A stretch of DNA of 64,000 bases. Source: an uncultured Sutterella sp. (GTDB lineage Bacteria; Pseudomonadota; Gammaproteobacteria; Burkholderiales; Burkholderiaceae_F). The position numbers were made by a program, and so were the translations under genes. How positions within the stretch are numbered: position 1 is the first letter of the stretch; every line of letters starts with the position of its first letter. Below the pieces are notes generated by a model, which did no database searches, was not told where the DNA came from, and worked only from the letters and a program-made list of their open reading frames with translations. Shown here piece after piece: positions 1 through 64,000 of this stretch. The stretch is taken from assembly GCA_905212345.1 (NCBI GenBank), contig CAJMEC010000004.1, positions 10,326 through 74,325 of the forward strand, given 5' to 3'.

Positions 1-204
1 ACAGAGGTTAATAAAGTTATCTCTGGATCCTTTTCGAGAGTTTTAAATGAAATAAACGGCATACGCACTGTGACTTGGGGCGATTTGCCAGCCTATCCCT
101 GTGGGGGAACGCATGTCAAAACTTTGAACGAAATCGGTCAAGTTGAAATTAAAAAAATTAAGATGAAGAAAGGTCAAATCACGGTTTCGTATACGTTAAC
201 CTAA
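1..204 (+). CDS. 3' end of an AlaX-like (alanyl/threonyl-tRNA synthetase editing-domain) protein; partial, start is outside the window
   Basis: Frame 1 is open from the window edge to TAA at 202-204. The translation ends ...PAYPCGGTHVKTLNEIGQVEIKKIKMKKGQITVSYTLT and contains the CGGTHV zinc-binding motif typical of AlaX/ThrRS second additional domain proteins. Confidence 0.5.
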   Translation, partial: TEVNKVISGSFSRVLNEINGIRTVTWGDLPAYPCGGTHVKTLNEIGQVEIKKIKMKKGQITVSYTLT

Positions 205-362
205 AATATTGCTTAAACGAACCTAATTTGTATCTGTTTGTCTTTGTCTGATTACAAACCTAATCAAAACTGTTACTCTCGTTCGTATCAATAATGTTGT
301 ACAGGGCCGTTTGGGGTTGAAATTTTGATTTTCATCCCCATATACGCCCTGTAATAGTTTCT

Positions 363-2834
363 ATGGTAAAGAAATCGATGACAACTAAATCTAAAAAGAA
401 ACAAGCAGTTTTGCCTGTTCTTCCTCTGCGCGATATGGTGATTTTCCCCGGATGCATCCAACCGGTCTATGCCGGTCGTGCGATGAGTCTGGCTGCCATT
501 CAAGCGATGGGTGAAGGAGATCAGATTGTTATTTTGACTCAGAAAAAGCCCGACGTGAATGAGCCGAAAGCGGAGGATCTGTTTGATGTGGGTGTGGTTG
601 CTCGTGTTTTGCAACGAATCACGCTTCAAGACGGTTCGGTTAAGCTTTTGATTAATGCGTTATATCGCGTGAAGGTACAGTGGCTTGATTTTTCGCAAGC
701 TTACATTAGTGCAATGGTTGAACCGATGGTCACTGTTCGTCCGGAGCAGCCTCTTGAGGAGGAAGCTTGGTTAAAGGCTTTGATGACAGCCTTTACGAAC
801 TTTACGCAAGTCAATACGGCTTTACCCAAAGACCTGATTAATCTTCTCAAGAATAAAAACTCTTTGGAAGAAACGCTTGATGTAGCCAGCCATTATTTGG
901 ATATCTCTGCATCCCAACGCCAGGAGCTTCTTGAAGAGCCCGATCTGATTCATCGTGTTGAAAAGGTTTTGGCTCGCGTGAGCGAACTCATTGACAAAGT
1001 GCAGATTGAAGAGAAAATTCAACGTCAAGTCAAGCGTCAAATGGATCGCAATCAACGAGAGTATTACCTCAACGAACAGATGAAAGCGATTCAGAAGGAG
1101 TTGGGTCGCGGCGAAGACGAAATGGTCGATATTGACCAGTATGCCGAAAAAATTGCTAAAAGCGGCATGAGTGATGAGGCTCGGGAAAAATGCGAAAGCG
1201 AATTAAAGAAACTTCGCATGATGCCTGCCATGTCCGCTGAAGCAACGGTAGTTCGCGGTTATTTGGATACGCTTTTGGCTCTGCCTTGGACCAAAAAGAG
1301 TCGTGTCAGCAAGAACATCAAAGAGGCAAGTGATATTCTCGAGGCTGATCACTATGGCTTAGAGAAGGTCAAGGAGCGCATTCTTGAGTATCTTGCTGTT
1401 CAATCTCGAGTTGACAAGGTTAAAGCACCTATTCTTTGTTTAGTCGGTGCCCCCGGTGTCGGTAAAACCAGTTTGGGTCAGTCCATCGCTAGGGCAACAA
1501 ACCGTAAATTCGTCCGTATGGCTTTGGGCGGTGTTCGTGATGAAGCAGAAATTCGCGGACATAGACGCACTTATATCGGGTCTATGCCTGGGAAAATTAT
1601 TCAAAGCATTACAAAAGCAGGTGTTCGTAATCCGCTCTTTTTGCTCGATGAAGTAGACAAAATGGGAATGGATAGCCGTGGCGATCCCGCCAGTGCCCTG
1701 TTGGAGGTTTTGGATCCTGAACAAAACAATACTTTCCAGGATCACTACGTCGAGGTTGACTACGATCTCTCCGATGTAATGTTTGTCGCGACGAGCAACT
1801 CGCTCAATATTCCGCAAGCCTTGCTGGACCGCATGGAAGTGATTTACCTGTCCGGGTACACGGAGGATGAGAAACTTAATATTGCCAAACGTCATCTGAT
1901 ACCGAAACAGATGAAATTAAACGGTCTGAAAGATAAAGAACTTCAGATTGAAGATGAGGCGATTTTAGATATTATCCGTTACTACACCCGTGAAGCGGGG
2001 GTACGTGGTCTGGAGCGTGAAATCAGCAAGATCTGTCGTAAGACGGTTAAAAATGCCTTGATTGCTCAGGCCGCTGCGCCCAAAAAACGGGGAGCGAAGA
2101 AGAAAACAATTGATACTGTGGTCGTCAATTCTTCAAATATCGGAGATTATTTGGGGGTTAAACGGTTCAGTATCGGTTTGGCACAGAAGGAGCCGCAAAT
2201 TGGTCAAGTTAACGGATTGGCTTGGACTGAAGTCGGAGGAGATCTGCTTCAAATTGAAGCGGCCGTGTTCCCCGGCAAGGGACAGGTTCAACGCACTGGC
2301 AGCCTCGGCGACGTGATGAAAGAATCGGTTGAAGCCGCGCGCAGTGTGGTGCGCGCCCGTGCAGATAGTCTTGGACTTGATCCGGATATTTTCGGTAAGA
2401 CCGATTGGCACTTACACTTCCCGGAAGGAGCGACACCGAAGGATGGGCCGAGTGCCGGCGGAGCGATTGCTACCGCTATGGTTTCGGCTTTGACGAAGAT
2501 CCCTGTCCGTCCTGACGTGGCAATGACCGGTGAAATCACACTTCATGGTGAGATTTTGGAAATCGGCGGCTTGAAAGAAAAGCTTTTGGCAGCGCTCAGA
2601 GCCGGTGTAAAGACCGTTTTGATTCCTAAAGACAATGTGAAGGATCTTCAAGAGATCCCGGACAATGTCAAGAACGGTTTGGAAATTATTCCAGTGAAAT
2701 GGATTGATGAGATTTTACCGATTGCCTTGGTGAAAAATCCGATGAAACGTTTCGATGAATTAACGAGAGAAGTGAAAACAGATGTCATTAAACATTCTGT
2801 TTTAGGAAGCCAAACGGGATCCGCCGCTTCATAA
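363..2834 (+). CDS. lon: ATP-dependent Lon protease
   Basis: 823 aa, collinear with E. coli Lon by inspection. N-terminal LPLRD...FPG, Walker A GAPGVGKTS, serine-protease domain PKDGPSAGGA with catalytic Ser, and a C-terminal IPVKWIDEIL-type tail. Confidence 0.95.
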   Translation: MVKKSMTTKSKKKQAVLPVLPLRDMVIFPGCIQPVYAGRAMSLAAIQAMGEGDQIVILTQKKPDVNEPKAEDLFDVGVVARVLQRITLQDGSVKLLINALYRVKVQWLDFSQAYISAMVEPMVTVRPEQPLEEEAWLKALMTAFTNFTQVNTALPKDLINLLKNKNSLEETLDVASHYLDISASQRQELLEEPDLIHRVEKVLARVSELIDKVQIEEKIQRQVKRQMDRNQREYYLNEQMKAIQKELGRGEDEMVDIDQYAEKIAKSGMSDEAREKCESELKKLRMMPAMSAEATVVRGYLDTLLALPWTKKSRVSKNIKEASDILEADHYGLEKVKERILEYLAVQSRVDKVKAPILCLVGAPGVGKTSLGQSIARATNRKFVRMALGGVRDEAEIRGHRRTYIGSMPGKIIQSITKAGVRNPLFLLDEVDKMGMDSRGDPASALLEVLDPEQNNTFQDHYVEVDYDLSDVMFVATSNSLNIPQALLDRMEVIYLSGYTEDEKLNIAKRHLIPKQMKLNGLKDKELQIEDEAILDIIRYYTREAGVRGLEREISKICRKTVKNALIAQAAAPKKRGAKKKTIDTVVVNSSNIGDYLGVKRFSIGLAQKEPQIGQVNGLAWTEVGGDLLQIEAAVFPGKGQVQRTGSLGDVMKESVEAARSVVRARADSLGLDPDIFGKTDWHLHFPEGATPKDGPSAGGAIATAMVSALTKIPVRPDVAMTGEITLHGEILEIGGLKEKLLAALRAGVKTVLIPKDNVKDLQEIPDNVKNGLEIIPVKWIDEILPIALVKNPMKRFDELTREVKTDVIKHSVLGSQTGSAAS

Positions 2835-2864
2835 AAGTTCTGGTATCTTGTTTGGGTGATACGC

Positions 2865-2902
2865 AAAAGGAGTTCAAATTGGGCTCCTTTTGTGATTTTT
2901 GG
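2865..2902 (+). terminator. Putative intrinsic terminator after lon
   Basis: aaaaggag...ctcctttt hairpin followed by gtgatttttgg. The loop is long, so this is only moderate. Confidence 0.4.
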
Positions 2903-2934
2903 TCTGTGTATGCGAAAAAAGTTTGTTTTCCCCC

Positions 2935-2963
2935 TTGAATTCAGGACTTTTGTAGTGTAATAT
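2935..2963 (+). promoter_or_regulatory. Putative sigma70 promoter for the tRNA-Val/tRNA-Asp pair
   Basis: -35 TTGAAT (2935-2940), 17-bp spacer, -10 TAATAT (2958-2963), about 23 nt upstream of the mature tRNA 5' end. Confidence 0.4.
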
Positions 2964-2986
2964 GCGGACTTCTGTTTGAGAGTTGT

Positions 2987-3062
2987 GGGTGCTTAGCTCA
3001 GCTGGTAGAGCGGCGCCCTTACAAGGCGTAGGTCAGGAGTTCGAACCTCTTAGCACCCACCA
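2987..3062 (+). tRNA. tRNA-Val (anticodon TAC)
   Basis: GGGTGCTTAGCTCAGCTGGTAGAGCGGCGCCCTTACAAGGCGTAGGTCAGGAGTTCGAACCTCTTAGCACCCACCA. Cloverleaf with 7-bp acceptor stem, GTTCGAA T-loop, anticodon loop CTTACAA and encoded CCA. Very close to E. coli tRNA-Val(UAC). Confidence 0.9.
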
Positions 3063-3087
3063 CAACGTCAAACGATTGTAGGTCGAC

Positions 3088-3164
3088 GGAGTGGTAGTTC
3101 AGTTGGTTAGAATATCGGCCTGTCACGCCGAGGGTCGCGGGTTCGAGTCCCGTCCACTCCGCCA
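3088..3164 (+). tRNA. tRNA-Asp (anticodon GTC)
   Basis: GGAGTGGTAGTTCAGTTGGTTAGAATATCGGCCTGTCACGCCGAGGGTCGCGGGTTCGAGTCCCGTCCACTCCGCCA. Near-identical architecture to E. coli tRNA-Asp. Anticodon loop CTGTCAC, encoded CCA. Confidence 0.9.
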
Positions 3165-3316
3165 GTCATCTTTTTCTTTCCTTCTACTTATTTCCTACAG
3201 TTTTTCGTAAACTTTTGTTCTTTCTTCAAGCGGTTACGCCTTGTAATTGCTAGAATTAACGCATTTTGCGATTCTGTGATCGCATTTCGATTTTTATTTC
3301 ATTTAGGGATTGAGAA

Positions 3317-5221
3317 ATGCTTCAGGCTTTTCGTACACACAAGCGATGGATGATGTTTATCGCTATGATTTTCATTATTCCTTCGTTCGTTGTCACGGGT
3401 ATTTATAGTTATAACCGTATGTCAGATTCTGAAAACGATTTAGCGACCGTCGGTGATACTTCTATCACAATGATGGATTTTGATAACGCTAAACGTCAGT
3501 ATTTGGATAATTTCCGTCGCCAAATGGGGCAAAGTTTTAAGCCCAATATGCTTGATACGGCTGAGGCACGTGCCTCTATCTTGGCTGCTTTAATTAGTGA
3601 TCGAGCGATCTCTCTTGAAATTGCCAGTGAATATATGAATGTAGGCGAAGCCGACGCCATTAATTTGGTTAAACAGGCTCCCGCCTTCCAGCGCGACGGT
3701 AAATTCTCCACCGAAGCCTACCAGCAATTCTTAAACAGCATGGGTAAGTCGGATGAGCAGTTCGTGCTTGAGCTTCGTCGCGACCTCACCCGTCAAATGC
3801 TCTTGTCTGCCGTTTCCCAGACAACTCAGGCAAGCAACACGGTTGCTCAACGCATTCATGATCTTTTGACTGAAGAACGAACCATTCGTACTTTTGAAAT
3901 TAAACCGTCAGCATTTTTAAAGACTGTTTCTGTCACCGATGCTGAAGCGCAGAGCTACTATGATCAGAATAAGTCACTCTTTGCTGTTCCTGAAAGTGTG
4001 GATATTGAATACGTTGTCTTGTCGCCGGAGAGCTATAAAAACATTCAAGCTAGTGAAGACGACATCAAAACGTTCTATGAACAAAATCTTCAACGCTTCT
4101 CGACCCCTGAAGAGCGCCGAGCCAGCCATATCTTAATCGCTGTTAATGGTGAAAAAAGTGACGCTGACGCCAAAAAAGAAGCTGATGAAATTTACAAGCA
4201 ATTGCAAGCGGATCCTTCCAAGTTCGCTCAGCTTGCCAAGTCCAAGTCGGCTGATCCCGGCAGTGCTCGCCAAGGCGGAGATTTAGGCTTTTTCCAAAAA
4301 GGCATGATGGTCCCCGAATTTGATAATGCTGTCTTTAGCGGAAAGAAGGGGGATTTGGTTGCTCCTGTTAAGACCCAATTTGGCTATCACATCATCAAGA
4401 TTGTTGATGTAAAGCCCGCTCAAGCGAAGCCTTTGAAAGAAGTTTGCGCTGAAATTGAAGCACTCTATCAGCAACAGGCTGCCATTCGCGCCTTTGCGGA
4501 AGACGCTGAAAATTTCTCCAATATGGTTTATGAACAAAGTGAATCGCTTCAACCAGTCGCAGAGCGTTTTGGTTTAAAGATTCAAACGGTTAAAAACGTT
4601 ACTCGAGATTTTGAAGACCAACTCATCAATCCGAATGTCATCGAAGCCCTTTACGGTTTTGACGTGTTGGAAGATAAACGCAATTCAAATGCTATTGAAG
4701 TGGCTTCCAATACCTTGTTGTCTGCACGCGTGACGGCGCATCACAAGCCGACTGTGAAGACTTTCGATGAAGTGAAGGGTGACATTGTTACCACTTTGAA
4801 GAATCATAAAGCGACGCAAGCCGCTCGTGCACAAGGATCGGCTGATATCGCTAAGCTTTTGGATAAAAAGCCCGCCAGCGCTAAGTTTGGCGACAAGACG
4901 GTTATCTCTCGTGAGCGTCCGGGTGCCTTCGCTTATGAAGTAGTGACCGCGGCTTTGCGTCCTCAAGCTGATAAGCTTCCGACCTATACCGGTGTTCAAA
5001 CACAAGACGGTTCTTACTTCGTCATTGAAGTCCAAAGCTCTAAGAAGATTGAGGCTTCTCCTGAACAGTTGGCAATGCGTAAGGCTGAATTGGCTCAACT
5101 TTACAGCAACCCTGAGCAGGCTGCCTTCATTAGTGGCTTAGAAACCAAGTTTGGTACTCAAATTCTTAAGGATGAATATAAGCCCGGTTATCAACCTACG
5201 GAAGACGACGTCACTCCGTAA
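3317..5221 (+). CDS. ppiD: Periplasmic chaperone / peptidyl-prolyl isomerase PpiD
   Basis: 634 aa. N-terminal membrane anchor (MMFIAMIFIIPSFVVTGIY), SurA-like N-domain, and a parvulin rotamase segment (ASHILI...GGDLGFFQKGMMVPEFDNAVF...GYHIIK). Sits downstream of lon as in enterobacteria. Confidence 0.8.
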   Translation: MLQAFRTHKRWMMFIAMIFIIPSFVVTGIYSYNRMSDSENDLATVGDTSITMMDFDNAKRQYLDNFRRQMGQSFKPNMLDTAEARASILAALISDRAISLEIASEYMNVGEADAINLVKQAPAFQRDGKFSTEAYQQFLNSMGKSDEQFVLELRRDLTRQMLLSAVSQTTQASNTVAQRIHDLLTEERTIRTFEIKPSAFLKTVSVTDAEAQSYYDQNKSLFAVPESVDIEYVVLSPESYKNIQASEDDIKTFYEQNLQRFSTPEERRASHILIAVNGEKSDADAKKEADEIYKQLQADPSKFAQLAKSKSADPGSARQGGDLGFFQKGMMVPEFDNAVFSGKKGDLVAPVKTQFGYHIIKIVDVKPAQAKPLKEVCAEIEALYQQQAAIRAFAEDAENFSNMVYEQSESLQPVAERFGLKIQTVKNVTRDFEDQLINPNVIEALYGFDVLEDKRNSNAIEVASNTLLSARVTAHHKPTVKTFDEVKGDIVTTLKNHKATQAARAQGSADIAKLLDKKPASAKFGDKTVISRERPGAFAYEVVTAALRPQADKLPTYTGVQTQDGSYFVIEVQSSKKIEASPEQLAMRKAELAQLYSNPEQAAFISGLETKFGTQILKDEYKPGYQPTEDDVTP

Positions 5222-5316
5222 TCTTTAATTGGTAGTCTGCCTTAAACGGCAGGCTACCAAATACATCGAATTGACTTCTGAAAACACTGTTTTTGAAGTT
5301 TATCTGAATTGACATC

Positions 5317-5352
5317 AACTCTCGTCTTGACATGCGAGAGTTATTTTTTTAT
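5317..5352 (+). terminator. Intrinsic terminator after ppiD
   Basis: aactctcg-tcttgacatg-cgagagtt hairpin followed by ATTTTTTTATTT. Confidence 0.55.
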
Positions 5353-5427
5353 TTAAGCTTCTCAGAGAGTGTTTTTTACGGTTGATGTATTACACACCGT
5401 TGCCACAACACTTTTCGTTCTCGCCAA

Positions 5428-5970
5428 TCATTCAAAAAAAACTTTGGGGTAAACAACGTTACCTTTAATATCATCCAGACGATTGGGACGTAACGGCAGG
5501 GCTAGACAACAGTTCAGATGATCGGGAAAAGGCATCATAATGCCAAAATCTGAGGCTGGTTTATAACCAAAGCGACTGTAATAGCCTGGGTGTCCTAAAA
5601 CGACGACGCCTTTGTAATTCAAACGAGTTGCCTCTCGGTGAGCAGCCAGAACAAGAGCGCTACCAACACCTTGGTTTTGCCATGATGGTAAAACAGATAG
5701 CGGTGCCAGAGCTAAGAGTGTGTCTGTTCGCTCTTTCGAAACGATTTCTACCTCCGATAAAAGAACGTGACCGACAATGTTGCCATTTACGGATTCAGCG
5801 ACTAAAGAAAGTTCAGGGATAAATTGTGGAAGATTCCTTAATTTATTCACTAATTGATGTTCATTCTGTGAGCTTTCTTTAACATTAGCAAACGCTTCTT
5901 GGATGACTTGCTGTGTGTTGAAAATGTCTGATAACGTTTCTTGTCGTATAAAAAATGTTTCGTTATTCAA
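5428..5970 (-). CDS. GNAT family N-acetyltransferase
   Basis: 180 aa. Acetyl-CoA binding motif region ...NIVGHVLLSEVEI...QNQGVGSALV. Confidence 0.7.
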   Translation of the reverse strand: MNNETFFIRQETLSDIFNTQQVIQEAFANVKESSQNEHQLVNKLRNLPQFIPELSLVAESVNGNIVGHVLLSEVEIVSKERTDTLLALAPLSVLPSWQNQGVGSALVLAAHREATRLNYKGVVVLGHPGYYSRFGYKPASDFGIMMPFPDHLNCCLALPLRPNRLDDIKGNVVYPKVFFE

Positions 5971-6097
5971 TGAGTTATCCTTTGAAAAGAAAATAAATCG
6001 AATTTTTTTGAAAAGCGTTTTAAGTCAATAAAAGCGCTCCAATGTAAAGCGGTTCCCAATTTTGAACTAAAAATTGGGAACCGCTGTTATTTACGTG

Positions 6098-7663
6098 TTA
6101 TTGATAGGATTCTTCTGAACCCATTGTCCGTGCAATAGCTTCACCCGGACCATCTTCATCCAAGATGAACTCGCTTTCGTCATAGGGGTCAACCAAATCA
6201 TCAGGATTGCCGCCCCAGCGCAGAATTTCAAGAGCTCGCGCGGCGCGATCACAAATATCCATGGCGACAATACCGGTATTTCTGGCTCGAACAGATTCTC
6301 CATGTAACCAAACGGCGCCTAAAGTGGCACTGACTAAGTCAAACTTCTGAGCAAAGAAAGAACCGATCATGCCGGCCAATACATCACCGGAACCGGCCGT
6401 GGCAAGACAAGCGTTGCCGGTCGGGTTGATCCAGGAGCGGGAACTTCTGAGTGTTACCACTGTACCGGTTCCCTTCAGAACGGTAATGGCTCCGGTTTGT
6501 AACGATAATTCACGGGCGCTTGTCACGCGATCGGCTTGAATGCTCTTAACGTCACGATGCAGCATTCGAGCCGCTTCACCCGGGTGAGGTGTAATGACAG
6601 TGTGAGCCTTGCGAGCAAGTACTTCGTCCTCAAGCGACTGATCTTGAGAGATCATCGTAAGAGCATCGGCGTCAATGATCAACGGAACATTGGAGCGAAC
6701 AGCGGCGATCAAACGATCCTTAGCTTTTTGACTGAATCCCATTCCACAGCCGATAACGATTGCATCGGCATTTGAAAAATCGACGGGTTCATCGGTGATC
6801 ATTAATTCCGGTTGCATCGGATCATAAAGCGGTGCGTTCGGTGCCATTAATTCGACAGTTACACTGCCTGCGCCAAGCTTTAAGGCCGATCGAGCGGCTA
6901 AAAGCGCAGCGCCGACTTTGCCCTTGTCACCGCCGATTACCACACAGTGACCGTACATCCCCTTGTGAGAGTGATATTTACGTAACTCCAGAATGTGTTT
7001 GAAGTCGTCCGTGTCAATCAGACTTAAAGAAGAAAGGGGAACGGATACGTCCAATTCGGACAAAGTGACCATGCCGCTTGCATCTTTGCCATCATTCATA
7101 AAGCAGCCCGCTTTGGCACTGATCAGATTAAGGGTCATATCGGCTACACACCCTTTGATGCCTCCGACCCAATTTCCTTTTTCGGCATCAATTCCTGTCG
7201 GAACGTCAATGGCCATATGAAGCGCTTGTCTTTCATTAAACCAAAGCGCAGCATCGATATAGTCACCTGAAATTGCTTTGGTGATGCCGACACCCAGCAT
7301 GGCGTCGACTACGACGTCAGCCTTTGGAGCCATATAAGGATCATCAATGACTTCTCCGCCTTTTTCTACCCAATGGTTATAGGCGCGTAAGGCATCTTGA
7401 GTTTTCGGTTTCTTGCCGCCGACAGCGACGCAAACGACATGATGGCCGCGGCTTTTTAAATGCACTGCTGCTGTGTAGCCGTCACCGCCGTTATTGCCTT
7501 GACCGCAAAGAATAACAATGGTGCTTGCCGCATCACATTGATCATCAATCCAGTTGGCCGACACAAATCCGGCGCGATCCATCAATGTGCCTTCAGGCAG
7601 CACATGACTTAAACGGGTTTCCAATTCACCCAATTCTTCCAAATTTAAAAGCGTGGTCGACAT
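6098..7663 (-). CDS. nnr: Bifunctional NAD(P)H-hydrate repair enzyme (epimerase + ADP-dependent dehydratase, YjeF family)
   Basis: 521 aa. N-terminal YjeF-N (MDRAGF...ILCGQGNNGGDGY) and C-terminal carbohydrate-kinase-like domain (GKVGAALLAARSALKLGAG...ATAGSGDVLAG). RBS AAGGAG lies 10 nt upstream of the ATG. Confidence 0.8.
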   Translation of the reverse strand: MSTTLLNLEELGELETRLSHVLPEGTLMDRAGFVSANWIDDQCDAASTIVILCGQGNNGGDGYTAAVHLKSRGHHVVCVAVGGKKPKTQDALRAYNHWVEKGGEVIDDPYMAPKADVVVDAMLGVGITKAISGDYIDAALWFNERQALHMAIDVPTGIDAEKGNWVGGIKGCVADMTLNLISAKAGCFMNDGKDASGMVTLSELDVSVPLSSLSLIDTDDFKHILELRKYHSHKGMYGHCVVIGGDKGKVGAALLAARSALKLGAGSVTVELMAPNAPLYDPMQPELMITDEPVDFSNADAIVIGCGMGFSQKAKDRLIAAVRSNVPLIIDADALTMISQDQSLEDEVLARKAHTVITPHPGEAARMLHRDVKSIQADRVTSARELSLQTGAITVLKGTGTVVTLRSSRSWINPTGNACLATAGSGDVLAGMIGSFFAQKFDLVSATLGAVWLHGESVRARNTGIVAMDICDRAARALEILRWGGNPDDLVDPYDESEFILDEDGPGEAIARTMGSEESYQ

Positions 7664-7907
7664 TGTCTGAGCCGCTCCTTATTTTCCACCAAATAAACGC
7701 TGACATTTTAATCAATAGAGGGGAAAATTTTCGAAGGTCAACTGTGTTGTTTAAAAGCAATTTAACAATTAGCTTTCAGTAAAGTTAAAAAAGTCCAGTG
7801 AAATGCTCGGTATGACTTAATTTAATTGCCTTGATTCTTATAATGATTCGATTAAGTATTTTTTCCTTTTCTTCATTAAGAAGACTTTTCAGGGGATTTT
7901 ATTTGCC

Positions 7908-10900
7908 ATGTCTAACACCGCATCGATGTTTACTTTGATGGCCAGCAGTGCGCTGTCTGAATTTCGTGCCGCACGACTTCTGAAACGCATTCGTGAAGTC
8001 GCTCCGGCTGCTCAAGGTGTGTCAGCCCGTTTTGTGCACTTTGTGCATGCCCAAAAAGCATTAACAGAAGATGAAAGCGCCCGTTTACAGGCGCTTTTGC
8101 ATTATGGGTTTGATAGCGAGGATGTCAAAGCGGATGCGACCTTCATGGTTATCCCACGCTTGGGTACGATCAGTCCCTGGGCCAGTAAAGCGACAGATAT
8201 CGCTCACAACTGCGGTTTGGACGTCATTGTGCGAATTGAACGAGGTACGCTCTATAACATTGACTTCAACGGTCAAATTCCAAATGAGTCCGTATTGACT
8301 CAAGTCGCCGGTGTCTTACACGACCGCATGACCGAAAGTGTGGTTCAGGCCGATTTTGACGCTTCCAAGCTCTTTTTGGAATTACCCGGTAAACCGATGG
8401 TTACGGTTGACCTGTTAAAAGAAGGCAGACAGGCCTTAGCCGATGCGAACCTTTCCATGGGTTTGGCGATGAGCGAGGATGAAATTGATTATCTGACTGA
8501 AGCTTTTACGAAAGCAAAGCGCAATCCCACGGATGTGGAATTGATGATGTTTGCTCAGGCTAATTCAGAACACTGCCGCCATAAGATCTTCAATGCGAAG
8601 TGGACGATCGACGGAAAGGATCAAGACACCACTTTGTTTGGCATGATTCGTGAAACCCACAAGGCACATCCCCAAGGAACCATTGTGGCGTATTCTGATA
8701 ACGCCGCAATTTTTGAAGGCACCAAAGTGCCGCGTCTTTATCCGAGAACACCTGAAGGTGAAGCTTTCGGTCGTGTTTTTACGGAAGAAGAGGAACTTAC
8801 CCATACAGTCTTTAAGGTTGAAACCCATAACCACCCAACAGCTATTTCTCCGTTCCCGGGTGCCTCTACCGGTTCCGGCGGTGAAATCCGCGATGAAGGT
8901 GCAACCGGACGCGGCGCCCGCCCCAAAGCCGGCCTTTGTGGATTTACCGTTTCTTCTTTGCAGTTGCCAGAAGCTCCGCAAGATTGGGAAAACGACAAGG
9001 ATGTGACCAATGCCGCTGATCATACGGACAAAAAATACGGCAAACCGGGTCGTATCGCCAGTCCTTTGTCGATTATGATCGATGGGCCGTTGGGTGGTGC
9101 AGCTTTTAATAACGAATTCGGTCGCCCGAATGTTTTGGGTTACTTCCGTGTTTTTGAAAATAACACGGGCGGAACACGCTACGGTTACCACAAGCCCATT
9201 ATGTTGGCCGGCGGTATTGGCAACATCCGTAATGACCAAACACATAAGACCGGTTTGCCTCCGGGAACGCTTTTGATCAGTCTTGGCGGCCCCGGCATGC
9301 GAATTGGTTTGGGCGGTGGCGCCGCTAGTTCCATGACCACAGGTTCGAACTCGGAAGCCTTGGATTTCGATAGCGTTCAGCGCGGCAACCCTGAAATGGA
9401 ACGTCGTGCTCAAGAAGTCATTGATCGTTGTTGGGCGAGCGGTGATAAGAACCCGATTTTGGCCATCCACGATGTCGGCGCAGGCGGCCTTTCCAATGCC
9501 ATGCCTGAATTAGCAGATTTGTCCGGTCACGGCGCCAAACTTGACTTGACCAAAGTGCCGGTCGAGGAAAGCGGTATGAGCCCGCTTGAAATTTGGTGTA
9601 ACGAAAGTCAGGAACGCTATTCCATTGCGATTGCTCCTGAATCGCTTGAAGTCTTTGATCAGATTTGTAAGCGTGAACGTTGCCCGTATGCGGTATTGGG
9701 TGCCATCAGTGAAGACAATACCCTGGTTGTCGTCCGTGGGGAAAAACAGAGCCCGGCAGTCGATATGCCTATGGAAGTGCTTTTAGGCAAGGCTCCCCGG
9801 ATGCATCGCACGGTTGAGCACGTTGAACAGCATTTGCCTGAGTTTGAAGCTAAAGGCATTGATTTGGCAAACGCCGTAAAAGACGTTTTACGTCATCCGA
9901 CAGTTGGCAGCAAGAATTTCCTGATCACCATTGGTGACCGCACGGTTGGCGGTCTTGTCCACCGTGACCAAATGGTCGGACCTTGGCAAGTTCCGGTAGC
10001 TGATGCGGCCGTCACGAACATCAGTTTTGTCGGTCATCGTGGCGAAGCGATGAGTATGGGTGAAAGAACTCCGTTGGCGATTGCCGATGCCGCGGCAGCC
10101 AGCCGTATGGCTATCGGTGAAGCGGTCACCAACATTACCAGTGCTGACATTGAATTGGGATTGGTGAAGCTTTCGGCTAACTGGATGGCAGCCTGTGGCA
10201 CAAAGGGCGAAGATGCCAAGCTCTTTGATGCTGTTCGTGCAGCCAGTGTCGTTTGCCAAGAAATGGGATTGGCTATTCCTGTGGGCAAAGACAGCCTTTC
10301 CATGAAGACGACATGGGACGATGATGGTGAGAAGAAGACGGTTACTTCACCGGTTTCTTTAATTGTCTCAGCGGCTGCGCCTGTTCGTGATGTTCGCTTG
10401 AGTTTGACGCCACAGCTTCGTACCGATATTGGCTCTGTTTTAGTGGCCATTGATTTGGGCGGCGGCAAGAATCGCATGGCCGGTTCCATTTTGTCTCAAG
10501 TAACACAACAATTCGGTTCGCAGACACCTGATTTAGATGATCCGAAGAAGCTGCAGGCCTTTGTGAAATTGGTTCGTAAGTTAACGCTGGCCGGTTGCGT
10601 GTTGGCTTATCACGACCGTGCAGACGGAGGTTTGCTTGCTACGGTTGCTGAGATGATGTTTGCCGGTCATACAGGGGTTCGCCTTGATCTGACTTCAATG
10701 ACGAAGACTCATGGGGTTGAAGACGTGATCCCGGCGCTCTTTAATGAAGAATTGGGCGCGGTGCTTCAGATTCGCGCTGATCGTATCGAAGAAGTTCATG
10801 CAGCGGTTAAAGAAGCGGGTTTGGCTGACTGCACTCATTTCGTCGGTGAAGTGACGCAAGACGATGCCTTGCAAATTCATGCACACGGACAAAAACTTTA

Positions 10901-11855
10901 TGAAGAGTCACGCGGCCAATTGCAAAAAGCATGGACCGAAGTGTCGTGGCAGATTGCTCGCATGCGTGATAATCCTGCCTGCGCAGATCAGGAATACGCT
11001 CGCTGCACAATGGAAGATGATACGGGACTTTTTGTCCGCACAACCTTTGATACCGAAGAGGATATTGCGGCACCGTTTATTGCTTCCGGTGCTCGTCCGC
11101 GTATCGCCATTTTGCGTGAGCAGGGGGTTAACAGTCAGACCGAAATGGCTGCCGCATTTACAAGAGCCGGCTTTGAAGCGATTGATGTTCATATGACAGA
11201 TCTTTTGTCCGGCAGAAGCGATCTTAAGGATTTTGCTGGTTTGGCTGCTTGCGGTGGGTTCTCCTACGGTGACGTTTTAGGTGCCGGTGGCGGTTGGGCA
11301 ACAACCATTTTGCGTAATCCCAAGATGGTTGAAATGTTCTCAGCGTTCTTTAACCGTCCTGATACATTTGCCTTAGGTATTTGTAACGGTTGCCAGATGA
11401 TGAGTCATCTGCGTAACATTATCCCTGGCGCAAGCCATTGGCCGCAGTTTGTTCGCAATGTCAGTGAGCAATTTGAGGCGAGATTAGTTGAGGTTGAAGT
11501 CATGAAGAGCCCGTCTATTTTCTTTGACGGTATGGCGGGCAGCATGATGCCGATCGTTAATTCTCACGGAGAAGGTCACGTTCAATGGTTGTCGGCAGAA
11601 GATGCTAAATTGGCTACTTTGGCCGCTCGTTACGTGGATCCGGCCGGTCGTCCGACAGAGCTCTACCCGTTTAATCCGAACGGTTCACCCGACGGCATTA
11701 CCGGTGTTACGACTCCCGACGGACGCTTTACGATCATGATGCCGCACCCTGAACGTACGCATCGTACAGTTCAAATGAGTTGGGCTCCTGATACGTTAGG
11801 TGAATTCAGTCCGTGGATGAGAATGTTCAGAAACGCGAGAAAGTTTGTCGGTTAA
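7908..11855 (+). CDS. purL: Phosphoribosylformylglycinamidine synthase (single-chain FGAM synthase)
   Basis: 1315 aa, the right length for large PurL. Has the N-terminal FGAM synthase region, AIR-synthase-related domains and a C-terminal class-I glutamine amidotransferase (GICNGCQMM with catalytic Cys, and HPERT). Confidence 0.95.
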
Positions 11856-11888
11856 GTTCCGGTAACTTTTAAGGTTCTCGTATGATCA

Positions 11889-11926
11889 AGCCTCCGCAAC
11901 CTCATGGAAACGGAGGCTTTGTCATT
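11889..11926 (+). terminator. Intrinsic terminator after purL
   Basis: agcctccg...cggaggct hairpin followed by TTGTCATTT. Confidence 0.6.
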
Positions 11927-11933
11927 TGAATGA

Positions 11934-12578
11934 GTGAAAATGCCATTTGATTTGTGGTTGAGTTTTACAATTGCCGCTGCTGTGTTAGCGGTGGCTCCTG
12001 GTCCGGATAATTTGTTTGTTTTGCTTCAATCGGCCATGTATGGAGCGCGCGCCGGTGTTTTTGTCACACTGGGGCTTTGTGTAGGGGTATTTATTCAGAC
12101 TTTATTAGCTGCCTTCGGTGTCGCAGCTGTCGTGGCCGCTTCGCCCACGCTTTTAATGATTATCCAGTTCGCAGGCGCCGCTTATCTGCTCTATCTTGCT
12201 TGGGGAGCCTGGAACGCACCGGTCGGTGATAAAAGTGGGGAGTCATCTAAAAAATATCCTCGTCTGACTAATTTTCAGCTCTGGCGTCGTGGCATTTTGA
12301 TGAATATCACCAATCCAAAGGTGCTGATTTTTTTCTTGGCTTTTTTCCCACAATTTATCATTAAAGGATCAACTGAATCTCAAGTCATGGTTCAGATGCT
12401 GATTATGGGAATAACTTTTTTAGTTTGCACTTTAGTTGTGTTTGGCGCTATTGCCTGGTGCGCCGGAACTTTAGCTGATCGTTTGCGCAGTCCTAAAGTT
12501 CAGACTATTCTTAACAAGGTCAGTGCGGTTATTTTTACTGTCTTGGCTATTTCTACACTTCTTTGGAAAGCTAATTAG
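11934..12578 (+). CDS. LysE/RhtB family amino-acid exporter
   Basis: 214 aa, six predicted TM segments, N-terminal ...AVAPGPDNLFVL signature of the RhtB/LysE translocators. Start is GTG at 11934, with ATG 11940 as an alternative. Confidence 0.75.
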   Translation: MKMPFDLWLSFTIAAAVLAVAPGPDNLFVLLQSAMYGARAGVFVTLGLCVGVFIQTLLAAFGVAAVVAASPTLLMIIQFAGAAYLLYLAWGAWNAPVGDKSGESSKKYPRLTNFQLWRRGILMNITNPKVLIFFLAFFPQFIIKGSTESQVMVQMLIMGITFLVCTLVVFGAIAWCAGTLADRLRSPKVQTILNKVSAVIFTVLAISTLLWKAN

Positions 12579-12592
12579 GAAAGGTAAGACCT

Positions 12593-13822
12593 ATGAATGA
12601 AGCCCGAAAGCAAGACTTTATCCTAATCACGCTTTTGGGCGTGGCTCATGGGTTGTCACACTATTTTCATTTAATTATTCCACCGCTTTTCCCATGGATC
12701 ATGCCTGAATTCGGCACGAGTTTCGCTCAGATGGGAGCGGTGATGACTATCTTTTTCATCTGCAGTTCGTTGGGTCAGGCTACAAGCGGTATTCTCGTTG
12801 ATAAATTCGGCGCAAAAGTCTGTCTGTATGGCGGCGTCTCGTTACTGATGATTGCCGGTTTTCTTTTCAGCATTGCACAAAATTATTGGTGGTTTTACCC
12901 GGTAGCCGCCTGCGCGGGTTTAGGCAATAGTGTTTTCCATCCAACCGATTATTCCATCATGAACCGGTGCATTACCAATGAACGTTTACCGTTTGCCTTT
13001 TCAATTCATTCGGTGGTCGGTAATATCGGTTGGGCTTTGGCGCCGATTTTTATGGTTGCGGTAGCGACTTATACGCAAAGTTGGCGTTTGGCTGCGGCCA
13101 CTGCTGGCATTATGGCTTTGATTGTGCTGGTGGTTCTTCTTTTCCACAATTCTCTTTTTGATCGGGCATTGGCTCAGGGCAATGGTTTAACAAAGGAAGA
13201 AAAGCAAAATGATGCTAAAGGCGATGCGGGATTTGCTTTTCTAAAACTTTTAGTTGTTTGGCTTTGCTTTCTGTTCTTTTTCTGCAATTCATTTGCGTTG
13301 GGTATTTTGCAGAATTACGCGCCGTCGATTTTCAATGCCACTTATCATGTTGGGCTTGAGATCGCGACGGCAGGTTTAACGGCCTACATGGTCGGCTCCA
13401 TCGTTGGAGTACTGTCCGGAGCCTACATTGCTAAGGCGTTTAAACGAAGCGATCATGTTATCGCAGCGAGCATGTCGTTTTCTGCGGTGATGGCGATTTT
13501 ACTTGCTTGGCAAGGCTTAGGTGCGTGGTGCGTTCTACCCCTAATGGGAATCATGGGGCTTGGGGTCGGTGTTGCTACACCGTCACGGGATTTGTTGATC
13601 CGCGGAGCCTGTATGAAATTTTTAGGCAGCCACAGCTTTGGCCGCGTATACGGTTTTACGTACTGCGGAATGGATGTGGGGCAGACCCTGGCTCCGCTTG
13701 TTGCCGGTCCCTTGCTAGATGCCGGATTCTTCTCAATGGCTCTTGTGCTTGTCGGTCTATTTCAAACCGGGGCGCTTTTGACGGCATTAGGTGTAGGACA
13801 GCAAAAAGAGAAAGTGTCTTAG
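12593..13822 (+). CDS. MFS transporter
   Basis: 409 aa, about 12 hydrophobic helices with a central cytoplasmic loop. No substrate assignment possible. Confidence 0.6.
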   Translation: MNEARKQDFILITLLGVAHGLSHYFHLIIPPLFPWIMPEFGTSFAQMGAVMTIFFICSSLGQATSGILVDKFGAKVCLYGGVSLLMIAGFLFSIAQNYWWFYPVAACAGLGNSVFHPTDYSIMNRCITNERLPFAFSIHSVVGNIGWALAPIFMVAVATYTQSWRLAAATAGIMALIVLVVLLFHNSLFDRALAQGNGLTKEEKQNDAKGDAGFAFLKLLVVWLCFLFFFCNSFALGILQNYAPSIFNATYHVGLEIATAGLTAYMVGSIVGVLSGAYIAKAFKRSDHVIAASMSFSAVMAILLAWQGLGAWCVLPLMGIMGLGVGVATPSRDLLIRGACMKFLGSHSFGRVYGFTYCGMDVGQTLAPLVAGPLLDAGFFSMALVLVGLFQTGALLTALGVGQQKEKVS

Positions 13823-13894
13823 CCTGAAAAAACATTAATGCCATTGAGCAATGAACGGGCAAAAGAATGGCATTGAGACAATGAGATGACGTAG

Positions 13895-13942
13895 AAAAAA
13901 GGGGATTTCAGCGAGCCTTTAACTGGCCCTTGAACTTCCCCT
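13895..13942 (-). terminator. Intrinsic terminator for the minus-strand PPIase gene
   Basis: On the minus strand, aaggggaagttc...gaaatcccctt hairpin followed by TTTTTT. Confidence 0.5.
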
Positions 13943-13964
13943 TATCATAAAAAGTTCAAGTGTA

Positions 13965-14759
13965 TTACTTGCCGACTTTAATATTGGCTTTTTGGAAGAG
14001 TTCCTGAATGTTTTGTTGAACCTTCGTTTGAACCAACATGTTCTTGTAGTGATCCTTACTCTTGCTGTATTCAGGGAAGAGCTGAGCCTTACGGGAATCA
14101 TCCACGCGAATGATGTAATAGCCGCCGTTGGCACGGATAGGCACTTCGGTATAGTCACCGTCATCGAGTGAGCGGATCGCCAAACCGATCATTTGCGGGA
14201 AATTAGCAGAAGACGTCCAGTTATCGATCTTGCCGCCCTTATCTTTGGTGCTCTTATCCATGGAATACTTCTTGGCCACGTCAGCGAACTTATCACCGTC
14301 CTTCAAAGCTTCCGTTACCTTCTTGGCATCGGCTTCGGTCTTAACCGTAATGATGCTGACCTTGTATTCCTTATCGCCGTATGCTTTCTTTTGTTCTTCG
14401 TAGAACTTCTTCACATCAGCTTCTTTAACCGGATTCTTCTTGGCGAAATCCGCTATAAGGGCGTTAATGAGCACACTGTCACGAGCGTTATTGATTGCAT
14501 CACGAACTTCGGCACGGTTGGCGAGCTTCTTGCGGTTAGCTTCCTGCAAAAGAACTTCCTTCTGGATGAGCTGGTTGCGAACCTGCATTTCCAACTCGGG
14601 CGTTCTCTTTTGACCATTTTTAACGATTTGTTGAATGATCTTTTCTTGAGCTTGAGCAGAAATCGTCTTGCCGTTGACAGTGACAGCGGTCGGTGCCGCC
14701 AACGCCATCGTGGAGGCCAGGGCCAAGGACAAACCGATGACTAAAGCTTTGTGTTGCAT
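13965..14759 (-). CDS. Secreted PpiC/parvulin-type peptidyl-prolyl isomerase (SurA/PrsA-like)
   Basis: Signal peptide MQHKALVIGLSLALASTMALAAP. N-terminal SurA-N-like helical region and a C-terminal parvulin-like region (...GGYYIIRVDD). Start chosen at the ATG (14759) that has a GAGGA RBS. The six-frame ORF extends to 14777. Confidence 0.6.
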   Translation of the reverse strand: MQHKALVIGLSLALASTMALAAPTAVTVNGKTISAQAQEKIIQQIVKNGQKRTPELEMQVRNQLIQKEVLLQEANRKKLANRAEVRDAINNARDSVLINALIADFAKKNPVKEADVKKFYEEQKKAYGDKEYKVSIITVKTEADAKKVTEALKDGDKFADVAKKYSMDKSTKDKGGKIDNWTSSANFPQMIGLAIRSLDDGDYTEVPIRANGGYYIIRVDDSRKAQLFPEYSKSKDHYKNMLVQTKVQQNIQELFQKANIKVGK

Positions 14760-14786
14760 AAATATCCTCAATAACAAAAAGAATAA

Positions 14787-15386
14787 TTAATTATGATGTC
14801 CTGTATTTTGCGCTTCTTCAGCGTATTTGGCGACATAAAATCCAAGCCCAATTGTAAAAAGAAGTGTCAGACCCAAAAGGCCGAAGAGCTTGAAGTCCAC
14901 CCAAATATCCATACTGAAAGTATAAGCAACAAAAATATTAATAAAACCGATGGCAATTAAAAAGATGAGACAAAAGTTCTCAACTTTTTTCCATGCATGA
15001 TCAGGCATGGAAATGCCGGTGAAAACTTTTTTAATGTAATCCTTTTTACCAAAGCGACCGAAAAGCAAGATGGCGGCAAAAAGCCAATAAAGTAAAGTAG
15101 GCTTCCATTGAATAAAGGCCGGATCCTGAAAAGCAATCGTCATTCCGCCGAAAAGCACAACCAAAAGGGTGGAGAAAATGGCCATTTTGGAAGGTTTTTC
15201 ACCCTTCATATAAATAAAGCCCATTTGAATAATGCTGGCCACAATGATGACCGCGGTGGCACTTACAATGGGAATGAGGTCGGCTGCAACCGGAACAATC
15301 GGAGCCAATTCAGATGTATAAGAGCCAGCAACTTTGAAGGTAATGAAAAAGCAGATAACGGGTAGGAGATCGAAAAAGGCCTTCAC
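14787..15386 (-). CDS. yciB: Intracellular septation protein A (YciB/IspZ)
   Basis: About 199 aa, collinear with E. coli YciB from the first residue (MKAFFDLLPVICFFITFK vs MKQFLDFLPLVVFFAFYK). GTG start. Confidence 0.75.
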   Translation of the reverse strand: MKAFFDLLPVICFFITFKVAGSYTSELAPIVPVAADLIPIVSATAVIIVASIIQMGFIYMKGEKPSKMAIFSTLLVVLFGGMTIAFQDPAFIQWKPTLLYWLFAAILLFGRFGKKDYIKKVFTGISMPDHAWKKVENFCLIFLIAIGFINIFVAYTFSMDIWVDFKLFGLLGLTLLFTIGLGFYVAKYAEEAQNTGHHN

Positions 15387-15549
15387 AATAAATATTCACT
15401 GTAAGTAATGACTTCAGCACTATACCTTAAACAGCTATAACTGTCTAAGGCGGCAATATTCCGATACACTTAGGAACTTTCGTACTAAATGTTGTGGATC
15501 AAATTGATTACACTAACGTCGTTCCTGTTTGAAAGCGAAGGACGACTCC

Positions 15550-18315
15550 ATGAATAAAAAACAAAAATGGCTTGCTGCGGCCGGCATCGTTGTTGTGTGC
15601 GCGGTGGGCTTTACATTTTGGCAAAAGGACTCGAGTACCCCTATGAATGACGCATCATCCGTTGTACAGAATACAGAAACCGCTCAGATGGTAGTGACCG
15701 TGGAAGGTGTTACGGAATACCGTTTAGCCAATGGTTTGCGGGTTTTGCTTTTTCCGGATTTCAGCAAACCGACCATTACTGTCAATATGACCTATTTGGT
15801 GGGCTCACGCCATGAAGGTTATGGCGAAACGGGCATGGCTCACTTACTTGAACACCTGATGTTTAAGGGGTCAAAGAATTATCCGGAACCGACAAAGGAA
15901 TTTACGCGCCGCGGTTTCAAGATGAACGGTTCCACTTGGCTTGATCGAACCAATTATTTTGTTTCATTCAATGCCGTTGATGACAATCTCGATTGGGCTC
16001 TCGGCTGGAGTGCCGACGCCATGACCAACTCCTTTATCGCTCAAAAGGATTTGGACACGGAAATGACGGTTGTCCGAAACGAATTTGAAATGGGTGAAAA
16101 TAACCCGGTGAGCGTGCTTTTAAAACGAATGCAGTCAGTTCTTTTCGATTGGCACAACTACGGCAACAGTACGATTGGAGCCAGAAGCGACATCGAAAAT
16201 GTAAAAATTGAAAACTTGCAGGCTTTCTATCGCAAATATTATCAGCCTGACAATGCTGTGTTGATGGTATCCGGTAAGTTCGATGAGGCCGAAACACTCA
16301 AAAAAATTGAACGCATTTTTGGTGCTATTGAAAAGCCCACTCGCGTCTTAGAACAGCAGTGGACTGAAGAGCCCATCGCTGACGGTCCGCGTACCTTTGA
16401 AATTCGTCGCGCAGGTGAAATGAAGGTTGTTGCCGTTGGCTACAGGATTCCTGCAGCTTTGCATCCGGACGCCCAGCTGATCAATCTGGGGGCTGATGTT
16501 TTGGGTGATACACCGCGAGGCCGTTTACACAAAGCACTGGTTGAAACCGGTCTGGCCACTCAAGTCTTTGCTTGGCCGATGCCGGCGCATGATCCGGGTT
16601 TAGCGATGTTTGGCGCCATGTTGCCTAAAGATGGCGATGTGGAAAAAGCCAAAAAGATTCTTATCGAAACAGTTGAATCAACCTTTGAGAAAGAGCCCTT
16701 GCAGGCTGAAGATCTCTCCCTGATGGCAAGGGAAGAAAAAACGCTCTACGAAAGAACTTTTGCCGATCCGGAAACGTTTGGCGTGGATATTTCGGACTTT
16801 ATCGCATTAGGCGACTGGCGGCTCTTCTTTGTTCATCGTGACAGTTGGGAAAAGATGAAACCAGAAGACGTGATGCAGGCTTGGAAACGATATTTTGTCC
16901 GTGATAACCGCGTTGTCGGTACGTTTATTCCGGACAACAAACCGGAGCGCGCGCAAATGACGCCTGCACCGACTTTGGATAAAGTTCTCTCAGAACATCA
17001 TTTCAAGGAACAGGGCCAGGAGGCTGAGGTTTTTGATTCCAGCCCCGCCAATCTCAACGCACGCACTGAACGGTTTGCTATTGGCGACGTTAATGTTGCA
17101 CTTTTACCGAAAAAGACTCGCGGTGAAACGGTTGTGGTCAGGGCGCAATTCCGTTATGGTAACTATGATTCCCGCAAAGATAAGCGGGCCGTGGCGGCTT
17201 TGATGAGCGCCATGCTTGAGCGCGGAACAAAGACTATGAGCCGCGAGGAAATTAACGATGCTTTCACCAAACTTCAGATTGAAGGTGACATCGGACAATT
17301 TACAACCACTCGTGAGCATTTAGCCGAAGCTCTGAATTTGATGGGAGAGCTTTGGACACAGTCGTCCATGCCGCAAAAGGATTTCGATGAATTAAAGGCT
17401 GAGTTCGCCAATGACGTTCAATCCAGAATGGACGATCCGCGCATTCAGGCCCGCGATGCCATCACCGAACACTTCAATCACTATCCGAAGGACGATCCGC
17501 GTTATCGTCTGACGAGCAAGGAGTTGAAGGCGGCTATTGAGAAGAGTTCATTGGATGATGTAAAAAGCTACTATGACAATCAATTCGGAATCGGACGCGG
17601 AGAAATTTCTATTGTCGGGGATTTCGATGCTCAGGCTGTCCGTAGCCAACTTGAAGTATTGCTGAATCAGAAAGCTTCTCAGGTTCCGTATGAACGAATT
17701 GTTCGAGAGCATTTTGATACGCCTGCCACGCGAATCATTATCGATACGCCTGATAAAGAAAACGCAACGATTGTTGCTCGGTTTGATTTTGCCCAGAATA
17801 AAAATGATCCGGGAACCGACGCAATGTTGCTCGCTAACTGGATCTTTGGCGGCAGCTCCGGTCTTTCCAATCGTCTGATGCTTCGTCTTCGTCAGAAAGA
17901 CGGTTTAAGTTACGGCGCAGGCAGCAGTGTCAATATCCCTGCCTTTGGCAATGACGCAAGTTGGACCATGCAAGCCATTTTGGCTCCTCAAAATTTGAGA
18001 AAAGCGGAAATCGCGCTCTACGAAGAAATTGACCGTGTATTAAAAGAAGGCTTTACGCAAGAGGAGTTGGATGAAGCGAAAAAAGGCTTTATCGAATATC
18101 GCGCGGTTAACCGCAGTCAGGATAGCCTTATTGCCTATCATTGGGTACAAATGATGAATGAAGGTGTGGACTGGACGGAAGCCCAAGACCGTGACGAAAC
18201 GGTGCGCAATTTGACTCTGGACGAGGTCAACAGTGCCTTCCGTAAAATGGTTGATCGCAATGGGTTGACGGTTGTTTTGGCCGGCGACCAGAAAAAGGCG
18301 ATGACTCAAGAATAA
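15550..18315 (+). CDS. M16 family zinc metallopeptidase (insulinase/PqqL-like, two-module)
   Basis: Inverted zinc-binding motif HLLEHLMFKGS (HxxEH) plus the downstream Glu (VVRNEFE), and the duplicated M16 fold in the about 920-aa length. Signal peptide MNKKQKWLAAAGIVVVCAVG. Start placed at ATG 15550, which has an AAGGA RBS. The ORF extends to TTG 15529. Confidence 0.8.
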   Translation: MNKKQKWLAAAGIVVVCAVGFTFWQKDSSTPMNDASSVVQNTETAQMVVTVEGVTEYRLANGLRVLLFPDFSKPTITVNMTYLVGSRHEGYGETGMAHLLEHLMFKGSKNYPEPTKEFTRRGFKMNGSTWLDRTNYFVSFNAVDDNLDWALGWSADAMTNSFIAQKDLDTEMTVVRNEFEMGENNPVSVLLKRMQSVLFDWHNYGNSTIGARSDIENVKIENLQAFYRKYYQPDNAVLMVSGKFDEAETLKKIERIFGAIEKPTRVLEQQWTEEPIADGPRTFEIRRAGEMKVVAVGYRIPAALHPDAQLINLGADVLGDTPRGRLHKALVETGLATQVFAWPMPAHDPGLAMFGAMLPKDGDVEKAKKILIETVESTFEKEPLQAEDLSLMAREEKTLYERTFADPETFGVDISDFIALGDWRLFFVHRDSWEKMKPEDVMQAWKRYFVRDNRVVGTFIPDNKPERAQMTPAPTLDKVLSEHHFKEQGQEAEVFDSSPANLNARTERFAIGDVNVALLPKKTRGETVVVRAQFRYGNYDSRKDKRAVAALMSAMLERGTKTMSREEINDAFTKLQIEGDIGQFTTTREHLAEALNLMGELWTQSSMPQKDFDELKAEFANDVQSRMDDPRIQARDAITEHFNHYPKDDPRYRLTSKELKAAIEKSSLDDVKSYYDNQFGIGRGEISIVGDFDAQAVRSQLEVLLNQKASQVPYERIVREHFDTPATRIIIDTPDKENATIVARFDFAQNKNDPGTDAMLLANWIFGGSSGLSNRLMLRLRQKDGLSYGAGSSVNIPAFGNDASWTMQAILAPQNLRKAEIALYEEIDRVLKEGFTQEELDEAKKGFIEYRAVNRSQDSLIAYHWVQMMNEGVDWTEAQDRDETVRNLTLDEVNSAFRKMVDRNGLTVVLAGDQKKAMTQE

Positions 18316-18381
18316 GTTATTTTTTCTGTTAGTAAAAAGCCTTGGTTGACATTTGGTTAACCGAGGCTTTTTAATTGCAAT

Positions 18382-19290
18382 TTAAATACCGTACGGAAGT
18401 GCCAACATCGAAAAAGAAGCACCATTAATTTGGTAGCAGCCACCTTGCATACTCTTTAATGTTACTTCGGCCAGAACAACAGTTTCAGAGCTTGAACTTA
18501 CGCTCATCACAACATTACCGACCGCTTCATTTAGTTGGAAAATATCCGTATTCGCTGAGACCTTGACCGACTCTGCACTCTTTAATACAACCATTCGACG
18601 GGGGGTTGATCCGATGTGTTGAACACGTGAGATGATTTCTTGGCCCGGATAACAACCCTTGTCAAAAACAAGACCGCCGATTTTGTCCAAATTAATCCAT
18701 TGAGGGATGAAGGCCTCTTTTGTCTTTTCAAAAACCCATGGCGTGCCCGTTTCAATTTCACTCTTAAACCATAAAGCGGCATTATCCGTTGAGACCGTAA
18801 AATGATCATTGAGGGTTTGAGTTGATCCAACGGCTATAACTCTGGCTTTATTGTTCCAATCACGAAGACGGCCGATTAAATAACCCTCGCTTAAAACAGC
18901 GTGGTCAACTTCCGGCAAGGGCAGATCCGGAGCAATGAGGCCATAAACGGATAGTTCCTGAGCCTGTCGAATCGTCACTTTGCTCCTCAAAATAAACATG
19001 GAAAGGCGTTTAATGAATCCAGCGACAAGATCGGAGGGCAAAATGAGTAGGTAGACGTCGTTATATTTAACGACACGCATGAGCGCTAGTATTCTGCCTT
19101 GCGGTTGACAATAAGCCGCTAAGCGAAAGGACTCACCGAGATTTCTAATGTGGTTGGTGAATTGACCGTGCAGAAAAGCTTCCGCATCTTCTCCCTTAAC
19201 TTCAAGAACAGAAAATTCTTTAAGTAAAGAAACAAACGGTTTTGTTTCCATCTCGTCTAATGTCCAAGAGCCAGAGATGTGATTTTCCAT
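18382..19290 (-). CDS. ygfZ: Folate-binding Fe-S cluster repair / tRNA-modification protein YgfZ
   Basis: Signature KGCYPGQE motif near the C-terminus, a GcvT-like fold, and the right length (about 300 aa). Start taken at ATG 19290 (GGAG 10 nt upstream). An upstream TTG at 19305 is possible. Confidence 0.75.
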   Translation of the reverse strand: MENHISGSWTLDEMETKPFVSLLKEFSVLEVKGEDAEAFLHGQFTNHIRNLGESFRLAAYCQPQGRILALMRVVKYNDVYLLILPSDLVAGFIKRLSMFILRSKVTIRQAQELSVYGLIAPDLPLPEVDHAVLSEGYLIGRLRDWNNKARVIAVGSTQTLNDHFTVSTDNAALWFKSEIETGTPWVFEKTKEAFIPQWINLDKIGGLVFDKGCYPGQEIISRVQHIGSTPRRMVVLKSAESVKVSANTDIFQLNEAVGNVVMSVSSSSETVVLAEVTLKSMQGGCYQINGASFSMLALPYGI

Positions 19291-19354
19291 GTCAGGCAAC
19301 TCCAAAATTCAATGTAGGCTGTTATTATGAAGGCTTCAAAAAAAATGTGCGAAT

Positions 19355-20410
19355 TTGCCTTCAATGTTTAAATTTAGTACAGACACTATTGAGAAAATTA
19401 AAACGGTGGATAAGCGATATTGGGTCTTGGGACTGGCTGCCGGTGTTGTGGCAGTCGGACTCTTTTTTGTATGCGCCAATCAAATTACTTTTACTGAGGA
19501 GGCGTTATCTAAAAAAGAAATTACCTTCAATGTGCCACCGGGAACTCCTGCCGCCCGTATTCCAGCTCTGCTTGAAAAAGAGGGCGTTGAGGTAAACGAC
19601 TTTTATTTTAAGCTTTCACTTCGTCTGACCGGTGCTCATAAAAACCTTCACGCAGGTTTTTATCGTGTATATCCGGATGATACAGTCGGTAGCATCACTG
19701 AGCGCCTTTCAAAAGGTGAAGCTTATCTCTTTTCCTGGCGTATTCCCGATGGATCCACCTATTGGGAAGTTCGTAAAAGCTTAAATGCCGTGGAGGGCAT
19801 AAAGCACGATTCGCAAGACATGACCGCTGAGGCGCTTCTGTTTGCTATCGGCGCAAAGGAAACTCATCTTGAAGGTCTCTTTGCGCCCGATACGTATAAC
19901 TTCCATGCCAACGTCTCTGACCTTTTGATTTTAAAAAAGGCCTATGAGCAACAACAAGCGATTCTCACCGAAGAGTGGACTAACAGAGGGGCTGACTGTC
20001 AGGTTAATACACCGTACGAAGCCTTGATTCTCGCCAGTATTGTCGAACGCGAGGTCGCCAGAAGTGAAGATCGGGCAATCGTTGCCGGAATTTTCTCTAA
20101 CCGTTTAAGAATAAAGATGCCTCTTCAGACCGACCCGAGTGTGATTTATGGCGAAGGGGAAGCTTTTGGCGGCGATATCAAACGCGAGCACCTGCGAAAA
20201 ATAACGCCTTACAATACGTATCGTTTTGTAGGTTTGCCGCCCACTCCGATTGGCAATCCGACTCGGGAAAGCATTCATGCGGTTTTACATCCGGCTAAAA
20301 CGGATTACCTCTATTTTATTAATAAGGCAAACGGGGATTTAGTTCCTTCGAAGACCTTGGCCGAACACAATCGCGCGGTACGACGTTATATTTTGAATAA
20401 AGGACATTAG
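19355..20410 (+). CDS. mltG: Endolytic murein transglycosylase MltG (YceG family)
   Basis: Collinear with E. coli MltG: N-terminal TM anchor, then ...ASIVEREVA...[20 protein letters not shown]...[19 protein letters not shown]...[10 protein letters not shown]. Start is either TTG 19355 or ATG 19364. Confidence 0.85.
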
Positions 20411-20414
20411 ACTC

Positions 20415-21023
20415 ATGCGAGGACGTTTCATTACTTTTGAAGGCATTGACGGTGCCGGTAAAAGTACCCAGATTGATGTCATTGAGGAAACGCTTAAAGC
20501 GCGTGGTTTTGAGGTTATTCGCACGCGTGAACCGGGCGGTACACCTTTGGGAGAAGTAATCCGCAAAGAGCTTTTGTCGGTCTCGATGGATCCATCGACC
20601 GAGACGCTTTTATTTTTTGCTTCCAGAGCCGAACATATCGCGCAAGTGATCCGCCCGGCCATTGAGCGCGGTGCTTGGGTCTTAAGCGATCGCTTTACCG
20701 ATGCGACTTACGCCTATCAGGTCGGCGGCCGAGGTTTCCCGGCTCATAAAGTTGAAGAGCTAGAACGATGGACACAGGGGGATTTGCAACCCGATCGAAC
20801 GGTGCTCTTTGATATTGAGCCTGAGGTCGCAGCCGAACGAGTGGCACGAGCCCGAAATCTTGATCGGTTTGAGAAGGAAAATTTAGACTTTTTCAAACGG
20901 GTCCGACAGGCGTATTTGACGAGAGCCAAACAGTCGCCTAACCGTTTCCTTATTATTGACAGCATGCAGGATAAGGACACGGTAAGCGCTATCCTTCGCA
21001 AGGAGTTCTCATCATGGGCATAG
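20415..21023 (+). CDS. tmk: Thymidylate kinase
   Basis: [19 protein letters not shown]-loop, a DRF/DR motif region and lid arginines. 202 aa. Confidence 0.95.
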
Positions 21024-22114
21024 CGGTTTATCCCTGGCAAGAGGAACTGGCCCGCGAGCTTGTCAGTTTCAAGGATAATCTCCCCAATGGTCTTCTGGTC
21101 TACGGCCCACGCGGCATCGGAACAATTGACTTAGTCATTGCATATGCAAAGAGTCTGTTTTGCGAGCATCCGCACAAAGATGGGACACCGTGCGGGGAGT
21201 GCAAGGGCTGCAAAATGGCCAACGCCTTTACGCACCCTGATTTGCGCTATGTTGTGAGCGAAGCGGAATCGATTCCTCGAGGCATTCCTTTTGAACCGCC
21301 TTCCAATGCGACAAAAGACAGAAAAATATACCGTGAAATTCTCATTCACCAGCCTCGGGAGCTCACGGACTTTTTAAATTTGGCCCCGCACATTGATAAA
21401 GGACGCCGCATTATTGTGGTCTACCCGGCCGACGCCATTCGAGCCGATGCAGCAGCCACATTCTTGAAAAGTCTTGAAGAGCCTCCCGAAAGAACGACTT
21501 TCCTGTTGGTTGCTGATGATATCGACCGGGTGCTGCCCACCATCCGCTCACGGTGCAGATTGTTAAGAGCCAAAGCTCCAACGCATGAAGAATCGTTGCA
21601 ATGGCTTAAAAGTGTCGGCATTGAAGATGCGCAAGAAGCTTTGGCGCGTGCTGCCGAACGCCCGTGTCTTGTAACCGATGAGCGCGCCATTCGTAATAAC
21701 GCAGAAATTGACGCCAAGGTTCGTGATCAGCTTCTTACATTGACGACAATGGCTCCATCTATTCGAATGGCGCTTTTAAAGACATTGTCTCAAGGACCCT
21801 CGATTGAATTGACCAATATCGCCGTCAAAGAAGGACGGAGCGCTTTGCCGGTGTCTGCCGTATTGCCGGTTTTGGAGCGCTGGAGTTATGACCTCTTGGC
21901 CGTTAAGCAAGGCCTTGAACCTCATTACTTTCCGGCCTATTCACCTCAAATGAAAAGGTTGGTCAGTTCAGTGGACGCTGAGAAGCTTTTTAAATACATT
22001 GATTCACTCAAAGCGATGAGACGGGTTGTCACACATCCGTTAAATGCCCAACTGATTATTGAGCAGGCCATTCTTCGCTATCGAAAAGCAATGGCCAATC
22101 AAGACTTCGACTAA
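21014..22114 (+). CDS. holB: DNA polymerase III delta-prime subunit
   Basis: Overlaps tmk by 10 nt, preserving the conserved mltG-tmk-holB order. Degenerate P-loop YGPRGIG and a zinc module [17 protein letters not shown]; about 366 aa, AAA+ clamp-loader fold implied. Confidence 0.85.
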
Positions 22115-22115
22115 T

Positions 22116-23612
22116 TTAAAAGGCTCTCAGTTTTCTCATAGCTCTGGCCACTTCACTTTCTTCAGGCGTGAGGTAACGGCTGGTTGTCCCGACGCTCGCA
22201 TGCCCCATTGCGTTTTGCACGACGTTGACCGGCATCTCTTTTAATGCAGTTGTGGCAAAGGTATGTCGCAGCCAGTGTGTGGAACTGGCTCTGAATTTGG
22301 CAGCGTCCAATGGATGTTCTGCCTCAACGTGTGAAGCGACTTCTTCGAGAAATTCTTCCAGTGCCCGATAAAGTCCCGAGCGGCTCAGTGCCGTTCGCTT
22401 CGCTTGACCGATTCGCTGTTCGGTTTTCTTTCCTCGTCCCAAGGAACTCAGTAGTGGCGTATCCGGATCAACGAGGCCTAAGTGGGCCAGACCGCGCATG
22501 GTTAGGTAATGATTAATGAGGGCGACTTGTTCTTCTTGAAGGGGAAGCCGTCTGACTTTATCTCCCTTACCAACAACTTCAATAACGGTTATGGTGTCAT
22601 TGTCTATTCGACGTTCAACTATCCAAGAGGCTCTTGCCTGAAGCATTTCACTGGCGCGCAAGCCCAATCCCTTGCCAAACATCAAAATGACCGCCATGCG
22701 AGCGTGACGTTCATTGTCATCCTGGGATTCGAAGAAGTTGTAAATGCTTTGCCATTGATCCTCGCTGAAGGATCGGTCGGCAAAAGCTTTCGGGGCGCCT
22801 TCACCGTCAAGATAAGGAACTTTTGATGAAATCTGATCAAAAGGATTGTAGATGATGTAGCCCGTTTTCTTTAAAAAGTTAAAAAGCTGTCGAACCACCG
22901 TTACCGACATTTTTCTTGAAGTATGCGACAGAGCGCTGTTAAACGGACGCCAGTTATCATTGTCACGGGGCGTATTTTTAGCGCCAATCCAGTCGTACTG
23001 CGGATTTTTCCAACGTTTAGCCCAATCTTTTTCGTTTAAGCGCCCAAGTTCTTCAAGCCATCGCAAATACTCAGCGGCTTCTTGCACGCCAACTGAACTC
23101 ATGGCGATGTCTTTTTCAACCGTACACCACAGTAAAAAGCGCTCAGCCTCTTTTCGATAAACGCCTTGCGTATTGACATTTCCAGCACGGGCAGAAAGCC
23201 AGGCCTTGACCGCCGATAAATCATCAGAGGCTTCGAGACTTTTCTTTGAGTCATCACCTCTGTTGGTGCCGCCTCGCCCATCCAAGCCGATGTCGAGACG
23301 TATTTTTTCCAAAGGGACGATGCGGGGATTGGGCGGAAAGTCAGCAATTGAAGACTTCTCTTTATCTTTCTTTCTTGATTGAGTATTTCGGATCAATCCA
23401 TTCGACGAGAGCCACAGAGTTAAAGCTTTTCTATCATCATCGGAAGCTATAACCTTGGCCAATTCATCTTTTTTGATTAATTTGACGAGATCAGAAACGG
23501 TGAGACAGTTTTCTTGAAAGGCTTTGAAAGCGATCGGCGTTATGAAAATATCCGTCAATCGCGTTTTAGAGCTCACTTTTTCAGGTAGTGGATTGAGAAA
23601 TAAAACCGACAT
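22116..23612 (-). CDS. Tyrosine-type site-specific recombinase / phage integrase family protein, 498 aa with an extended N-terminal region
   Basis: C-terminal catalytic core ...ASSTHWLRHTFATTALKEMPVNVVQNAMGHASVGTTSRYL (R...HxxR...Y) and an upstream SAM-like core-binding region (GVYRKEAERFLLWC). Its stop codon lies 1 nt from the holB stop, convergent. Confidence 0.8.
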   Translation of the reverse strand: MSVLFLNPLPEKVSSKTRLTDIFITPIAFKAFQENCLTVSDLVKLIKKDELAKVIASDDDRKALTLWLSSNGLIRNTQSRKKDKEKSSIADFPPNPRIVPLEKIRLDIGLDGRGGTNRGDDSKKSLEASDDLSAVKAWLSARAGNVNTQGVYRKEAERFLLWCTVEKDIAMSSVGVQEAAEYLRWLEELGRLNEKDWAKRWKNPQYDWIGAKNTPRDNDNWRPFNSALSHTSRKMSVTVVRQLFNFLKKTGYIIYNPFDQISSKVPYLDGEGAPKAFADRSFSEDQWQSIYNFFESQDDNERHARMAVILMFGKGLGLRASEMLQARASWIVERRIDNDTITVIEVVGKGDKVRRLPLQEEQVALINHYLTMRGLAHLGLVDPDTPLLSSLGRGKKTEQRIGQAKRTALSRSGLYRALEEFLEEVASHVEAEHPLDAAKFRASSTHWLRHTFATTALKEMPVNVVQNAMGHASVGTTSRYLTPEESEVARAMRKLRAF

Positions 23613-23694
23613 TTTAAAAACTTATGTTGAATAACTGTGTAATTTTAGCCAGTATTTACTAAGATTAGCCTTTTGATTGGTAAGATTTTTCATC

Positions 23695-25587
23695 ATGCGG
23701 CGTTTTCTGATTACCTGTGTTGCCATTTTAGTGGTGCTCCTTTCTGCCATGGGGGTCGAATCCCTCATTATGGGTGATCACAATTCAATCTTGCGACAAA
23801 CTCTGACCAGTCCGGTTAAGCAATTTATTGACGGCTCCAGAATCAACTCAAACCAGGTAGTCGTCGCTGTCGATGCTCAAATAGATCCTTATATGCAAAG
23901 GAACTATTTCAAAGCGACCATTGATGCCATTGATAAAACCGTTCGAGACGCTGACAAATTTTTGGTTCTGAAGTTTTTAGATCGTGAGACGATTTCCGCC
24001 ATGTTGGCCGATGGCGAAATTGATTTTTTGATCAGCGATTCCGATTTCTACGCAAGCCTGGCTTTTGAAGACAAGGTTAAGGCAATTGCCATGCTTTGGC
24101 GAGCGCAAGCCAAGTCCCCAAGCTATTCAGCGGCTTCAACTATCGTTGTAAATGCTGCGAATGAAAAAATTTACACATTGACGGACATTGCAACCGGCTC
24201 TTATCGTGTTGCTGCCACTTCCAGTGATTCGTTTGCCGGTTTTACCATAGCCAAAGAACCTTTTGCAGAGAAGAATTTGTCGTGGCAAGCGGCTTTTAAA
24301 TATATTGTCTTTACCTCCAATCGAAATCCATTGGAAGTATTAAATGCGGTTAAAACCGGCACCGCCGATGTGGGTATTGTTCCGGCTTGTTTTATTGAAC
24401 AGGTCATGATTCGCAATCAAGCCCACTTAAGCGATTATCGTGTCATCAATCCTCAGCCTGTCACCGAAATGGCTTGTCAGCACTCAACCGATGCCTACCC
24501 GAGCCTGATGGTCTCTTATCGAAACGGTGTGGACAGTAACTATATTCTCGATATGACCAACGCTTTGTTAGGACTGAAGCTACCATTTGGCACAACTTGG
24601 AGCATGCCTGAAAATACCCGCGAGTTGTACGATCTCATGTATCACTTACGAATCGGTCCCTACAATAATGTCACTTATTCGGCTATTTATCGGACTTTCA
24701 GCGAAAATCGTACGATTTTCATTACGGCGATTTTCTTAATCGTCGCAGGCTTTTTCTATAACTTAATTATTTCTGTGGAAGTAGCCTCGCGCACCAAGGC
24801 TCTGAAGCGGGCTTTGGCGGAAAAAGACCGAATTTCTAAGCAGCAAGAACAAACCAATGAATATATCTCTCGTCTGGAGCGCACCGGTATTGTCGGTCAG
24901 ATGTCGAGCATGATTGCCCATGAGTTAAAGCAACCTTTAGCAACGGTTTCCAATTATTCAAGAGGATTGCTGCGACGCATTGAGAGGGGATCGGCCGATA
25001 AGGATACGATCGTCAAAATCCTCAAAGAAATTGACTACCATACCGAGCGCGCTAACGACATTGTTGATCACGTCAGAAGTTATGCCAAGCCCCATGAGAT
25101 CAAGCGTGAAGAGCATGATTTGCGCGATATCGTGGCAAAGACCGTGGCCACTTTTGAAAAGTCCGGCCGTACATCAGTTCCCGTCATCGTTGAAGGCGAG
25201 CGCAGGGCACTTGTCGAAGCAGACGATTGGGAAATTGAATTAGCGCTTCTGAATCTTTTGAAAAATTCTGCTGATGCTTTTACAGAGATTCATCCTGCGA
25301 TGCGCGATGAAGGTGAGAACGTCATCCGCATCCGTATTGAGGATCATGAGGAAACGTGGTGGATTCGTGTTATCGATAACGCAAAATTGGTTGATGAGAC
25401 CTTTACAGAGCAGTTCTTCCAAAAACTGGAGACGACAAAAGCCCACGGCTTAGGGCTAGGTTTATCAATTGTGAGCTCATTGGCTGAACGTCACGCCGGA
25501 CGTGTTTGGGCAGAACCTAATCCGGGTCGCGGCGTCATCGTGACGATTGAATTGCCTAAATATCAATCTATCGAAGAAAAAATCTGA
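23695..25587 (+). CDS. Sensor histidine kinase with a periplasmic solute-binding-protein-like (PhnD/SsuA-type) sensor domain
   Basis: N-terminal TM, a roughly 300-aa periplasmic domain, a second TM (IFITAIFLIVAGFFYNLII), an H-box MIAHELKQPLATVSNYS, and a C-terminal HATPase (N box LLKNSADAF, G boxes GLGLGLSIV). No response regulator gene is adjacent. ATG 23695 preferred over the upstream TTG 23677. Confidence 0.75.
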   Translation: MRRFLITCVAILVVLLSAMGVESLIMGDHNSILRQTLTSPVKQFIDGSRINSNQVVVAVDAQIDPYMQRNYFKATIDAIDKTVRDADKFLVLKFLDRETISAMLADGEIDFLISDSDFYASLAFEDKVKAIAMLWRAQAKSPSYSAASTIVVNAANEKIYTLTDIATGSYRVAATSSDSFAGFTIAKEPFAEKNLSWQAAFKYIVFTSNRNPLEVLNAVKTGTADVGIVPACFIEQVMIRNQAHLSDYRVINPQPVTEMACQHSTDAYPSLMVSYRNGVDSNYILDMTNALLGLKLPFGTTWSMPENTRELYDLMYHLRIGPYNNVTYSAIYRTFSENRTIFITAIFLIVAGFFYNLIISVEVASRTKALKRALAEKDRISKQQEQTNEYISRLERTGIVGQMSSMIAHELKQPLATVSNYSRGLLRRIERGSADKDTIVKILKEIDYHTERANDIVDHVRSYAKPHEIKREEHDLRDIVAKTVATFEKSGRTSVPVIVEGERRALVEADDWEIELALLNLLKNSADAFTEIHPAMRDEGENVIRIRIEDHEETWWIRVIDNAKLVDETFTEQFFQKLETTKAHGLGLGLSIVSSLAERHAGRVWAEPNPGRGVIVTIELPKYQSIEEKI

Positions 25588-25589
25588 TG

Positions 25590-25616
25590 CAAAGGGACCC
25601 TGTGAGGTCCCATTTG
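25590..25616. terminator. Bidirectional hairpin between the convergent kinase and rng genes
   Basis: gggaccc-tgtgag-gtccc hairpin flanked by AAA upstream and ATTTG downstream. Confidence 0.55.
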
Positions 25617-25617
25617 C

Positions 25618-27078
25618 TTAACTGAAGGTAATATCGTATTGCTCTGGACTGTAGCAGCTTTCTACCTGAAGCGATACCGGAGAGCCGATAAAATCCTGAA
25701 GCAGATCCAAGGCGGCAGCCTCATCTTCAAGAAAAAGATCAATGACTGTTTGACTGGCGATAATGCAAAAGCTTTTAATGCCGGGGTATTGCCGCCACTC
25801 TCTAAGAATTTCTCGCAGTATCTCGTAGCAGACCGTCCGAGCTGTTTTAATTTCACCGCGTCCGCCGCAAAGCGGGCAGGGTTCACAAAGAATATGACCC
25901 AGCGAGTCTCTCGTGCGCTTTCGGGTCATTTCAATCAAACCCAGTTCTGTGAAATTACTCATTGTGATATGCACTCGATCGGTTGCAACCGCTTTTTGAA
26001 GTTCGGCGAGAACCGCGGCTCGATGAGCATCTTTTTCCATGTCAATGAAGTCAATGATGATAATGCCGCCTAAATTGCGCAGTCTCAATTGTCTTGCAAT
26101 GACGCGGGCTGCTTCAAGGTTGGTTTTAAACACCGTGTCGCCGAAATCGCGTTTACCGACATAGGCTCCGGTATTTACATCGATTGTGGACATGGCTTCA
26201 TTTTGATCAAAAATCAGGTAGCCGCCTGATTTGAGATCAACCCGTCTTGAAAGAGCCTTTTCGATCTCATTTTCGATGCCGTATTGTTCAAAAAGCGGGA
26301 TTTCACCGGTATACATTTCCAGTTTGTCGGCAACCGTTGGAACGAAATTTTCCGCGAATTCCGACAGCGCCCCTATATTGTCATCCCATGAGTCAACCAA
26401 CACGCGAGTGGTGTTTTCATTGACCATGTCGCGCAATGCGCGAGATTCCAAGTACAAATCCTGGTAAAGAATAGAAGGGGCGCTGGAAACTGAAATCTTG
26501 GCTGAAATTTGTTTCCAAAGTCTGCTTAGGTACTCCATGTCGGTGAGGAAGTCCTCGCTTGTCGCGCCTTCGGCACAGGTGCGAACAATATAGCCGCCTT
26601 TTTCTGTTTCAGGTCGAACGGCTGTAACTAAAGCTTTTAAACGTTCACGCTCTGCTTCATCTTCGATGCGTTGTGAGACACCGATATGAGGTTCTTTAGG
26701 CAGGTAAACCAATTTGTGCCCGGCCAAAGAGATGGTGGTGGTAAGCCTTGCGCCCTTTGTGCCGATTTGATCTTTGGATACTTGAACGATAACGGATTCG
26801 CCTTCATGTAAAACGTATTCGATGGGTTTATACGTTCCGTCTTCTTGACGAGCTGTGAAAATGTCGTGAATATGCAAAAAAGCTGTTCGTTCAAGACCGA
26901 TATCTACAAAGGCCGATTGCATGCCGGGTAAAACACGCATCACTTTCCCTTTATAGACGTTGCCAACCAACCCTCTTTGGGCCCGTCTTTCAATGTGCAA
27001 GTCTTCAAGAATGCCGTTAACCATGACAGACACGCGCGTTTCTTGAGCCGAACAGTGAATCAATAATTCTTCGCTCAT
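25618..27078 (-). CDS. rng: Ribonuclease G (RNase E/G family)
   Basis: S1 domain at the N-terminus (GNVYKGKVMRVLPGMQSAFVDIGLERTAFLH), a DNase-I-like catalytic domain (DFIDME...) and a Zn-link CPxCxGxG (CEPCPLCGGRG). Start placed at MSEELL (27078). The ORF continues upstream to 27144 but that extension has no homology. Confidence 0.85.
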   Translation of the reverse strand: MSEELLIHCSAQETRVSVMVNGILEDLHIERRAQRGLVGNVYKGKVMRVLPGMQSAFVDIGLERTAFLHIHDIFTARQEDGTYKPIEYVLHEGESVIVQVSKDQIGTKGARLTTTISLAGHKLVYLPKEPHIGVSQRIEDEAERERLKALVTAVRPETEKGGYIVRTCAEGATSEDFLTDMEYLSRLWKQISAKISVSSAPSILYQDLYLESRALRDMVNENTTRVLVDSWDDNIGALSEFAENFVPTVADKLEMYTGEIPLFEQYGIENEIEKALSRRVDLKSGGYLIFDQNEAMSTIDVNTGAYVGKRDFGDTVFKTNLEAARVIARQLRLRNLGGIIIIDFIDMEKDAHRAAVLAELQKAVATDRVHITMSNFTELGLIEMTRKRTRDSLGHILCEPCPLCGGRGEIKTARTVCYEILREILREWRQYPGIKSFCIIASQTVIDLFLEDEAAALDLLQDFIGSPVSLQVESCYSPEQYDITFS

Positions 27079-27257
27079 AATTCTTCTTAAATAATATCTT
27101 TGGCTCCTTAGTCTACTGGATCGATCCAGTGAACGCCACAACAAACCGTTTATGAAAGAGTTTAGAAAATATGCACCAGCGCCTTATATCGGAGGGCTCT
27201 ATTTGTTAGAATGTTTGCCGATTTATAGACCGAGTCGATTTTTCATAGAGAGTAGCC

Positions 27258-28220
27258 ATGTCTGATATTAAATTGAGTGGTCAAGCCGCTTTAAAGGCTT
27301 ATACGGGTATGGGATTGTACGTTTGTCCCAACGATGCTGACGGCCTCAATTCTCTTTACTACACGATTGAAGTCAATGATGCCCAAGGTGTTGCTTTTCT
27401 CAGAAGACTGCTGACAGTGGACGTGAAAAACATCCACCGCGGCGAAGTGCGTCAAAGTTTTATTCTGAATGCTTTGGGTTTAATGACCGATTTTGTTTGG
27501 GTAGCTCATTTACCCGATAACGACGAACATTTCCGTGTGGTCTTTCAGTCTCTCGACACTTTAGCTTGGATGCACCAAGTCGCTAAAGCTTTTGACGAAG
27601 ACTTCACAACACTGAAAACATCGACGGCAATTTTATTTGCGGATCAAACCCATACTCCTCACGGTTTAATGGCTGACGGTAAGGTACAGCTTATGAAAAC
27701 GGGAAAGGGCGAGGTTCTCGCTATGCGAGTTGGGGCAATGACCCTTATTCAGGGTGAAGAGAAAGCTTTTGAAAACTTCACTCATCCCGGAATGGAAGTG
27801 ATCGACGAGCTCTCTGCGATGACACTTAGCTGTGTTTCGAAGTCGCCGTTGGCTTTTGCTTGGCAAGCCAATGATTTGATGCCCGGTGACGTTAATGGAG
27901 CGGCTTATATCGACTTTTCCGATCCCTCGCGCATGTTTATTGGTCGAGCGTTAACCGAGGCGCGCCTGAAAGCCAGCGAAACAAAAAAAGCGGTTGTTCT
28001 GTCGTCTCATCAAGATCAAGCTGATGCCTGGTTTGAAAACCCCACTGAAGTAATTCTCTTAACTGAAGAGGGGATAGCGGTTGCCAAAAGTGCTTTTGTC
28101 GGTTTATTGGGAGATAAATTGATCTGTGTGGCATTTGTGCCGCAATCGACGGATTGCTCCCGACTGATTTGGATGAATGACGGTGAGCAACAAGCCTACC
28201 GTGTGGAAGTCCTTTCTTAA
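27258..28220 (+). CDS. Hypothetical protein, possibly a GcvT/YgfZ-like folate-binding fold
   Basis: 320-aa ORF with a good GAGAG RBS. There is only a weak impression of a C-terminal aminomethyltransferase-barrel-like region. No diagnostic motif was found. Confidence 0.35.
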   Translation: MSDIKLSGQAALKAYTGMGLYVCPNDADGLNSLYYTIEVNDAQGVAFLRRLLTVDVKNIHRGEVRQSFILNALGLMTDFVWVAHLPDNDEHFRVVFQSLDTLAWMHQVAKAFDEDFTTLKTSTAILFADQTHTPHGLMADGKVQLMKTGKGEVLAMRVGAMTLIQGEEKAFENFTHPGMEVIDELSAMTLSCVSKSPLAFAWQANDLMPGDVNGAAYIDFSDPSRMFIGRALTEARLKASETKKAVVLSSHQDQADAWFENPTEVILLTEEGIAVAKSAFVGLLGDKLICVAFVPQSTDCSRLIWMNDGEQQAYRVEVLS

Positions 28221-28235
28221 TACTGGGAGAATAAC

Positions 28236-29630
28236 GTGAGCGTTAGTGTTTTTGATATTTTTCGTGTCGGGATTGGTCCATCTTCTTCTCATACTGTTGG
28301 ACCTATGCGCGCCGCAGCCCGTTTTAGTAAAGAACTGATCGCTAAGGGGCTCACGCAAAAAACTGCCCGAATTTGGGTTGATTTGATGGGAAGCTTGGGG
28401 GCCACAGGTGTTGGCCATGCCACTGACACGGCCTTTCAGCTCGGACTCATGGGAATGCTTCCCGCCAATGTCGATCTTGACTTGGCACCGAAGATTCTTC
28501 AAGCCATTAAGACCGATCACCAACTCAAACTTCCTGATGGTACGGTCATCGAATTTGACCCGGCCAAAGATATTATTCTGAGCCCGGAGAAAGTGGCGAT
28601 ATACCACACCAATGCGATGCACGTCATCGCCCAGGATAAAGACGGTCAAGTGCTCCTGTCTCGTCGTTACTACTCTGTAGGCGGCGGCTTTATTGTTGAA
28701 AGCGACCCGAACAATTTCGACAAGGTTTCTGAAGATAAGGAAACGGTTCACACCAAACCGCAACCCTATCCAGTCAATAGTGCTGCAGATCTTTTAAAGT
28801 GGTGTCGCGAAACGGGCTTAACTATTCCTCAAATCGTTCGCGCCAATGAAAAGGTTTGGTGGGAAACGGACGAAAAAATCAATGCCCAGCTCGACTACCT
28901 TTGGTCGGTCATGAAGGATTGTGTCGCGCGTGGATTAAAAAATGAAGGGATTATGCCCGGTCCCATGAAGGTGCGCCGCCGCGCCAAGCAGATGTATGAA
29001 AAGCTTGACTACGAACACCGTACATTGAATGATCCTCTGGCTGTTCTCGATTGGGTTAACGCGTTTGCCTTCGCGGCCAATGAGGAAAACGCCTGCGGTG
29101 GCAGAGTTGTGACAGCTCCGACAAATGGCGCTGCCGGTGTCATTCCGGCTGTCCTTCATTACTACATGAAGTTTATTGATTCGGCCGACATCAATGGGGT
29201 TAGAGATTTTCTCCTGACAGCCGGTCAAATCGGCATTCTTTATAAAGAAAACGCGTCGATTTCCGGAGCAGAAGTGGGCTGCCAAGGCGAAGTGGGTGTT
29301 GCCTGCTCGATGGCATCGGGCGGCTTGGCTCAAGTGCTGGGCGCAACGCCACAGCAAGTGGAAAACGCAGCCGAAATCGGAATGGAACATCATTTGGGGA
29401 TGACCTGCGATCCGGTGGCCGGTCAAGTTCAGATTCCTTGTATCGAACGCAATGCGGTCGCCGCGGTAAAAGCTATCAACGCCGCGCGTTTGGCGCTGAT
29501 GGGTGATGGCCACCATTATGTTTCATTGGATCAGGTTATTGTGACGATGCTTAAGACCGGCTTAGACCTGCAGATGAAATATAAAGAAACCAGCCGTGGC
29601 GGGTTAGCGGTCAGTGTGGTTGAGTGTTAA
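28236..29630 (+). CDS. sdaA: L-serine dehydratase (single-chain, Fe-S dependent)
   Basis: GTG start with GGGAGA RBS. N-terminal [27 protein letters not shown] is near-identical to the enterobacterial SdaA N-terminus. 464 aa. Confidence 0.9.
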
Positions 29631-29644
29631 AAATTTATTGAAAA

Positions 29645-29682
29645 AGAGGTCGAGCCGCTTAAAGCGGCTCGATTCGTTTCGG
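29645..29682. terminator. Bidirectional terminator between sdaA and folA
   Basis: gagccgc-ttaaa-gcggctc hairpin with an A-run upstream and a T-rich tract downstream. Confidence 0.5.
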
Positions 29683-30177
29683 TTATTTGGTTTTACGAAT
29701 GTAGGTTCTGAAGCTGTAGCTAAAGGGGTGGGCATCGGTAGCAGGGAAAGACTCTTCCTCAGCGAGCGTCCATTCATCGTCTGATAGCGGTGTAAAGAAG
29801 GCGTCACCTTCAAAATCGGCATTCAGATAGGTGATATGCGCCACTTCTACCTGAGGCATTGCTTCCTGATAGATTTGCGCCCCACCCATAATGAAGGCAA
29901 TGGGCGCGTCATTGACAACCTGCAATGCCGCTTCAAGACTGGGCACAACCGTTGCCCCTTCGGCAACGTAATCCTTTTGACGCGTAATTACAACATTTCG
30001 CCGTCCGGGCAAGGGACGGCCCAAAGATTCCCAAGTTTTACGTCCCATAATGACCGGTTTGCCAAGCGTTGTGCGCTTAAAGTTTTTCAAATCTTCCGGC
30101 AAATACCAGGGTAATTTGTTGTCTTTGCCAATTACGCCGTTTCGGGCGTGGGCGACGATTAAATGTAATTGCGTCAT
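29683..30177 (-). CDS. folA: Dihydrofolate reductase
   Basis: 164 aa. IVAHARNGVIGKDNKLPW...GKPVIMGRKTWESLGRPLPGRRNVVITR matches the DHFR consensus. Confidence 0.9.
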   Translation of the reverse strand: MTQLHLIVAHARNGVIGKDNKLPWYLPEDLKNFKRTTLGKPVIMGRKTWESLGRPLPGRRNVVITRQKDYVAEGATVVPSLEAALQVVNDAPIAFIMGGAQIYQEAMPQVEVAHITYLNADFEGDAFFTPLSDDEWTLAEEESFPATDAHPFSYSFRTYIRKTK

Positions 30178-30188
30178 TGAAATCTCCT

Positions 30189-31007
30189 TTAGACCGCCAC
30201 CGGAGCTTTAATAGCCGGATGAGGGTCATAGCCCACAATTTCAAAATCCTCATACTTGTAATCAAAAATAGAGTCAGGACGACGCTTTATGACAAGTTTA
30301 GGATAAGGACGGGGCTCTCGAGACAATTGTAAGCGCACTTGATCGAAGTGGTTATTGTAAATATGGCAGTCGCCGCCGGTCCATACAAAGTCGCCCACTT
30401 CCAAATCACATTGTTGGGCAAGCATATGCGTTAAAAGTGAATAGCTTGCGATGTTAAAGGGGACGCCTAAGAAAATATCGCAGGAACGTTGATAAAGTTG
30501 GCAGGACAATTTTCCACCGGCCACATAAACTTGGAACATCATGTGGCAAGGCGGCAGAGCCATCTTGGGTAATTCTGTGACGTTCCACGCAGTGACAATC
30601 ATGCGACGAGAGTCAGGATTGTGTTTAATGGTGTGAACAAGTTCAGCGATTTGGTCAACGCTTTTATCATCGGCGCCGCGCCAATTGCGCCATTGCACGC
30701 CATAGATGGGACCGAGATCACCGTTTTCATCGGCCCATTCGTCCCAAATCGACACGCCGTTTTCTTTGAGGTAACCGATGTTGCTGTCACCTTTTAGGAA
30801 CCAGAGTAATTCATGAATGATGGAACGTAAGTGAAGTTTTTTTGTTGTGACCAGCGGGAAGCCGTTTTGAAGATTAAAACGCATCTGGTAGCCGAATACA
30901 GAACGTGTGCCCGTACCCGTTCGATCGCTTTTATCAACGCCATGGAAAAAAACGTGGCGCATCAGGTCTTCGTATTGATGTTCAACTAACATTTTTATAA
31001 GCCTCAA
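30189..31007 (-). CDS. thyA: Thymidylate synthase
   Basis: [19 protein letters not shown] and the catalytic region (...PPCHMMFQ...). Sits immediately upstream of folA, a thyA-folA unit. The true start may be the second Met (30992). Confidence 0.9.
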
Positions 31008-31114
31008 TAAACATTTCTATGTATTGTACTGAAGTGTTATTTGAATATTCCTGCCTAACTTCCTACTTTTGTTTATTTGATAAATTTGCTTGAAAAATAA
31101 TTTTTTATTGTTTT

Positions 31115-31132
31115 TAGATAAAATTTTATCTA
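31115..31132. promoter_or_regulatory. Perfect 18-bp palindrome TAGATAAAATTTTATCTA overlapping the putative -10 (TATACT, 31131-31136) of the yheO-like gene; candidate operator
   Basis: Exact reverse-complement symmetry read directly. It ends 10 bp before the ATG. -35-like TTGTTT (31108-31113) with a 17-bp spacer. No SD is present, so the mRNA may be leaderless. Confidence 0.4.
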
Positions 31133-31142
31133 TACTCAAAAC

Positions 31143-31823
31143 ATGAGCAATAAAAATCTACTTCCCTATTTCTCTGTAGCCGAATTGATTGCGAGGACTT
31201 TCCCGGATGCGGAAGTGGTCCTGCATGATCTTTCGCTACCGCAACATTCGGTTATTTACGTCGCCAACGGTACGGTCACCGGGCGAAAAGTCGGGCAAAC
31301 TTTCCATCATTTGATTGAAAAAGCCGTTTTCGCGGGCAATCCGGAGGACGGTGTTGTTGATAACTACACTTTCCAAAAAGACGGACGTCAGATCCGGTCC
31401 TCTTCGCTTTTGATCCGAAACGAACAAAAAGAGCTGATCGGCGCGTTGTGCATCAACATTGACACGACGCAAGCGTCAGCGTTGCTAAGTTTAGCCCAGG
31501 GACTTTTAACCGGGCGCAGAGCAGACACGAACTTAAAGAGTAAAGCGTTACATGGCAGTTCAGAGCAGAGCTGTCCTGTTGCCGTCGAAAAAAGCAACGA
31601 AGAAAGCGTCCGGCAGTTTGTTAACAACATGGTCGATTCGATGATTCACGAACTTGAACTCGAAGGTAAACACACCAAAGAAGATCGCTTAGAGTTGATT
31701 CGGTTTATGGATGAAAGGGGAGTGTTTCTCGTTAAAGGATCGATGGAATACGTGGCCGGTAAATTAGGGTTATCAAAAGTAACCCTTTACGGCTATTTGG
31801 ACAAAATTCATGGTAAGCGCTGA
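31143..31823 (+). CDS. YheO/DauR-family transcriptional regulator (YheO-like PAS domain + C-terminal HTH)
   Basis: 226 aa. N-terminal region resembles the YheO-like PAS domain. The C-terminus ...GSMEYVAGKLGLSKVTLYGYLDKI is a classical HTH. Confidence 0.55.
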   Translation: MSNKNLLPYFSVAELIARTFPDAEVVLHDLSLPQHSVIYVANGTVTGRKVGQTFHHLIEKAVFAGNPEDGVVDNYTFQKDGRQIRSSSLLIRNEQKELIGALCINIDTTQASALLSLAQGLLTGRRADTNLKSKALHGSSEQSCPVAVEKSNEESVRQFVNNMVDSMIHELELEGKHTKEDRLELIRFMDERGVFLVKGSMEYVAGKLGLSKVTLYGYLDKIHGKR

Positions 31824-31837
31824 TAAAGGATAGCGAT

Positions 31838-32932
31838 ATGAACTACATTTGCACCTGTTGCGGCAAACGTACGCCGACGACCACCAAAGAACCCCGTTGC
31901 GAGTGCGGCGGTTTATTCGAACTCGATTTCACGCCGCCTAAGTGGGACGAATCTTTAATTGATAAGACCGAATGGAGTCAATTCCGTTATCGCCGCTTTA
32001 TGGCCCTGGAAGATGACGCTTGGAAGTCTGTGACAATGGGCGAGGGGATGACGCCTATTATCCGCTTTGACGATAACGTTATGCTCAAGATGGACTATTA
32101 CATGCCAACCTTATCGTTTAAAGACCGGGGAGCGGCGACTTTGGTTTCGCATATGAAGTCGATCGGTGTGACCGACTGCGTCCAAGATTCAAGCGGTAAT
32201 GCCGGTAATGCTGTTGCGGCCTACGCAGCACGCGCGGGAATCGGCTGTGAGATCTTCGTCAAAGAAGGAACGAGCCCCTCAAAAATCCGAATGATCAAAT
32301 CGCACGGAGCTAAAGTCACCGAAGTTGTCGGCAGTCGAGATCACTGCGCAGATGTCTGTCGGGCCAAAGTTCGTGATGAACATCTTTTCTATGCCAACCA
32401 CGTTTTCAATCCCTTCTTCTATGAGGGGATGAAAGCGTATATTTATGAAACATTCGAGCAGCTTGGACGAATCCCTGCCAATATCGTGGTTCCGGTTGGA
32501 AACGGCACGCTCTACATCGGTGTCGTTAAAGCTCTGGAACATTTGTTGGCTTCGGGTGTCATCGAAAAATTCCCACAAATAATCGCGCTTCAGAGTGAAA
32601 AATGTGATCCGCTTTTCAAGGCGGCTGAGATCAAGGCAAGCGACCCCATCGACGTTGAGGTGGCCGATACAATGGCCGAAGGTATCGCTATCGGTAAACC
32701 TTCGCGTGGGCGCGAACTATTGCAAATGGCCTATAAGCACAATATCCGCTTTGTCACTGCGCCTGAAGATAAAATACTCGAGGCCCGTGCCAAATTAGCT
32801 TCCCGTGGTATTTACTGTGAACACACGACTGCGGCTAATTACGCGGCTTATTTGCATTACTGTGAACAGTACGGGCCGACGCCTGACACGTTGATTACCA
32901 TGTGCGGGGCGGGTATTAAATCGGACCACTAA
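31838..32932 (+). CDS. Threonine synthase-family PLP-dependent enzyme with an N-terminal Cys-rich zinc ribbon
   Basis: N-terminal CTCCGKRTPTTTKEPRCECGG. PLP-lysine motif PTLSFKDRGA. Tryptophan-synthase-beta-fold glycine-rich loops (VPVGNGT). 364 aa. Lies 14 nt after the yheO-like gene. Confidence 0.65.
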   Translation: MNYICTCCGKRTPTTTKEPRCECGGLFELDFTPPKWDESLIDKTEWSQFRYRRFMALEDDAWKSVTMGEGMTPIIRFDDNVMLKMDYYMPTLSFKDRGAATLVSHMKSIGVTDCVQDSSGNAGNAVAAYAARAGIGCEIFVKEGTSPSKIRMIKSHGAKVTEVVGSRDHCADVCRAKVRDEHLFYANHVFNPFFYEGMKAYIYETFEQLGRIPANIVVPVGNGTLYIGVVKALEHLLASGVIEKFPQIIALQSEKCDPLFKAAEIKASDPIDVEVADTMAEGIAIGKPSRGRELLQMAYKHNIRFVTAPEDKILEARAKLASRGIYCEHTTAANYAAYLHYCEQYGPTPDTLITMCGAGIKSDH

Positions 32933-33141
32933 GAATTAGCTATCGCGCATTTTTGCTTTGCTAAAATAAGGCGAATTGCTTAAATGTGCATGCAAAAACC
33001 CGTGTGATTCTTTCCCCTTATTTTTAAGTGTCACGGGTTTTAATCTGTTTTTTAAATGGATTAGGTTTTGTACACAGAAAAACCAAAGAATGTATAAGGA
33101 GAGGGTGTATTGCCTGGACTCAGGTTTTATACCGACTGACT

Positions 33142-35148
33142 ATGAATCCGTTGATTTTCGGCGTATGGGACGGACGCTTTTACGACAACCGATCCACTTT
33201 TTCACCGGTGGCGCCCGATGATCTGCCTCTGGAACAGTTCTCGCAGTTTAATCCCGGCAACCCTATCATGACATTTGTCTGCGATCGGGGTTTCCTCGTG
33301 ATGGATCGACGGGCTAATTTAGCTTTTTCTCTTTGGCGCTACTACCAAAGAGCGGTTCGCGAAACTTGCGGTAAATGCACACCTTGCCGTGTTGGCGTTC
33401 TAGTTATCTCCGAAGCTCTTGAAAAAGCGGTTAAAGGTCTCGCCGCGGATGTCGATTGGGATTACCTTAAGTCCGTGGCCACACAGATGAAAGAAACGAG
33501 TCTGTGCGGTATTGGTCAAACAACACCGGCAGCTCTCTTAGGCGCGCTTGAATTTTGTCCCGAAGAATTGCTTCAGGCTCAACCCGTTGCCGAAAACGTT
33601 TATGACTACTACACCGTCATGAGCGCTCCTTGTATTGAGGCTTGTCCCGCTCACGTTGATGTCCCGCGCTACATTGATTACATCAAAGCCGGTGAACCGG
33701 AAATGAGTTCCGCGGTTTTGCTTCGCCATTATCCGTTGGTTGGCAGTTGCGGCCGCGTTTGCGTTCGCTATTGCGAAAAAGCTTGCCGACGTCAATATCT
33801 TGATAGCCCGGTGGATATTAAAAACTTAAAGCGTTATGCGGCTGACGCCACCGGTCCCATGGAAAATCTTTTTCATCAGGCCCGACGTGAAACCAATCCC
33901 ATGAGTCCAAAAGTGGCAGTGATCGGTGCAGGTCCCGCAGGCATCAATTGTGCTTATCACCTTTTACTCCAAGGCTATAAGGTAGACATCTTTGAGGCCA
34001 ACAGTCATGCGGGCGGCATGGCTCAGGTAGGTATTCCACAATACCGCCTGCCTAAAGGTTTGCTTGAAAGCGAAACCGATGTGATTGAAGAGTTGGGGGG
34101 ACGTTATTTCTACCATCAGCGTCTGGGTTATGACTTTTCGATCGCCGATCTCTTCAAGAGAGGCTATAACGCCATTTTCCTCGGCGTCGGTTGCTCTAAG
34201 GGCATGTATCTTGGTCTTGAGAGCGAAGATACGAGCTTAAAGGGATACTTTAACGGCATTGATTTCCTGCAAAAAGTTGAACGAGCGGTGACTGGTAATA
34301 AACCCTTTAAATTGAACGGTGACGTTGTTGTGGTGGGTGGCGGCAACGTTGCCATGGACTGCGCACGCTCTGCGGCTCGCCTTACCGACGGTAAAGTTCA
34401 CGTCGTTTACCGTCGCACCGAAGAGGGAATGCCAGCTGACCACGAGGAAGTGGTTGCCGCTAAAGAAGAGGGGATTGTGTTCCACTTCCTATCAGTTCAA
34501 AAAGAGATATTGAACGAAGAGGGAAAAGTTACCGGCTTGAAGATCGCCAAGATGCGTGAAGAAAAGGTTCCGGGTTCAAAGCGCGGCAAACTCATTGAAA
34601 TCGAAGGAACAGATACAGTTTTGCCGTGTACCAATCTAATTGCGGCCATCGGTCAGCGCCTTGACCAAGAAGTTTTATGCGATGACGACGGCATTATGTT
34701 TGATAAGCGGGGCAATATTTCTGTTTCTGAGGCGCTGGCCACGACTCGTCCAGGCGTATTTGCGGGCGGAGACGCCGCAACCGGTCCCACGACTTTGATT
34801 GATGGTCTGGCGCAAGGTCAAATCGCCGCTCAATCAATCAATGAATACTTAACCCGGGGCTCGGTTGGTTTTGTCGCCCGTCGTCGCATGGGTGAATTGA
34901 TCAAGAAGGGAGATCTGATGAAAGAAAAGGATCCTCGGATCGACTTGTGCAAAGCCCCACGTCACAAACTTTCGACTTTAAGTGCCGAGGACCGTAAGGG
35001 CAACTTTGAAGAAGTGGACCTTCCGATGACGGAAAACGAAGCCATCGAAGAAGCCAATCGCTGCATGCGTTGCTACCGTATTTATGGTGTGGTGACACAG
35101 TTGCCGATTCCGGGTAACGTCACCCATATTCAAAACCAAGCGGTTTAA
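33142..35148 (+). CDS. GltD-like (glutamate synthase small-subunit family) NAD(P)H oxidoreductase with an N-terminal NuoF-like [4Fe-4S] fragment; partner of the [FeFe]-hydrogenase
   Basis: NuoF-type cluster motif ETCGKCTPCRVG. GltD N-terminal Fe-S cysteines (CIEACPAH...GSCGRVCVRYCEKAC). FAD and NAD(P) dinucleotide folds (VAVIGAGPAGI; VVVVGGGNVAMDCA). Ends 10 nt before hydA, which has an AAGGAG RBS. Start is uncertain: the ORF opens at 33028, but the first ATG is 33142. Confidence 0.75.
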   Translation: MNPLIFGVWDGRFYDNRSTFSPVAPDDLPLEQFSQFNPGNPIMTFVCDRGFLVMDRRANLAFSLWRYYQRAVRETCGKCTPCRVGVLVISEALEKAVKGLAADVDWDYLKSVATQMKETSLCGIGQTTPAALLGALEFCPEELLQAQPVAENVYDYYTVMSAPCIEACPAHVDVPRYIDYIKAGEPEMSSAVLLRHYPLVGSCGRVCVRYCEKACRRQYLDSPVDIKNLKRYAADATGPMENLFHQARRETNPMSPKVAVIGAGPAGINCAYHLLLQGYKVDIFEANSHAGGMAQVGIPQYRLPKGLLESETDVIEELGGRYFYHQRLGYDFSIADLFKRGYNAIFLGVGCSKGMYLGLESEDTSLKGYFNGIDFLQKVERAVTGNKPFKLNGDVVVVGGGNVAMDCARSAARLTDGKVHVVYRRTEEGMPADHEEVVAAKEEGIVFHFLSVQKEILNEEGKVTGLKIAKMREEKVPGSKRGKLIEIEGTDTVLPCTNLIAAIGQRLDQEVLCDDDGIMFDKRGNISVSEALATTRPGVFAGGDAATGPTTLIDGLAQGQIAAQSINEYLTRGSVGFVARRRMGELIKKGDLMKEKDPRIDLCKAPRHKLSTLSAEDRKGNFEEVDLPMTENEAIEEANRCMRCYRIYGVVTQLPIPGNVTHIQNQAV

Positions 35149-35158
35149 GGAGTCAGAT

Positions 35159-37003
35159 ATGGAAAATTTTGCTTGGTTTAACAGTCAAAAAGTGGCTTTC
35201 ACCGAAGGTCAGACCATATTGCAGGTGGCTAAGCAGGCCGATATTTTCATCCCGACACTTTGTGCGTTCATGCCTTTAAACCATACACCCGGTACGTGCC
35301 GTATGTGTTTGGTTGAAGTGTTTGATGAAGGCGATGAAGTCGGCCGAGTGGTGACAGCTTGCACGACACCGATCAAACAAGGACAAAGGATTTTTACGCG
35401 CAACGAACGTGTGCGCAAAATGCAACAGTTGCAAATGCAGCTTCTCTTTGCCGACCATGATCAAGACTGTAAGAGCTGCTCAAGACACGGCAACTGTGAA
35501 TTGCAGGACGTGGCCCTTTTTATTGGCATGCCAAACACGCCGAATCATTCAAACTATATTGCCAAACGCCCCTATGATGACTCTTCAATGGGCATCATCC
35601 GTGATGTCAATAAGTGTATCCGTTGCGGCCGCTGTGTAGAAGTGTGCCGGCAAGTGCAGGGAATTGGCGCCTTAACCATTGACAATTTTGGAACGATGGC
35701 CGGTGTGGCAATGACGGGGGCTAAACGTTGGGCCGATTCGACCAAATGTGTTCAATGCGGTCAATGTACGCTCGTTTGCCCAACCGGGGCTTTGAGTGAA
35801 AAAGACGAAACAGACCGCGTGCTTAATATGATCGATGATCTAGAGACGGTCACGATCGTTCAAATGGCGCCGGCTGTTCGTGTGACGCTTGGCGAAGAAT
35901 TCGGTCTGCCGCCCGGTGAAAATGTCGAAGAATTGATTGTCTACGCGCTCAAGCATATCGGTGTTGACTATGTCATGGACACCAATTTTGCGGCAGACGT
36001 TGTCATCATGGAAGAGGGGACTGAGTTGCTTGAACGCCTAAAGGCTAGAAAGGCCAACAAGGATGTCGCTCTGCCGATGTTTACGTCTTGCTGCCCAGGT
36101 TGGATCAATTATGTTGAAAAACACGCTCCGATGGTTATGGAGTACCTGTCGACCACACGTTCTCCTCAGGCCGTTTTCGGCGCGCTGGCTAAAGCCCTGC
36201 TGCCTCAACGGCTCAACATTTCCCGAGAAAAGCTGCGTGTAATTTCCATCATGCCGTGTACGGCAAAGAAGGGCGAGGCACAACGTCCGACTTTAGCCCG
36301 GGAAGAAGGGCTTGACGTGGATGCTGTTTTAACTGTTCGTGAATTGGCAAAGCTTTTGCGCCGTTGCGGTATGCACTTAAAGAATTGCAAACCCATGAAG
36401 CATGACCAAAGCCTCTTCACGGAATACTCCGGAGCCGGCGCCATTTTCGGAACAACCGGTGGGGTGATGGAAGCGGCAGTTAGAACCGTTTATGCTTTAA
36501 CGCACAACGGCGAAACCTTAGATCCGATTGTCTTTGAACCTGCCCGCGGCTTAGATGGCGTAAAAGACGCCGAAGTGGATTTGGGTGAGTTGGGTAAAGT
36601 TAGGATCGCCATCGTTCATGGACTGGCCAGAACCCAAGCGCTGCTTGATAAGATGAGCGCTGGTGATGTTATTTACGACTTTGTCGAAGTGATGGCGTGC
36701 CCCGGTGGTTGTATCGCTGGCGGCGGCACTCCGCGCAAAAAGAACAACTATCAGCTCAATACGCAGGAGCGTCAAAAGGGAATTTACCGCATTGACGATA
36801 AGGCCAGTGTTCGTGAATCGCACAAGAACCCTGAAATTGTTGCACTGTATCATGAATCGTTAGGTGAACCGGGTTCTCATCTGGCCCATGAACTATTGCA
36901 TTGCGAATATCGTTCAAAGAAGAGCGAAAAACCGGCTTCGGATATTCGCAAGCTCTGGCAAGTGTTAAGTTCACGTTATACGGAAACAGCTAAAAAGCGT
37001 TAA
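35159..37003 (+). CDS. hydA: [FeFe]-hydrogenase catalytic subunit
   Basis: N-terminal 2Fe-2S ferredoxin-like domain (CAFMPLNHTPGTCRMC). Two bacterial ferredoxin 4Fe-4S motifs (CIRCGRCVEVC; CVQCGQCTLVCP). H-cluster signatures L1 FTSCCPGW, L2 MPCTAKK and L3 EVMACPGGCIAGGG. Confidence 0.9.
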   Translation: MENFAWFNSQKVAFTEGQTILQVAKQADIFIPTLCAFMPLNHTPGTCRMCLVEVFDEGDEVGRVVTACTTPIKQGQRIFTRNERVRKMQQLQMQLLFADHDQDCKSCSRHGNCELQDVALFIGMPNTPNHSNYIAKRPYDDSSMGIIRDVNKCIRCGRCVEVCRQVQGIGALTIDNFGTMAGVAMTGAKRWADSTKCVQCGQCTLVCPTGALSEKDETDRVLNMIDDLETVTIVQMAPAVRVTLGEEFGLPPGENVEELIVYALKHIGVDYVMDTNFAADVVIMEEGTELLERLKARKANKDVALPMFTSCCPGWINYVEKHAPMVMEYLSTTRSPQAVFGALAKALLPQRLNISREKLRVISIMPCTAKKGEAQRPTLAREEGLDVDAVLTVRELAKLLRRCGMHLKNCKPMKHDQSLFTEYSGAGAIFGTTGGVMEAAVRTVYALTHNGETLDPIVFEPARGLDGVKDAEVDLGELGKVRIAIVHGLARTQALLDKMSAGDVIYDFVEVMACPGGCIAGGGTPRKKNNYQLNTQERQKGIYRIDDKASVRESHKNPEIVALYHESLGEPGSHLAHELLHCEYRSKKSEKPASDIRKLWQVLSSRYTETAKKR

Positions 37004-37007
37004 AATC

Positions 37008-37215
37008 ACCACCGAGTCTCAGGGCGGGGTGAAATTCCCCACCGGTGGTTAAAGTCCACGAGCGCGGGACGGGCTTAAAGCGTCCGTCCCGGTCAGCAGA
37101 ATCGGCGCAATTCCGATACCGACGGTTAAAGTCCGGAAGAAAGAGCAATAGCTTTCCTCACGGAGGATATGAAGCCTTCATATCCTCTTTCTCCCTGATG
37201 CGAATTTTGAATTTC
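37008..37215 (+). ncRNA. FMN riboswitch (RFN element) with terminator-type expression platform, leader of ribB
   Basis: Conserved aptamer cores TCTCAGGGCGGGGTGAAATTCCCCACCGGTGGTTAAAGTCCACGAGCG and GCAGAATCGGCGCAATTCCGATACCGACGGTTAAAGTCCGGAAGAAAGAG. Downstream hairpin gaggatatga-agcct-tcatatcctc followed by TTTCTCC. Then the ribB RBS and ATG. Confidence 0.85.
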
Positions 37216-37237
37216 TTCTCAATGAAAGGATACTTTT

Positions 37238-37891
37238 ATGCATCAGTCTGAAAACCTTCTGGCGCAATATGGCGTTGACAGCTACATGCGTGTTAAGCGT
37301 GCGATTGCTGATCTGCGTGCCGGGCGCGGAGTCATGGTTGTCGATGACGAAAACCGTGAAAATGAAGGGGATTTGATTTTATCAACCGATTTTCTGACCG
37401 TTGAGCAAATGGCTTTAATGATCCGAGCTTGCTCGGGGATTGTCTGCGTTTGCCTGCGTGATGAAGACTGTAAGCGCTTAGAGCTTCCTCAAATGGTTGA
37501 AAATAACACCAATACCCAGGGAACCGCCTTCTGCGTTTCCATTGAAGCTGCCCAGGGTTGCACCACAGGCGTAAGCGCCAAAGATCGTGTCACTACGATT
37601 AAAGCGGCCGCCAATCCCAATGGCAAACCTGAAGATCTGTTGCGTCCGGGTCATGTTTATCCGCTTCGCGCTCGTCCCAATGGAGTGCTTGAGCGCCGAG
37701 GTCATACGGAAGCAACGGTTGATCTCATGCGGATTGCAGGACTTAATCCTGCCGGCGTCCTTTGCGAATTAATGAACCCCGATGGAACAATGGCTAAGTT
37801 GCCTCAAGTCTGTGAATTCGCTAATTTGCACGGCTTATGCGTGATTACCGTAGAAGATTTGGTGCGTTACAGACAAGCTTTTAACTGCTAA
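37238..37891 (+). CDS. ribB: 3,4-dihydroxy-2-butanone 4-phosphate synthase
   Basis: 217 aa. [16 protein letters not shown] and [10 protein letters not shown] motifs. Controlled by the upstream FMN riboswitch, as is typical. Confidence 0.9.
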
Positions 37892-38049
37892 GCGGTTTGA
37901 ATTTAGCTGTCTTTAAAGTCCGGGAACTCACTCTCGGACTTTTTTAACTCGTAAACTAAGCGATAGTACTCATAGATAGAGATAATGAGTATTCACAATA
38001 TCTGAAGCTTACGGGATAATAAAAGGATAACTTTCTATGGAGTGAACAT

Positions 38050-38853
38050 ATGAAACGTCGATCCCTCATTTCGTTGTGCCTTTGCGCGATCGCTGCCGGT
38101 GGTTTGTTGACAGCATGCTCCGATAAAGCAGTCGAAAACGGTGTTCTGAAAGTCGGTGCTTCTCCGGTGCCGCACGCCGATATTTTGAAAGCCGCCCAGC
38201 CGATGCTTGCCAAAGAGGGCGTAAAGCTTGAAGTCATTGAATTTACCGATTATGTTCAGCCCAATATGGCTCTGGCTGATAAAGAGTTAGACGCGAACTT
38301 CTTCCAACACAAACCCTATCTGGATAATTTTGCCAAGGAAAGAAAGCTTCAGCTTGAATCGTTGGTGGCCGTTCATATTGAACCGATGGGCGTTTACTCC
38401 AAGAAAGTGAAAGATATTAAAGAAGTGGCCGAAGCAGCTAAGGTGGCCATTCCGAATGACCCGACTAACGGCGGTCGTGCTTTGAAGATTTTGGCTGACG
38501 CCAGTTTCTTTACCTTAAAAGAAGGTGTTGGCGTCAACGGAACGCCCGCTGACATCGTTGATAATCCGAAGAAGATTCAAATTGTAGAAATGGAAGCTGC
38601 GGTGTTGCCGCGCGCATTAGACGATGTTGATTTTGCTGTTATTAATTCCAACTATGCTTTGGGCGTCAACCTCAATCCGATGAAGGACGCTCTTTTTATG
38701 GAAAGCAAGGATTCTCCCTACGCCAACATTGTCGCCATTCGTTTCGGTGACAAGCGGGAAGAATTGCAAAAGCTTGCTAAGGCTTTGACTTCTCCTGAAA
38801 TGCGCAAGTTTATTGAAGAGAAATATCAGGGCGCAGTCGTTCCGGCCTTCTAA
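38050..38853 (+). CDS. metQ: MetQ/NlpA-family lipoprotein (methionine ABC transporter substrate-binding protein-like)
   Basis: Lipobox LLTAC. 267 aa, collinear with the NlpA/MetQ family (...GASPVPHADIL...NDPTNGGRAL...). No adjacent metN/metI in the window. Confidence 0.75.
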   Translation: MKRRSLISLCLCAIAAGGLLTACSDKAVENGVLKVGASPVPHADILKAAQPMLAKEGVKLEVIEFTDYVQPNMALADKELDANFFQHKPYLDNFAKERKLQLESLVAVHIEPMGVYSKKVKDIKEVAEAAKVAIPNDPTNGGRALKILADASFFTLKEGVGVNGTPADIVDNPKKIQIVEMEAAVLPRALDDVDFAVINSNYALGVNLNPMKDALFMESKDSPYANIVAIRFGDKREELQKLAKALTSPEMRKFIEEKYQGAVVPAF

Positions 38854-38873
38854 ATCTGAGGAACACTATATGC

Positions 38874-38904
38874 AAAAAATCCGGCGCATGGCCGGATTTT
38901 TTGT
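38874..38904. terminator. Bidirectional intrinsic terminator (metQ / AKR, convergent)
   Basis: AAAAAAT-ccggc-gcatg-gccgg-ATTTTTTG. Confidence 0.65.
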
Positions 38905-38914
38905 TTGAGGAGAG

Positions 38915-39766
38915 TTAAAAACTTACGTGATCGGGTTCTAGCCCGGAAAAGCCCATGAGCGGCATACTGTCCAATGCGGCAGTATCCTCAGCCGTTAAAT
39001 CAAAGTCAAAACTGTTGAGATTTTCTTTTTGATGTTCTTCTGTTAACGCTCTTGTAACCGGAATCACATCATGATGACGGCACCAGCGCAGAATCAACTG
39101 GGCTACGGACCGGTTATAGTGGCTTGCCACCTCTTTAATGATCGGTTCATCCAAAAGCGTCCCGTGACCCAGGGGCGACCAAGCCTGCACAGTAATACCG
39201 TTTTTCTTACAAAACGCCACGGTGGGTTTTTGAATGTAACCCGGATGGAATTCCAGTTGGTTAATGGCAGGCTTGACATTGGCTCTGGCTAAAAAACTCA
39301 CCAAATGATGCATTTGAAAGTTTGATAAGCCTATTGTCTTCACCAAACCTTCCTCATAGAGCTTTTCAAAAGCACGCCACGTGCCGATATTGACACTTTG
39401 CCATGCGAGCGGATCACCCTTGGTGTAGGGCCAATGGATTAAATAACAGTCAAGATAATCAAGCTTGAGATTTCTGAGAGATTCTTCAAAGGCTCTCATG
39501 ACGGAGTCGTAGGTGCGGTTTGCCGCCCAACACTTCGAAGAAATGAAAAATTCTGACCGTTTTACTCCGCTAATTTTTAACGCCTGTCCTACGGAAGATT
39601 CGTTCTCATAAATCGCGGCCGTGTCTATATAGCGATAGCCCAAACGGATTGCACTTAAAATGGAGTCCACCAAGGCTTCAGAATCGGGGATTTGCCAGGT
39701 TCCAAGCCCAATGCAAGGAATTTTCACTCCATTATCGAGTTTAACCTTCTCAAGTTTAGTCCTCAT
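38915..39766 (-). CDS. Aldo/keto reductase (2,5-diketo-D-gluconate reductase-like AKR)
   Basis: 283 aa. GLGTW, IDTAAIYENE, ...HWP... and the C-terminal IPKS-like region, the AKR catalytic tetrad context. Confidence 0.85.
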   Translation of the reverse strand: MRTKLEKVKLDNGVKIPCIGLGTWQIPDSEALVDSILSAIRLGYRYIDTAAIYENESSVGQALKISGVKRSEFFISSKCWAANRTYDSVMRAFEESLRNLKLDYLDCYLIHWPYTKGDPLAWQSVNIGTWRAFEKLYEEGLVKTIGLSNFQMHHLVSFLARANVKPAINQLEFHPGYIQKPTVAFCKKNGITVQAWSPLGHGTLLDEPIIKEVASHYNRSVAQLILRWCRHHDVIPVTRALTEEHQKENLNSFDFDLTAEDTAALDSMPLMGFSGLEPDHVSF

Positions 39767-39924
39767 CTTATCCCCCGAATATCTACCGATTTGATTTTAG
39801 TGGCGTTTTAAAAAATGCTTTTGCCTTAGGCCAAATGCACAGGAATCTGATTAAAAAAAATGCCAAAGTATTGGATTTTGTCAAATTAATCTAGAATAAG
39901 GGGGTTGCAAAACTCAGAATTGTC

Positions 39925-40851
39925 ATGACCCAAGATTTCGATTTCTTTCTGTTATTGTCCGCATTAGTGCTTATTTTGGTCATTTGGTTAATGACGCGTG
40001 CTATAAAGAGCCCTGCTAAAGAAAAGAAGTCTTTATCTTCTGAAACTAAAGTAGTCCCTTCAAACAACACGCGACGAGTTGAGCGTTTTACTTCAAGGTT
40101 AAAAGAGTCTTCTGACTCTCATCGTGAAAAAGAGGCAACAGAGCCTCCTAAGATTACGACGCTTTACTTCACAACCCAAAACGATCAACCGTTTGCTGTT
40201 ATTCGATTAAGCACGATTGGAGCGCAAGCTTGGGGAAATGAAACAATTGAGCTCTCTGGCACCCTTACCCGTTTCATTGACCGCTTCCTTATGAGAAGTG
40301 AGGGGGAAGCCTTATTAATTCACCTTGTCTCACCCTTACCTTCAGATACGCCTTTGTATGCGCAGGCATATCGTGAAGACGGGGAGTGTGTTGCAAAATC
40401 ACATCCGGTCGGTCTGACGCCAAATGACTTTCCCCATCATATGGATATTAAGCGTGATTCATTAAACGCTTGGATACGTCAGTCACTCATTACGGCTTAT
40501 CACACGATCTTTTTTACCCTGTCTGCTTCCGAGATGGCGTTTTTGCTTCGAGCTGAAAAAAGCGCAAAGATCGGTCACTCAGAGCTAGAAGTTTCAAATT
40601 CATTTTTCCAAGCGATGGCCTTACTTTTTCTTTTTCGTATTCATGTTGAGTCTGACGAAACCCTTCGTTCTGGCTTATTAAATCAGTATTTCGATTTCAT
40701 TAAATCAAACCATCTTTTGCACTCAACGCAGCTGGAGTCTTTTGAACGTCTTGTCATTTCACAAATATTTGTCCAAACGCAAAAGTTGCCGTTTTTGCTT
40801 ATTCAGACCACTAAAGATTGTGGCAAATGTTATAAGGCCCTGAATTATTAG
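39925..40851 (+). CDS. Hypothetical membrane-anchored protein
   Basis: 308 aa. Single N-terminal TM (FFLLLSALVLILVIWLM) followed by a charged low-complexity linker and a roughly 220-aa domain with no motif I recognise. Confidence 0.4.
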   Translation: MTQDFDFFLLLSALVLILVIWLMTRAIKSPAKEKKSLSSETKVVPSNNTRRVERFTSRLKESSDSHREKEATEPPKITTLYFTTQNDQPFAVIRLSTIGAQAWGNETIELSGTLTRFIDRFLMRSEGEALLIHLVSPLPSDTPLYAQAYREDGECVAKSHPVGLTPNDFPHHMDIKRDSLNAWIRQSLITAYHTIFFTLSASEMAFLLRAEKSAKIGHSELEVSNSFFQAMALLFLFRIHVESDETLRSGLLNQYFDFIKSNHLLHSTQLESFERLVISQIFVQTQKLPFLLIQTTKDCGKCYKALNY

Positions 40852-41089
40852 GATAAATCAAAGATTTAACCCCGTCTTTACAAAAAGCCTTACGTATAAA
40901 TCCCAAAGTAATTAGGGTTTCTACCTACTTTCGGTTTTTACAATTTGATACTACATTGAATCCAAGAGATTGAAACCCAAAACGTTTCGGCTCGTTTAAT
41001 ACCGTGTGCAGAGTTGTGTTTCTGCGTTGTTACGGCGCTCAAAAACGACCGCTCGCGATAATAAATATAAATTTGGAAAGGAGAATGCA

Positions 41090-42340
41090 ATGGCAAAATC
41101 TAAATCCGGTTCAATGGGTTTGGCAATGCAAATGCTCATTGGTCTTGTCCTAGGTGTGATCGTCGGTATGTTCCTGGACTCCCAGTTCGCCACTACCTAC
41201 GTGAAACCCTTCGGCGACTTATTCATCCGCTTGATCCGTATGGTCGTTGTTCCGTTGGTGTTCGCAACCTTGGTTGCCGGTGCCGCTGGTATTTCTGACG
41301 TGAGCAAACTGGGCCGCGTGGCTATCAAGACGTTGTTGATCTTCATGATCACGTCTGCGATTTCCGTGATTTTCGGTTTGGTTATCGCCAACATCATCGA
41401 CCCGGGCATCGGTCTTACGCTTTCAACCGAAGGCTTGAAGGCTGCTCAAGTGAAGGCTCCGAGCTTTGTTCAAACCTTACTTGACATCGTCCCGATTAAC
41501 CCGATGGAAGCTTTCGCTAAGGGCTCCATCCTTCAGATCATCTTCTTTGCCATCATGTTCGGCTTCTGCTTGAACTTCATGGGTAAGAAAGGTCAAGCCG
41601 TTTATGAATTCTTCGACGTTGTCGGCAACGTGATGATTCATATGACGCAAGTTGTCATGCGTTACGCCCCGATCGGTGTGTTCGCTTTGATGGCTGTTGT
41701 CGTTTCTCAACACGGTTTGGCAGTTTTGCTCCCGTTGGGCAAATTGATTCTGTCGTCCTTCATCGCTACGGCTTTGTTGATCATCGTGATCTATATCCCG
41801 ATCGTGATGTTCATCATTCGTATTCCGGTTGGCCAATACTTCAAGGGCATCTTTGAACCGTGGTTGATCGCTTTCACGACCTGCTCGTCTGCTGCCGCTA
41901 TGGCCGCCAACTTGGTTGCCGCCCGTCGCTTAGGTGCTACGAACTCGATCGCTTCCTTCGCAGTTCCGTTGGGCAACACCATTAACATGAACGGTACGGC
42001 CGTTTACATGGGCGTGTGCGCAGTGTTTGCAGCTCAAATTTACAACCTTCCGTTGTCACTCGGTGACCAAGTCATCGTTGTTATTACGGGTGTGTTGGCT
42101 GCTGTCGGTACGGCTGGTGTGCCGGGCGCCGGTTTGATTATGTCGACCTTGGTCTTCACGCAAATTGGTATTCCGCTTGAAGTGATCGCTTTGATCGCCG
42201 GCGTTGACCGTATCCTTGACATGATCCGTACGTCTATCAACGTCGTCGGTGACTCCACCACCGCTTTGATGGTCACCCGTATGGAGGGTGAATTAGGTTC
42301 TGAACCCTTCGAAGAAGAGGGCGAAGAAGCGAAAGCCTAA
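41090..42340 (+). CDS. Dicarboxylate/amino acid:cation symporter (DAACS/GltP-DctA family)
   Basis: 417 aa from ATG 41090 (AAGGAG 6 nt upstream). Re-entrant loop signatures and conserved NMNGTAVYMGV, AVGTAGVPGAGLIM and INVVGDS motifs typical of the SDF/DAACS family. The ORF-track start (GTG 41006) lacks an RBS. Confidence 0.85.
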   Translation: MAKSKSGSMGLAMQMLIGLVLGVIVGMFLDSQFATTYVKPFGDLFIRLIRMVVVPLVFATLVAGAAGISDVSKLGRVAIKTLLIFMITSAISVIFGLVIANIIDPGIGLTLSTEGLKAAQVKAPSFVQTLLDIVPINPMEAFAKGSILQIIFFAIMFGFCLNFMGKKGQAVYEFFDVVGNVMIHMTQVVMRYAPIGVFALMAVVVSQHGLAVLLPLGKLILSSFIATALLIIVIYIPIVMFIIRIPVGQYFKGIFEPWLIAFTTCSSAAAMAANLVAARRLGATNSIASFAVPLGNTINMNGTAVYMGVCAVFAAQIYNLPLSLGDQVIVVITGVLAAVGTAGVPGAGLIMSTLVFTQIGIPLEVIALIAGVDRILDMIRTSINVVGDSTTALMVTRMEGELGSEPFEEEGEEAKA

Positions 42341-42896
42341 TTAAAAGTCATCGATATACTTTAATTTAAGGTATGTTTAAATAAGGGGGTGTTCCGAAAG
42401 GACACCCCCTTAAATCATCTTTACAACACATACTCCTTTAGATTTTTTAATGATCGCCTATACAAACTATTGGTGTAAATTCTGGAATTTTTTAAATCAA
42501 CAATTGTTTGCACAAATATTTTTATTGATGTCCTATTTGAAGTGACACGAATTTCTGAGTAAAGCCATTGACCCAATCCAGATATTAGACCTTACTGCCA
42601 TAAACCTTGAACGAATCCATCTTAATGTACAAAAACAAGTGTCTTGTCCTGAAAAAAGTTGACACTTTTTGATTAGTAAAGGAGTGTCAGATGACATATT
42701 TCAGAGACTCGACGGAGTTGACTTGTCCTGAAATCGGTTGTCAGTTCCTGTGACCGTAGAAGTTTTCCTACAATTTTCGTTTGTAACAAAATGGTATTTC
42801 AATCGTCATCGGATATACCTTCAAATACAATCAATTCATCACAGCATCTTTTTGACTTGAATCCATGGTTGCTTCAGTTATTTTGAGGAGCAGACG

Positions 42897-43529
42897 ATGA
42901 AAAAATTTCAATTGGCATTAACGGCGATTTCAGCAATTCTATTAGCGTCCTGTGCTCAAAAAGATCCTCTCGTTGGTACTTGGGTTCAGCCCATCAAATC
43001 CATGCCGGGGCAGCTCCAAGGTTTTGAGCTCCAAGAGGATGGACAAGCCCGTTCCGTCAATATGGCGACACTTGATTATGAAGCTTGGGCCCGTGACGGC
43101 GATCAGTTGCGTTTATCGGGTAAAAGTATCGGCAATCACCAAACTTTAACTTTTAATGAGGTTTGGACGATTGATCGTCTTACCGATGAGGGATTAATCT
43201 TAAAGAAAGGAGATAATGTTCAGCGGTATGAGAAGGCGACTGATCAGACAGTTGTTTCAGATTTGAAAACGGTAAAAGGTACTTTAATCCTTGGGCATGA
43301 AACGCGCTCATTCATTCCCGAAGGCTCGTGTGAAGCCTATTGGATTGTCGACAAAACAGGTAAGCTCTACCGGGACTATGACAAACTGACCAAAGGCGTC
43401 AAAAACGGCACGCCTTTGACCGCACAACTAAGAGTCAAGGACATGGGACCTTCAAAGGAAGGTTTCGCGGCAACCTATAAGAGTGTTTGGCATGTCTACG
43501 GCATTGATAGCTTACAGGAAACAAAATAA
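42897..43529 (+). CDS. Hypothetical lipoprotein
   Basis: Signal peptide with lipobox ILLASC, 210 aa, GAGGAG RBS. No catalytic motif. Confidence 0.5.
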   Translation: MKKFQLALTAISAILLASCAQKDPLVGTWVQPIKSMPGQLQGFELQEDGQARSVNMATLDYEAWARDGDQLRLSGKSIGNHQTLTFNEVWTIDRLTDEGLILKKGDNVQRYEKATDQTVVSDLKTVKGTLILGHETRSFIPEGSCEAYWIVDKTGKLYRDYDKLTKGVKNGTPLTAQLRVKDMGPSKEGFAATYKSVWHVYGIDSLQETK

Positions 43530-43677
43530 ATTTTTCGCCCAAACAAACGTAAAAGTTGACAATTAGAACATCTTTGGATGACAAATAACTAATTGATTTA
43601 TTTAGGTATTTTAGCTAATTTGTCGTCAAAATATCAGCGATATACTCTCCGAAATTACTGATTCAAGACAGGAGGGT

Positions 43678-44838
43678 GTGATGATTAATCGCCGTCAATT
43701 ATTTAAAGGATCCGCCTTGATTCTTGGCGCCATGTATATGCACAATACATTGGCGAAAGAGTCAGTTGCCGCCGGAGAAGAATTTGTGCCGTCCAAAACG
43801 AATCCTTTACTGTTAAATTTCAACGAAAACTCATTGGGCATGTCACCCAAAGCTAAGGAAGCCGTGGTCAATTCGCTTTCCATGGCATTTCGTTATCCGG
43901 ATAGCCAACGGGCTGACTTGATTGAAGCAATTGCCAAATCCAAGGACTTAACGACTAAACACGTGACGATCGGCAACGGCAGTTCAGAAGTGATTCAATC
44001 GGCTGTATTGGCTTTTGTTCAAAAGGCAAAAGATGCCAAGAAAGACGTTCAATTGATTGTTCCGGATCCGACGTTTAACTACGCAGAGCTTTATGCCTCT
44101 TCCATCGGTTTAGCCGTCAAGAAAGTTACTTTGAAAGCTAAAACCTATGATTTGGACTTGCCTCGGATGAAAAAGGCGGTTGATCAATTTAAGGGCGTCT
44201 CGATTGTTTATATTTGCAATCCTAATAATCCGACAGCAACAATTACAGACTCAAACGAAATCGATCAATGGGTGAAATCGGCTTCCGCCGATACGTACTT
44301 TATTTTTGATGAGGCTTACGCTGAGTTTGTCACGGACAAGCGTTTCAAGTCAGCTCTTGCCTACGTCAAAGAGGGCAATCCTAATGTTATTGTGACTCGT
44401 ACTTTCTCTAAGATTTATGCGATGGCTGGATTGCGCATGGGATACGGAATTGCGCTGCCTCAAACTGCAGCTTACGTGGACAGCTTTGCAAGTATTGATA
44501 ACACGAACTTAGCCGGCGCTGTGGCCGCTAAGGCAAGTCTTGAAGACGATCTTTTCTTCCAAAAAAGTTTGCAGAGCAATACCCTGTCTCGCAAAATTGT
44601 CACCGATGCGCTGGATGAGTTAGGTCTCGCCTACCTTCCTTCCCAAGCCAACTTCATTTTTCATCAGATCAAAGGTGATCATGATACGTATAAAAAACGC
44701 ATGGCAGAAGCCAACGTATTTGTCGGACGTGAGTTTGCGCCGGCAGTCGGCTTTAACCGTTTGACGTTGGGAACACCATCTGAAATGAAAGCTTTTGTGA
44801 AGGTGTTAAAGGACTTCAGAAAGAAAGGCTGGATCTAA
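43678..44838 (+). CDS. Class-II (HisC-like) PLP-dependent aminotransferase carrying a Tat-type signal peptide
   Basis: MMINRRQLFKGSALILGAMYMHNTLA-KE (RRxLFK twin-arginine motif, h-region, AxA-like site). Mature part: LNFNENSLGMSP, ICNPNNPT, and PLP-lysine SKIYAMAGLRMGYG, as in histidinol-phosphate aminotransferases. Confidence 0.75.
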   Translation: MMINRRQLFKGSALILGAMYMHNTLAKESVAAGEEFVPSKTNPLLLNFNENSLGMSPKAKEAVVNSLSMAFRYPDSQRADLIEAIAKSKDLTTKHVTIGNGSSEVIQSAVLAFVQKAKDAKKDVQLIVPDPTFNYAELYASSIGLAVKKVTLKAKTYDLDLPRMKKAVDQFKGVSIVYICNPNNPTATITDSNEIDQWVKSASADTYFIFDEAYAEFVTDKRFKSALAYVKEGNPNVIVTRTFSKIYAMAGLRMGYGIALPQTAAYVDSFASIDNTNLAGAVAAKASLEDDLFFQKSLQSNTLSRKIVTDALDELGLAYLPSQANFIFHQIKGDHDTYKKRMAEANVFVGREFAPAVGFNRLTLGTPSEMKAFVKVLKDFRKKGWI

Positions 44839-44945
44839 GATCCAAAAATTCAAAACTTGAAGTTGAAAAAAGTGGAGAGTTTATCTGACTACCCAAAGCG
44901 CCTAGCTCTTAAATCGATAAAACACTTTGTAAGTAAAAGAAATCA

Positions 44946-44978
44946 AAGAAGCGCGAGCGTATCGCGCTTCTTTTGTCA
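44946..44978 (+). terminator. Intrinsic terminator after the aminotransferase gene
   Basis: aagaagcgcg-agcgtat-cgcgcttctt hairpin followed by TTGTC. Confidence 0.65.
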
Positions 44979-45505
44979 TCGTTTTGAGTGTAAAGGCATT
45001 CATCAAGCTGTGCCTCATTGTCGCTAATCCATAAACCAGACAATAACTTCAGCAGTGACTCAAACGGTAGCTTTAAAACTCCGCTAACTGACTGTCTTTG
45101 AGCTCTTGCTTTTGCCTCGGCGCTTTGCTCTTAACGTTCTTTTGAATACGATCTTGTCAGTGATCTTGAGCAGCGAGTATTTACGACCTTAAATATCGAT
45201 GGGATTTTGCATGATAGTGCATTATCAAATAATAAGGCGCTATGAGAAAGTCTCAAATCAACTAATTGAAAATAAAAGAAAATTTCTATTAAGTTTAGAA
45301 GTAACTTGACGTTAATAAAGTCACCATAGAACTAATAATTCAGGAAGTCAGGATACAATCAGAGAGTTTTATTTCAATATTAAACTAATATTTATATACT
45401 ATTGATTAAGTATTATTTTTAATATATTCGACAAAAATCCCTGTATAGATTACAAGGTTTATGTTAGAGTTCTCACTGTTTAAATTGAATTGTTGATTCA
45501 ACACT

Positions 45506-45979
45506 ATGCGTATTGGAGAACTGTCCAAATTATCCGGCGTAGCCGTGGAGACCATTCGTTTTTATGAAAACGAGGGACTTATCCCTAAAGCGGCCCGTTC
45601 GATGAACAATTACCGCTCTTACACGGAAAGTCACCTCAAGCGTTTGCAGTTTATCCGTCACTGTCGAAGCCTTGACATGAGTCTGGAAGATATCAAACTC
45701 TTAAGTGATGTCGGCGCCAGGCGTAATGAAGAGGCCTGCAAAGTGCAGGAAATCATTTCCCGTCACATGAAAAAGATTGACGAACAAATCAACGCGTTAA
45801 AAGAGTTGCGCCAGCATTTGGGACTATTGTCACTGTGCTGTCATGGCAATCACGCCAATGGCGAGCCCTGCGGCATTATCGAAGGTCTCAATAGCGGCGC
45901 TTGCTGCCACAATTGTGAAAACCTCAAAGTCAAACGAACGGTTAAGAAATCGGACTTAACGAAACACACCAATCTCTAA
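45506..45979 (+). CDS. MerR-family transcriptional regulator with Cys/His-rich C-terminus (metal-sensing type, CadR/ZntR/PbrR-like)
   Basis: N-terminal HTH MRIGELSKLSGVAVETIRFYENEGLI. A conserved Cys in the dimerisation helix region. C-terminal ...LCCHGNHANGEPCGIIEGLNSGACCHNCEN. Confidence 0.75.
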   Translation: MRIGELSKLSGVAVETIRFYENEGLIPKAARSMNNYRSYTESHLKRLQFIRHCRSLDMSLEDIKLLSDVGARRNEEACKVQEIISRHMKKIDEQINALKELRQHLGLLSLCCHGNHANGEPCGIIEGLNSGACCHNCENLKVKRTVKKSDLTKHTNL

Positions 45980-45985
45980 TTCATC

Positions 45986-46606
45986 ATGCTCAGTCAATTT
46001 TTCACCTTTGAAGTTTTAATGGTTCTCGGAATTTTAGGAATTCTGACCGCTTGCCCAACTTATTTTATTTATGCGATTGCGCGCACCAAACCATCCGCGC
46101 GTCCCATTCCATACTTTCCGCATGGCGTGCACGGCTGGCTCCTAGTCTTTGTGGCTACAGTTATTCTCTCCATCATTCTGACAGCCATTGACGCGATAAA
46201 CGCCGTTAATGTCATGAACCAAGCCGGCGCCATGAATTGGGCGGTCCTTTCTCCCTCCATCGTCATCATCGGCTTGTACATTTACTGCCTTTGGTTAATT
46301 GCCCGCAAGCGCGAAGCCTATGTTGTCAAACAAACCATTGTGATTTTGTGGGTTGTGGGACCGATCTCGCTAATGTTCTTGAGCCTGCTTTTCGGTGCTT
46401 CGGTTGATAACGCCACGGTGGTTCGCTCATGTCTTTATGCAGCACTTTGGACGCTTTACTTTTTATTTTCAAAACGCGTGGCCTGTACCTACGGAACCAA
46501 AGCCGTAGACTCTTATGTGCACTTGGCCATTGAAATGGCTGATGCTCAAAAAGCACAAAAAGAACGGGAAGAAAAGGCTGAAAAAGCTGAAAAAGTAAAA
46601 AAATAA
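45986..46606 (+). CDS. Hypothetical polytopic membrane protein with Lys/Glu-rich tail
   Basis: Six hydrophobic segments. C-terminal KAQKEREEKAEKAEKVKK. Starts 7 nt after the merR-like stop, so probably co-transcribed. Confidence 0.45.
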   Translation: MLSQFFTFEVLMVLGILGILTACPTYFIYAIARTKPSARPIPYFPHGVHGWLLVFVATVILSIILTAIDAINAVNVMNQAGAMNWAVLSPSIVIIGLYIYCLWLIARKREAYVVKQTIVILWVVGPISLMFLSLLFGASVDNATVVRSCLYAALWTLYFLFSKRVACTYGTKAVDSYVHLAIEMADAQKAQKEREEKAEKAEKVKK

Positions 46607-46620
46607 TGGCTTAGCCTACA

Positions 46621-46662
46621 AAAAAGCCTTCCGACTTAAAATTTAAGCGGAAGGCTTTTTTA
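46621..46662. terminator. Bidirectional intrinsic terminator (membrane protein gene / convergent lipoprotein gene)
   Basis: AAAAAgccttccg-...-cggaaggcTTTTTT. Confidence 0.65.
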
Positions 46663-46674
46663 TAGAAACCGATT

Positions 46675-47079
46675 TTAGAAGCCGTATTCCTCACGATTGC
46701 GCTCAATGGCTTCCTTCTTAGATTCTTCATCAGTGTAGAAACCCAGACGGCGATATTCCTGCTTAGGCGCATCCAAATAACCGACACAACGGAAGGTGTA
46801 AGTTACCTTGGCGCCGTTGCCAGTTTGATGTCCTGAACGAGACACAGCCTGCAGGGGCTGCATGCCCTGATTTCTTTTACCGCAAAAATCAATCGCTTCC
46901 TGGCGAGCGTTGTCGCGGACAATCACTTCTTGTTCAACCCACGGTTGCTGCAGTTGAAGCTCAAAAGTTGTAGAGTCTATTTGCTTCATGCTACGCTCCG
47001 GGATAAATTTTTCAGATGAAGCGCAGCCTGCGAGCAGGGTAACGGCCAAAACAGAACCAATCAAGGTCAACGTACGCAT
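46675..47079 (-). CDS. Hypothetical small lipoprotein
   Basis: MRTLTLIGSVLAVTLLAGCASS lipobox. 134 aa. Confidence 0.5.
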   Translation of the reverse strand: MRTLTLIGSVLAVTLLAGCASSEKFIPERSMKQIDSTTFELQLQQPWVEQEVIVRDNARQEAIDFCGKRNQGMQPLQAVSRSGHQTGNGAKVTYTFRCVGYLDAPKQEYRRLGFYTDEESKKEAIERNREEYGF

Positions 47080-47119
47080 ACCAATTCCTTATTTTTTGAC
47101 GTGGATATTGTACAGGCAT

Positions 47120-48298
47120 TTAAAGTGACGAGGCGGCAACGATTGGGTAAGAAGTTGTTTCGACCGCCAGTGTACCGTCAGAGATAAATAACATGTCCTG
47201 ACAGGCTCCACCGATTTTGACAAGCACATCGCCGTGGCGGATGCTTTCTTTCATAGAGGGTGCCTTTTGACTTAAAAAGGCGATAGGAAGCCAGCCGTTT
47301 GACGATTCTATGGCAAGCTCAACGTGTTTACGAGCCGTGTCACGATAAAAAAATATCTGTGGGCGAACGCCTTGGCCCTCATAGTTTTTGATAATTTCTG
47401 CAGCCGTAAAACCGGCTAGCACACCGTAATAGTTCGCGTGCGCGTAGAGCTCTTCACCCGAGGAGCAACCCAAAAGGAAAGTCAAAAGGCCGCTGTCGGC
47501 ATAAGTTATTTTGGATCGTTTCACTTGTCTACGTTCTTTCAGTTTCATTGAAGGGACTTCCAAAATCACGCCGCAATCGAGCAAAAAGTCAGTCCAATAA
47601 ATAGCCGTGGCATAACTGATACCGGCCTCTTTTGCGTATTTGGAATGATTGAGCTCTTGCATATTGTGCTCGGCCAACACCTTCATGTAGCGAAAAAAGA
47701 GGGCGTCTTTGTAAGCATGAAGAACATCTCGGACATGATTGGCAAAAAACTCAGCCAGCCAAGACTCATAAAAAGAGGAGGTCGATTGAGACAAATCGCT
47801 ACGGGGCAGAAAACCGTTACGAATCACATCAAAAAAACCGGGCTGAGGGTAGCTGATACGAAGCGCGATCGCTTCATTGCCCCACAGACACGGCTCTTTT
47901 TGGGCGTACTCTCTTTGTGAAAAAGGCAACACAGTGTGGCATTGCAAGCCCGCGTATTCAATCAAAAGTTTTTTCTTTTCTGACGGTAAATAACCGACAA
48001 GCACGATTTGTGAAAAATCGTCCGTTGGCAAGTAATCCGTCAATTCAGGCGCCTTTTCTATCCCATCGACAATCAACCGTTTGCCATAAACGGAGAAAAA
48101 ATCCGCCGGTTGAGCGCGGGCGAGGTTTCTCGGGTAAATGTCATTGAGGTCCACATAGGCCAAATCACTGAAAACGGTTTTCACTAATGAAGTTTTGCCG
48201 ACGCCGGGCATTCCACTGATAAGAAAAAGATTGTGCGTTTCACGCTCGCTTTTCAAAACATTGGCTAATGATCGAATGATATGGGCTGCAATAGGCAT
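47120..48298 (-). CDS. AAA+ superfamily ATPase (AAA_14 + DUF4143-type, COG1373-like)
   Basis: Walker A GMPGVGKTSL. Walker B-like LIVDGIEKAP. The rest matches the architecture of the 'predicted ATPase (AAA+ superfamily)' family, which has a C-terminal DUF4143. Confidence 0.65.
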   Translation of the reverse strand: MPIAAHIIRSLANVLKSERETHNLFLISGMPGVGKTSLVKTVFSDLAYVDLNDIYPRNLARAQPADFFSVYGKRLIVDGIEKAPELTDYLPTDDFSQIVLVGYLPSEKKKLLIEYAGLQCHTVLPFSQREYAQKEPCLWGNEAIALRISYPQPGFFDVIRNGFLPRSDLSQSTSSFYESWLAEFFANHVRDVLHAYKDALFFRYMKVLAEHNMQELNHSKYAKEAGISYATAIYWTDFLLDCGVILEVPSMKLKERRQVKRSKITYADSGLLTFLLGCSSGEELYAHANYYGVLAGFTAAEIIKNYEGQGVRPQIFFYRDTARKHVELAIESSNGWLPIAFLSQKAPSMKESIRHGDVLVKIGGACQDMLFISDGTLAVETTSYPIVAASSL

Positions 48299-48580
48299 TT
48301 TTAATGTTTGGTAAAAATTGAAATGATATTTTTATTTTAACAAAGTCACTGCGCTGTTGATGAACTGAACTTTCAGTCTTAGGCGATTTGTCGAAAACAC
48401 ATCCGTAGCCGATTATCATCGGCAAGGCAAGTTTTGTTCTTAAAGGGAGCTTTTTAAAATTTTATTGAGTAAAAGAATATTGTGGTAAATTAAAAATATT
48501 TACTTATTCCTTTATTACAAGGGACTTTGGTAACACCGGCTTTTACGACGCTGATGATCAATGATGAGCGGAGAATAACA

Positions 48581-49783
48581 ATGTCAAACTCAATTAAACT
48601 CGCGGCGCTTAATAAACATTCAGCCATCTGTTCGGAAATTGGCCTTTTTAATACACGCTGGGCTGAGTTCGTACAGCACTACCACCGAACAATCTCCGGT
48701 TACAGTCAGACACCGTTAAAAACACTTAAGCAGTTCAGTCAATCATTTGATGTCGGAAATATTTATGTTAAGGACGAAAGTTTTCGTTTTGGTTTAAATG
48801 CTTTCAAAGCTTTAGGCAGTTCCTACTGCATGGCAACACTCTTGGCTGACCGACTCGGATTGCCTCTCAGTCAGATGACATACGAAAAACTGACCACACC
48901 GGATGTCAAAAAAAGACTGGGCACCTTGACCTTTGTGACTGCCACCGACGGCAACCACGGCAGGGGAGTGGCTTAGAGTGCAAAGACCTTGGGTCACAAA
49001 AGTATTGTTTTGATGCCTAAGGGAACCGCCACAGAGCGCTTGGACAATATTAAAAAACTCGGCGCAAACGCTTCCATCACGCAATACGAATACGATGACA
49101 CAGTCAAAATGGCCGCTGAAGTAGCCCGTCAGACGGGTGGCGTATTGGTTCAAGACACCGCATGGGATGGCTATGAAGATATCCCCACCCGGATTATGCA
49201 AGGCTATCTGACTTTGGGCCTTGAGATAATCGAACAGCTAAACGGCGTCACTCCAACGCACATTTTCCTTCAGGCCGGTGTCGGATCCATGGCCGCGGCG
49301 GTTGCGGCCTTCTTTGCTAATTTCTATGGTGAAAATCGTCCGGTCATCACCATTGTCGAGCCCCATGGGGCCGATTGCCTTTATCGTACGGCTTACGCGG
49401 ACGATGGAGAAATTCATGCCTATGAGGGTGAGCTTCAGTCCATTATGGCCGGACTCTGCTGTGGCATTCCCTGCACCGTAGCCTGGCGTTTGCTTAAACA
49501 TTGCGCCGATTTCTTTGTTTCGATGCCCGATTCAGTCGCCGCAAACGGAATGCGGATATTAGGGGCCCCGATGGGAGATGATCCCCGGATTATTTCCGGT
49601 GAAAGCGGAGCGTCAACCTTTGGTTTGGTGTCTGAAATTCTTCGCAAACCGGAAAATCGTTTTATTAAAGACGCCTTAGGGATTGATGCTCAATCCAATA
49701 TCGTTTGCATTTCCACCGAAGGCGACACGGATCGGACCAATTACCGTCGAATTGTTTGGGACGGCGCGTACTGTTCCAATTAG
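48581..49783 (+). pseudogene. dpaL: Diaminopropionate ammonia-lyase (YgeX/DpaL-like) interrupted by a single in-frame TAG at 48977-48979
   Basis: ORFs 48527-48976 and 48989-49783 are in the same frame. Joined they read ...TATDGNHGRGVA*SAKTLGHKSIVLMPKGT, where the E. coli enzyme has ...TATDGNHGRGVAWAANQLGQKAVIYMPKGS. So a TGG (Trp) codon is TAG here. The PLP-lysine (FKALGSS) lies upstream of the stop. Confidence 0.75.
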
Positions 49784-49848
49784 GTTAAAAAATCCCCGCC
49801 TCATGACGATGAAGCGGGGACTTGTATTGAAAAGACTGTGAAACGTAA

Positions 49849-50586
49849 TCAGAGCACGCGTTTTAAGAACGCACGCGTACGGGCTTCTTTCGGATTAACT
49901 AACACTTCTTCGGGTGAACCTTGTTCAACGATGACGCCACCGTCCATGAAAATGACGCGGTCGGCCACTTCGCGGGCGAAAGTGATTTCGTGTGTAACGA
50001 CGATCATCGTCATGCCATCGTCGGCAAGACTTTTCATAACCGCCAACACTTCACCCACCAATTCCGGATCAAGGGCCGAAGTCGGTTCGTCAAATAAAAT
50101 CACCTTCGGGTCCATGGCAAGTGTTCGGGCAATGGCGACGCGCTGTTGCTGACCGCCTGAAAGGCGCACTGGGTATTGATCGGCTTTATCGGCCAAACCT
50201 ACTCGTTCCAAAGTTTCTAGAGCACGCTTTTGAGCGGCTTCTTTCGATTTACCGCTGACCACCATTTGGCCCAACATCACATTTTCAATGACGGTCTTAT
50301 GCGGCCAGAGGTTAAAGCGCTGAAAGACCATGCCTAAGTGTTCCCGGACCTTGTTGATATTTACTTTGCGGTCAGTAATTTCTTGACCGGCCACTTTAAT
50401 GCAACCCGAGTCCGCGTCTTCTAATGCATTAATGCAACGAAGCATCGTGGATTTACCCGAACCTGACGGTCCCAACACAACCACTTTTTCACCGCGATGA
50501 ACAGTAAGATCAATGCCTTTGAGTACTTCAAGCGGTCCGTAATTTTTGTGCAAATCGCGAATTTCAACAACCACTTCGTTACTCAT
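49849..50586 (-). CDS. Polar amino acid ABC transporter, ATP-binding protein
   Basis: Walker [10 protein letters not shown], signature [17 protein letters not shown], Walker [12 protein letters not shown] and H-loop. GlnQ/HisP-like. Confidence 0.9.
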
Positions 50587-51332
50587 TTGTCATCTCCTTT
50601 ACCCAAACGTTTTTCCATTTCACGGATGAGATAGGCCAAACCCAATGTCATTACCCAGTACATCAAAGAAATGGTGAGGTACGGTTCCCAATAACGCGCC
50701 GAAGCACCGGCAACGGTACGGGCAGCGTAAGCCAATTCTGTCAAACCAATCGCGGAAACCAATGAGGAGTCCTTCAAAATAGCAATGGCATTATTGCCTA
50801 AAGCGGGCAGCATTCGACGGAAAGCTTGAGGCATGATGATGTGGCGCATTGTTTGCCACCAGGTCATGCCGATGGATCGAGCGGCTTCCGTTTGACCTTT
50901 GTCGAGCGACTGAATGCCGGCGCGGAAAACTTCACTCATATAAGCGCCGGCATTCAAGGTAATGGCAAAAAAGCCGGCGATAAAAGCGCCGTAGTCACTG
51001 CGAAGCTCACGGGCAAGTGCCCCGTCAATGATGAGACCGTCGACCGGATGAATGAAAATCGGCAAGACAGCAAAGTACATCAAGAAAATCTGAACGAAAA
51101 GGGGAGTGCCACGGAAAAAGCTCACCCAAATGGTCACAGGCCAACGAACGCCGTAATAAAGTATTGTCTTCCAGGGGTCATGTCTGGCGCTGGCCATTCT
51201 CGCCATGCCCAAAATCATCCCAAGCACAATGCCACAGCAGACGCAACCGATTGTTAATTCAATGGTAATTTCTGCGCCTTCAACGAACAGCGGCCAGTAC
51301 TCAGCCAATACGTCTAAACGAAAACCACCCAT
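50583..51332 (-). CDS. Polar amino acid ABC transporter permease
   Basis: EAA-like loop (...[22 protein letters not shown]...). 249 aa. 4-nt overlap with the ATPase gene. Confidence 0.85.
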
Positions 51333-51414
51333 TTATTCTTACCTCTTTTATCCGAAAAACCCGACAACGCTTTTGTAAACGCTGTCGGGAACTTTTCTTA
51401 AACGTATTTATAAA

Positions 51415-52221
51415 TTACTTGATCGGCAATTGAGGAACGGGGGTGTTTTCACCGAACCACTTTTTGTAAACCTTGGCATAAGCGCCCGATTCAATCGTCT
51501 TCTTCAAACCGGCGTTGATTTGATCGAGCAATTCCTTGTTGCCCTTGCGGACAGCAATACCGAAGTATTGATCTTCAAAGCTCGGATCGCGCGTCATATT
51601 AAATTGCTTATCGGGATTCTGTGCGGCGTAGTAGGCAAAGACACCGACGTCACCAATGGCGGCGTCAACACCACCGGCGGAGAGTTCTTCCAGAGCCAAC
51701 GGCGTATTGTCAAAACGCTTGATGTTCTTGCTGGCCTTGCCGAAAACCTTGGTGGCGGCGATGTCGCCTGCGGAATTAGCCACCACGGACACGTTCTTAC
51801 CCTTTAAATCGTTGATCGAATTGATCTTCAAATCCTTTTGCGTAAGAATCAATTGGTGGGCGGCAAAATAAGGCAGCGAGAAATCAACCGCTTCCTGACG
51901 TTGGGGCGTAATCGTGATGCCGCTCATAATCATGTCACGGTCACCATTTTTGACGGATTCAAAAATGACGCCAAAGAGCGTGTTAATGAATTCCACCTTA
52001 AAGCCCTGAGCTTTAGCTATTTCTTTCATTAAGTCAATATCGAAACCCACAATTTCTTTGTTAGGGGTTTGGAATTCAAACGGACGGTACGTTGCGCCGG
52101 TACCCACCGTGTAAGTCGGGACTTCTTTGGCTGAAGTAGTTTGATCAGCCATCGCGCCGCAGGAAAAACCAGCGCAGGCGAGAGCAATTGAAGCAGAAAC
52201 GATTAAGTGTTTAAAGGACAT
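51415..52221 (-). CDS. Polar amino acid ABC transporter periplasmic substrate-binding protein
   Basis: Signal peptide. Family-3 SBP motifs (GFDIDL...; ...GITIT...). 268 aa. Confidence 0.85.
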   Translation of the reverse strand: MSFKHLIVSASIALACAGFSCGAMADQTTSAKEVPTYTVGTGATYRPFEFQTPNKEIVGFDIDLMKEIAKAQGFKVEFINTLFGVIFESVKNGDRDMIMSGITITPQRQEAVDFSLPYFAAHQLILTQKDLKINSINDLKGKNVSVVANSAGDIAATKVFGKASKNIKRFDNTPLALEELSAGGVDAAIGDVGVFAYYAAQNPDKQFNMTRDPSFEDQYFGIAVRKGNKELLDQINAGLKKTIESGAYAKVYKKWFGENTPVPQLPIK

Positions 52222-52587
52222 ATTGAACTCCGGTATCCAGTGTTTTTATTCATTGGGAAAATTGATTTTCCTTTTTCGAAAATTATGGTGATTTTCCTTT
52301 CGCTGACAAGAAGAATTTTTTCAAATAGATCAAAAAGTTAAGCACTCTTACTTAGTCGAAAAAATGAAAACAAAAGGCATCTTTTTGTCGACATTTTTCG
52401 TGCTTTTGGCGGAGAAACAAAAAGCTTTTAAAAATGAATAAGTTAACCAAAAGATAAAGACGAACGATTGGCAATGATTGACAAATAAAGGATTTAAATC
52501 ATAAAAATCAGGTCAGTTTAAAATACGATTCAAGACTGCCAAAAGGGATGTAGACCGCAAACGTTTTTTCCAAACAGAGCACACCAA

Positions 52588-53508
52588 TTGAAGACTTCGA
52601 ACGAAACTCAAAATAAAGGATTAACGCTGGGGATTTTCAGCGCCCTGGGGGCCTATTGCATTTGGGGTTTGATTGCCCTTTATTGGAAGTTGCTGACTGA
52701 GGCCGATGATGTAGAGATCCTCGCCCATCGCATTGTTTGGTCATTGGTCTTTGTGATTGGCCTTTTGATTGTCAAACACCAATTGGGATCAACACTTCGT
52801 TTATTAAAAAATCTGTTCATTGCCCCCAAGGAAAACCATACGTTACTTTTGGTGTTAGCAACAGTTTTTGCCTCAGCGAATTGGTTAGTCAATATTGTCG
52901 GCGTCACGGCCGAACGGGTGGTGGAGTTAAGTTTAGGAACCTTTCTTACACCATTGGCGACCATGGCAATCGGGGTAGTGGTGTTTTCTGAAAAGATTTC
53001 TAAAGTCAGACTGGCCGCCATTGCTCTTGCCGCAATTGGCGTTGCGGTTTTGATTGCCGGCCTGGATCGCTTCCCCTGGATTGCCATTTTGGTGTCTTCC
53101 ACTTGGGCGACCTACGGAGCTTTAAAGAAAAAGATTGTGATTGAACCGCTTAAAAGTGTCGCCATTGAGCACATTCTGATGGTCGGACCAGCTTTGGCTT
53201 ATCTTTTGAGTTCACAGGGATATTATCTGTCGCATTTTGCCGAGGGCTTTAGCGGGCATCTCAGCTTAGCATTAATGGGCACAGGGATTGTCACATCTGT
53301 CCCCATGATCTTGTTTTCTTTTGCCGCTCAAAGACTGCCCATGACCGTTTTAGGCATCATTCAGTTTTTAAGTCCGGTCTTAACGTTCCTGCTTGGGCTC
53401 TTTGTCTTTAAAGAACCGGTGACGACAGCAGAATTCGTCGCGTTAGGTTGTATTCTTTGTGCTGTAAGTCTCTATATTTTAGGCAATCAGCGTGCGCAGA
53501 CAGGTTAA
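52588..53508 (+). CDS. rarD: EamA-family transporter RarD
   Basis: 10 TM segments. N-terminal GIFSALGAYCIWGLIALYWKLL matches the RarD signature region. TTG start is uncertain. Confidence 0.7.
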   Translation: MKTSNETQNKGLTLGIFSALGAYCIWGLIALYWKLLTEADDVEILAHRIVWSLVFVIGLLIVKHQLGSTLRLLKNLFIAPKENHTLLLVLATVFASANWLVNIVGVTAERVVELSLGTFLTPLATMAIGVVVFSEKISKVRLAAIALAAIGVAVLIAGLDRFPWIAILVSSTWATYGALKKKIVIEPLKSVAIEHILMVGPALAYLLSSQGYYLSHFAEGFSGHLSLALMGTGIVTSVPMILFSFAAQRLPMTVLGIIQFLSPVLTFLLGLFVFKEPVTTAEFVALGCILCAVSLYILGNQRAQTG

Positions 53509-53700
53509 AACAGCTGCGGAGCCTGACCGCCGCCGATATAGTGAATATCGGACGACGTCCAATCAGTCTCAACTCATGCATTGATAGAAAGTTTCCAGAA
53601 CTAGCACCGCGCTGTTAATTTAATGGCCAAGTAGCTAAATAATTTAAAAATTTTTTCTTATTTCAAAATCAGCTCAAAAGCTGCCCGTAAAAATCGGAGT

Positions 53701-54282
53701 CTAAGCAAAGATTGTGTATGTGCAGTACAAAAGGGCAATGGCTAAGACAGTGTTGACAAATTTTGAGTAACGAGAAAACAGTATTGAGAATATTGCACCG
53801 AACGCAGACCACAAAAGCGTAAAGCCAAAACCAATAAAGGCTAAAAGAAGAGCGAATCCGATTAATGCGCGAGCTTCCCCATGATATATCGGCAGTATGT
53901 AGGTCTGCATGCTCAATATACAGTAGATGTAAATTTTGACATTGACAAACTGAAGAATCGCTCCGGACCAAAAACTATCTGATTGCATCGATTGAGCTAA
54001 ATCAGAACCGCTTTGATAGATTTGCCAGGAAAGCCAGACTAAATACAATCCGCCAATAATCTGCAATGGACGAATCAAAGAAGGAATCAGTGAAGCAAGT
54101 ACTTCGCAGAAAAAAGTACAAATTAACATCACCAAGCTGAAACCAAATAAAATACCAAAATTGAAAGGTAATGAAGCAACAAAGCCTTTGCGTGTGCCGT
54201 TTGCCATTGACATAATATTGTTGGGGCCAGGCGTCACGGCCGTGATTACTGCATAAGTAAGAAAGGAGTGCCAGTCGAACAT
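53701..54282 (-). CDS. LysE-family translocator (YggA/ArgO/RhtB-like)
   Basis: MFDWHSFLTYAVITAVTPGPNNIM... N-terminal signature. Start at 54282 (GGAG 7 nt upstream) preferred over the ORF-track start 54303. Confidence 0.75.
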   Translation of the reverse strand: MFDWHSFLTYAVITAVTPGPNNIMSMANGTRKGFVASLPFNFGILFGFSLVMLICTFFCEVLASLIPSLIRPLQIIGGLYLVWLSWQIYQSGSDLAQSMQSDSFWSGAILQFVNVKIYIYCILSMQTYILPIYHGEARALIGFALLLAFIGFGFTLLWSAFGAIFSILFSRYSKFVNTVLAIALLYCTYTIFA

Positions 54283-54327
54283 TGCAATCTCCAAATTTCC
54301 CATATATTAATATAATATATCAATATA

Positions 54328-54885
54328 ATGAAAAAAGACGCGGAAATATTGTTCTTATCGGAAAATCTCAAAAGATTGAGAAGAGATAAAAAATTGACTT
54401 TGGAAGTCACTTCTCAGTTGACGGGAGTTTCAAAAAGCATGCTTGCCCAAATCGAGCAGGGTAAAGTCAGCCCGACGATTTCTGTTTTATGGAAAATTTG
54501 CAATGGGTTGAAAGTTTCTTTTACATCACTGATGGAGTCTACCGCCCGAGAGACACAAGTGATTCGTCTTGAAGAACAACAACCTTTATCGCAAGATGAC
54601 GGTCGGTACCTAAACTATCCGATATTTATTTTTGATGAAAGAACACGTTTTGAAACGTACAGAATCGTAATCAAAAAAAACGGAAAACTAACTTCTGAGC
54701 CGCATCTAAAAGGAACAGAAGAGTATTTGACGGTTTTTCGGGGAAGTGTAAGGATTACAGCCAACGATCAGGTATTTGAATTAAAGGCTGGAGACTCTAT
54801 TGCTTTTAAAGCAGATTGCAACCATAGTTATGAAAATATTGGGCAAGAAGATGTCGAATTAAGTATGTTGATCTATTACTCATAG
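54328..54885 (+). CDS. XRE-family HTH regulator with C-terminal cupin domain
   Basis: HTH ...LTLEVTSQLTGVSKSMLAQIEQGKVSPTISVLWKIC plus a beta-rich C-terminus with a cupin-like G(x)5H-type region. Divergent from the LysE gene. Confidence 0.75.
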   Translation: MKKDAEILFLSENLKRLRRDKKLTLEVTSQLTGVSKSMLAQIEQGKVSPTISVLWKICNGLKVSFTSLMESTARETQVIRLEEQQPLSQDDGRYLNYPIFIFDERTRFETYRIVIKKNGKLTSEPHLKGTEEYLTVFRGSVRITANDQVFELKAGDSIAFKADCNHSYENIGQEDVELSMLIYYS

Positions 54886-55199
54886 AAAAGTTTGGGCGCG
54901 CTTTGATTTAATAATAACTTCGCTTTGGAAAAGAGGATATCGGCTGCAACCAATACAAAGTAATCAAAATTTTCGCGCCTCAAGCGGCTGTTTAACTCTG
55001 TTTTTTAAATAAACCGCCCGGAGCGCATAACCTTTCCTTTTGAGATTATCTTTTAATACAGAGTTTTCTCCTTTTTTTCTCAAATACTCGTACCAAATGT
55101 AGGTGTTTTCCCACCTTGTGCCTAAGTAAAAGTTCTTACACAATATCTACCGACCAGAGTTTACTCTCCACGTCACTTCTAAAATTGAGGAGTTTTAAA

Positions 55200-56258
55200 A
55201 TGAAAAAGACCTTGCTTGCAGCCGCCTTGGCCTTATCTTTAGCCGGCAGCGCCCTTGCCGCTCAATTGCCTAACGTTGCCATTTTGGCCACGGGTGGCAC
55301 GATTGCCGGCACAGCCGCTTCCAGCACCCAAGTGACCGGATACAAGGCCGGTGACCTTGCCATTCAAACCTTGATTGATGCCGTTCCCGCTATCAAAGAC
55401 TTTGCGAATGTCTCCGGTGAACAAATCGTCAAAATCAGCTCCAATAACATGACCGATGACGTGCTCTTAAAGCTCGCGAAGCGTTGCAACGAATTATTGG
55501 CTGATCCGAAGATTGCCGGTATTGTGATTACGCACGGCACCGATACGCTTGAAGAAACCGCTTATTTCTTAAACCTCACGGTTAAGAGCAAGAAGCCTGT
55601 GGTGCTCGTTGGCTCCATGCGTCCCGCCACAGCCATCTCCGCCGACGGCCCGATGAATCTTTTAAATGCCGTGAAGTTGGCTGCCGACCCGAATGCTCAG
55701 GATCGCGGTGTTTTGATTGCTTTGAACGACCAAATCAATTCTGCACGCGAAGGCACGAAGACCAATACCACCAACGTGGATACCTTCCAAGCTCCGACCT
55801 TGGGTCTTTTGGGATATGTCGCCGGCGGTCAAAACTATTTCTTGCGCGATACGACGATGAAGCACACGCATGAAACGGAATTCGATGTGAGCAAACTCGA
55901 TAAGCTTCCGCGTGTGGACATTGTTTACTCTCACGCCAATGATGACTCCGTCTTAGTCGACGCCGCTGTTAAGGCCGGCGCAAAGGGCATCATCTCCGCT
56001 GGTTCCGGTAACGGTTCCATCCATCAGGACACGGAAGTGGGCTTGGCCAACGCTGTGAAGAAGGGCGTTGTGGTTGTCCGCTCCAGCCGCACGGGCAGCG
56101 GTATCGTCACCCCCTCAGGTCCTGATGATAAGTACACCAAGGCCGGTTTCTTAAACGGTTACTCCTTGAATCCGCAAAAAGCTCGTTTGCTCTTGCAATT
56201 GGCTTTGACCAAGACAAATGATCCGAAGAAGATTCAAGAGATGTTTATGAAGTATTAA
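55200..56258 (+). CDS. ansB: Periplasmic L-asparaginase II
   Basis: Signal peptide MKKTLLAAALALSLAGSALAA. Catalytic LATGGTIAG. ...GIVITHGTDTLEETAYFL... GAGGAG RBS. The ORF-track start 55116 is an unsupported extension. Confidence 0.9.
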   Translation: MKKTLLAAALALSLAGSALAAQLPNVAILATGGTIAGTAASSTQVTGYKAGDLAIQTLIDAVPAIKDFANVSGEQIVKISSNNMTDDVLLKLAKRCNELLADPKIAGIVITHGTDTLEETAYFLNLTVKSKKPVVLVGSMRPATAISADGPMNLLNAVKLAADPNAQDRGVLIALNDQINSAREGTKTNTTNVDTFQAPTLGLLGYVAGGQNYFLRDTTMKHTHETEFDVSKLDKLPRVDIVYSHANDDSVLVDAAVKAGAKGIISAGSGNGSIHQDTEVGLANAVKKGVVVVRSSRTGSGIVTPSGPDDKYTKAGFLNGYSLNPQKARLLLQLALTKTNDPKKIQEMFMKY

Positions 56259-56292
56259 TGAACTGCTTGAATAGTCTCTGACTATTCCGTCA

Positions 56293-56329
56293 AAAGCTCC
56301 GAAGTTGACAAAATTTCGGAGCTTTTTTA
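56293..56329. terminator. Bidirectional intrinsic terminator (ansB / convergent gene)
   Basis: AAAAgctccgaa-...-ttcggagcTTTTTT. Confidence 0.65.
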
Positions 56330-56339
56330 ACTTAAATTA

Positions 56340-56906
56340 TTACTTCAAAAGATCGACTTTTAACTTGGTATCAATGGGCTTGGCGCCTAGCCAGATTTTT
56401 AAAACAGCTTGATAAAGTTTAAGACCGCCGATTTTTTCTCCGATCAACTTGCCGTTCACACTGACACTCGTTGAGCGCTTATCAGAGAAATCAAAATCCA
56501 CTCTATCGCCTTTTTTCACATCGCCGATCAAATTCATCACCTCAACCAGGGACTGCAATTCGGACTTGAGCTTTTCTCTTTCTATTTCGGTCGTATTATC
56601 CGAAATTCCATCTTTAAGCGCATCAACGAAGTCCGCCGCATCCACATCGCGTTCCAGCACCAAGCGAACGCTCTTCGGCCCACTCATCTCAATAACTGTA
56701 TTTGCATCATTGGACTTCTGTGTTAAATAAAGGCCGGCAGAATAAACATCTACAAAAAAGATCTCGCGCAGACCGGCGCCGTTTAAAACGAGTTCCGTAC
56801 CTTCTTTTGTTAATTTATCCGCAAATTGGCTGGAGCCCACTTGAACGGCGGCCATAGCAGAACCTGCCATCAAACAACAAGAAATCGAAATTAAAAGCTT
56901 TTTCAT
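56340..56906 (-). CDS. Secreted chalcone-isomerase-like (CHI fold) protein
   Basis: Signal peptide MKKLLISISCCLMAGSAMAA, then ...VLNGAGLREIFFVDVYSAGLYL... reminiscent of bacterial CHI-like/fatty-acid-binding proteins. Confidence 0.5.
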   Translation of the reverse strand: MKKLLISISCCLMAGSAMAAVQVGSSQFADKLTKEGTELVLNGAGLREIFFVDVYSAGLYLTQKSNDANTVIEMSGPKSVRLVLERDVDAADFVDALKDGISDNTTEIEREKLKSELQSLVEVMNLIGDVKKGDRVDFDFSDKRSTSVSVNGKLIGEKIGGLKLYQAVLKIWLGAKPIDTKLKVDLLK

Positions 56907-57006
56907 TATCAAATTGAAATGAGTTGATACAAAGTCGTGATTTTAGACATGTTTTAATCTAAAAGGTCTGACCTAAAATCAGTAAAAAAGAGGAGGGGGA
57001 TATGTC

Positions 57007-57681
57007 ATGGTTATTTCCGTGCATGTGACCGATCATAACAGGCGTTATACAACAGGCGAAGAGATTGCCAATGCTGTTACGCATGGTATTGCGGCTTTAA
57101 TGAGCATCGCCGGTTTAGCAATTTTAGTCGGCTTTGCTGTTGCCTACTCGGGCTCTCCAACGGTCATTACCGCAGTCAGCGTATTTGGCGCAAGCATGAT
57201 CTTTCTATACGTTGCCTCGACGCTTTATCACGCCATTCCCAATCCTAAAGCCAAACGAATCCTGCAACGGCTTGACCATTCAATGATTTATGTCCTGATT
57301 GCCGGCAGCTACACACCGTTTTGTTTAGTAACGCTTGAAGGAGTAACAGGTATTGCTCTTTGTATTGCGGTTTGGGCCATTGCGCTCGCCGGTATCGCAT
57401 TACAAGGTGTTTTAATCAAAAAGAGTAAATGGCTTAATTCGCTTTTGTACCTGGCGATGGGCTGGTTAGTTATTCTGGTCATTGAGCCATTGATAGAAAA
57501 TCTTGCAAACGGGGGATTGTGGTTGTTGACCGCTGGTGGCTTGTCATATAGTCTTGGCGTGATCTTTTACATCTGGAAATCGATTCCCTATAGTCACGCA
57601 ATATGGCACGTTTTTGTTTTTGCCGGCACTGTTCTACAGTTTCTTGCAGTATTACTGTACGTTATTCCTGTATTTCACTAA
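57007..57681 (+). CDS. Hemolysin III-family (PAQR) membrane protein
   Basis: EEIANAVTHGIAALMSIAGLAILV... and seven TM segments, with the conserved H...H pattern near the C-terminus (SHAIWHVFV). Confidence 0.8.
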   Translation: MVISVHVTDHNRRYTTGEEIANAVTHGIAALMSIAGLAILVGFAVAYSGSPTVITAVSVFGASMIFLYVASTLYHAIPNPKAKRILQRLDHSMIYVLIAGSYTPFCLVTLEGVTGIALCIAVWAIALAGIALQGVLIKKSKWLNSLLYLAMGWLVILVIEPLIENLANGGLWLLTAGGLSYSLGVIFYIWKSIPYSHAIWHVFVFAGTVLQFLAVLLYVIPVFH

Positions 57682-57718
57682 TAAGAAATAATTAGGCCCG
57701 CAACAGCGGGCCGTGATT

Positions 57719-58183
57719 TTATTGAGCCGGATGAATCGGAATCACTCTTTGGTTTGTGCTCCCGAAATATTGTCCTTGTTCTTTCACTTTAAGTTTTTCG
57801 ACGTAAGGACCATCAACCAATGTGTCAATATAGTCCATGATTTCACGGTCTTTAAAGTGCTCATATTTGCGTCCTGTCCAAACCCAAATAGTCTTATCCG
57901 GGCAGGCTTGGCGAACTCGTTTGCACAATTGTGTGACAGGACCGATATTTTGCTCTTCAAACGGGTCTCCGCCCAAAACGCTCAAACCTGACATGTAAGG
58001 GCGCTTAAGTAACTCAATGATGCGCTCAATGGTTTTCTCGTTGAAATCGTCTCCGGCGTCAAAGTCCCAAGACTCAGGATTAAAACAGCCCTTGCAGTGC
58101 AGGGTGCAGCCCGAGACAAAAAGCGAAACTCGCACGCCGGGACCGTTGGTCGTATCAAATTCACGTAATTGAGCGTACTTCAT
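57719..58183 (-). CDS. nrdG: Anaerobic ribonucleoside-triphosphate reductase activating protein (radical SAM)
   Basis: GPGVRVSLFVSGCTLHCKGCFNPESW (CxxxCxxC radical-SAM cluster). 154 aa. 12 nt downstream of nrdD. Confidence 0.85.
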   Translation of the reverse strand: MKYAQLREFDTTNGPGVRVSLFVSGCTLHCKGCFNPESWDFDAGDDFNEKTIERIIELLKRPYMSGLSVLGGDPFEEQNIGPVTQLCKRVRQACPDKTIWVWTGRKYEHFKDREIMDYIDTLVDGPYVEKLKVKEQGQYFGSTNQRVIPIHPAQ

Positions 58184-58195
58184 TGACAAGCCTCA

Positions 58196-60358
58196 CTACA
58201 TCGACACACGGCGCTTGATTTCAGCCATTTTGCCATCGTTCATACGCGATTGACCATTCACATTGCTGTAACCCAAGTAACCACAGACACGACTGATGAC
58301 TGACAAGTTGTCGCTACCGCAGTGCGGACACTTGAACATGACGTTCGTCGAGTGCTTGCCGCAATTATTGCAGTAAGCTGCGTCAAAATTAACACCTTGA
58401 TAGAAGCCCATGTCCATGCCGCGTTCAATGATCGCCTTGTCAGCTTCGAAGTTTTCAGGGTTCGTTAAGCGTACATATTGAATATGGCCGCCTTCACACA
58501 AGTGGAAGCACTTGAATTCATGGTCTTGTTTTTCAAACGGAGAAATATCTTCCGTAACATTCAAGTGGAACGAATTCGTGAAGTATTCGGTACTGTAGTG
58601 TTCAGCCGTTGCAAATTCATTGACCAAGCCCATTTCCTTGCAGTAGTCGTCGTACTGACGAGCCTGCGTAGCGCAAAGGCTCTCAGCGGGCGTACCGTAA
58701 ATAGCATAGAGGTAATGATCTTCTGCCTTGAATTCATTCAGTTTTTGTTGCAAGTAACGCAACACTTGAACAGCAAACGCAGAATTGTCTTCAATCATTC
58801 GCTTGCCCGTCCAGAGATAAGTTGCATCATCCAATGCGGTGATACCGAAACTGGCCGTCATGTAATCGACCAAGTCACCGACACGGTCATCGGGATCCTT
58901 CGTACCCTTGTAGAAGCCGCCTTGCGTAAAGGCCAAGGGGTTGGAAGAGCAACGTTGGTTGCGAATCACATCGTAGCGCTTCTTTAAGAAGTCACGAATC
59001 ACCTGCAGGCGATCGTCGAGCAAATCCCAGAACTTTTCACGCCAATCCAAGGGATGCTCGGTCATGGCCACCTTGATCATCAAGGGGATGTTCAAGCTCA
59101 CAGCACCGATATTGCAGCGGCCGATTGTGACATATTTGCCGGTTTCCGGATCCTTCCACGGAGAGAGGTAAGCGCGGCAACCCATGGGGCTCGTGATGAC
59201 GCCTTCTTCTTTGAAAAGACGGGAGACCGTGCCGTACTCACTTGAAATGCTAAGGTAGTCCGGATACATGCAGGTTGAGGAAGTCTTAACGGCTTCGTCG
59301 AAAAGCTGCGCGCTGTGCAAATCACCGTGCACTTGCTTCTTATCGTAGAGATAAACCAACTTCGGAAAGACCACGGGCTTGTGGTCGGGACCGTGGCCGT
59401 TTCTGCGCACACGCAACATAACGGAATTGATGAGACACAAGAGGCGCTTGTCATCCTCGGGCAAAGAGACATCCCATTGACCGAAAGAAATCGTGGTGAA
59501 AGCAAAGTCGCCTCGGCTACAAGGCACAGTGTTTAACTTCAATTCGAGAGACTGGAAGCCTTGCTCCAACTCGCGAAGCAAAATCTTATCGGCGTATTGA
59601 CGGGCAACGTCTTCGTTCAAACCCAATTCATTTTGCGCATCCCCAAAAGCTTTATTCCAGGTCTTGTGAGCGTAGGGCAGAAGAACCTTATCCAATTCAG
59701 CTAACGTAAAGCCGCCGAATTGTTGAGCTGTGGCCACAAGCGTAATGTCGCCGATCACCTGCAGGGCAGAAAGCACCGTCTTCGGTTCCGTGTATTGAAC
59801 ATTGGACATTTCAAAACCACCCTGAAGGACCGTCTTAATATCAAACAAACAGCAATTAACGCAACCCAAAATCATGTCGCGCAGGTCATGGATGTAAATG
59901 TCGCCGCGTTCGATCAATTCTTTTTCTTTAGCCGACAGATAGAACTGTTTATAAAGGCTCTTAGTCAAATACCCCTTGATCAAAGAACCCTTAGTGGACA
60001 CCAAGGAGCTGTCAAAGTTAGCGTTTTCACGATCGCCCAAACGAAGGACATCGTCGGCATCCTGACGCAATTTTTCAAAAGTCTTGGCGTAATTGGTCTT
60101 ATAGTAACGATACTCAGCGTAGGCTTTTGCGACATCTTCAAAGCCCGTGACAGAAAGGACGGCAATAACGAGTTCGTGAAGTTCAGCAACAGTCACCTGG
60201 TCGCGTTCTTTAATACGACGCAAAATAGCATCAACAATTTTTTGACAAGACGCTTCATCAACGATCTTGTCGCAACGCATAGCTGCCTTATTAACGGCAA
60301 CGGAGATTTTCTCTGGGTTGAAATCTTCAAGCGACTGGTCTTTCTTTACAACTTTCAT
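58196..60358 (-). CDS. nrdD: Anaerobic ribonucleoside-triphosphate reductase (class III)
   Basis: N-terminal ATP-cone (MKVVKKDQSLEDFNPEKISVAV). C-terminal Zn ribbon CNNCGKH...CPHCGS and glycyl-radical motif RVCGYLG. Start placed at MKVVKK (AAGGA RBS). About 720 aa. Confidence 0.9.
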   Translation of the reverse strand: MKVVKKDQSLEDFNPEKISVAVNKAAMRCDKIVDEASCQKIVDAILRRIKERDQVTVAELHELVIAVLSVTGFEDVAKAYAEYRYYKTNYAKTFEKLRQDADDVLRLGDRENANFDSSLVSTKGSLIKGYLTKSLYKQFYLSAKEKELIERGDIYIHDLRDMILGCVNCCLFDIKTVLQGGFEMSNVQYTEPKTVLSALQVIGDITLVATAQQFGGFTLAELDKVLLPYAHKTWNKAFGDAQNELGLNEDVARQYADKILLRELEQGFQSLELKLNTVPCSRGDFAFTTISFGQWDVSLPEDDKRLLCLINSVMLRVRRNGHGPDHKPVVFPKLVYLYDKKQVHGDLHSAQLFDEAVKTSSTCMYPDYLSISSEYGTVSRLFKEEGVITSPMGCRAYLSPWKDPETGKYVTIGRCNIGAVSLNIPLMIKVAMTEHPLDWREKFWDLLDDRLQVIRDFLKKRYDVIRNQRCSSNPLAFTQGGFYKGTKDPDDRVGDLVDYMTASFGITALDDATYLWTGKRMIEDNSAFAVQVLRYLQQKLNEFKAEDHYLYAIYGTPAESLCATQARQYDDYCKEMGLVNEFATAEHYSTEYFTNSFHLNVTEDISPFEKQDHEFKCFHLCEGGHIQYVRLTNPENFEADKAIIERGMDMGFYQGVNFDAAYCNNCGKHSTNVMFKCPHCGSDNLSVISRVCGYLGYSNVNGQSRMNDGKMAEIKRRVSM

Positions 60359-60488
60359 GGCACATCCTTGGGCTATCGACACCACGCCGATATAGAGAAT
60401 TTTTGATCAACAGGCGTGCCATTTTAAACACAACGATTCGAAATTTAAAGTGGATAACTACCATGTTTTGTTAAGATAAAAAAGCTTG

Positions 60489-60504
60489 ACACTATATATA
60501 GTTT
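60489..60504. promoter_or_regulatory. Candidate NrdR box upstream of nrdDG
   Basis: ACACTATATATAGTTT matches the 16-bp NrdR operator consensus (acaCwAtATaTwGtgt) at 15 of 16 positions. Central 12 bp ACTATATATAGT is a perfect palindrome. About 130 bp upstream of the nrdD start. Confidence 0.45.
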
Positions 60505-60708
60505 TCGAAACTTAAGACTTTTTTGAAATATGAATATAGTCAATAGGTTAGGCAATATGAATTAGTGTTAAAAAAAATTGTAAATACTATGAATTTTCTA
60601 TAGGAGCAATAATTTGATGCTATTCATATAACTGAATGAAAATTTAAAAAAACTTTTAGTTAGAGCATAATTGAAAGTATAACTTGTTGAAATTTCGTAA
60701 ATTTAACC

Positions 60709-62376
60709 ATGACTGTGACCGTTAAGCCTAGATATAGAACGATGTGGATGTTCCCAAGAAACATCCGACGCATAGAACCGTGGAAACTTTCACAAATTAG
60801 CTCGTTGCTTAACGCGTGTCAGGTAATGCCAAAAACACAATCTGTACAAGATGACCTATACGCTCAACTTGCTGAACTGGGCGTTAAGCGCCGTGCTTCA
60901 GACTATGGTGTAGAAAATCCCGGTGGATTTAGAACTTATCTTGCTCAATTAAGTTGCTTAGGGCTCTTTTTTAAAAATAATGACGAGTTTTATCCTACTA
61001 TCGCAGGCAAACATGTAATGGAGGGGAACAATCCAACTGACGTTTTACGTTGTCAGTTGCTGAGAATGCAATTTCCCTCTGTCTACGGTAATGGGCGAAA
61101 TGTCAGTGTCGATCCGCAATTAAAAGTCAGACCTTTTGCTTTTCCAATTCATTTGATGCGGGATCCAGATCTTTCGGAACAACTGACTCAAGAAGAAATG
61201 GCTATTCCTGTCATTTACGGTCATACGGCCAGCGACTATGAAAAGTGCAAAGAGAAAATTCTTTGTCTACGGAATTTAAAACTCAGTATTCAAAATGTTA
61301 TTGATAACGTAAACGACGTTTGTACGCCCAAACGGTGGAACAATCCTCTTAATGGTCTTTCAACTGAAGAGTTGTTGGCTAAAGGCATTAGAGATGCTCT
61401 TGAAATAGCTAACACAGCCAAAAATTACCTTTTAGCGGCTGGATTAATAAATGAAGAAAAAACAGAAGAAGATACTAAGTACTGCAAAATTTCTGATGAT
61501 CCAAAAGCCAAAGAATCAATCATTCGATGGATGGGAGACTGGACCAAAGTTGAAAAATTAACAAAAGGGTATGAAATTCAGTGGCAGTACCGCTACGGAA
61601 GATACTCTCAAACAAAAGTAACAGTACCCTCATTAACTAAAAAACAGCATGTTGATGGATTGCAATGTCTGATTCAAACTTCTTTCATTAGCCAAGCTGA
61701 TGCCAATCCTTTTGCTCTAAACATTGACGAATTTGTTGAAGCTGAAGCAAAACGTTGGAACATAAGTAAAGCTGATGTTGAGAAATATATCAGCTCAATT
61801 CGATCGAAATCCCAAAATATATTTCGAGACAGAGTTATGCACGCCGCTTACTCAGGAGGAACTGAATCCTTTGAACTTGAGAACGCCATAACCAATATTT
61901 TTATCAAGTTAGGATTTGACCTAACTGAAAATATTGCTCAAAAGAAGGCTAAATCTCGTTCTGGCGGTTATCCGGATACTTATGTCAGAGCATCTTCATT
62001 AACAAAGGTTGGGTTTGCGGACGCGAAAGCAACCTCTCGTTATGATTTCCCTTTAAGTGACCGAGAAAAGTTAAAGTCGTACTATCATGATTGTTGGCTT
62101 GAACTTGATCCGCAGTATCCTGCTGTATGTTTTATTTATATTGCCGGCGGCTTTCTAGGCAAAGACAATTTGATTAAGACAAAACTTCGCGATTGTCAGA
62201 ATAATTACGGAAGACCCGTTTGTGCCATCACGGTCGCGGCACTCTTGGATTTATTAGACATGAAGTCAAGGCCAACAGCAGAAGCCCTTGGATTCGCCTT
62301 CTGTCAGACGGATTACTACAATTCAGCCCGATCCATTCTTGATGCGGCACAAAAATTTAACTCTGTTTTGAGCTAA
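60709..62376 (+). CDS. Hypothetical 555-aa protein with a C-terminal PD-(D/E)xK nuclease-like motif; candidate restriction endonuclease of the adjacent C5-methyltransferase
   Basis: C-terminal ...SGGYPDTYVRASSLTKVGFADAKATS (PD-x16-DAK) in the spacing of a PD-(D/E)xK active site. Sits 69 nt upstream of, and co-directional with, a C5-MTase gene. Strongly AT-rich codon usage unlike the flanking chromosome. The N-terminal 350 aa are unrecognised. Start codon uncertain: no SD at 60709, and internal Met candidates exist. Confidence 0.4.
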   Translation: MTVTVKPRYRTMWMFPRNIRRIEPWKLSQISSLLNACQVMPKTQSVQDDLYAQLAELGVKRRASDYGVENPGGFRTYLAQLSCLGLFFKNNDEFYPTIAGKHVMEGNNPTDVLRCQLLRMQFPSVYGNGRNVSVDPQLKVRPFAFPIHLMRDPDLSEQLTQEEMAIPVIYGHTASDYEKCKEKILCLRNLKLSIQNVIDNVNDVCTPKRWNNPLNGLSTEELLAKGIRDALEIANTAKNYLLAAGLINEEKTEEDTKYCKISDDPKAKESIIRWMGDWTKVEKLTKGYEIQWQYRYGRYSQTKVTVPSLTKKQHVDGLQCLIQTSFISQADANPFALNIDEFVEAEAKRWNISKADVEKYISSIRSKSQNIFRDRVMHAAYSGGTESFELENAITNIFIKLGFDLTENIAQKKAKSRSGGYPDTYVRASSLTKVGFADAKATSRYDFPLSDREKLKSYYHDCWLELDPQYPAVCFIYIAGGFLGKDNLIKTKLRDCQNNYGRPVCAITVAALLDLLDMKSRPTAEALGFAFCQTDYYNSARSILDAAQKFNSVLS

Positions 62377-62445
62377 ATCAGTTAAAACTTTATGGCTGAC
62401 ATTAGTAACGAATAGAATTAACGTTGCTTAAATTAGGGCCTCAAA

Positions 62446-63705
62446 ATGCGCAACAATGAATTAAAAATTCGTCTTGATGATCAAGAATACAACCAGTTTC
62501 TGCAAGCTTGTGCCTTAGAAAAAATCTCTCCTGCCTGCAAAGGAAGAGAGCTTTTGGTTCAATACACAAATACTATTCTTCGGCAAAGCGAGAATTTACC
62601 TCTTTTCCAACCCAAACAGAAAGCACGCGTAGCCTTAACCGTCGGAGAAATGTTTTGCGGTCCTGGCGGTATCGGTATTGCTTTAAATCGAGCTCAATCA
62701 GACCAATTTTGCTTCGAACACTCCTGGGCAACAGACTGGGATGCTGACACTTGCCGTACCTATCAAAACAATGTGTTGAAAAATCAACCTCAGGCAAAGT
62801 GTATTTGTGAGGATATCCGAAAACTGGACATTGACAGTTTGCCTTTGGTTGATGGATTCTTATACGGTTTCCCATGCAATGATTTTTCATTGGTCGGGAA
62901 AAGCAAAGGACTTGAGGGAAATTACGGCGGTCTGTATTCCTACGGTGTCAAATACATCAACAGAGCCAACCCAAAATTTTTCTTTGCAGAAAATGTCTCC
63001 GGCTTAAGCAGCGCCAATGAAGGCAAAGCTTTCTGGAAAATTTTGGCAGCATTAAATAATGCTGGCAAATTTGGCTATAACATCACTGCACATCTGTATA
63101 AATTCGAAGAATATGGTGTACCACAAGCACGACATCGTTACATTCTTGTTGGGGTACGCGGTGATTTGAATGCGACATTCAAAGTTCCAACCCCTGAAAA
63201 TCAAATCAAGACATGTAAAGAAGCATTAAAAGGAATCCCTGAATGGGCAGCTAATCAAGAACCTACAAAGCAAAGCCAAACAGTTCAGGAGAGATTAAGT
63301 TATATTCGTGAAGGTGAAAATGTATGGCAGGCCGAAGAAGCAGGACGTTTGCCTGAGCACCTCAAATTAAACGTTCGTTCCGCCAAATTAAGCCAAATTT
63401 ATCGTCGTTTGGACTCATCCAAGCCAGCTTATACAATCACTGGCTCCGGCGGCGGAACTCACGTTTACCACTGGAAAGAAAACAGAGCCCTGACCAACAG
63501 AGAGAGAGCACGACTGCAAACATTCCCTGATGATTTCGTTTTTTGCGGCAGTAAAGAATCCGTTAGAAAACAAATTGGAATGGCTGTGCCGTGTGACGGA
63601 GCCCAGATAATTTTGGAATCTATCCTTAAAACGCTCGAGGGGGCTGATTACCCGTCTATTGAGCCAACTGTCGGTATTTTCCCTGCGAAATCCCTCAAAG
63701 AATAG
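62446..63705 (+). CDS. DNA (cytosine-5)-methyltransferase
   Basis: Motif I FCGPGGIGIAL, motif IV GFPCNDFS (catalytic Cys), motif VI ENV, motif VIII-like QARHRY. A long variable target-recognition region before motif IX/X. 419 aa. Confidence 0.85.
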   Translation: MRNNELKIRLDDQEYNQFLQACALEKISPACKGRELLVQYTNTILRQSENLPLFQPKQKARVALTVGEMFCGPGGIGIALNRAQSDQFCFEHSWATDWDADTCRTYQNNVLKNQPQAKCICEDIRKLDIDSLPLVDGFLYGFPCNDFSLVGKSKGLEGNYGGLYSYGVKYINRANPKFFFAENVSGLSSANEGKAFWKILAALNNAGKFGYNITAHLYKFEEYGVPQARHRYILVGVRGDLNATFKVPTPENQIKTCKEALKGIPEWAANQEPTKQSQTVQERLSYIREGENVWQAEEAGRLPEHLKLNVRSAKLSQIYRRLDSSKPAYTITGSGGGTHVYHWKENRALTNRERARLQTFPDDFVFCGSKESVRKQIGMAVPCDGAQIILESILKTLEGADYPSIEPTVGIFPAKSLKE

Positions 63706-64000
63706 GCGATGCGTACAGAATATGGCGGACAATAAAGACAGTATCGCTAGAAGTTGGAATATGTCTCGTATTCATGTGGGATTTATTAAGTTAAGGGACA
63801 GGTGTTCTTAAACATTGGGACAAGGATTCTTACCGATTGGGACACTTCGAGAAAAGATAAATTCTTAGGCATTGAGACAGCCATCATCAAAAGTCCAATA
63901 ATCATTTAAGGCTTTATTTTCATAGGAGGACCTTAAATGAAATCTATCCCGTTAAACATTCTTAGCGACATTTTAATCGGTCTAAAAGATGGATTAAGTT

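What the first reader, a model, noticed from the sequence alone, without database searches (positions are those of the whole stretch)
31115..37003. Possible five-gene unit: YheO-type regulator, ThrC-like PLP enzyme, GltD-like oxidoreductase with NuoF fragment, [FeFe]-hydrogenase
HydA with a GltD-like partner is a known way of coupling H2 to NAD(P)H. Here the GltD-like subunit additionally carries a truncated NuoF-type module at its N-terminus: the ETCGKCTPCR cluster motif without the FMN/NADH domain. The pair sits directly downstream of, and co-directional with, a YheO/DauR-family regulator. A threonine-synthase-fold enzyme with a Cys4 zinc ribbon also lies upstream, with gaps of 14, about 200 and 10 nt. 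YheO-family regulators are normally associated with amino-acid catabolism (for example DauR), not hydrogenases. An amino-acid-fermentation module that disposes of reductant as H2 would be a coherent, and as far as I know undescribed, arrangement. The hydrogenase maturases hydEFG are not in the window.
Basis: partly seen in the sequence, partly recalled or inferred. Interest (0 to 1): 0.55.

Follow-up and report, generated by a model that had tools for sequence, protein, structure and literature searches.

The report
Hydrogenase beside amino-acid lyase genes
A gut Sutterellaceae bacterium keeps an uncharacterised NAD(P)H-linked [FeFe]-hydrogenase next to a regulator and an amino-acid-deaminating enzyme; relatives keep the same neighbours in other orders, which gives a testable clue to what this common gut hydrogenase type does.

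Summary
The genes are real, but there are four, not five: a YheO-type regulator, a ThrC-fold PLP enzyme, a GltD-like flavoprotein with a NuoF C-terminal [4Fe-4S] domain, and a catalytically complete group A [FeFe]-hydrogenase. The organism is Sutterellaceae (Ca. Aphodousia / Parasutterella secunda-like).

The juxtaposition is not strain-specific. Ten Aphodousia-type genomes share this order. Sutterella genomes keep the same genes adjacent in rearranged forms. There, a 14-bp palindrome otherwise found upstream of yheO lies 30-140 nt upstream of the hydrogenase operon. That operon often also carries malate dehydrogenase and a D-threo-3-hydroxyaspartate-dehydratase-like gene.

In this window, however, the two gene pairs look like separate transcription units. 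A terminator-like hairpin lies between them, and no palindrome precedes gltD.

The NuoF fragment is the norm for a large protein family. The PLP enzyme is not a threonine synthase: its phosphate-binding residues are replaced, and it is RidA-linked in relatives.

The pair fits HydDB group A2, which is still functionally uncharacterised. Context favours H2-to-NAD(P)H supply over H2 disposal.

Verdict: a new genomic context for a known but unexplained hydrogenase class, of moderate interest.

The parts
31096..31132 (.). Two AT-rich palindromic sites (AATAATTTTTTATT at 31096-31109; TAGATAAAATTTTATCTA at 31115-31132). They are the putative YheO operator, overlapping the yheO promoter. A -10-like TATACT lies at 31131-31136, and no Shine-Dalgarno sequence precedes the ATG.
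   Evidence: The site at 31117 is the top PWM hit in the 64-kb window (score 15.6), though that 14-mer was itself one of the sites the PWM was built from. 31096 and 31006 are also in the top 10. The same 14-bp motif, TA[TG]A-W6-T[AC]TA, recurs upstream of yheO in Sutterellaceae and Clostridia loci. Operator function and a leaderless transcript are inferred, not shown.
31143..31823 (+). YheO/DauR-family transcription regulator (YheO-like PAS domain plus C-terminal HTH), 226 aa.
   Evidence: PF08348 E 3.4e-30 and PF13309 E 3.7e-17, both above their cut-offs. It lies directly upstream of the PLP gene in 39 of 80 related genome loci. No relative has a solved structure.
31838..32932 (+). Fold-type II PLP enzyme of the threonine-synthase fold with an N-terminal Cys4 zinc ribbon, 364 aa. 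It is probably a deaminating beta-elimination lyase, not a threonine synthase.
   Evidence: PALP E 2e-67. All five ThrC NCBIfam equivalogs score below their cut-offs. The AF2 model has pLDDT 89.5, and the best Foldseek hits are ThrC structures at TM about 0.78. K95 lies in SFKDRG. The T. thermophilus ThrC residues T88, S155 and R160 align to A122, H188 and F194, which are invariant in the family. RidA lies directly upstream in 28 related loci. NCBI names a homologue only 'pyridoxal-phosphate dependent enzyme'.
32995..33051 (+). Terminator-like hairpin (AAAACCCGTG...CACGGGTTTT, 32995-33041) followed by AATCTGTTTT. It is the probable end of the yheO-PLP transcript.
   Evidence: Hairpin energy is -12.7 kcal/mol with a T-rich tail. 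Hairpins of -12.7 to -21 kcal/mol with unrelated sequences occupy the same gap in 8 of 11 same-order genomes, the window included. The whole gap folds with z = -3.3. The consensus terminator scan did not call it because the loop exceeds 8 nt. Termination efficiency is unknown.
33096..33141 (+). Leader of the gltD-like gene. AAGGAG lies at 33096-33101, a hairpin at 33104-33133, then the ATG at 33142 with no Shine-Dalgarno sequence next to it.
   Evidence: The same layout (AAGGAG, a hairpin whose sequence differs between genomes, then ATG) is seen in L009-L016. It is absent in L017 and L022 and in Sutterella loci, which have a normally spaced SD. No Rfam family matches. Its function is unknown.
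33142..35148 (+). GltD/NfnB-like FAD and NAD(P)H oxidoreductase subunit, 668 aa. It has an N-terminal NuoF-type [4Fe-4S] domain (about residues 48-144, CGKCTPCR at 76), a 2x[4Fe-4S] GltD N-domain and a C-terminal Cys-containing extension.
   Evidence: PF10589 E 2.9e-19, PF14691 E 1.9e-24, PF07992 E 1.3e-29, and NF009410/PRK12771 E 7.5e-120. The closest solved relatives are the GltD-like NADPH module of StnC (9bov_A 4e-101, 8oh5_C 2e-89) and NfnB (4ylf_B 1e-77). The N-domain matches the C-terminus of StnB, HydB and NuoF. The architecture is shared by all 120 best homologues.
35159..37003 (+). [FeFe]-hydrogenase catalytic subunit HydA, 614 aa, with M3-type domain order: [2Fe-2S], NuoG-type [4Fe-4S], 2x[4Fe-4S], H-domain and an SSU-like C-terminal domain.
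   Evidence: PF02906 E 4e-83, PF02256, PF10588 and PF13510. TIGR02512 scores 475.6 against a cut-off of 405.95. The H-cluster motifs lie at residues 309, 365 and 510. The same 90% cluster includes Parasutterella secunda WP_289549953.1, named '[FeFe] hydrogenase, group A'.
37011..37153 (+). FMN riboswitch aptamer of the downstream ribB gene (37238-37891). It marks the 3' boundary of the hydrogenase unit.
   Evidence: RF00050 scores 91 bits against a gathering score of 66.2. It starts 7 nt after the hydA stop with no terminator in between. ribB follows hydA in the same-order genomes whose contig extends that far.

Best explanation
The region holds two adjacent but separately transcribed modules. 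Both belong to a gene neighbourhood centred on YheO that is conserved in Sutterellaceae.

Module 1 is yheO plus the PLP gene.
- It is an autoregulated pair. YheO probably binds the AT-rich palindromes that overlap its own promoter. The signal it senses is unknown.
- The PLP enzyme has the threonine-synthase fold but has lost the phosphate pocket. It probably eliminates a beta-substituent from an amino acid to give an enamine/imine and then a 2-oxoacid plus ammonia.
- The substrate is probably a hydroxy amino acid such as 3-hydroxyaspartate or serine/threonine. It has not been determined.

Module 2 is the gltD-like gene plus hydA.
- It encodes a cytoplasmic two-subunit [FeFe]-hydrogenase of HydDB group A2.
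- Electrons pass between the H-cluster and an FAD/NAD(P)H site through the Fe-S chain of HydA, the NuoF-type [4Fe-4S] cluster and the two GltD clusters.
- I think it most likely runs from H2 towards NAD(P)H. That would supply cytoplasmic reductant to an asaccharolytic, H2-consuming bacterium, for example for reducing the oxoacids made by the lyase module (oxaloacetate to malate in Sutterella).

What is shown: gene identities, catalytic motifs, conservation of the neighbourhood, the palindromic motif and where it occurs, and the hairpin between the modules.

What is inferred: YheO binds the palindrome, the PLP chemistry, the direction of hydrogenase turnover, and the metabolic link between the modules.
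For: - Identities and motifs.
- Same gene order in 10 species-level Aphodousia-type genomes, with 76-98% identity for the PLP, GltD-like and HydA proteins and 44-95% for YheO.
- The same genes are adjacent but rearranged in Sutterella:
  - hydA-gltD divergent from yheO-(ridA)-PLP in 10 genome loci.
  - yheO <> gltD-hydA-mdh-ridA-PLP, tightly spaced and co-directional, in 3 genome loci.
  - yheO <> gltD-hydA-mdh without any PLP gene in L100/L101.
- A PWM trained only on yheO-upstream sites from loci without a hydrogenase finds at least one site within 150 nt upstream of gltD in 13 of 14 rearranged loci. The background rate is 7.7e-5 per nt. In the 20-kb loci L098 and L100, the only sites lie in the yheO<>gltD spacer.
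- Separate transcription in this window: hairpin plus T-run in the gap, and the best PWM score before gltD is -2.5 to -3.
- The PLP enzyme is not ThrC: A122, H188 and F194 stand in place of T88, S155 and R160, and the SSGNAGNA motif resembles serine dehydratase SAGNAGMA. All ThrC equivalogs score below their cut-offs.
- RidA lies directly upstream of the PLP gene in 28 loci. RidA proteins serve PLP dehydratases (PMC3565831). ThrC-fold enzymes can deaminate threonine (PMC12172450).
- Direction of turnover:
  - mdh follows hydA in at least 10 loci and passes the NCBIfam MDH cut-off (511 against 271).
  - A gene with E 3.5e-101 to D-threo-3-hydroxyaspartate dehydratase (an oxaloacetate-forming enzyme) follows mdh.
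  - Fumarase and a flavoprotein reductase lie nearby in L100.
  - Parasutterella and Sutterella are listed among the dominant gut H2 consumers.
  - Parasutterella is asaccharolytic and grows on asparagine and aspartate.
Against: - No expression data exist. Read-through of the hairpin is possible, and the U-tract can pair in an alternative fold.
- In this window there is no ridA, no mdh, no hydroxyaspartate-dehydratase-like gene and no palindrome before gltD. The functional link seen in Sutterella may therefore have lapsed here.
- In the divergent loci the spacer is shared, so the palindromes could serve yheO autoregulation only.
- All evidence for linkage comes from one bacterial family. The arrangements differ by only a few rearrangement events, so they are not many independent observations.
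- The gltD-hydA pair stands alone in Desulfovibrionaceae, Parasutterella-like and Mesosutterella loci, in 5 of 5 contexts.
- The GltD-like subunit has a YRR motif like NADPH-specific E. coli GltD (recalled from memory). The Sutterella MDH looks NAD-specific (LLE motif, also from memory). Direct cofactor coupling is therefore not assured.
- Group A [FeFe]-hydrogenases are reversible, so sequence does not fix the direction.
Confidence: 0.5

Rival explanations
1. All four genes form one operon for an amino-acid fermentation: the PLP enzyme deaminates an amino acid, oxidation of the oxoacid yields NAD(P)H, and the hydrogenase vents it as H2 under YheO control.
For: The genes are co-directional with short gaps. 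The order is conserved in 10 genomes. In three Sutterella genomes gltD-hydA-mdh-ridA-PLP really are a tight co-directional string. No consensus sigma-70 promoter was called on the + strand in the 209-nt gap. NADPH-driven H2 evolution is thermodynamically possible at moderate H2 pressure (my own estimate).
Against: A terminator-like hairpin lies in the gap in most same-order genomes. gltD has its own structured leader. No YheO-type site precedes gltD. No oxoacid-oxidising enzyme lies in the cluster. In relatives the hydrogenase is linked to malate dehydrogenase, which consumes NADH, and the organisms are reported as H2 consumers in an H2-rich habitat.
Confidence: 0.15
2. The adjacency in this window is an inherited leftover with no present functional or regulatory coupling. 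The hydrogenase is an independent redox-balancing enzyme, and yheO-PLP is an unrelated amino-acid catabolic pair.
For: Each module occurs alone elsewhere. The gltD-hydA pair stands alone in 5 of 5 contexts outside Sutterella and Aphodousia. The PLP gene occurs with or without yheO and ridA, and with no hydrogenase within the fetched 10-kb flanks, in most of the 80 genome loci, including all Clostridia loci. The window lacks the palindrome before gltD and lacks mdh, ridA and the dehydratase-like gene. The PLP gene is split by an IS insertion in strains whose hydrogenase genes are intact.
Against: Adjacency survives at least two rearrangements and about 45% protein divergence of the hydrogenase genes within the family. 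Operator-like sites lie upstream of the hydrogenase operon in 13 of 14 rearranged loci.
Confidence: 0.27
3. The PLP enzyme is simply the organism's biosynthetic threonine synthase.
For: The best sequence and structure matches are threonine synthases. The PLP-lysine motif SFKDRG is intact.
Against: It scores below every ThrC equivalog cut-off. Three of the five phosphate-contacting positions are replaced, including Arg160 by Phe, and the replacements are invariant in the family. It is linked to RidA, a regulator and a second catabolic PLP enzyme. It is about 70% identical between Sutterellaceae and Clostridia, which suggests horizontal spread of an accessory gene. It is IS-disrupted in some strains.
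Confidence: 0.05
4. The PLP enzyme is an accessory factor for H-cluster maturation, for example supplying a serine-derived fragment for the dithiomethylamine bridge.
For: Only proximity to hydA supports this, together with the known involvement of serine and PLP chemistry in bridge synthesis (recalled from the literature, not checked here).
Against: The family is widespread in loci with no hydrogenase within the fetched flanks, including all Clostridia loci. It is paired with RidA and is disrupted in strains that keep intact hydrogenase genes. The gltD-hydA pair in other genera lacks it.
Confidence: 0.03

Closest known systems
HydDB group A2 [FeFe]-hydrogenase ('glutamate synthase-linked', putative)
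   Same: A group A HydA with complete H-cluster motifs is encoded next to a GltD/PRK12771-type flavoprotein. This is the operational definition of A2.
   Different: The partner gene lies upstream of hydA rather than downstream. It carries a NuoF C-terminal [4Fe-4S] domain, which could trip the 'but not NuoF' clause. No glutamate synthase large subunit was seen in the window region or in the fetched flanks of related loci. Here the class sits in a cluster of a YheO regulator, a lyase and (in relatives) malate dehydrogenase. The class has no biochemical characterisation to compare with.
StnC of the Stn transhydrogenase and NfnB of NfnAB (GltD-like NADPH modules)
   Same: These are the closest solved relatives of the flavoprotein (E 4e-101, 2e-89 and 1e-77). 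They share the two [4Fe-4S] clusters, FAD and the NADPH site. StnC likewise joins a GltD module to a NuoG/HydA-type Fe-S domain (PMC10482914).
   Different: StnC is one fused polypeptide without an H-cluster and needs the StnAB bifurcating module. NfnB bifurcates with NfnA. Here there is an active-looking HydA, and no NuoE-, NuoF(FMN)- or NfnA-type partner was seen in the locus.
Electron-bifurcating HydABC (group A3)
   Same: It has the same M3-type HydA. The [4Fe-4S] domain at the flavoprotein N-terminus is homologous to the C-terminus of HydB/NuoF (7q4w_B, E 7e-12).
   Different: The FMN/NADH-binding part of HydB and the NuoE-like HydC were not detected. The NAD(P)H site is a GltD-type FAD domain instead.
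Threonine synthase (ThrC) and ThrC-fold relatives (cysteate synthase/CapA; moonlighting ThrC deaminase)
   Same: The fold matches (TM about 0.78 to 2d1f, 2zsj and 1v7c; 9k3c CapA2 is also hit). The PLP-lysine motif and overall length also match.
   Different: T88, S155 and R160 of the phosphate pocket are A, H and F. Phe of the GNFDD loop is Arg (GSRDH). A Cys4 ribbon is present. The genomic partners are RidA and a regulator rather than thrA/thrB.
YheO (E. coli) / DauR (P. aeruginosa) regulators
   Same: The two-domain architecture, PAS_6 plus HTH_22, is the same. E. coli YheO is a validated DNA-binding factor of unknown role. The DauR link to D-amino-acid catabolism is recalled from memory.
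   Different: In Sutterellaceae the regulator's putative operator lies in front of a hydrogenase-mdh operon as well as in front of amino-acid lyase genes. I found no published association of this family with hydrogenases.
D-threo-3-hydroxyaspartate dehydratase (Delftia, PDB 3WQC) with malate dehydrogenase
   Same: In Sutterella relatives, the gene after hydA-mdh matches this enzyme over its full length (E 3.5e-101). Its product, oxaloacetate, is the MDH substrate.
   Different: Neither gene is present in this window. The activity of the Sutterella protein is untested.

Membership tests
[FeFe]-hydrogenase, group A (catalytic HydA) | H-cluster binding motifs L1 (TSCCPxW), L2 (MPCxxKxxE) and L3 (ExMACxxGCxxGGGxP) | tested here: met
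   TSCCPGW at residue 309, MPCTAKKGE at 365 and EVMACPGGCIAGGGTP at 510.
[FeFe]-hydrogenase, group A (catalytic HydA) | Score above the curated cut-off of the TIGR02512 family model | tested here: met
   475.6 bits against a cut-off of 405.95. NF040763 'A6' scores 677 against 765, so that finer label is not met.
[FeFe]-hydrogenase, group A (catalytic HydA) | Maturases HydE, HydF and HydG present in the genome | not testable with these tools
   None was found among 44 window ORFs of 150 aa or more. The rest of the genome is not available.
HydDB group A2 | The neighbouring gene product carries a GltA, GltD, PRK12771 or PRK12814 domain | tested here: met
   NF009410 (PRK12771) E 7.5e-120 and NF009454 (PRK12814) E 2e-105, plus Fer4_20 and Pyr_redox_2. 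The rule is quoted. The partner lies upstream, not downstream.
HydDB group A2 | The partner has no NuoF domain | tested here: inconclusive
   Only the C-terminal [4Fe-4S] part of NuoF matches (TIGR01959 positions 313-405 of 410, E 1e-11; PF10589). No FMN/NADH domain was detected. A CDD-based classifier was not run.
HydDB group A2 | H2:NAD(P)+ oxidoreductase activity | not testable with these tools
   The class is described as functionally uncharacterised.
Electron-bifurcating HydABC (group A3) | A HydB/NuoF-type subunit with FMN and NADH sites, and a NuoE-like HydC | tested here: not met
   No Complex1_51K/FMN domain and no NuoE-like ORF lie in 31115-37003.
Threonine synthase | Fold-type II ThrC fold with the PLP lysine in an SFKDRG-type motif | tested here: met
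   Foldseek TM is 0.76-0.89 to ThrC structures. K95 lies in SFKDRG.
Threonine synthase | Phosphate-binding residues for O-phosphohomoserine (T. thermophilus T88, N154, S155, R160, N188; roles recalled from Omi et al. 2003, not re-read) | tested here: not met
   The aligned residues are A122, N187, H188, F194 and N222. A122, H188 and F194 are invariant in 19 family members.
Threonine synthase | Score above the cut-off of an NCBIfam ThrC equivalog | tested here: not met
   Scores against cut-offs are 253/301, 205/358, 190/303, 163/421 and 125/167.
RidA-coupled PLP dehydratase/lyase (functional class) | A Rid-family gene adjacent to and co-directional with the PLP gene | tested here: not met
   It is absent from this window (tblastn found no hit). 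It is present directly upstream in 28 related loci, including the same-order genomes L017 and L022.
RidA-coupled PLP dehydratase/lyase (functional class) | Release of a 2-oxoacid and ammonia from an amino acid | not testable with these tools
   This needs an enzyme assay.
YheO/DauR-family regulator | PAS_6 domain plus HTH_22 domain above the Pfam cut-offs | tested here: met
   104.7 bits against 27, and 62.6 against 29.6.
YheO/DauR-family regulator | Binds DNA at its own promoter and at target promoters | tested here: inconclusive
   A conserved palindrome lies upstream of yheO in many loci and upstream of gltD in 13 of 14 rearranged loci. Binding was not shown. No site precedes gltD in this window.
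   A hairpin of -12.7 kcal/mol with a T-rich tail lies in the 209-nt gap, and comparable hairpins are conserved as a feature in 8 of 11 genomes, the window included. No transcript data exist.

The most novel reading that the evidence does not exclude
In Sutterellaceae, a YheO-family regulator controls a regulon that joins the uncharacterised group A2 [FeFe]-hydrogenase to amino-acid lyases and malate dehydrogenase. The lyases are a ThrC-fold enzyme with RidA and a D-threo-3-hydroxyaspartate-dehydratase-like enzyme. In this reading, H2 is used through NAD(P)H to reduce amino-acid-derived oxaloacetate to malate, which feeds fumarate respiration. This would give group A2 hydrogenases their first physiological role. 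It would also give the YheO family its first hydrogenase target. The ThrC-fold enzyme would be a new hydroxy-amino-acid ammonia-lyase. The window would hold a pared-down version of this system.
Probability: 0.25. Interest if true: 0.65.

Novelty: new variant of a known kind. Interest (0 to 1): 0.45.

Why it matters
Group A2 [FeFe]-hydrogenases are reported in about 17% of human-gut bacterial species. They are left out of H2 budgets because nobody knows what they do.

This Sutterellaceae neighbourhood offers a concrete, testable hypothesis for one lineage of them. The hypothesis includes a regulator with a defined candidate operator, two amino-acid lyases, RidA and malate dehydrogenase.

Cultured organisms carry the cluster (Parasutterella secunda and Sutterella wadsworthensis), so experiments are feasible.

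The work also flags two further points. A widespread family of ThrC-fold enzymes is probably mis-thought of as threonine synthase. And the NuoF fragment could make rule-based classifiers label these enzymes as bifurcating (A3).

Tried and rejected
- Known RNA elements in the 209-nt gap: an Rfam search at E<=1 found none.
- A YheO-type site before gltD in the window or in other same-order genomes: none was found, apart from a weak one in L017.
- An N-terminal extension of the GltD-like protein from the GTG at 33028: rejected. L009 has an in-frame stop 9 codons upstream of the conserved ATG, and all orthologues start at MNP/MTP.
- A conserved upstream mini-ORF after the AAGGAG: it is not conserved across genomes (my reading).
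- ridA, mdh or a DSD1-like gene elsewhere in the window: tblastn found nothing.
- hydEFG in the window: none found.
- Independent acquisition of the hydrogenase in the Aphodousia and Sutterella lineages: a neighbour-joining tree places the window clade nearer to Parasutterella- and Desulfovibrionaceae-type proteins than to the Sutterella clade. The tree is too crude to decide, so I make no claim.
- Literature on YheO/DauR linked to hydrogenases, or on ThrC Arg160: nothing usable is in the held library. Residue roles are therefore cited from memory.
- Substrate assignment from neighbouring genes: the neighbours are heterogeneous (M20 peptidase, Opp transporter, LeuCD-like, DcuC, adenosine-deaminase-like). 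Only the 3-hydroxyaspartate lead in Sutterella is specific.
- The metagenome scan, the third homology search and the second structure job were not used.

Full report
**What is there**

The interval 31115-37003 holds four co-directional genes, not five.
- 31143-31823 encodes a YheO-type regulator: PAS_6 E 3e-30 and HTH_22 E 4e-17.
- 31838-32932 encodes a fold-type II PLP enzyme. PALP scores E 2e-67. Its N-terminus carries four cysteines (C5, C8, C21, C23) that are invariant in 19 homologues.
- 33142-35148 encodes a 668-aa flavoprotein. The open frame reaches back to 33028, but every orthologue starts at the ATG at 33142, and the closest genome has an in-frame stop just upstream.
  - It consists of a NuoF-type C-terminal [4Fe-4S] domain (PF10589 E 3e-19; CGKCTPCR at residue 76), the GltD two-cluster domain (PF14691) and the FAD/NAD(P)H domains.
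  - No NuoF FMN/NADH domain was detected.
- 35159-37003 encodes an M3-type HydA. It scores above the TIGR02512 cut-off and has all three H-cluster motifs.

The gaps are 14, 209 and 10 nt. None of the 44 window ORFs of 150 aa or more that I scanned is HydE, HydF or HydG.

**Organism**

The four proteins are 95-98% identical to those of a Candidatus Aphodousia faecalis MAG. The HydA 90% cluster contains a Parasutterella secunda RefSeq protein. The window comes from a gut member of the Sutterellaceae. Parasutterella is described as asaccharolytic and able to grow on asparagine and aspartate. The window also encodes an asparaginase, an aminotransferase, an Fe-S L-serine dehydratase and a dicarboxylate/amino-acid symporter.

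**The NuoF fragment is normal for this family**

All 120 best homologues of the flavoprotein carry PF10589 together with PF14691 and Pyr_redox_2. These include proteins from Desulfovibrionaceae, Parasutterella and Mesosutterella.

A library-wide search with the first 193 residues found 186 50%-identity clusters at E<=1e-10. About 25 of the listed hits are full-length proteins of 600-690 aa with the module at the N-terminus, at down to about 26% identity.

The closest solved relatives of the main body are the GltD-like NADPH module of StnC (E 4e-101 and 2e-89) and NfnB (E 1e-77). The N-terminal domain matches the C-terminus of StnB, HydB and NuoF.

**Classification of the hydrogenase**

HydDB defines group A2 by a GltD- or PRK12771-type neighbour. 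It lists the class as 'putative, undetermined role'. A 2026 survey still calls A2 functionally uncharacterised although it occurs in 17% of gut bacterial species.

The pair meets this operational definition. The one caveat is that the NuoF fragment might trigger the 'NuoF' rule for A3. The true A3 requirements, an FMN-binding HydB and a NuoE-like HydC, are not met.

**The PLP enzyme is not a threonine synthase**

Its best sequence and structure matches are threonine synthases. Sequence E-values are 4e-30 to 1e-20. The AF2 model has pLDDT 89.5, and Foldseek TM is about 0.78. Even so, it scores below the cut-off of all five NCBIfam ThrC equivalogs.

In the alignment to T. thermophilus ThrC, the PLP lysine is conserved. 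The residues I recall as holding the substrate phosphate are T88, S155 and R160. They are replaced by A122, H188 and F194, which are invariant in the family. The SSGNAGNA loop resembles serine dehydratase (SAGNAGMA) rather than ThrC (STGNTSAS). The Phe of the ThrC GNFDD loop is Arg (GSRDH).

In 28 related loci a Rid-family gene lies directly upstream of the PLP gene. RidA proteins hydrolyse the enamine/imine products of PLP dehydratases (PMC3565831). ThrC-fold enzymes are known to deaminate threonine (PMC12172450). NCBI names a homologue only 'pyridoxal-phosphate dependent enzyme'.

The family is about 70% identical between Sutterellaceae and Clostridia, which fits an accessory catabolic gene. 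I therefore read it as a deaminating lyase of unknown substrate.

**Synteny**

I fetched 80 genome loci that encode PLP homologues of at least 67% identity. I mapped the neighbouring genes by tblastn and added loci found through GltD homologues. The arrangements are:

| Type | Gene order | Loci |
|---|---|---|
| A | yheO-(ridA)-PLP-gltD-hydA | window and 10 Aphodousia-type genomes; ridA only in L017 and L022 |
| B | (dehydratase-like-mdh-)hydA-gltD <> yheO-(ridA)-PLP | 10 Sutterella genome loci, plus L098/L099 |
| C | yheO <> gltD-hydA-mdh-ridA-PLP, with gaps of 5-100 nt | 3 genome loci |
| D | yheO <> gltD-hydA-mdh-lysR, with class I fumarase and a flavoprotein reductase nearby, no PLP gene | L100/L101 |
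| 0 | gltD-hydA alone | Desulfovibrionaceae, Parasutterella-like and Mesosutterella; 5 of 5 contexts |

All 21 Clostridia loci have the PLP gene, often with yheO, ridA and a DSD1-like gene, but never a hydrogenase.

The mdh product passes the MDH equivalog cut-off (511 against 271). The gene after it matches D-threo-3-hydroxyaspartate dehydratase at E 3.5e-101.

The juxtaposition is thus conserved across a family and survives rearrangement. However, type C is one inversion away from type B, and everything lies within one family. The number of independent events is therefore small.

**A candidate YheO operator**

Upstream of yheO, in both Sutterellaceae and Clostridia, there are one to three copies of a 14-bp AT-rich palindrome, TA[TG]A-W6-T[AC]TA.

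I trained a PWM only on sites from loci that lack a hydrogenase. It finds at least one site within 150 nt upstream of gltD in 13 of 14 B- and C-type loci, against a background of 7.7e-5 per nt. It finds none in 11 A-type loci and none in 3 stand-alone loci. In the 20-kb loci L098 and L100 the only hits are the two in the yheO<>gltD spacer.

In the window, the best hit in 64 kb is GATAAAATTTTATC at 31117, 26 nt before the yheO ATG. That site was one of those used to build the first PWM, so its top rank is partly circular. Two more top-10 hits lie in the same spacer. The best score in the PLP-gltD gap is about -3.

The YheO-hydrogenase connection is therefore well supported in Sutterella and not visible in this window. 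Because the spacers in types B, C and D are shared with yheO, the sites could in principle serve autoregulation only. Binding by YheO is inferred.

**Transcription units in the window**

The 209-nt gap contains a hairpin at 32995-33041 (-12.7 kcal/mol) followed by AATCTGTTTT. The gap folds better than shuffles do (z = -3.3). Eight of the eleven A-type genomes, the window included, have a stable hairpin plus T-rich tail at this place. Their stem sequences are unrelated, which points to selection for the structure.

gltD then has its own peculiar leader: AAGGAG at 33096-33101, a hairpin at 33104-33133, and the ATG at 33142 with no adjacent Shine-Dalgarno sequence. This layout is repeated with different stems in L009-L016.

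I conclude that yheO-PLP and gltD-hydA are most likely separate units here. Read-through cannot be excluded without transcript data.

**Direction and role**

Sequence cannot fix the direction of a group A hydrogenase. Three lines of context favour H2 oxidation to NAD(P)H:
- Malate oxidation could not drive H2 evolution, so an mdh in the operon implies NADH consumption.
- An oxaloacetate-forming dehydratase homologue, fumarase and a flavoprotein reductase are nearby in relatives.
- Parasutterella and Sutterella are listed among the dominant gut H2 consumers.

A model for Sutterella follows. The lyases turn hydroxy amino acids into oxaloacetate. The A2 hydrogenase supplies NAD(P)H from H2 for its reduction to malate, which then enters fumarate respiration.

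There are caveats. The cofactor preferences of the two enzymes may differ (motif readings from memory). mdh may be the housekeeping copy. None of the accessory genes is present in this window.

**Verdict**

A YheO regulator and an amino-acid enzyme really do travel with this hydrogenase in Sutterellaceae.

The single-operon reading, the H2-disposal reading and the special status of the NuoF fragment are not supported. The hydrogenase is a member of the known but unexplained A2 class. What is new is the context, which offers a testable hypothesis in culturable gut bacteria.

- Interest: 0.45.
- Novelty: new variant of a known kind.

Noticed in passing
window 37003-37238: The FMN riboswitch aptamer (37011-37153) begins 7 nt after the hydA stop with no terminator in between. 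Its own terminator hairpin (about 37162-37195) precedes ribB. hydA transcripts may therefore run into the riboswitch, and the riboswitch terminator may double as the hydA terminator. ribB follows hydA in the same-order genomes whose contig extends that far. The flavoprotein partner needs flavin, which may or may not be relevant.
   Followed up: partly
window 33096-33145; L009-L016 upstream of gltD: AAGGAG lies about 45 nt upstream of the gltD start. A hairpin with genome-specific sequence lies in between, and no Shine-Dalgarno sequence sits next to the ATG. In several genomes the AAGGAG can also pair with codons 3-4 (CCCTTG). This could be a split ribosome-binding site or a translational control element. 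It is absent in L017, L022 and Sutterella loci.
   Followed up: partly
L098/L099 12980-16341; L050, L058, L070: In Sutterella wadsworthensis-like genomes the hydrogenase operon continues with malate dehydrogenase, a homologue of D-threo-3-hydroxyaspartate dehydratase (E 3.5e-101 to PDB 3WQC) and a RarD/EamA transporter. This points to 3-hydroxyaspartate or a related amino acid as the substrate of the regulon.
   Followed up: partly
L100/L101 7889-19621: One abundant lineage has yheO divergent from gltD-hydA-mdh-lysR with no PLP or ridA gene. Class I fumarase subunits and an FMN_bind/FAD_binding_2 reductase lie next to it. The only two operator-type sites in 20 kb are in the yheO<>gltD spacer.
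   Followed up: partly
L098 361-7286; L099 2664-7214: The ThrC-fold PLP gene is split into two fragments by an insertion that carries IS21-family (rve, IstB) and TnpB-like genes. The adjacent ridA, yheO and hydrogenase genes are intact.
   Followed up: no
L091 10001-11652: In a Parasutterella MAG, hydA is called as two pieces: 92 aa (Fer2_4) and 423 aa (H-domain). This may be a frameshift, a pseudogene or an assembly error.
   Followed up: no
window 33142-33573 (GltD-like N-terminus): The NuoF C-terminal fragment gives a weak TIGR01959/NuoF hit (E 1e-11). Rule-based schemes that call A3 when 'NuoF' is detected may misfile this widespread family as bifurcating hydrogenases.
   Followed up: no
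L089/L090 11891-16584: In Desulfovibrionaceae the stand-alone gltD-hydA pair is followed by a radical-SAM gene (a possible maturase), and a [NiFe]-hydrogenase lies nearby.
   Followed up: no
window 31131-31145: yheO has no Shine-Dalgarno sequence. A -10-like hexamer (TATACT; TAAACT in relatives) ends 6-10 nt before the ATG, which suggests a leaderless or near-leaderless mRNA whose promoter is overlapped by the palindrome.
   Followed up: no
window 27258-31007, 41006-44838, 48989-49783, 55116-56258: The surroundings are rich in amino-acid metabolism genes: a GcvT-like protein, an Fe-S L-serine dehydratase, folA-thyA (divergent from yheO), an SDF symporter, an aminotransferase, a second and possibly truncated PALP ORF, and an asparaginase.
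   Followed up: no
window 22116-23612 and 60000-64000: A phage-type integrase gene lies at 22116-23612. A C-5 cytosine methylase gene (62446-63705) lies in a lower-GC stretch (0.38-0.42). Both are possible mobile-element remnants unrelated to the finding.
   Followed up: no
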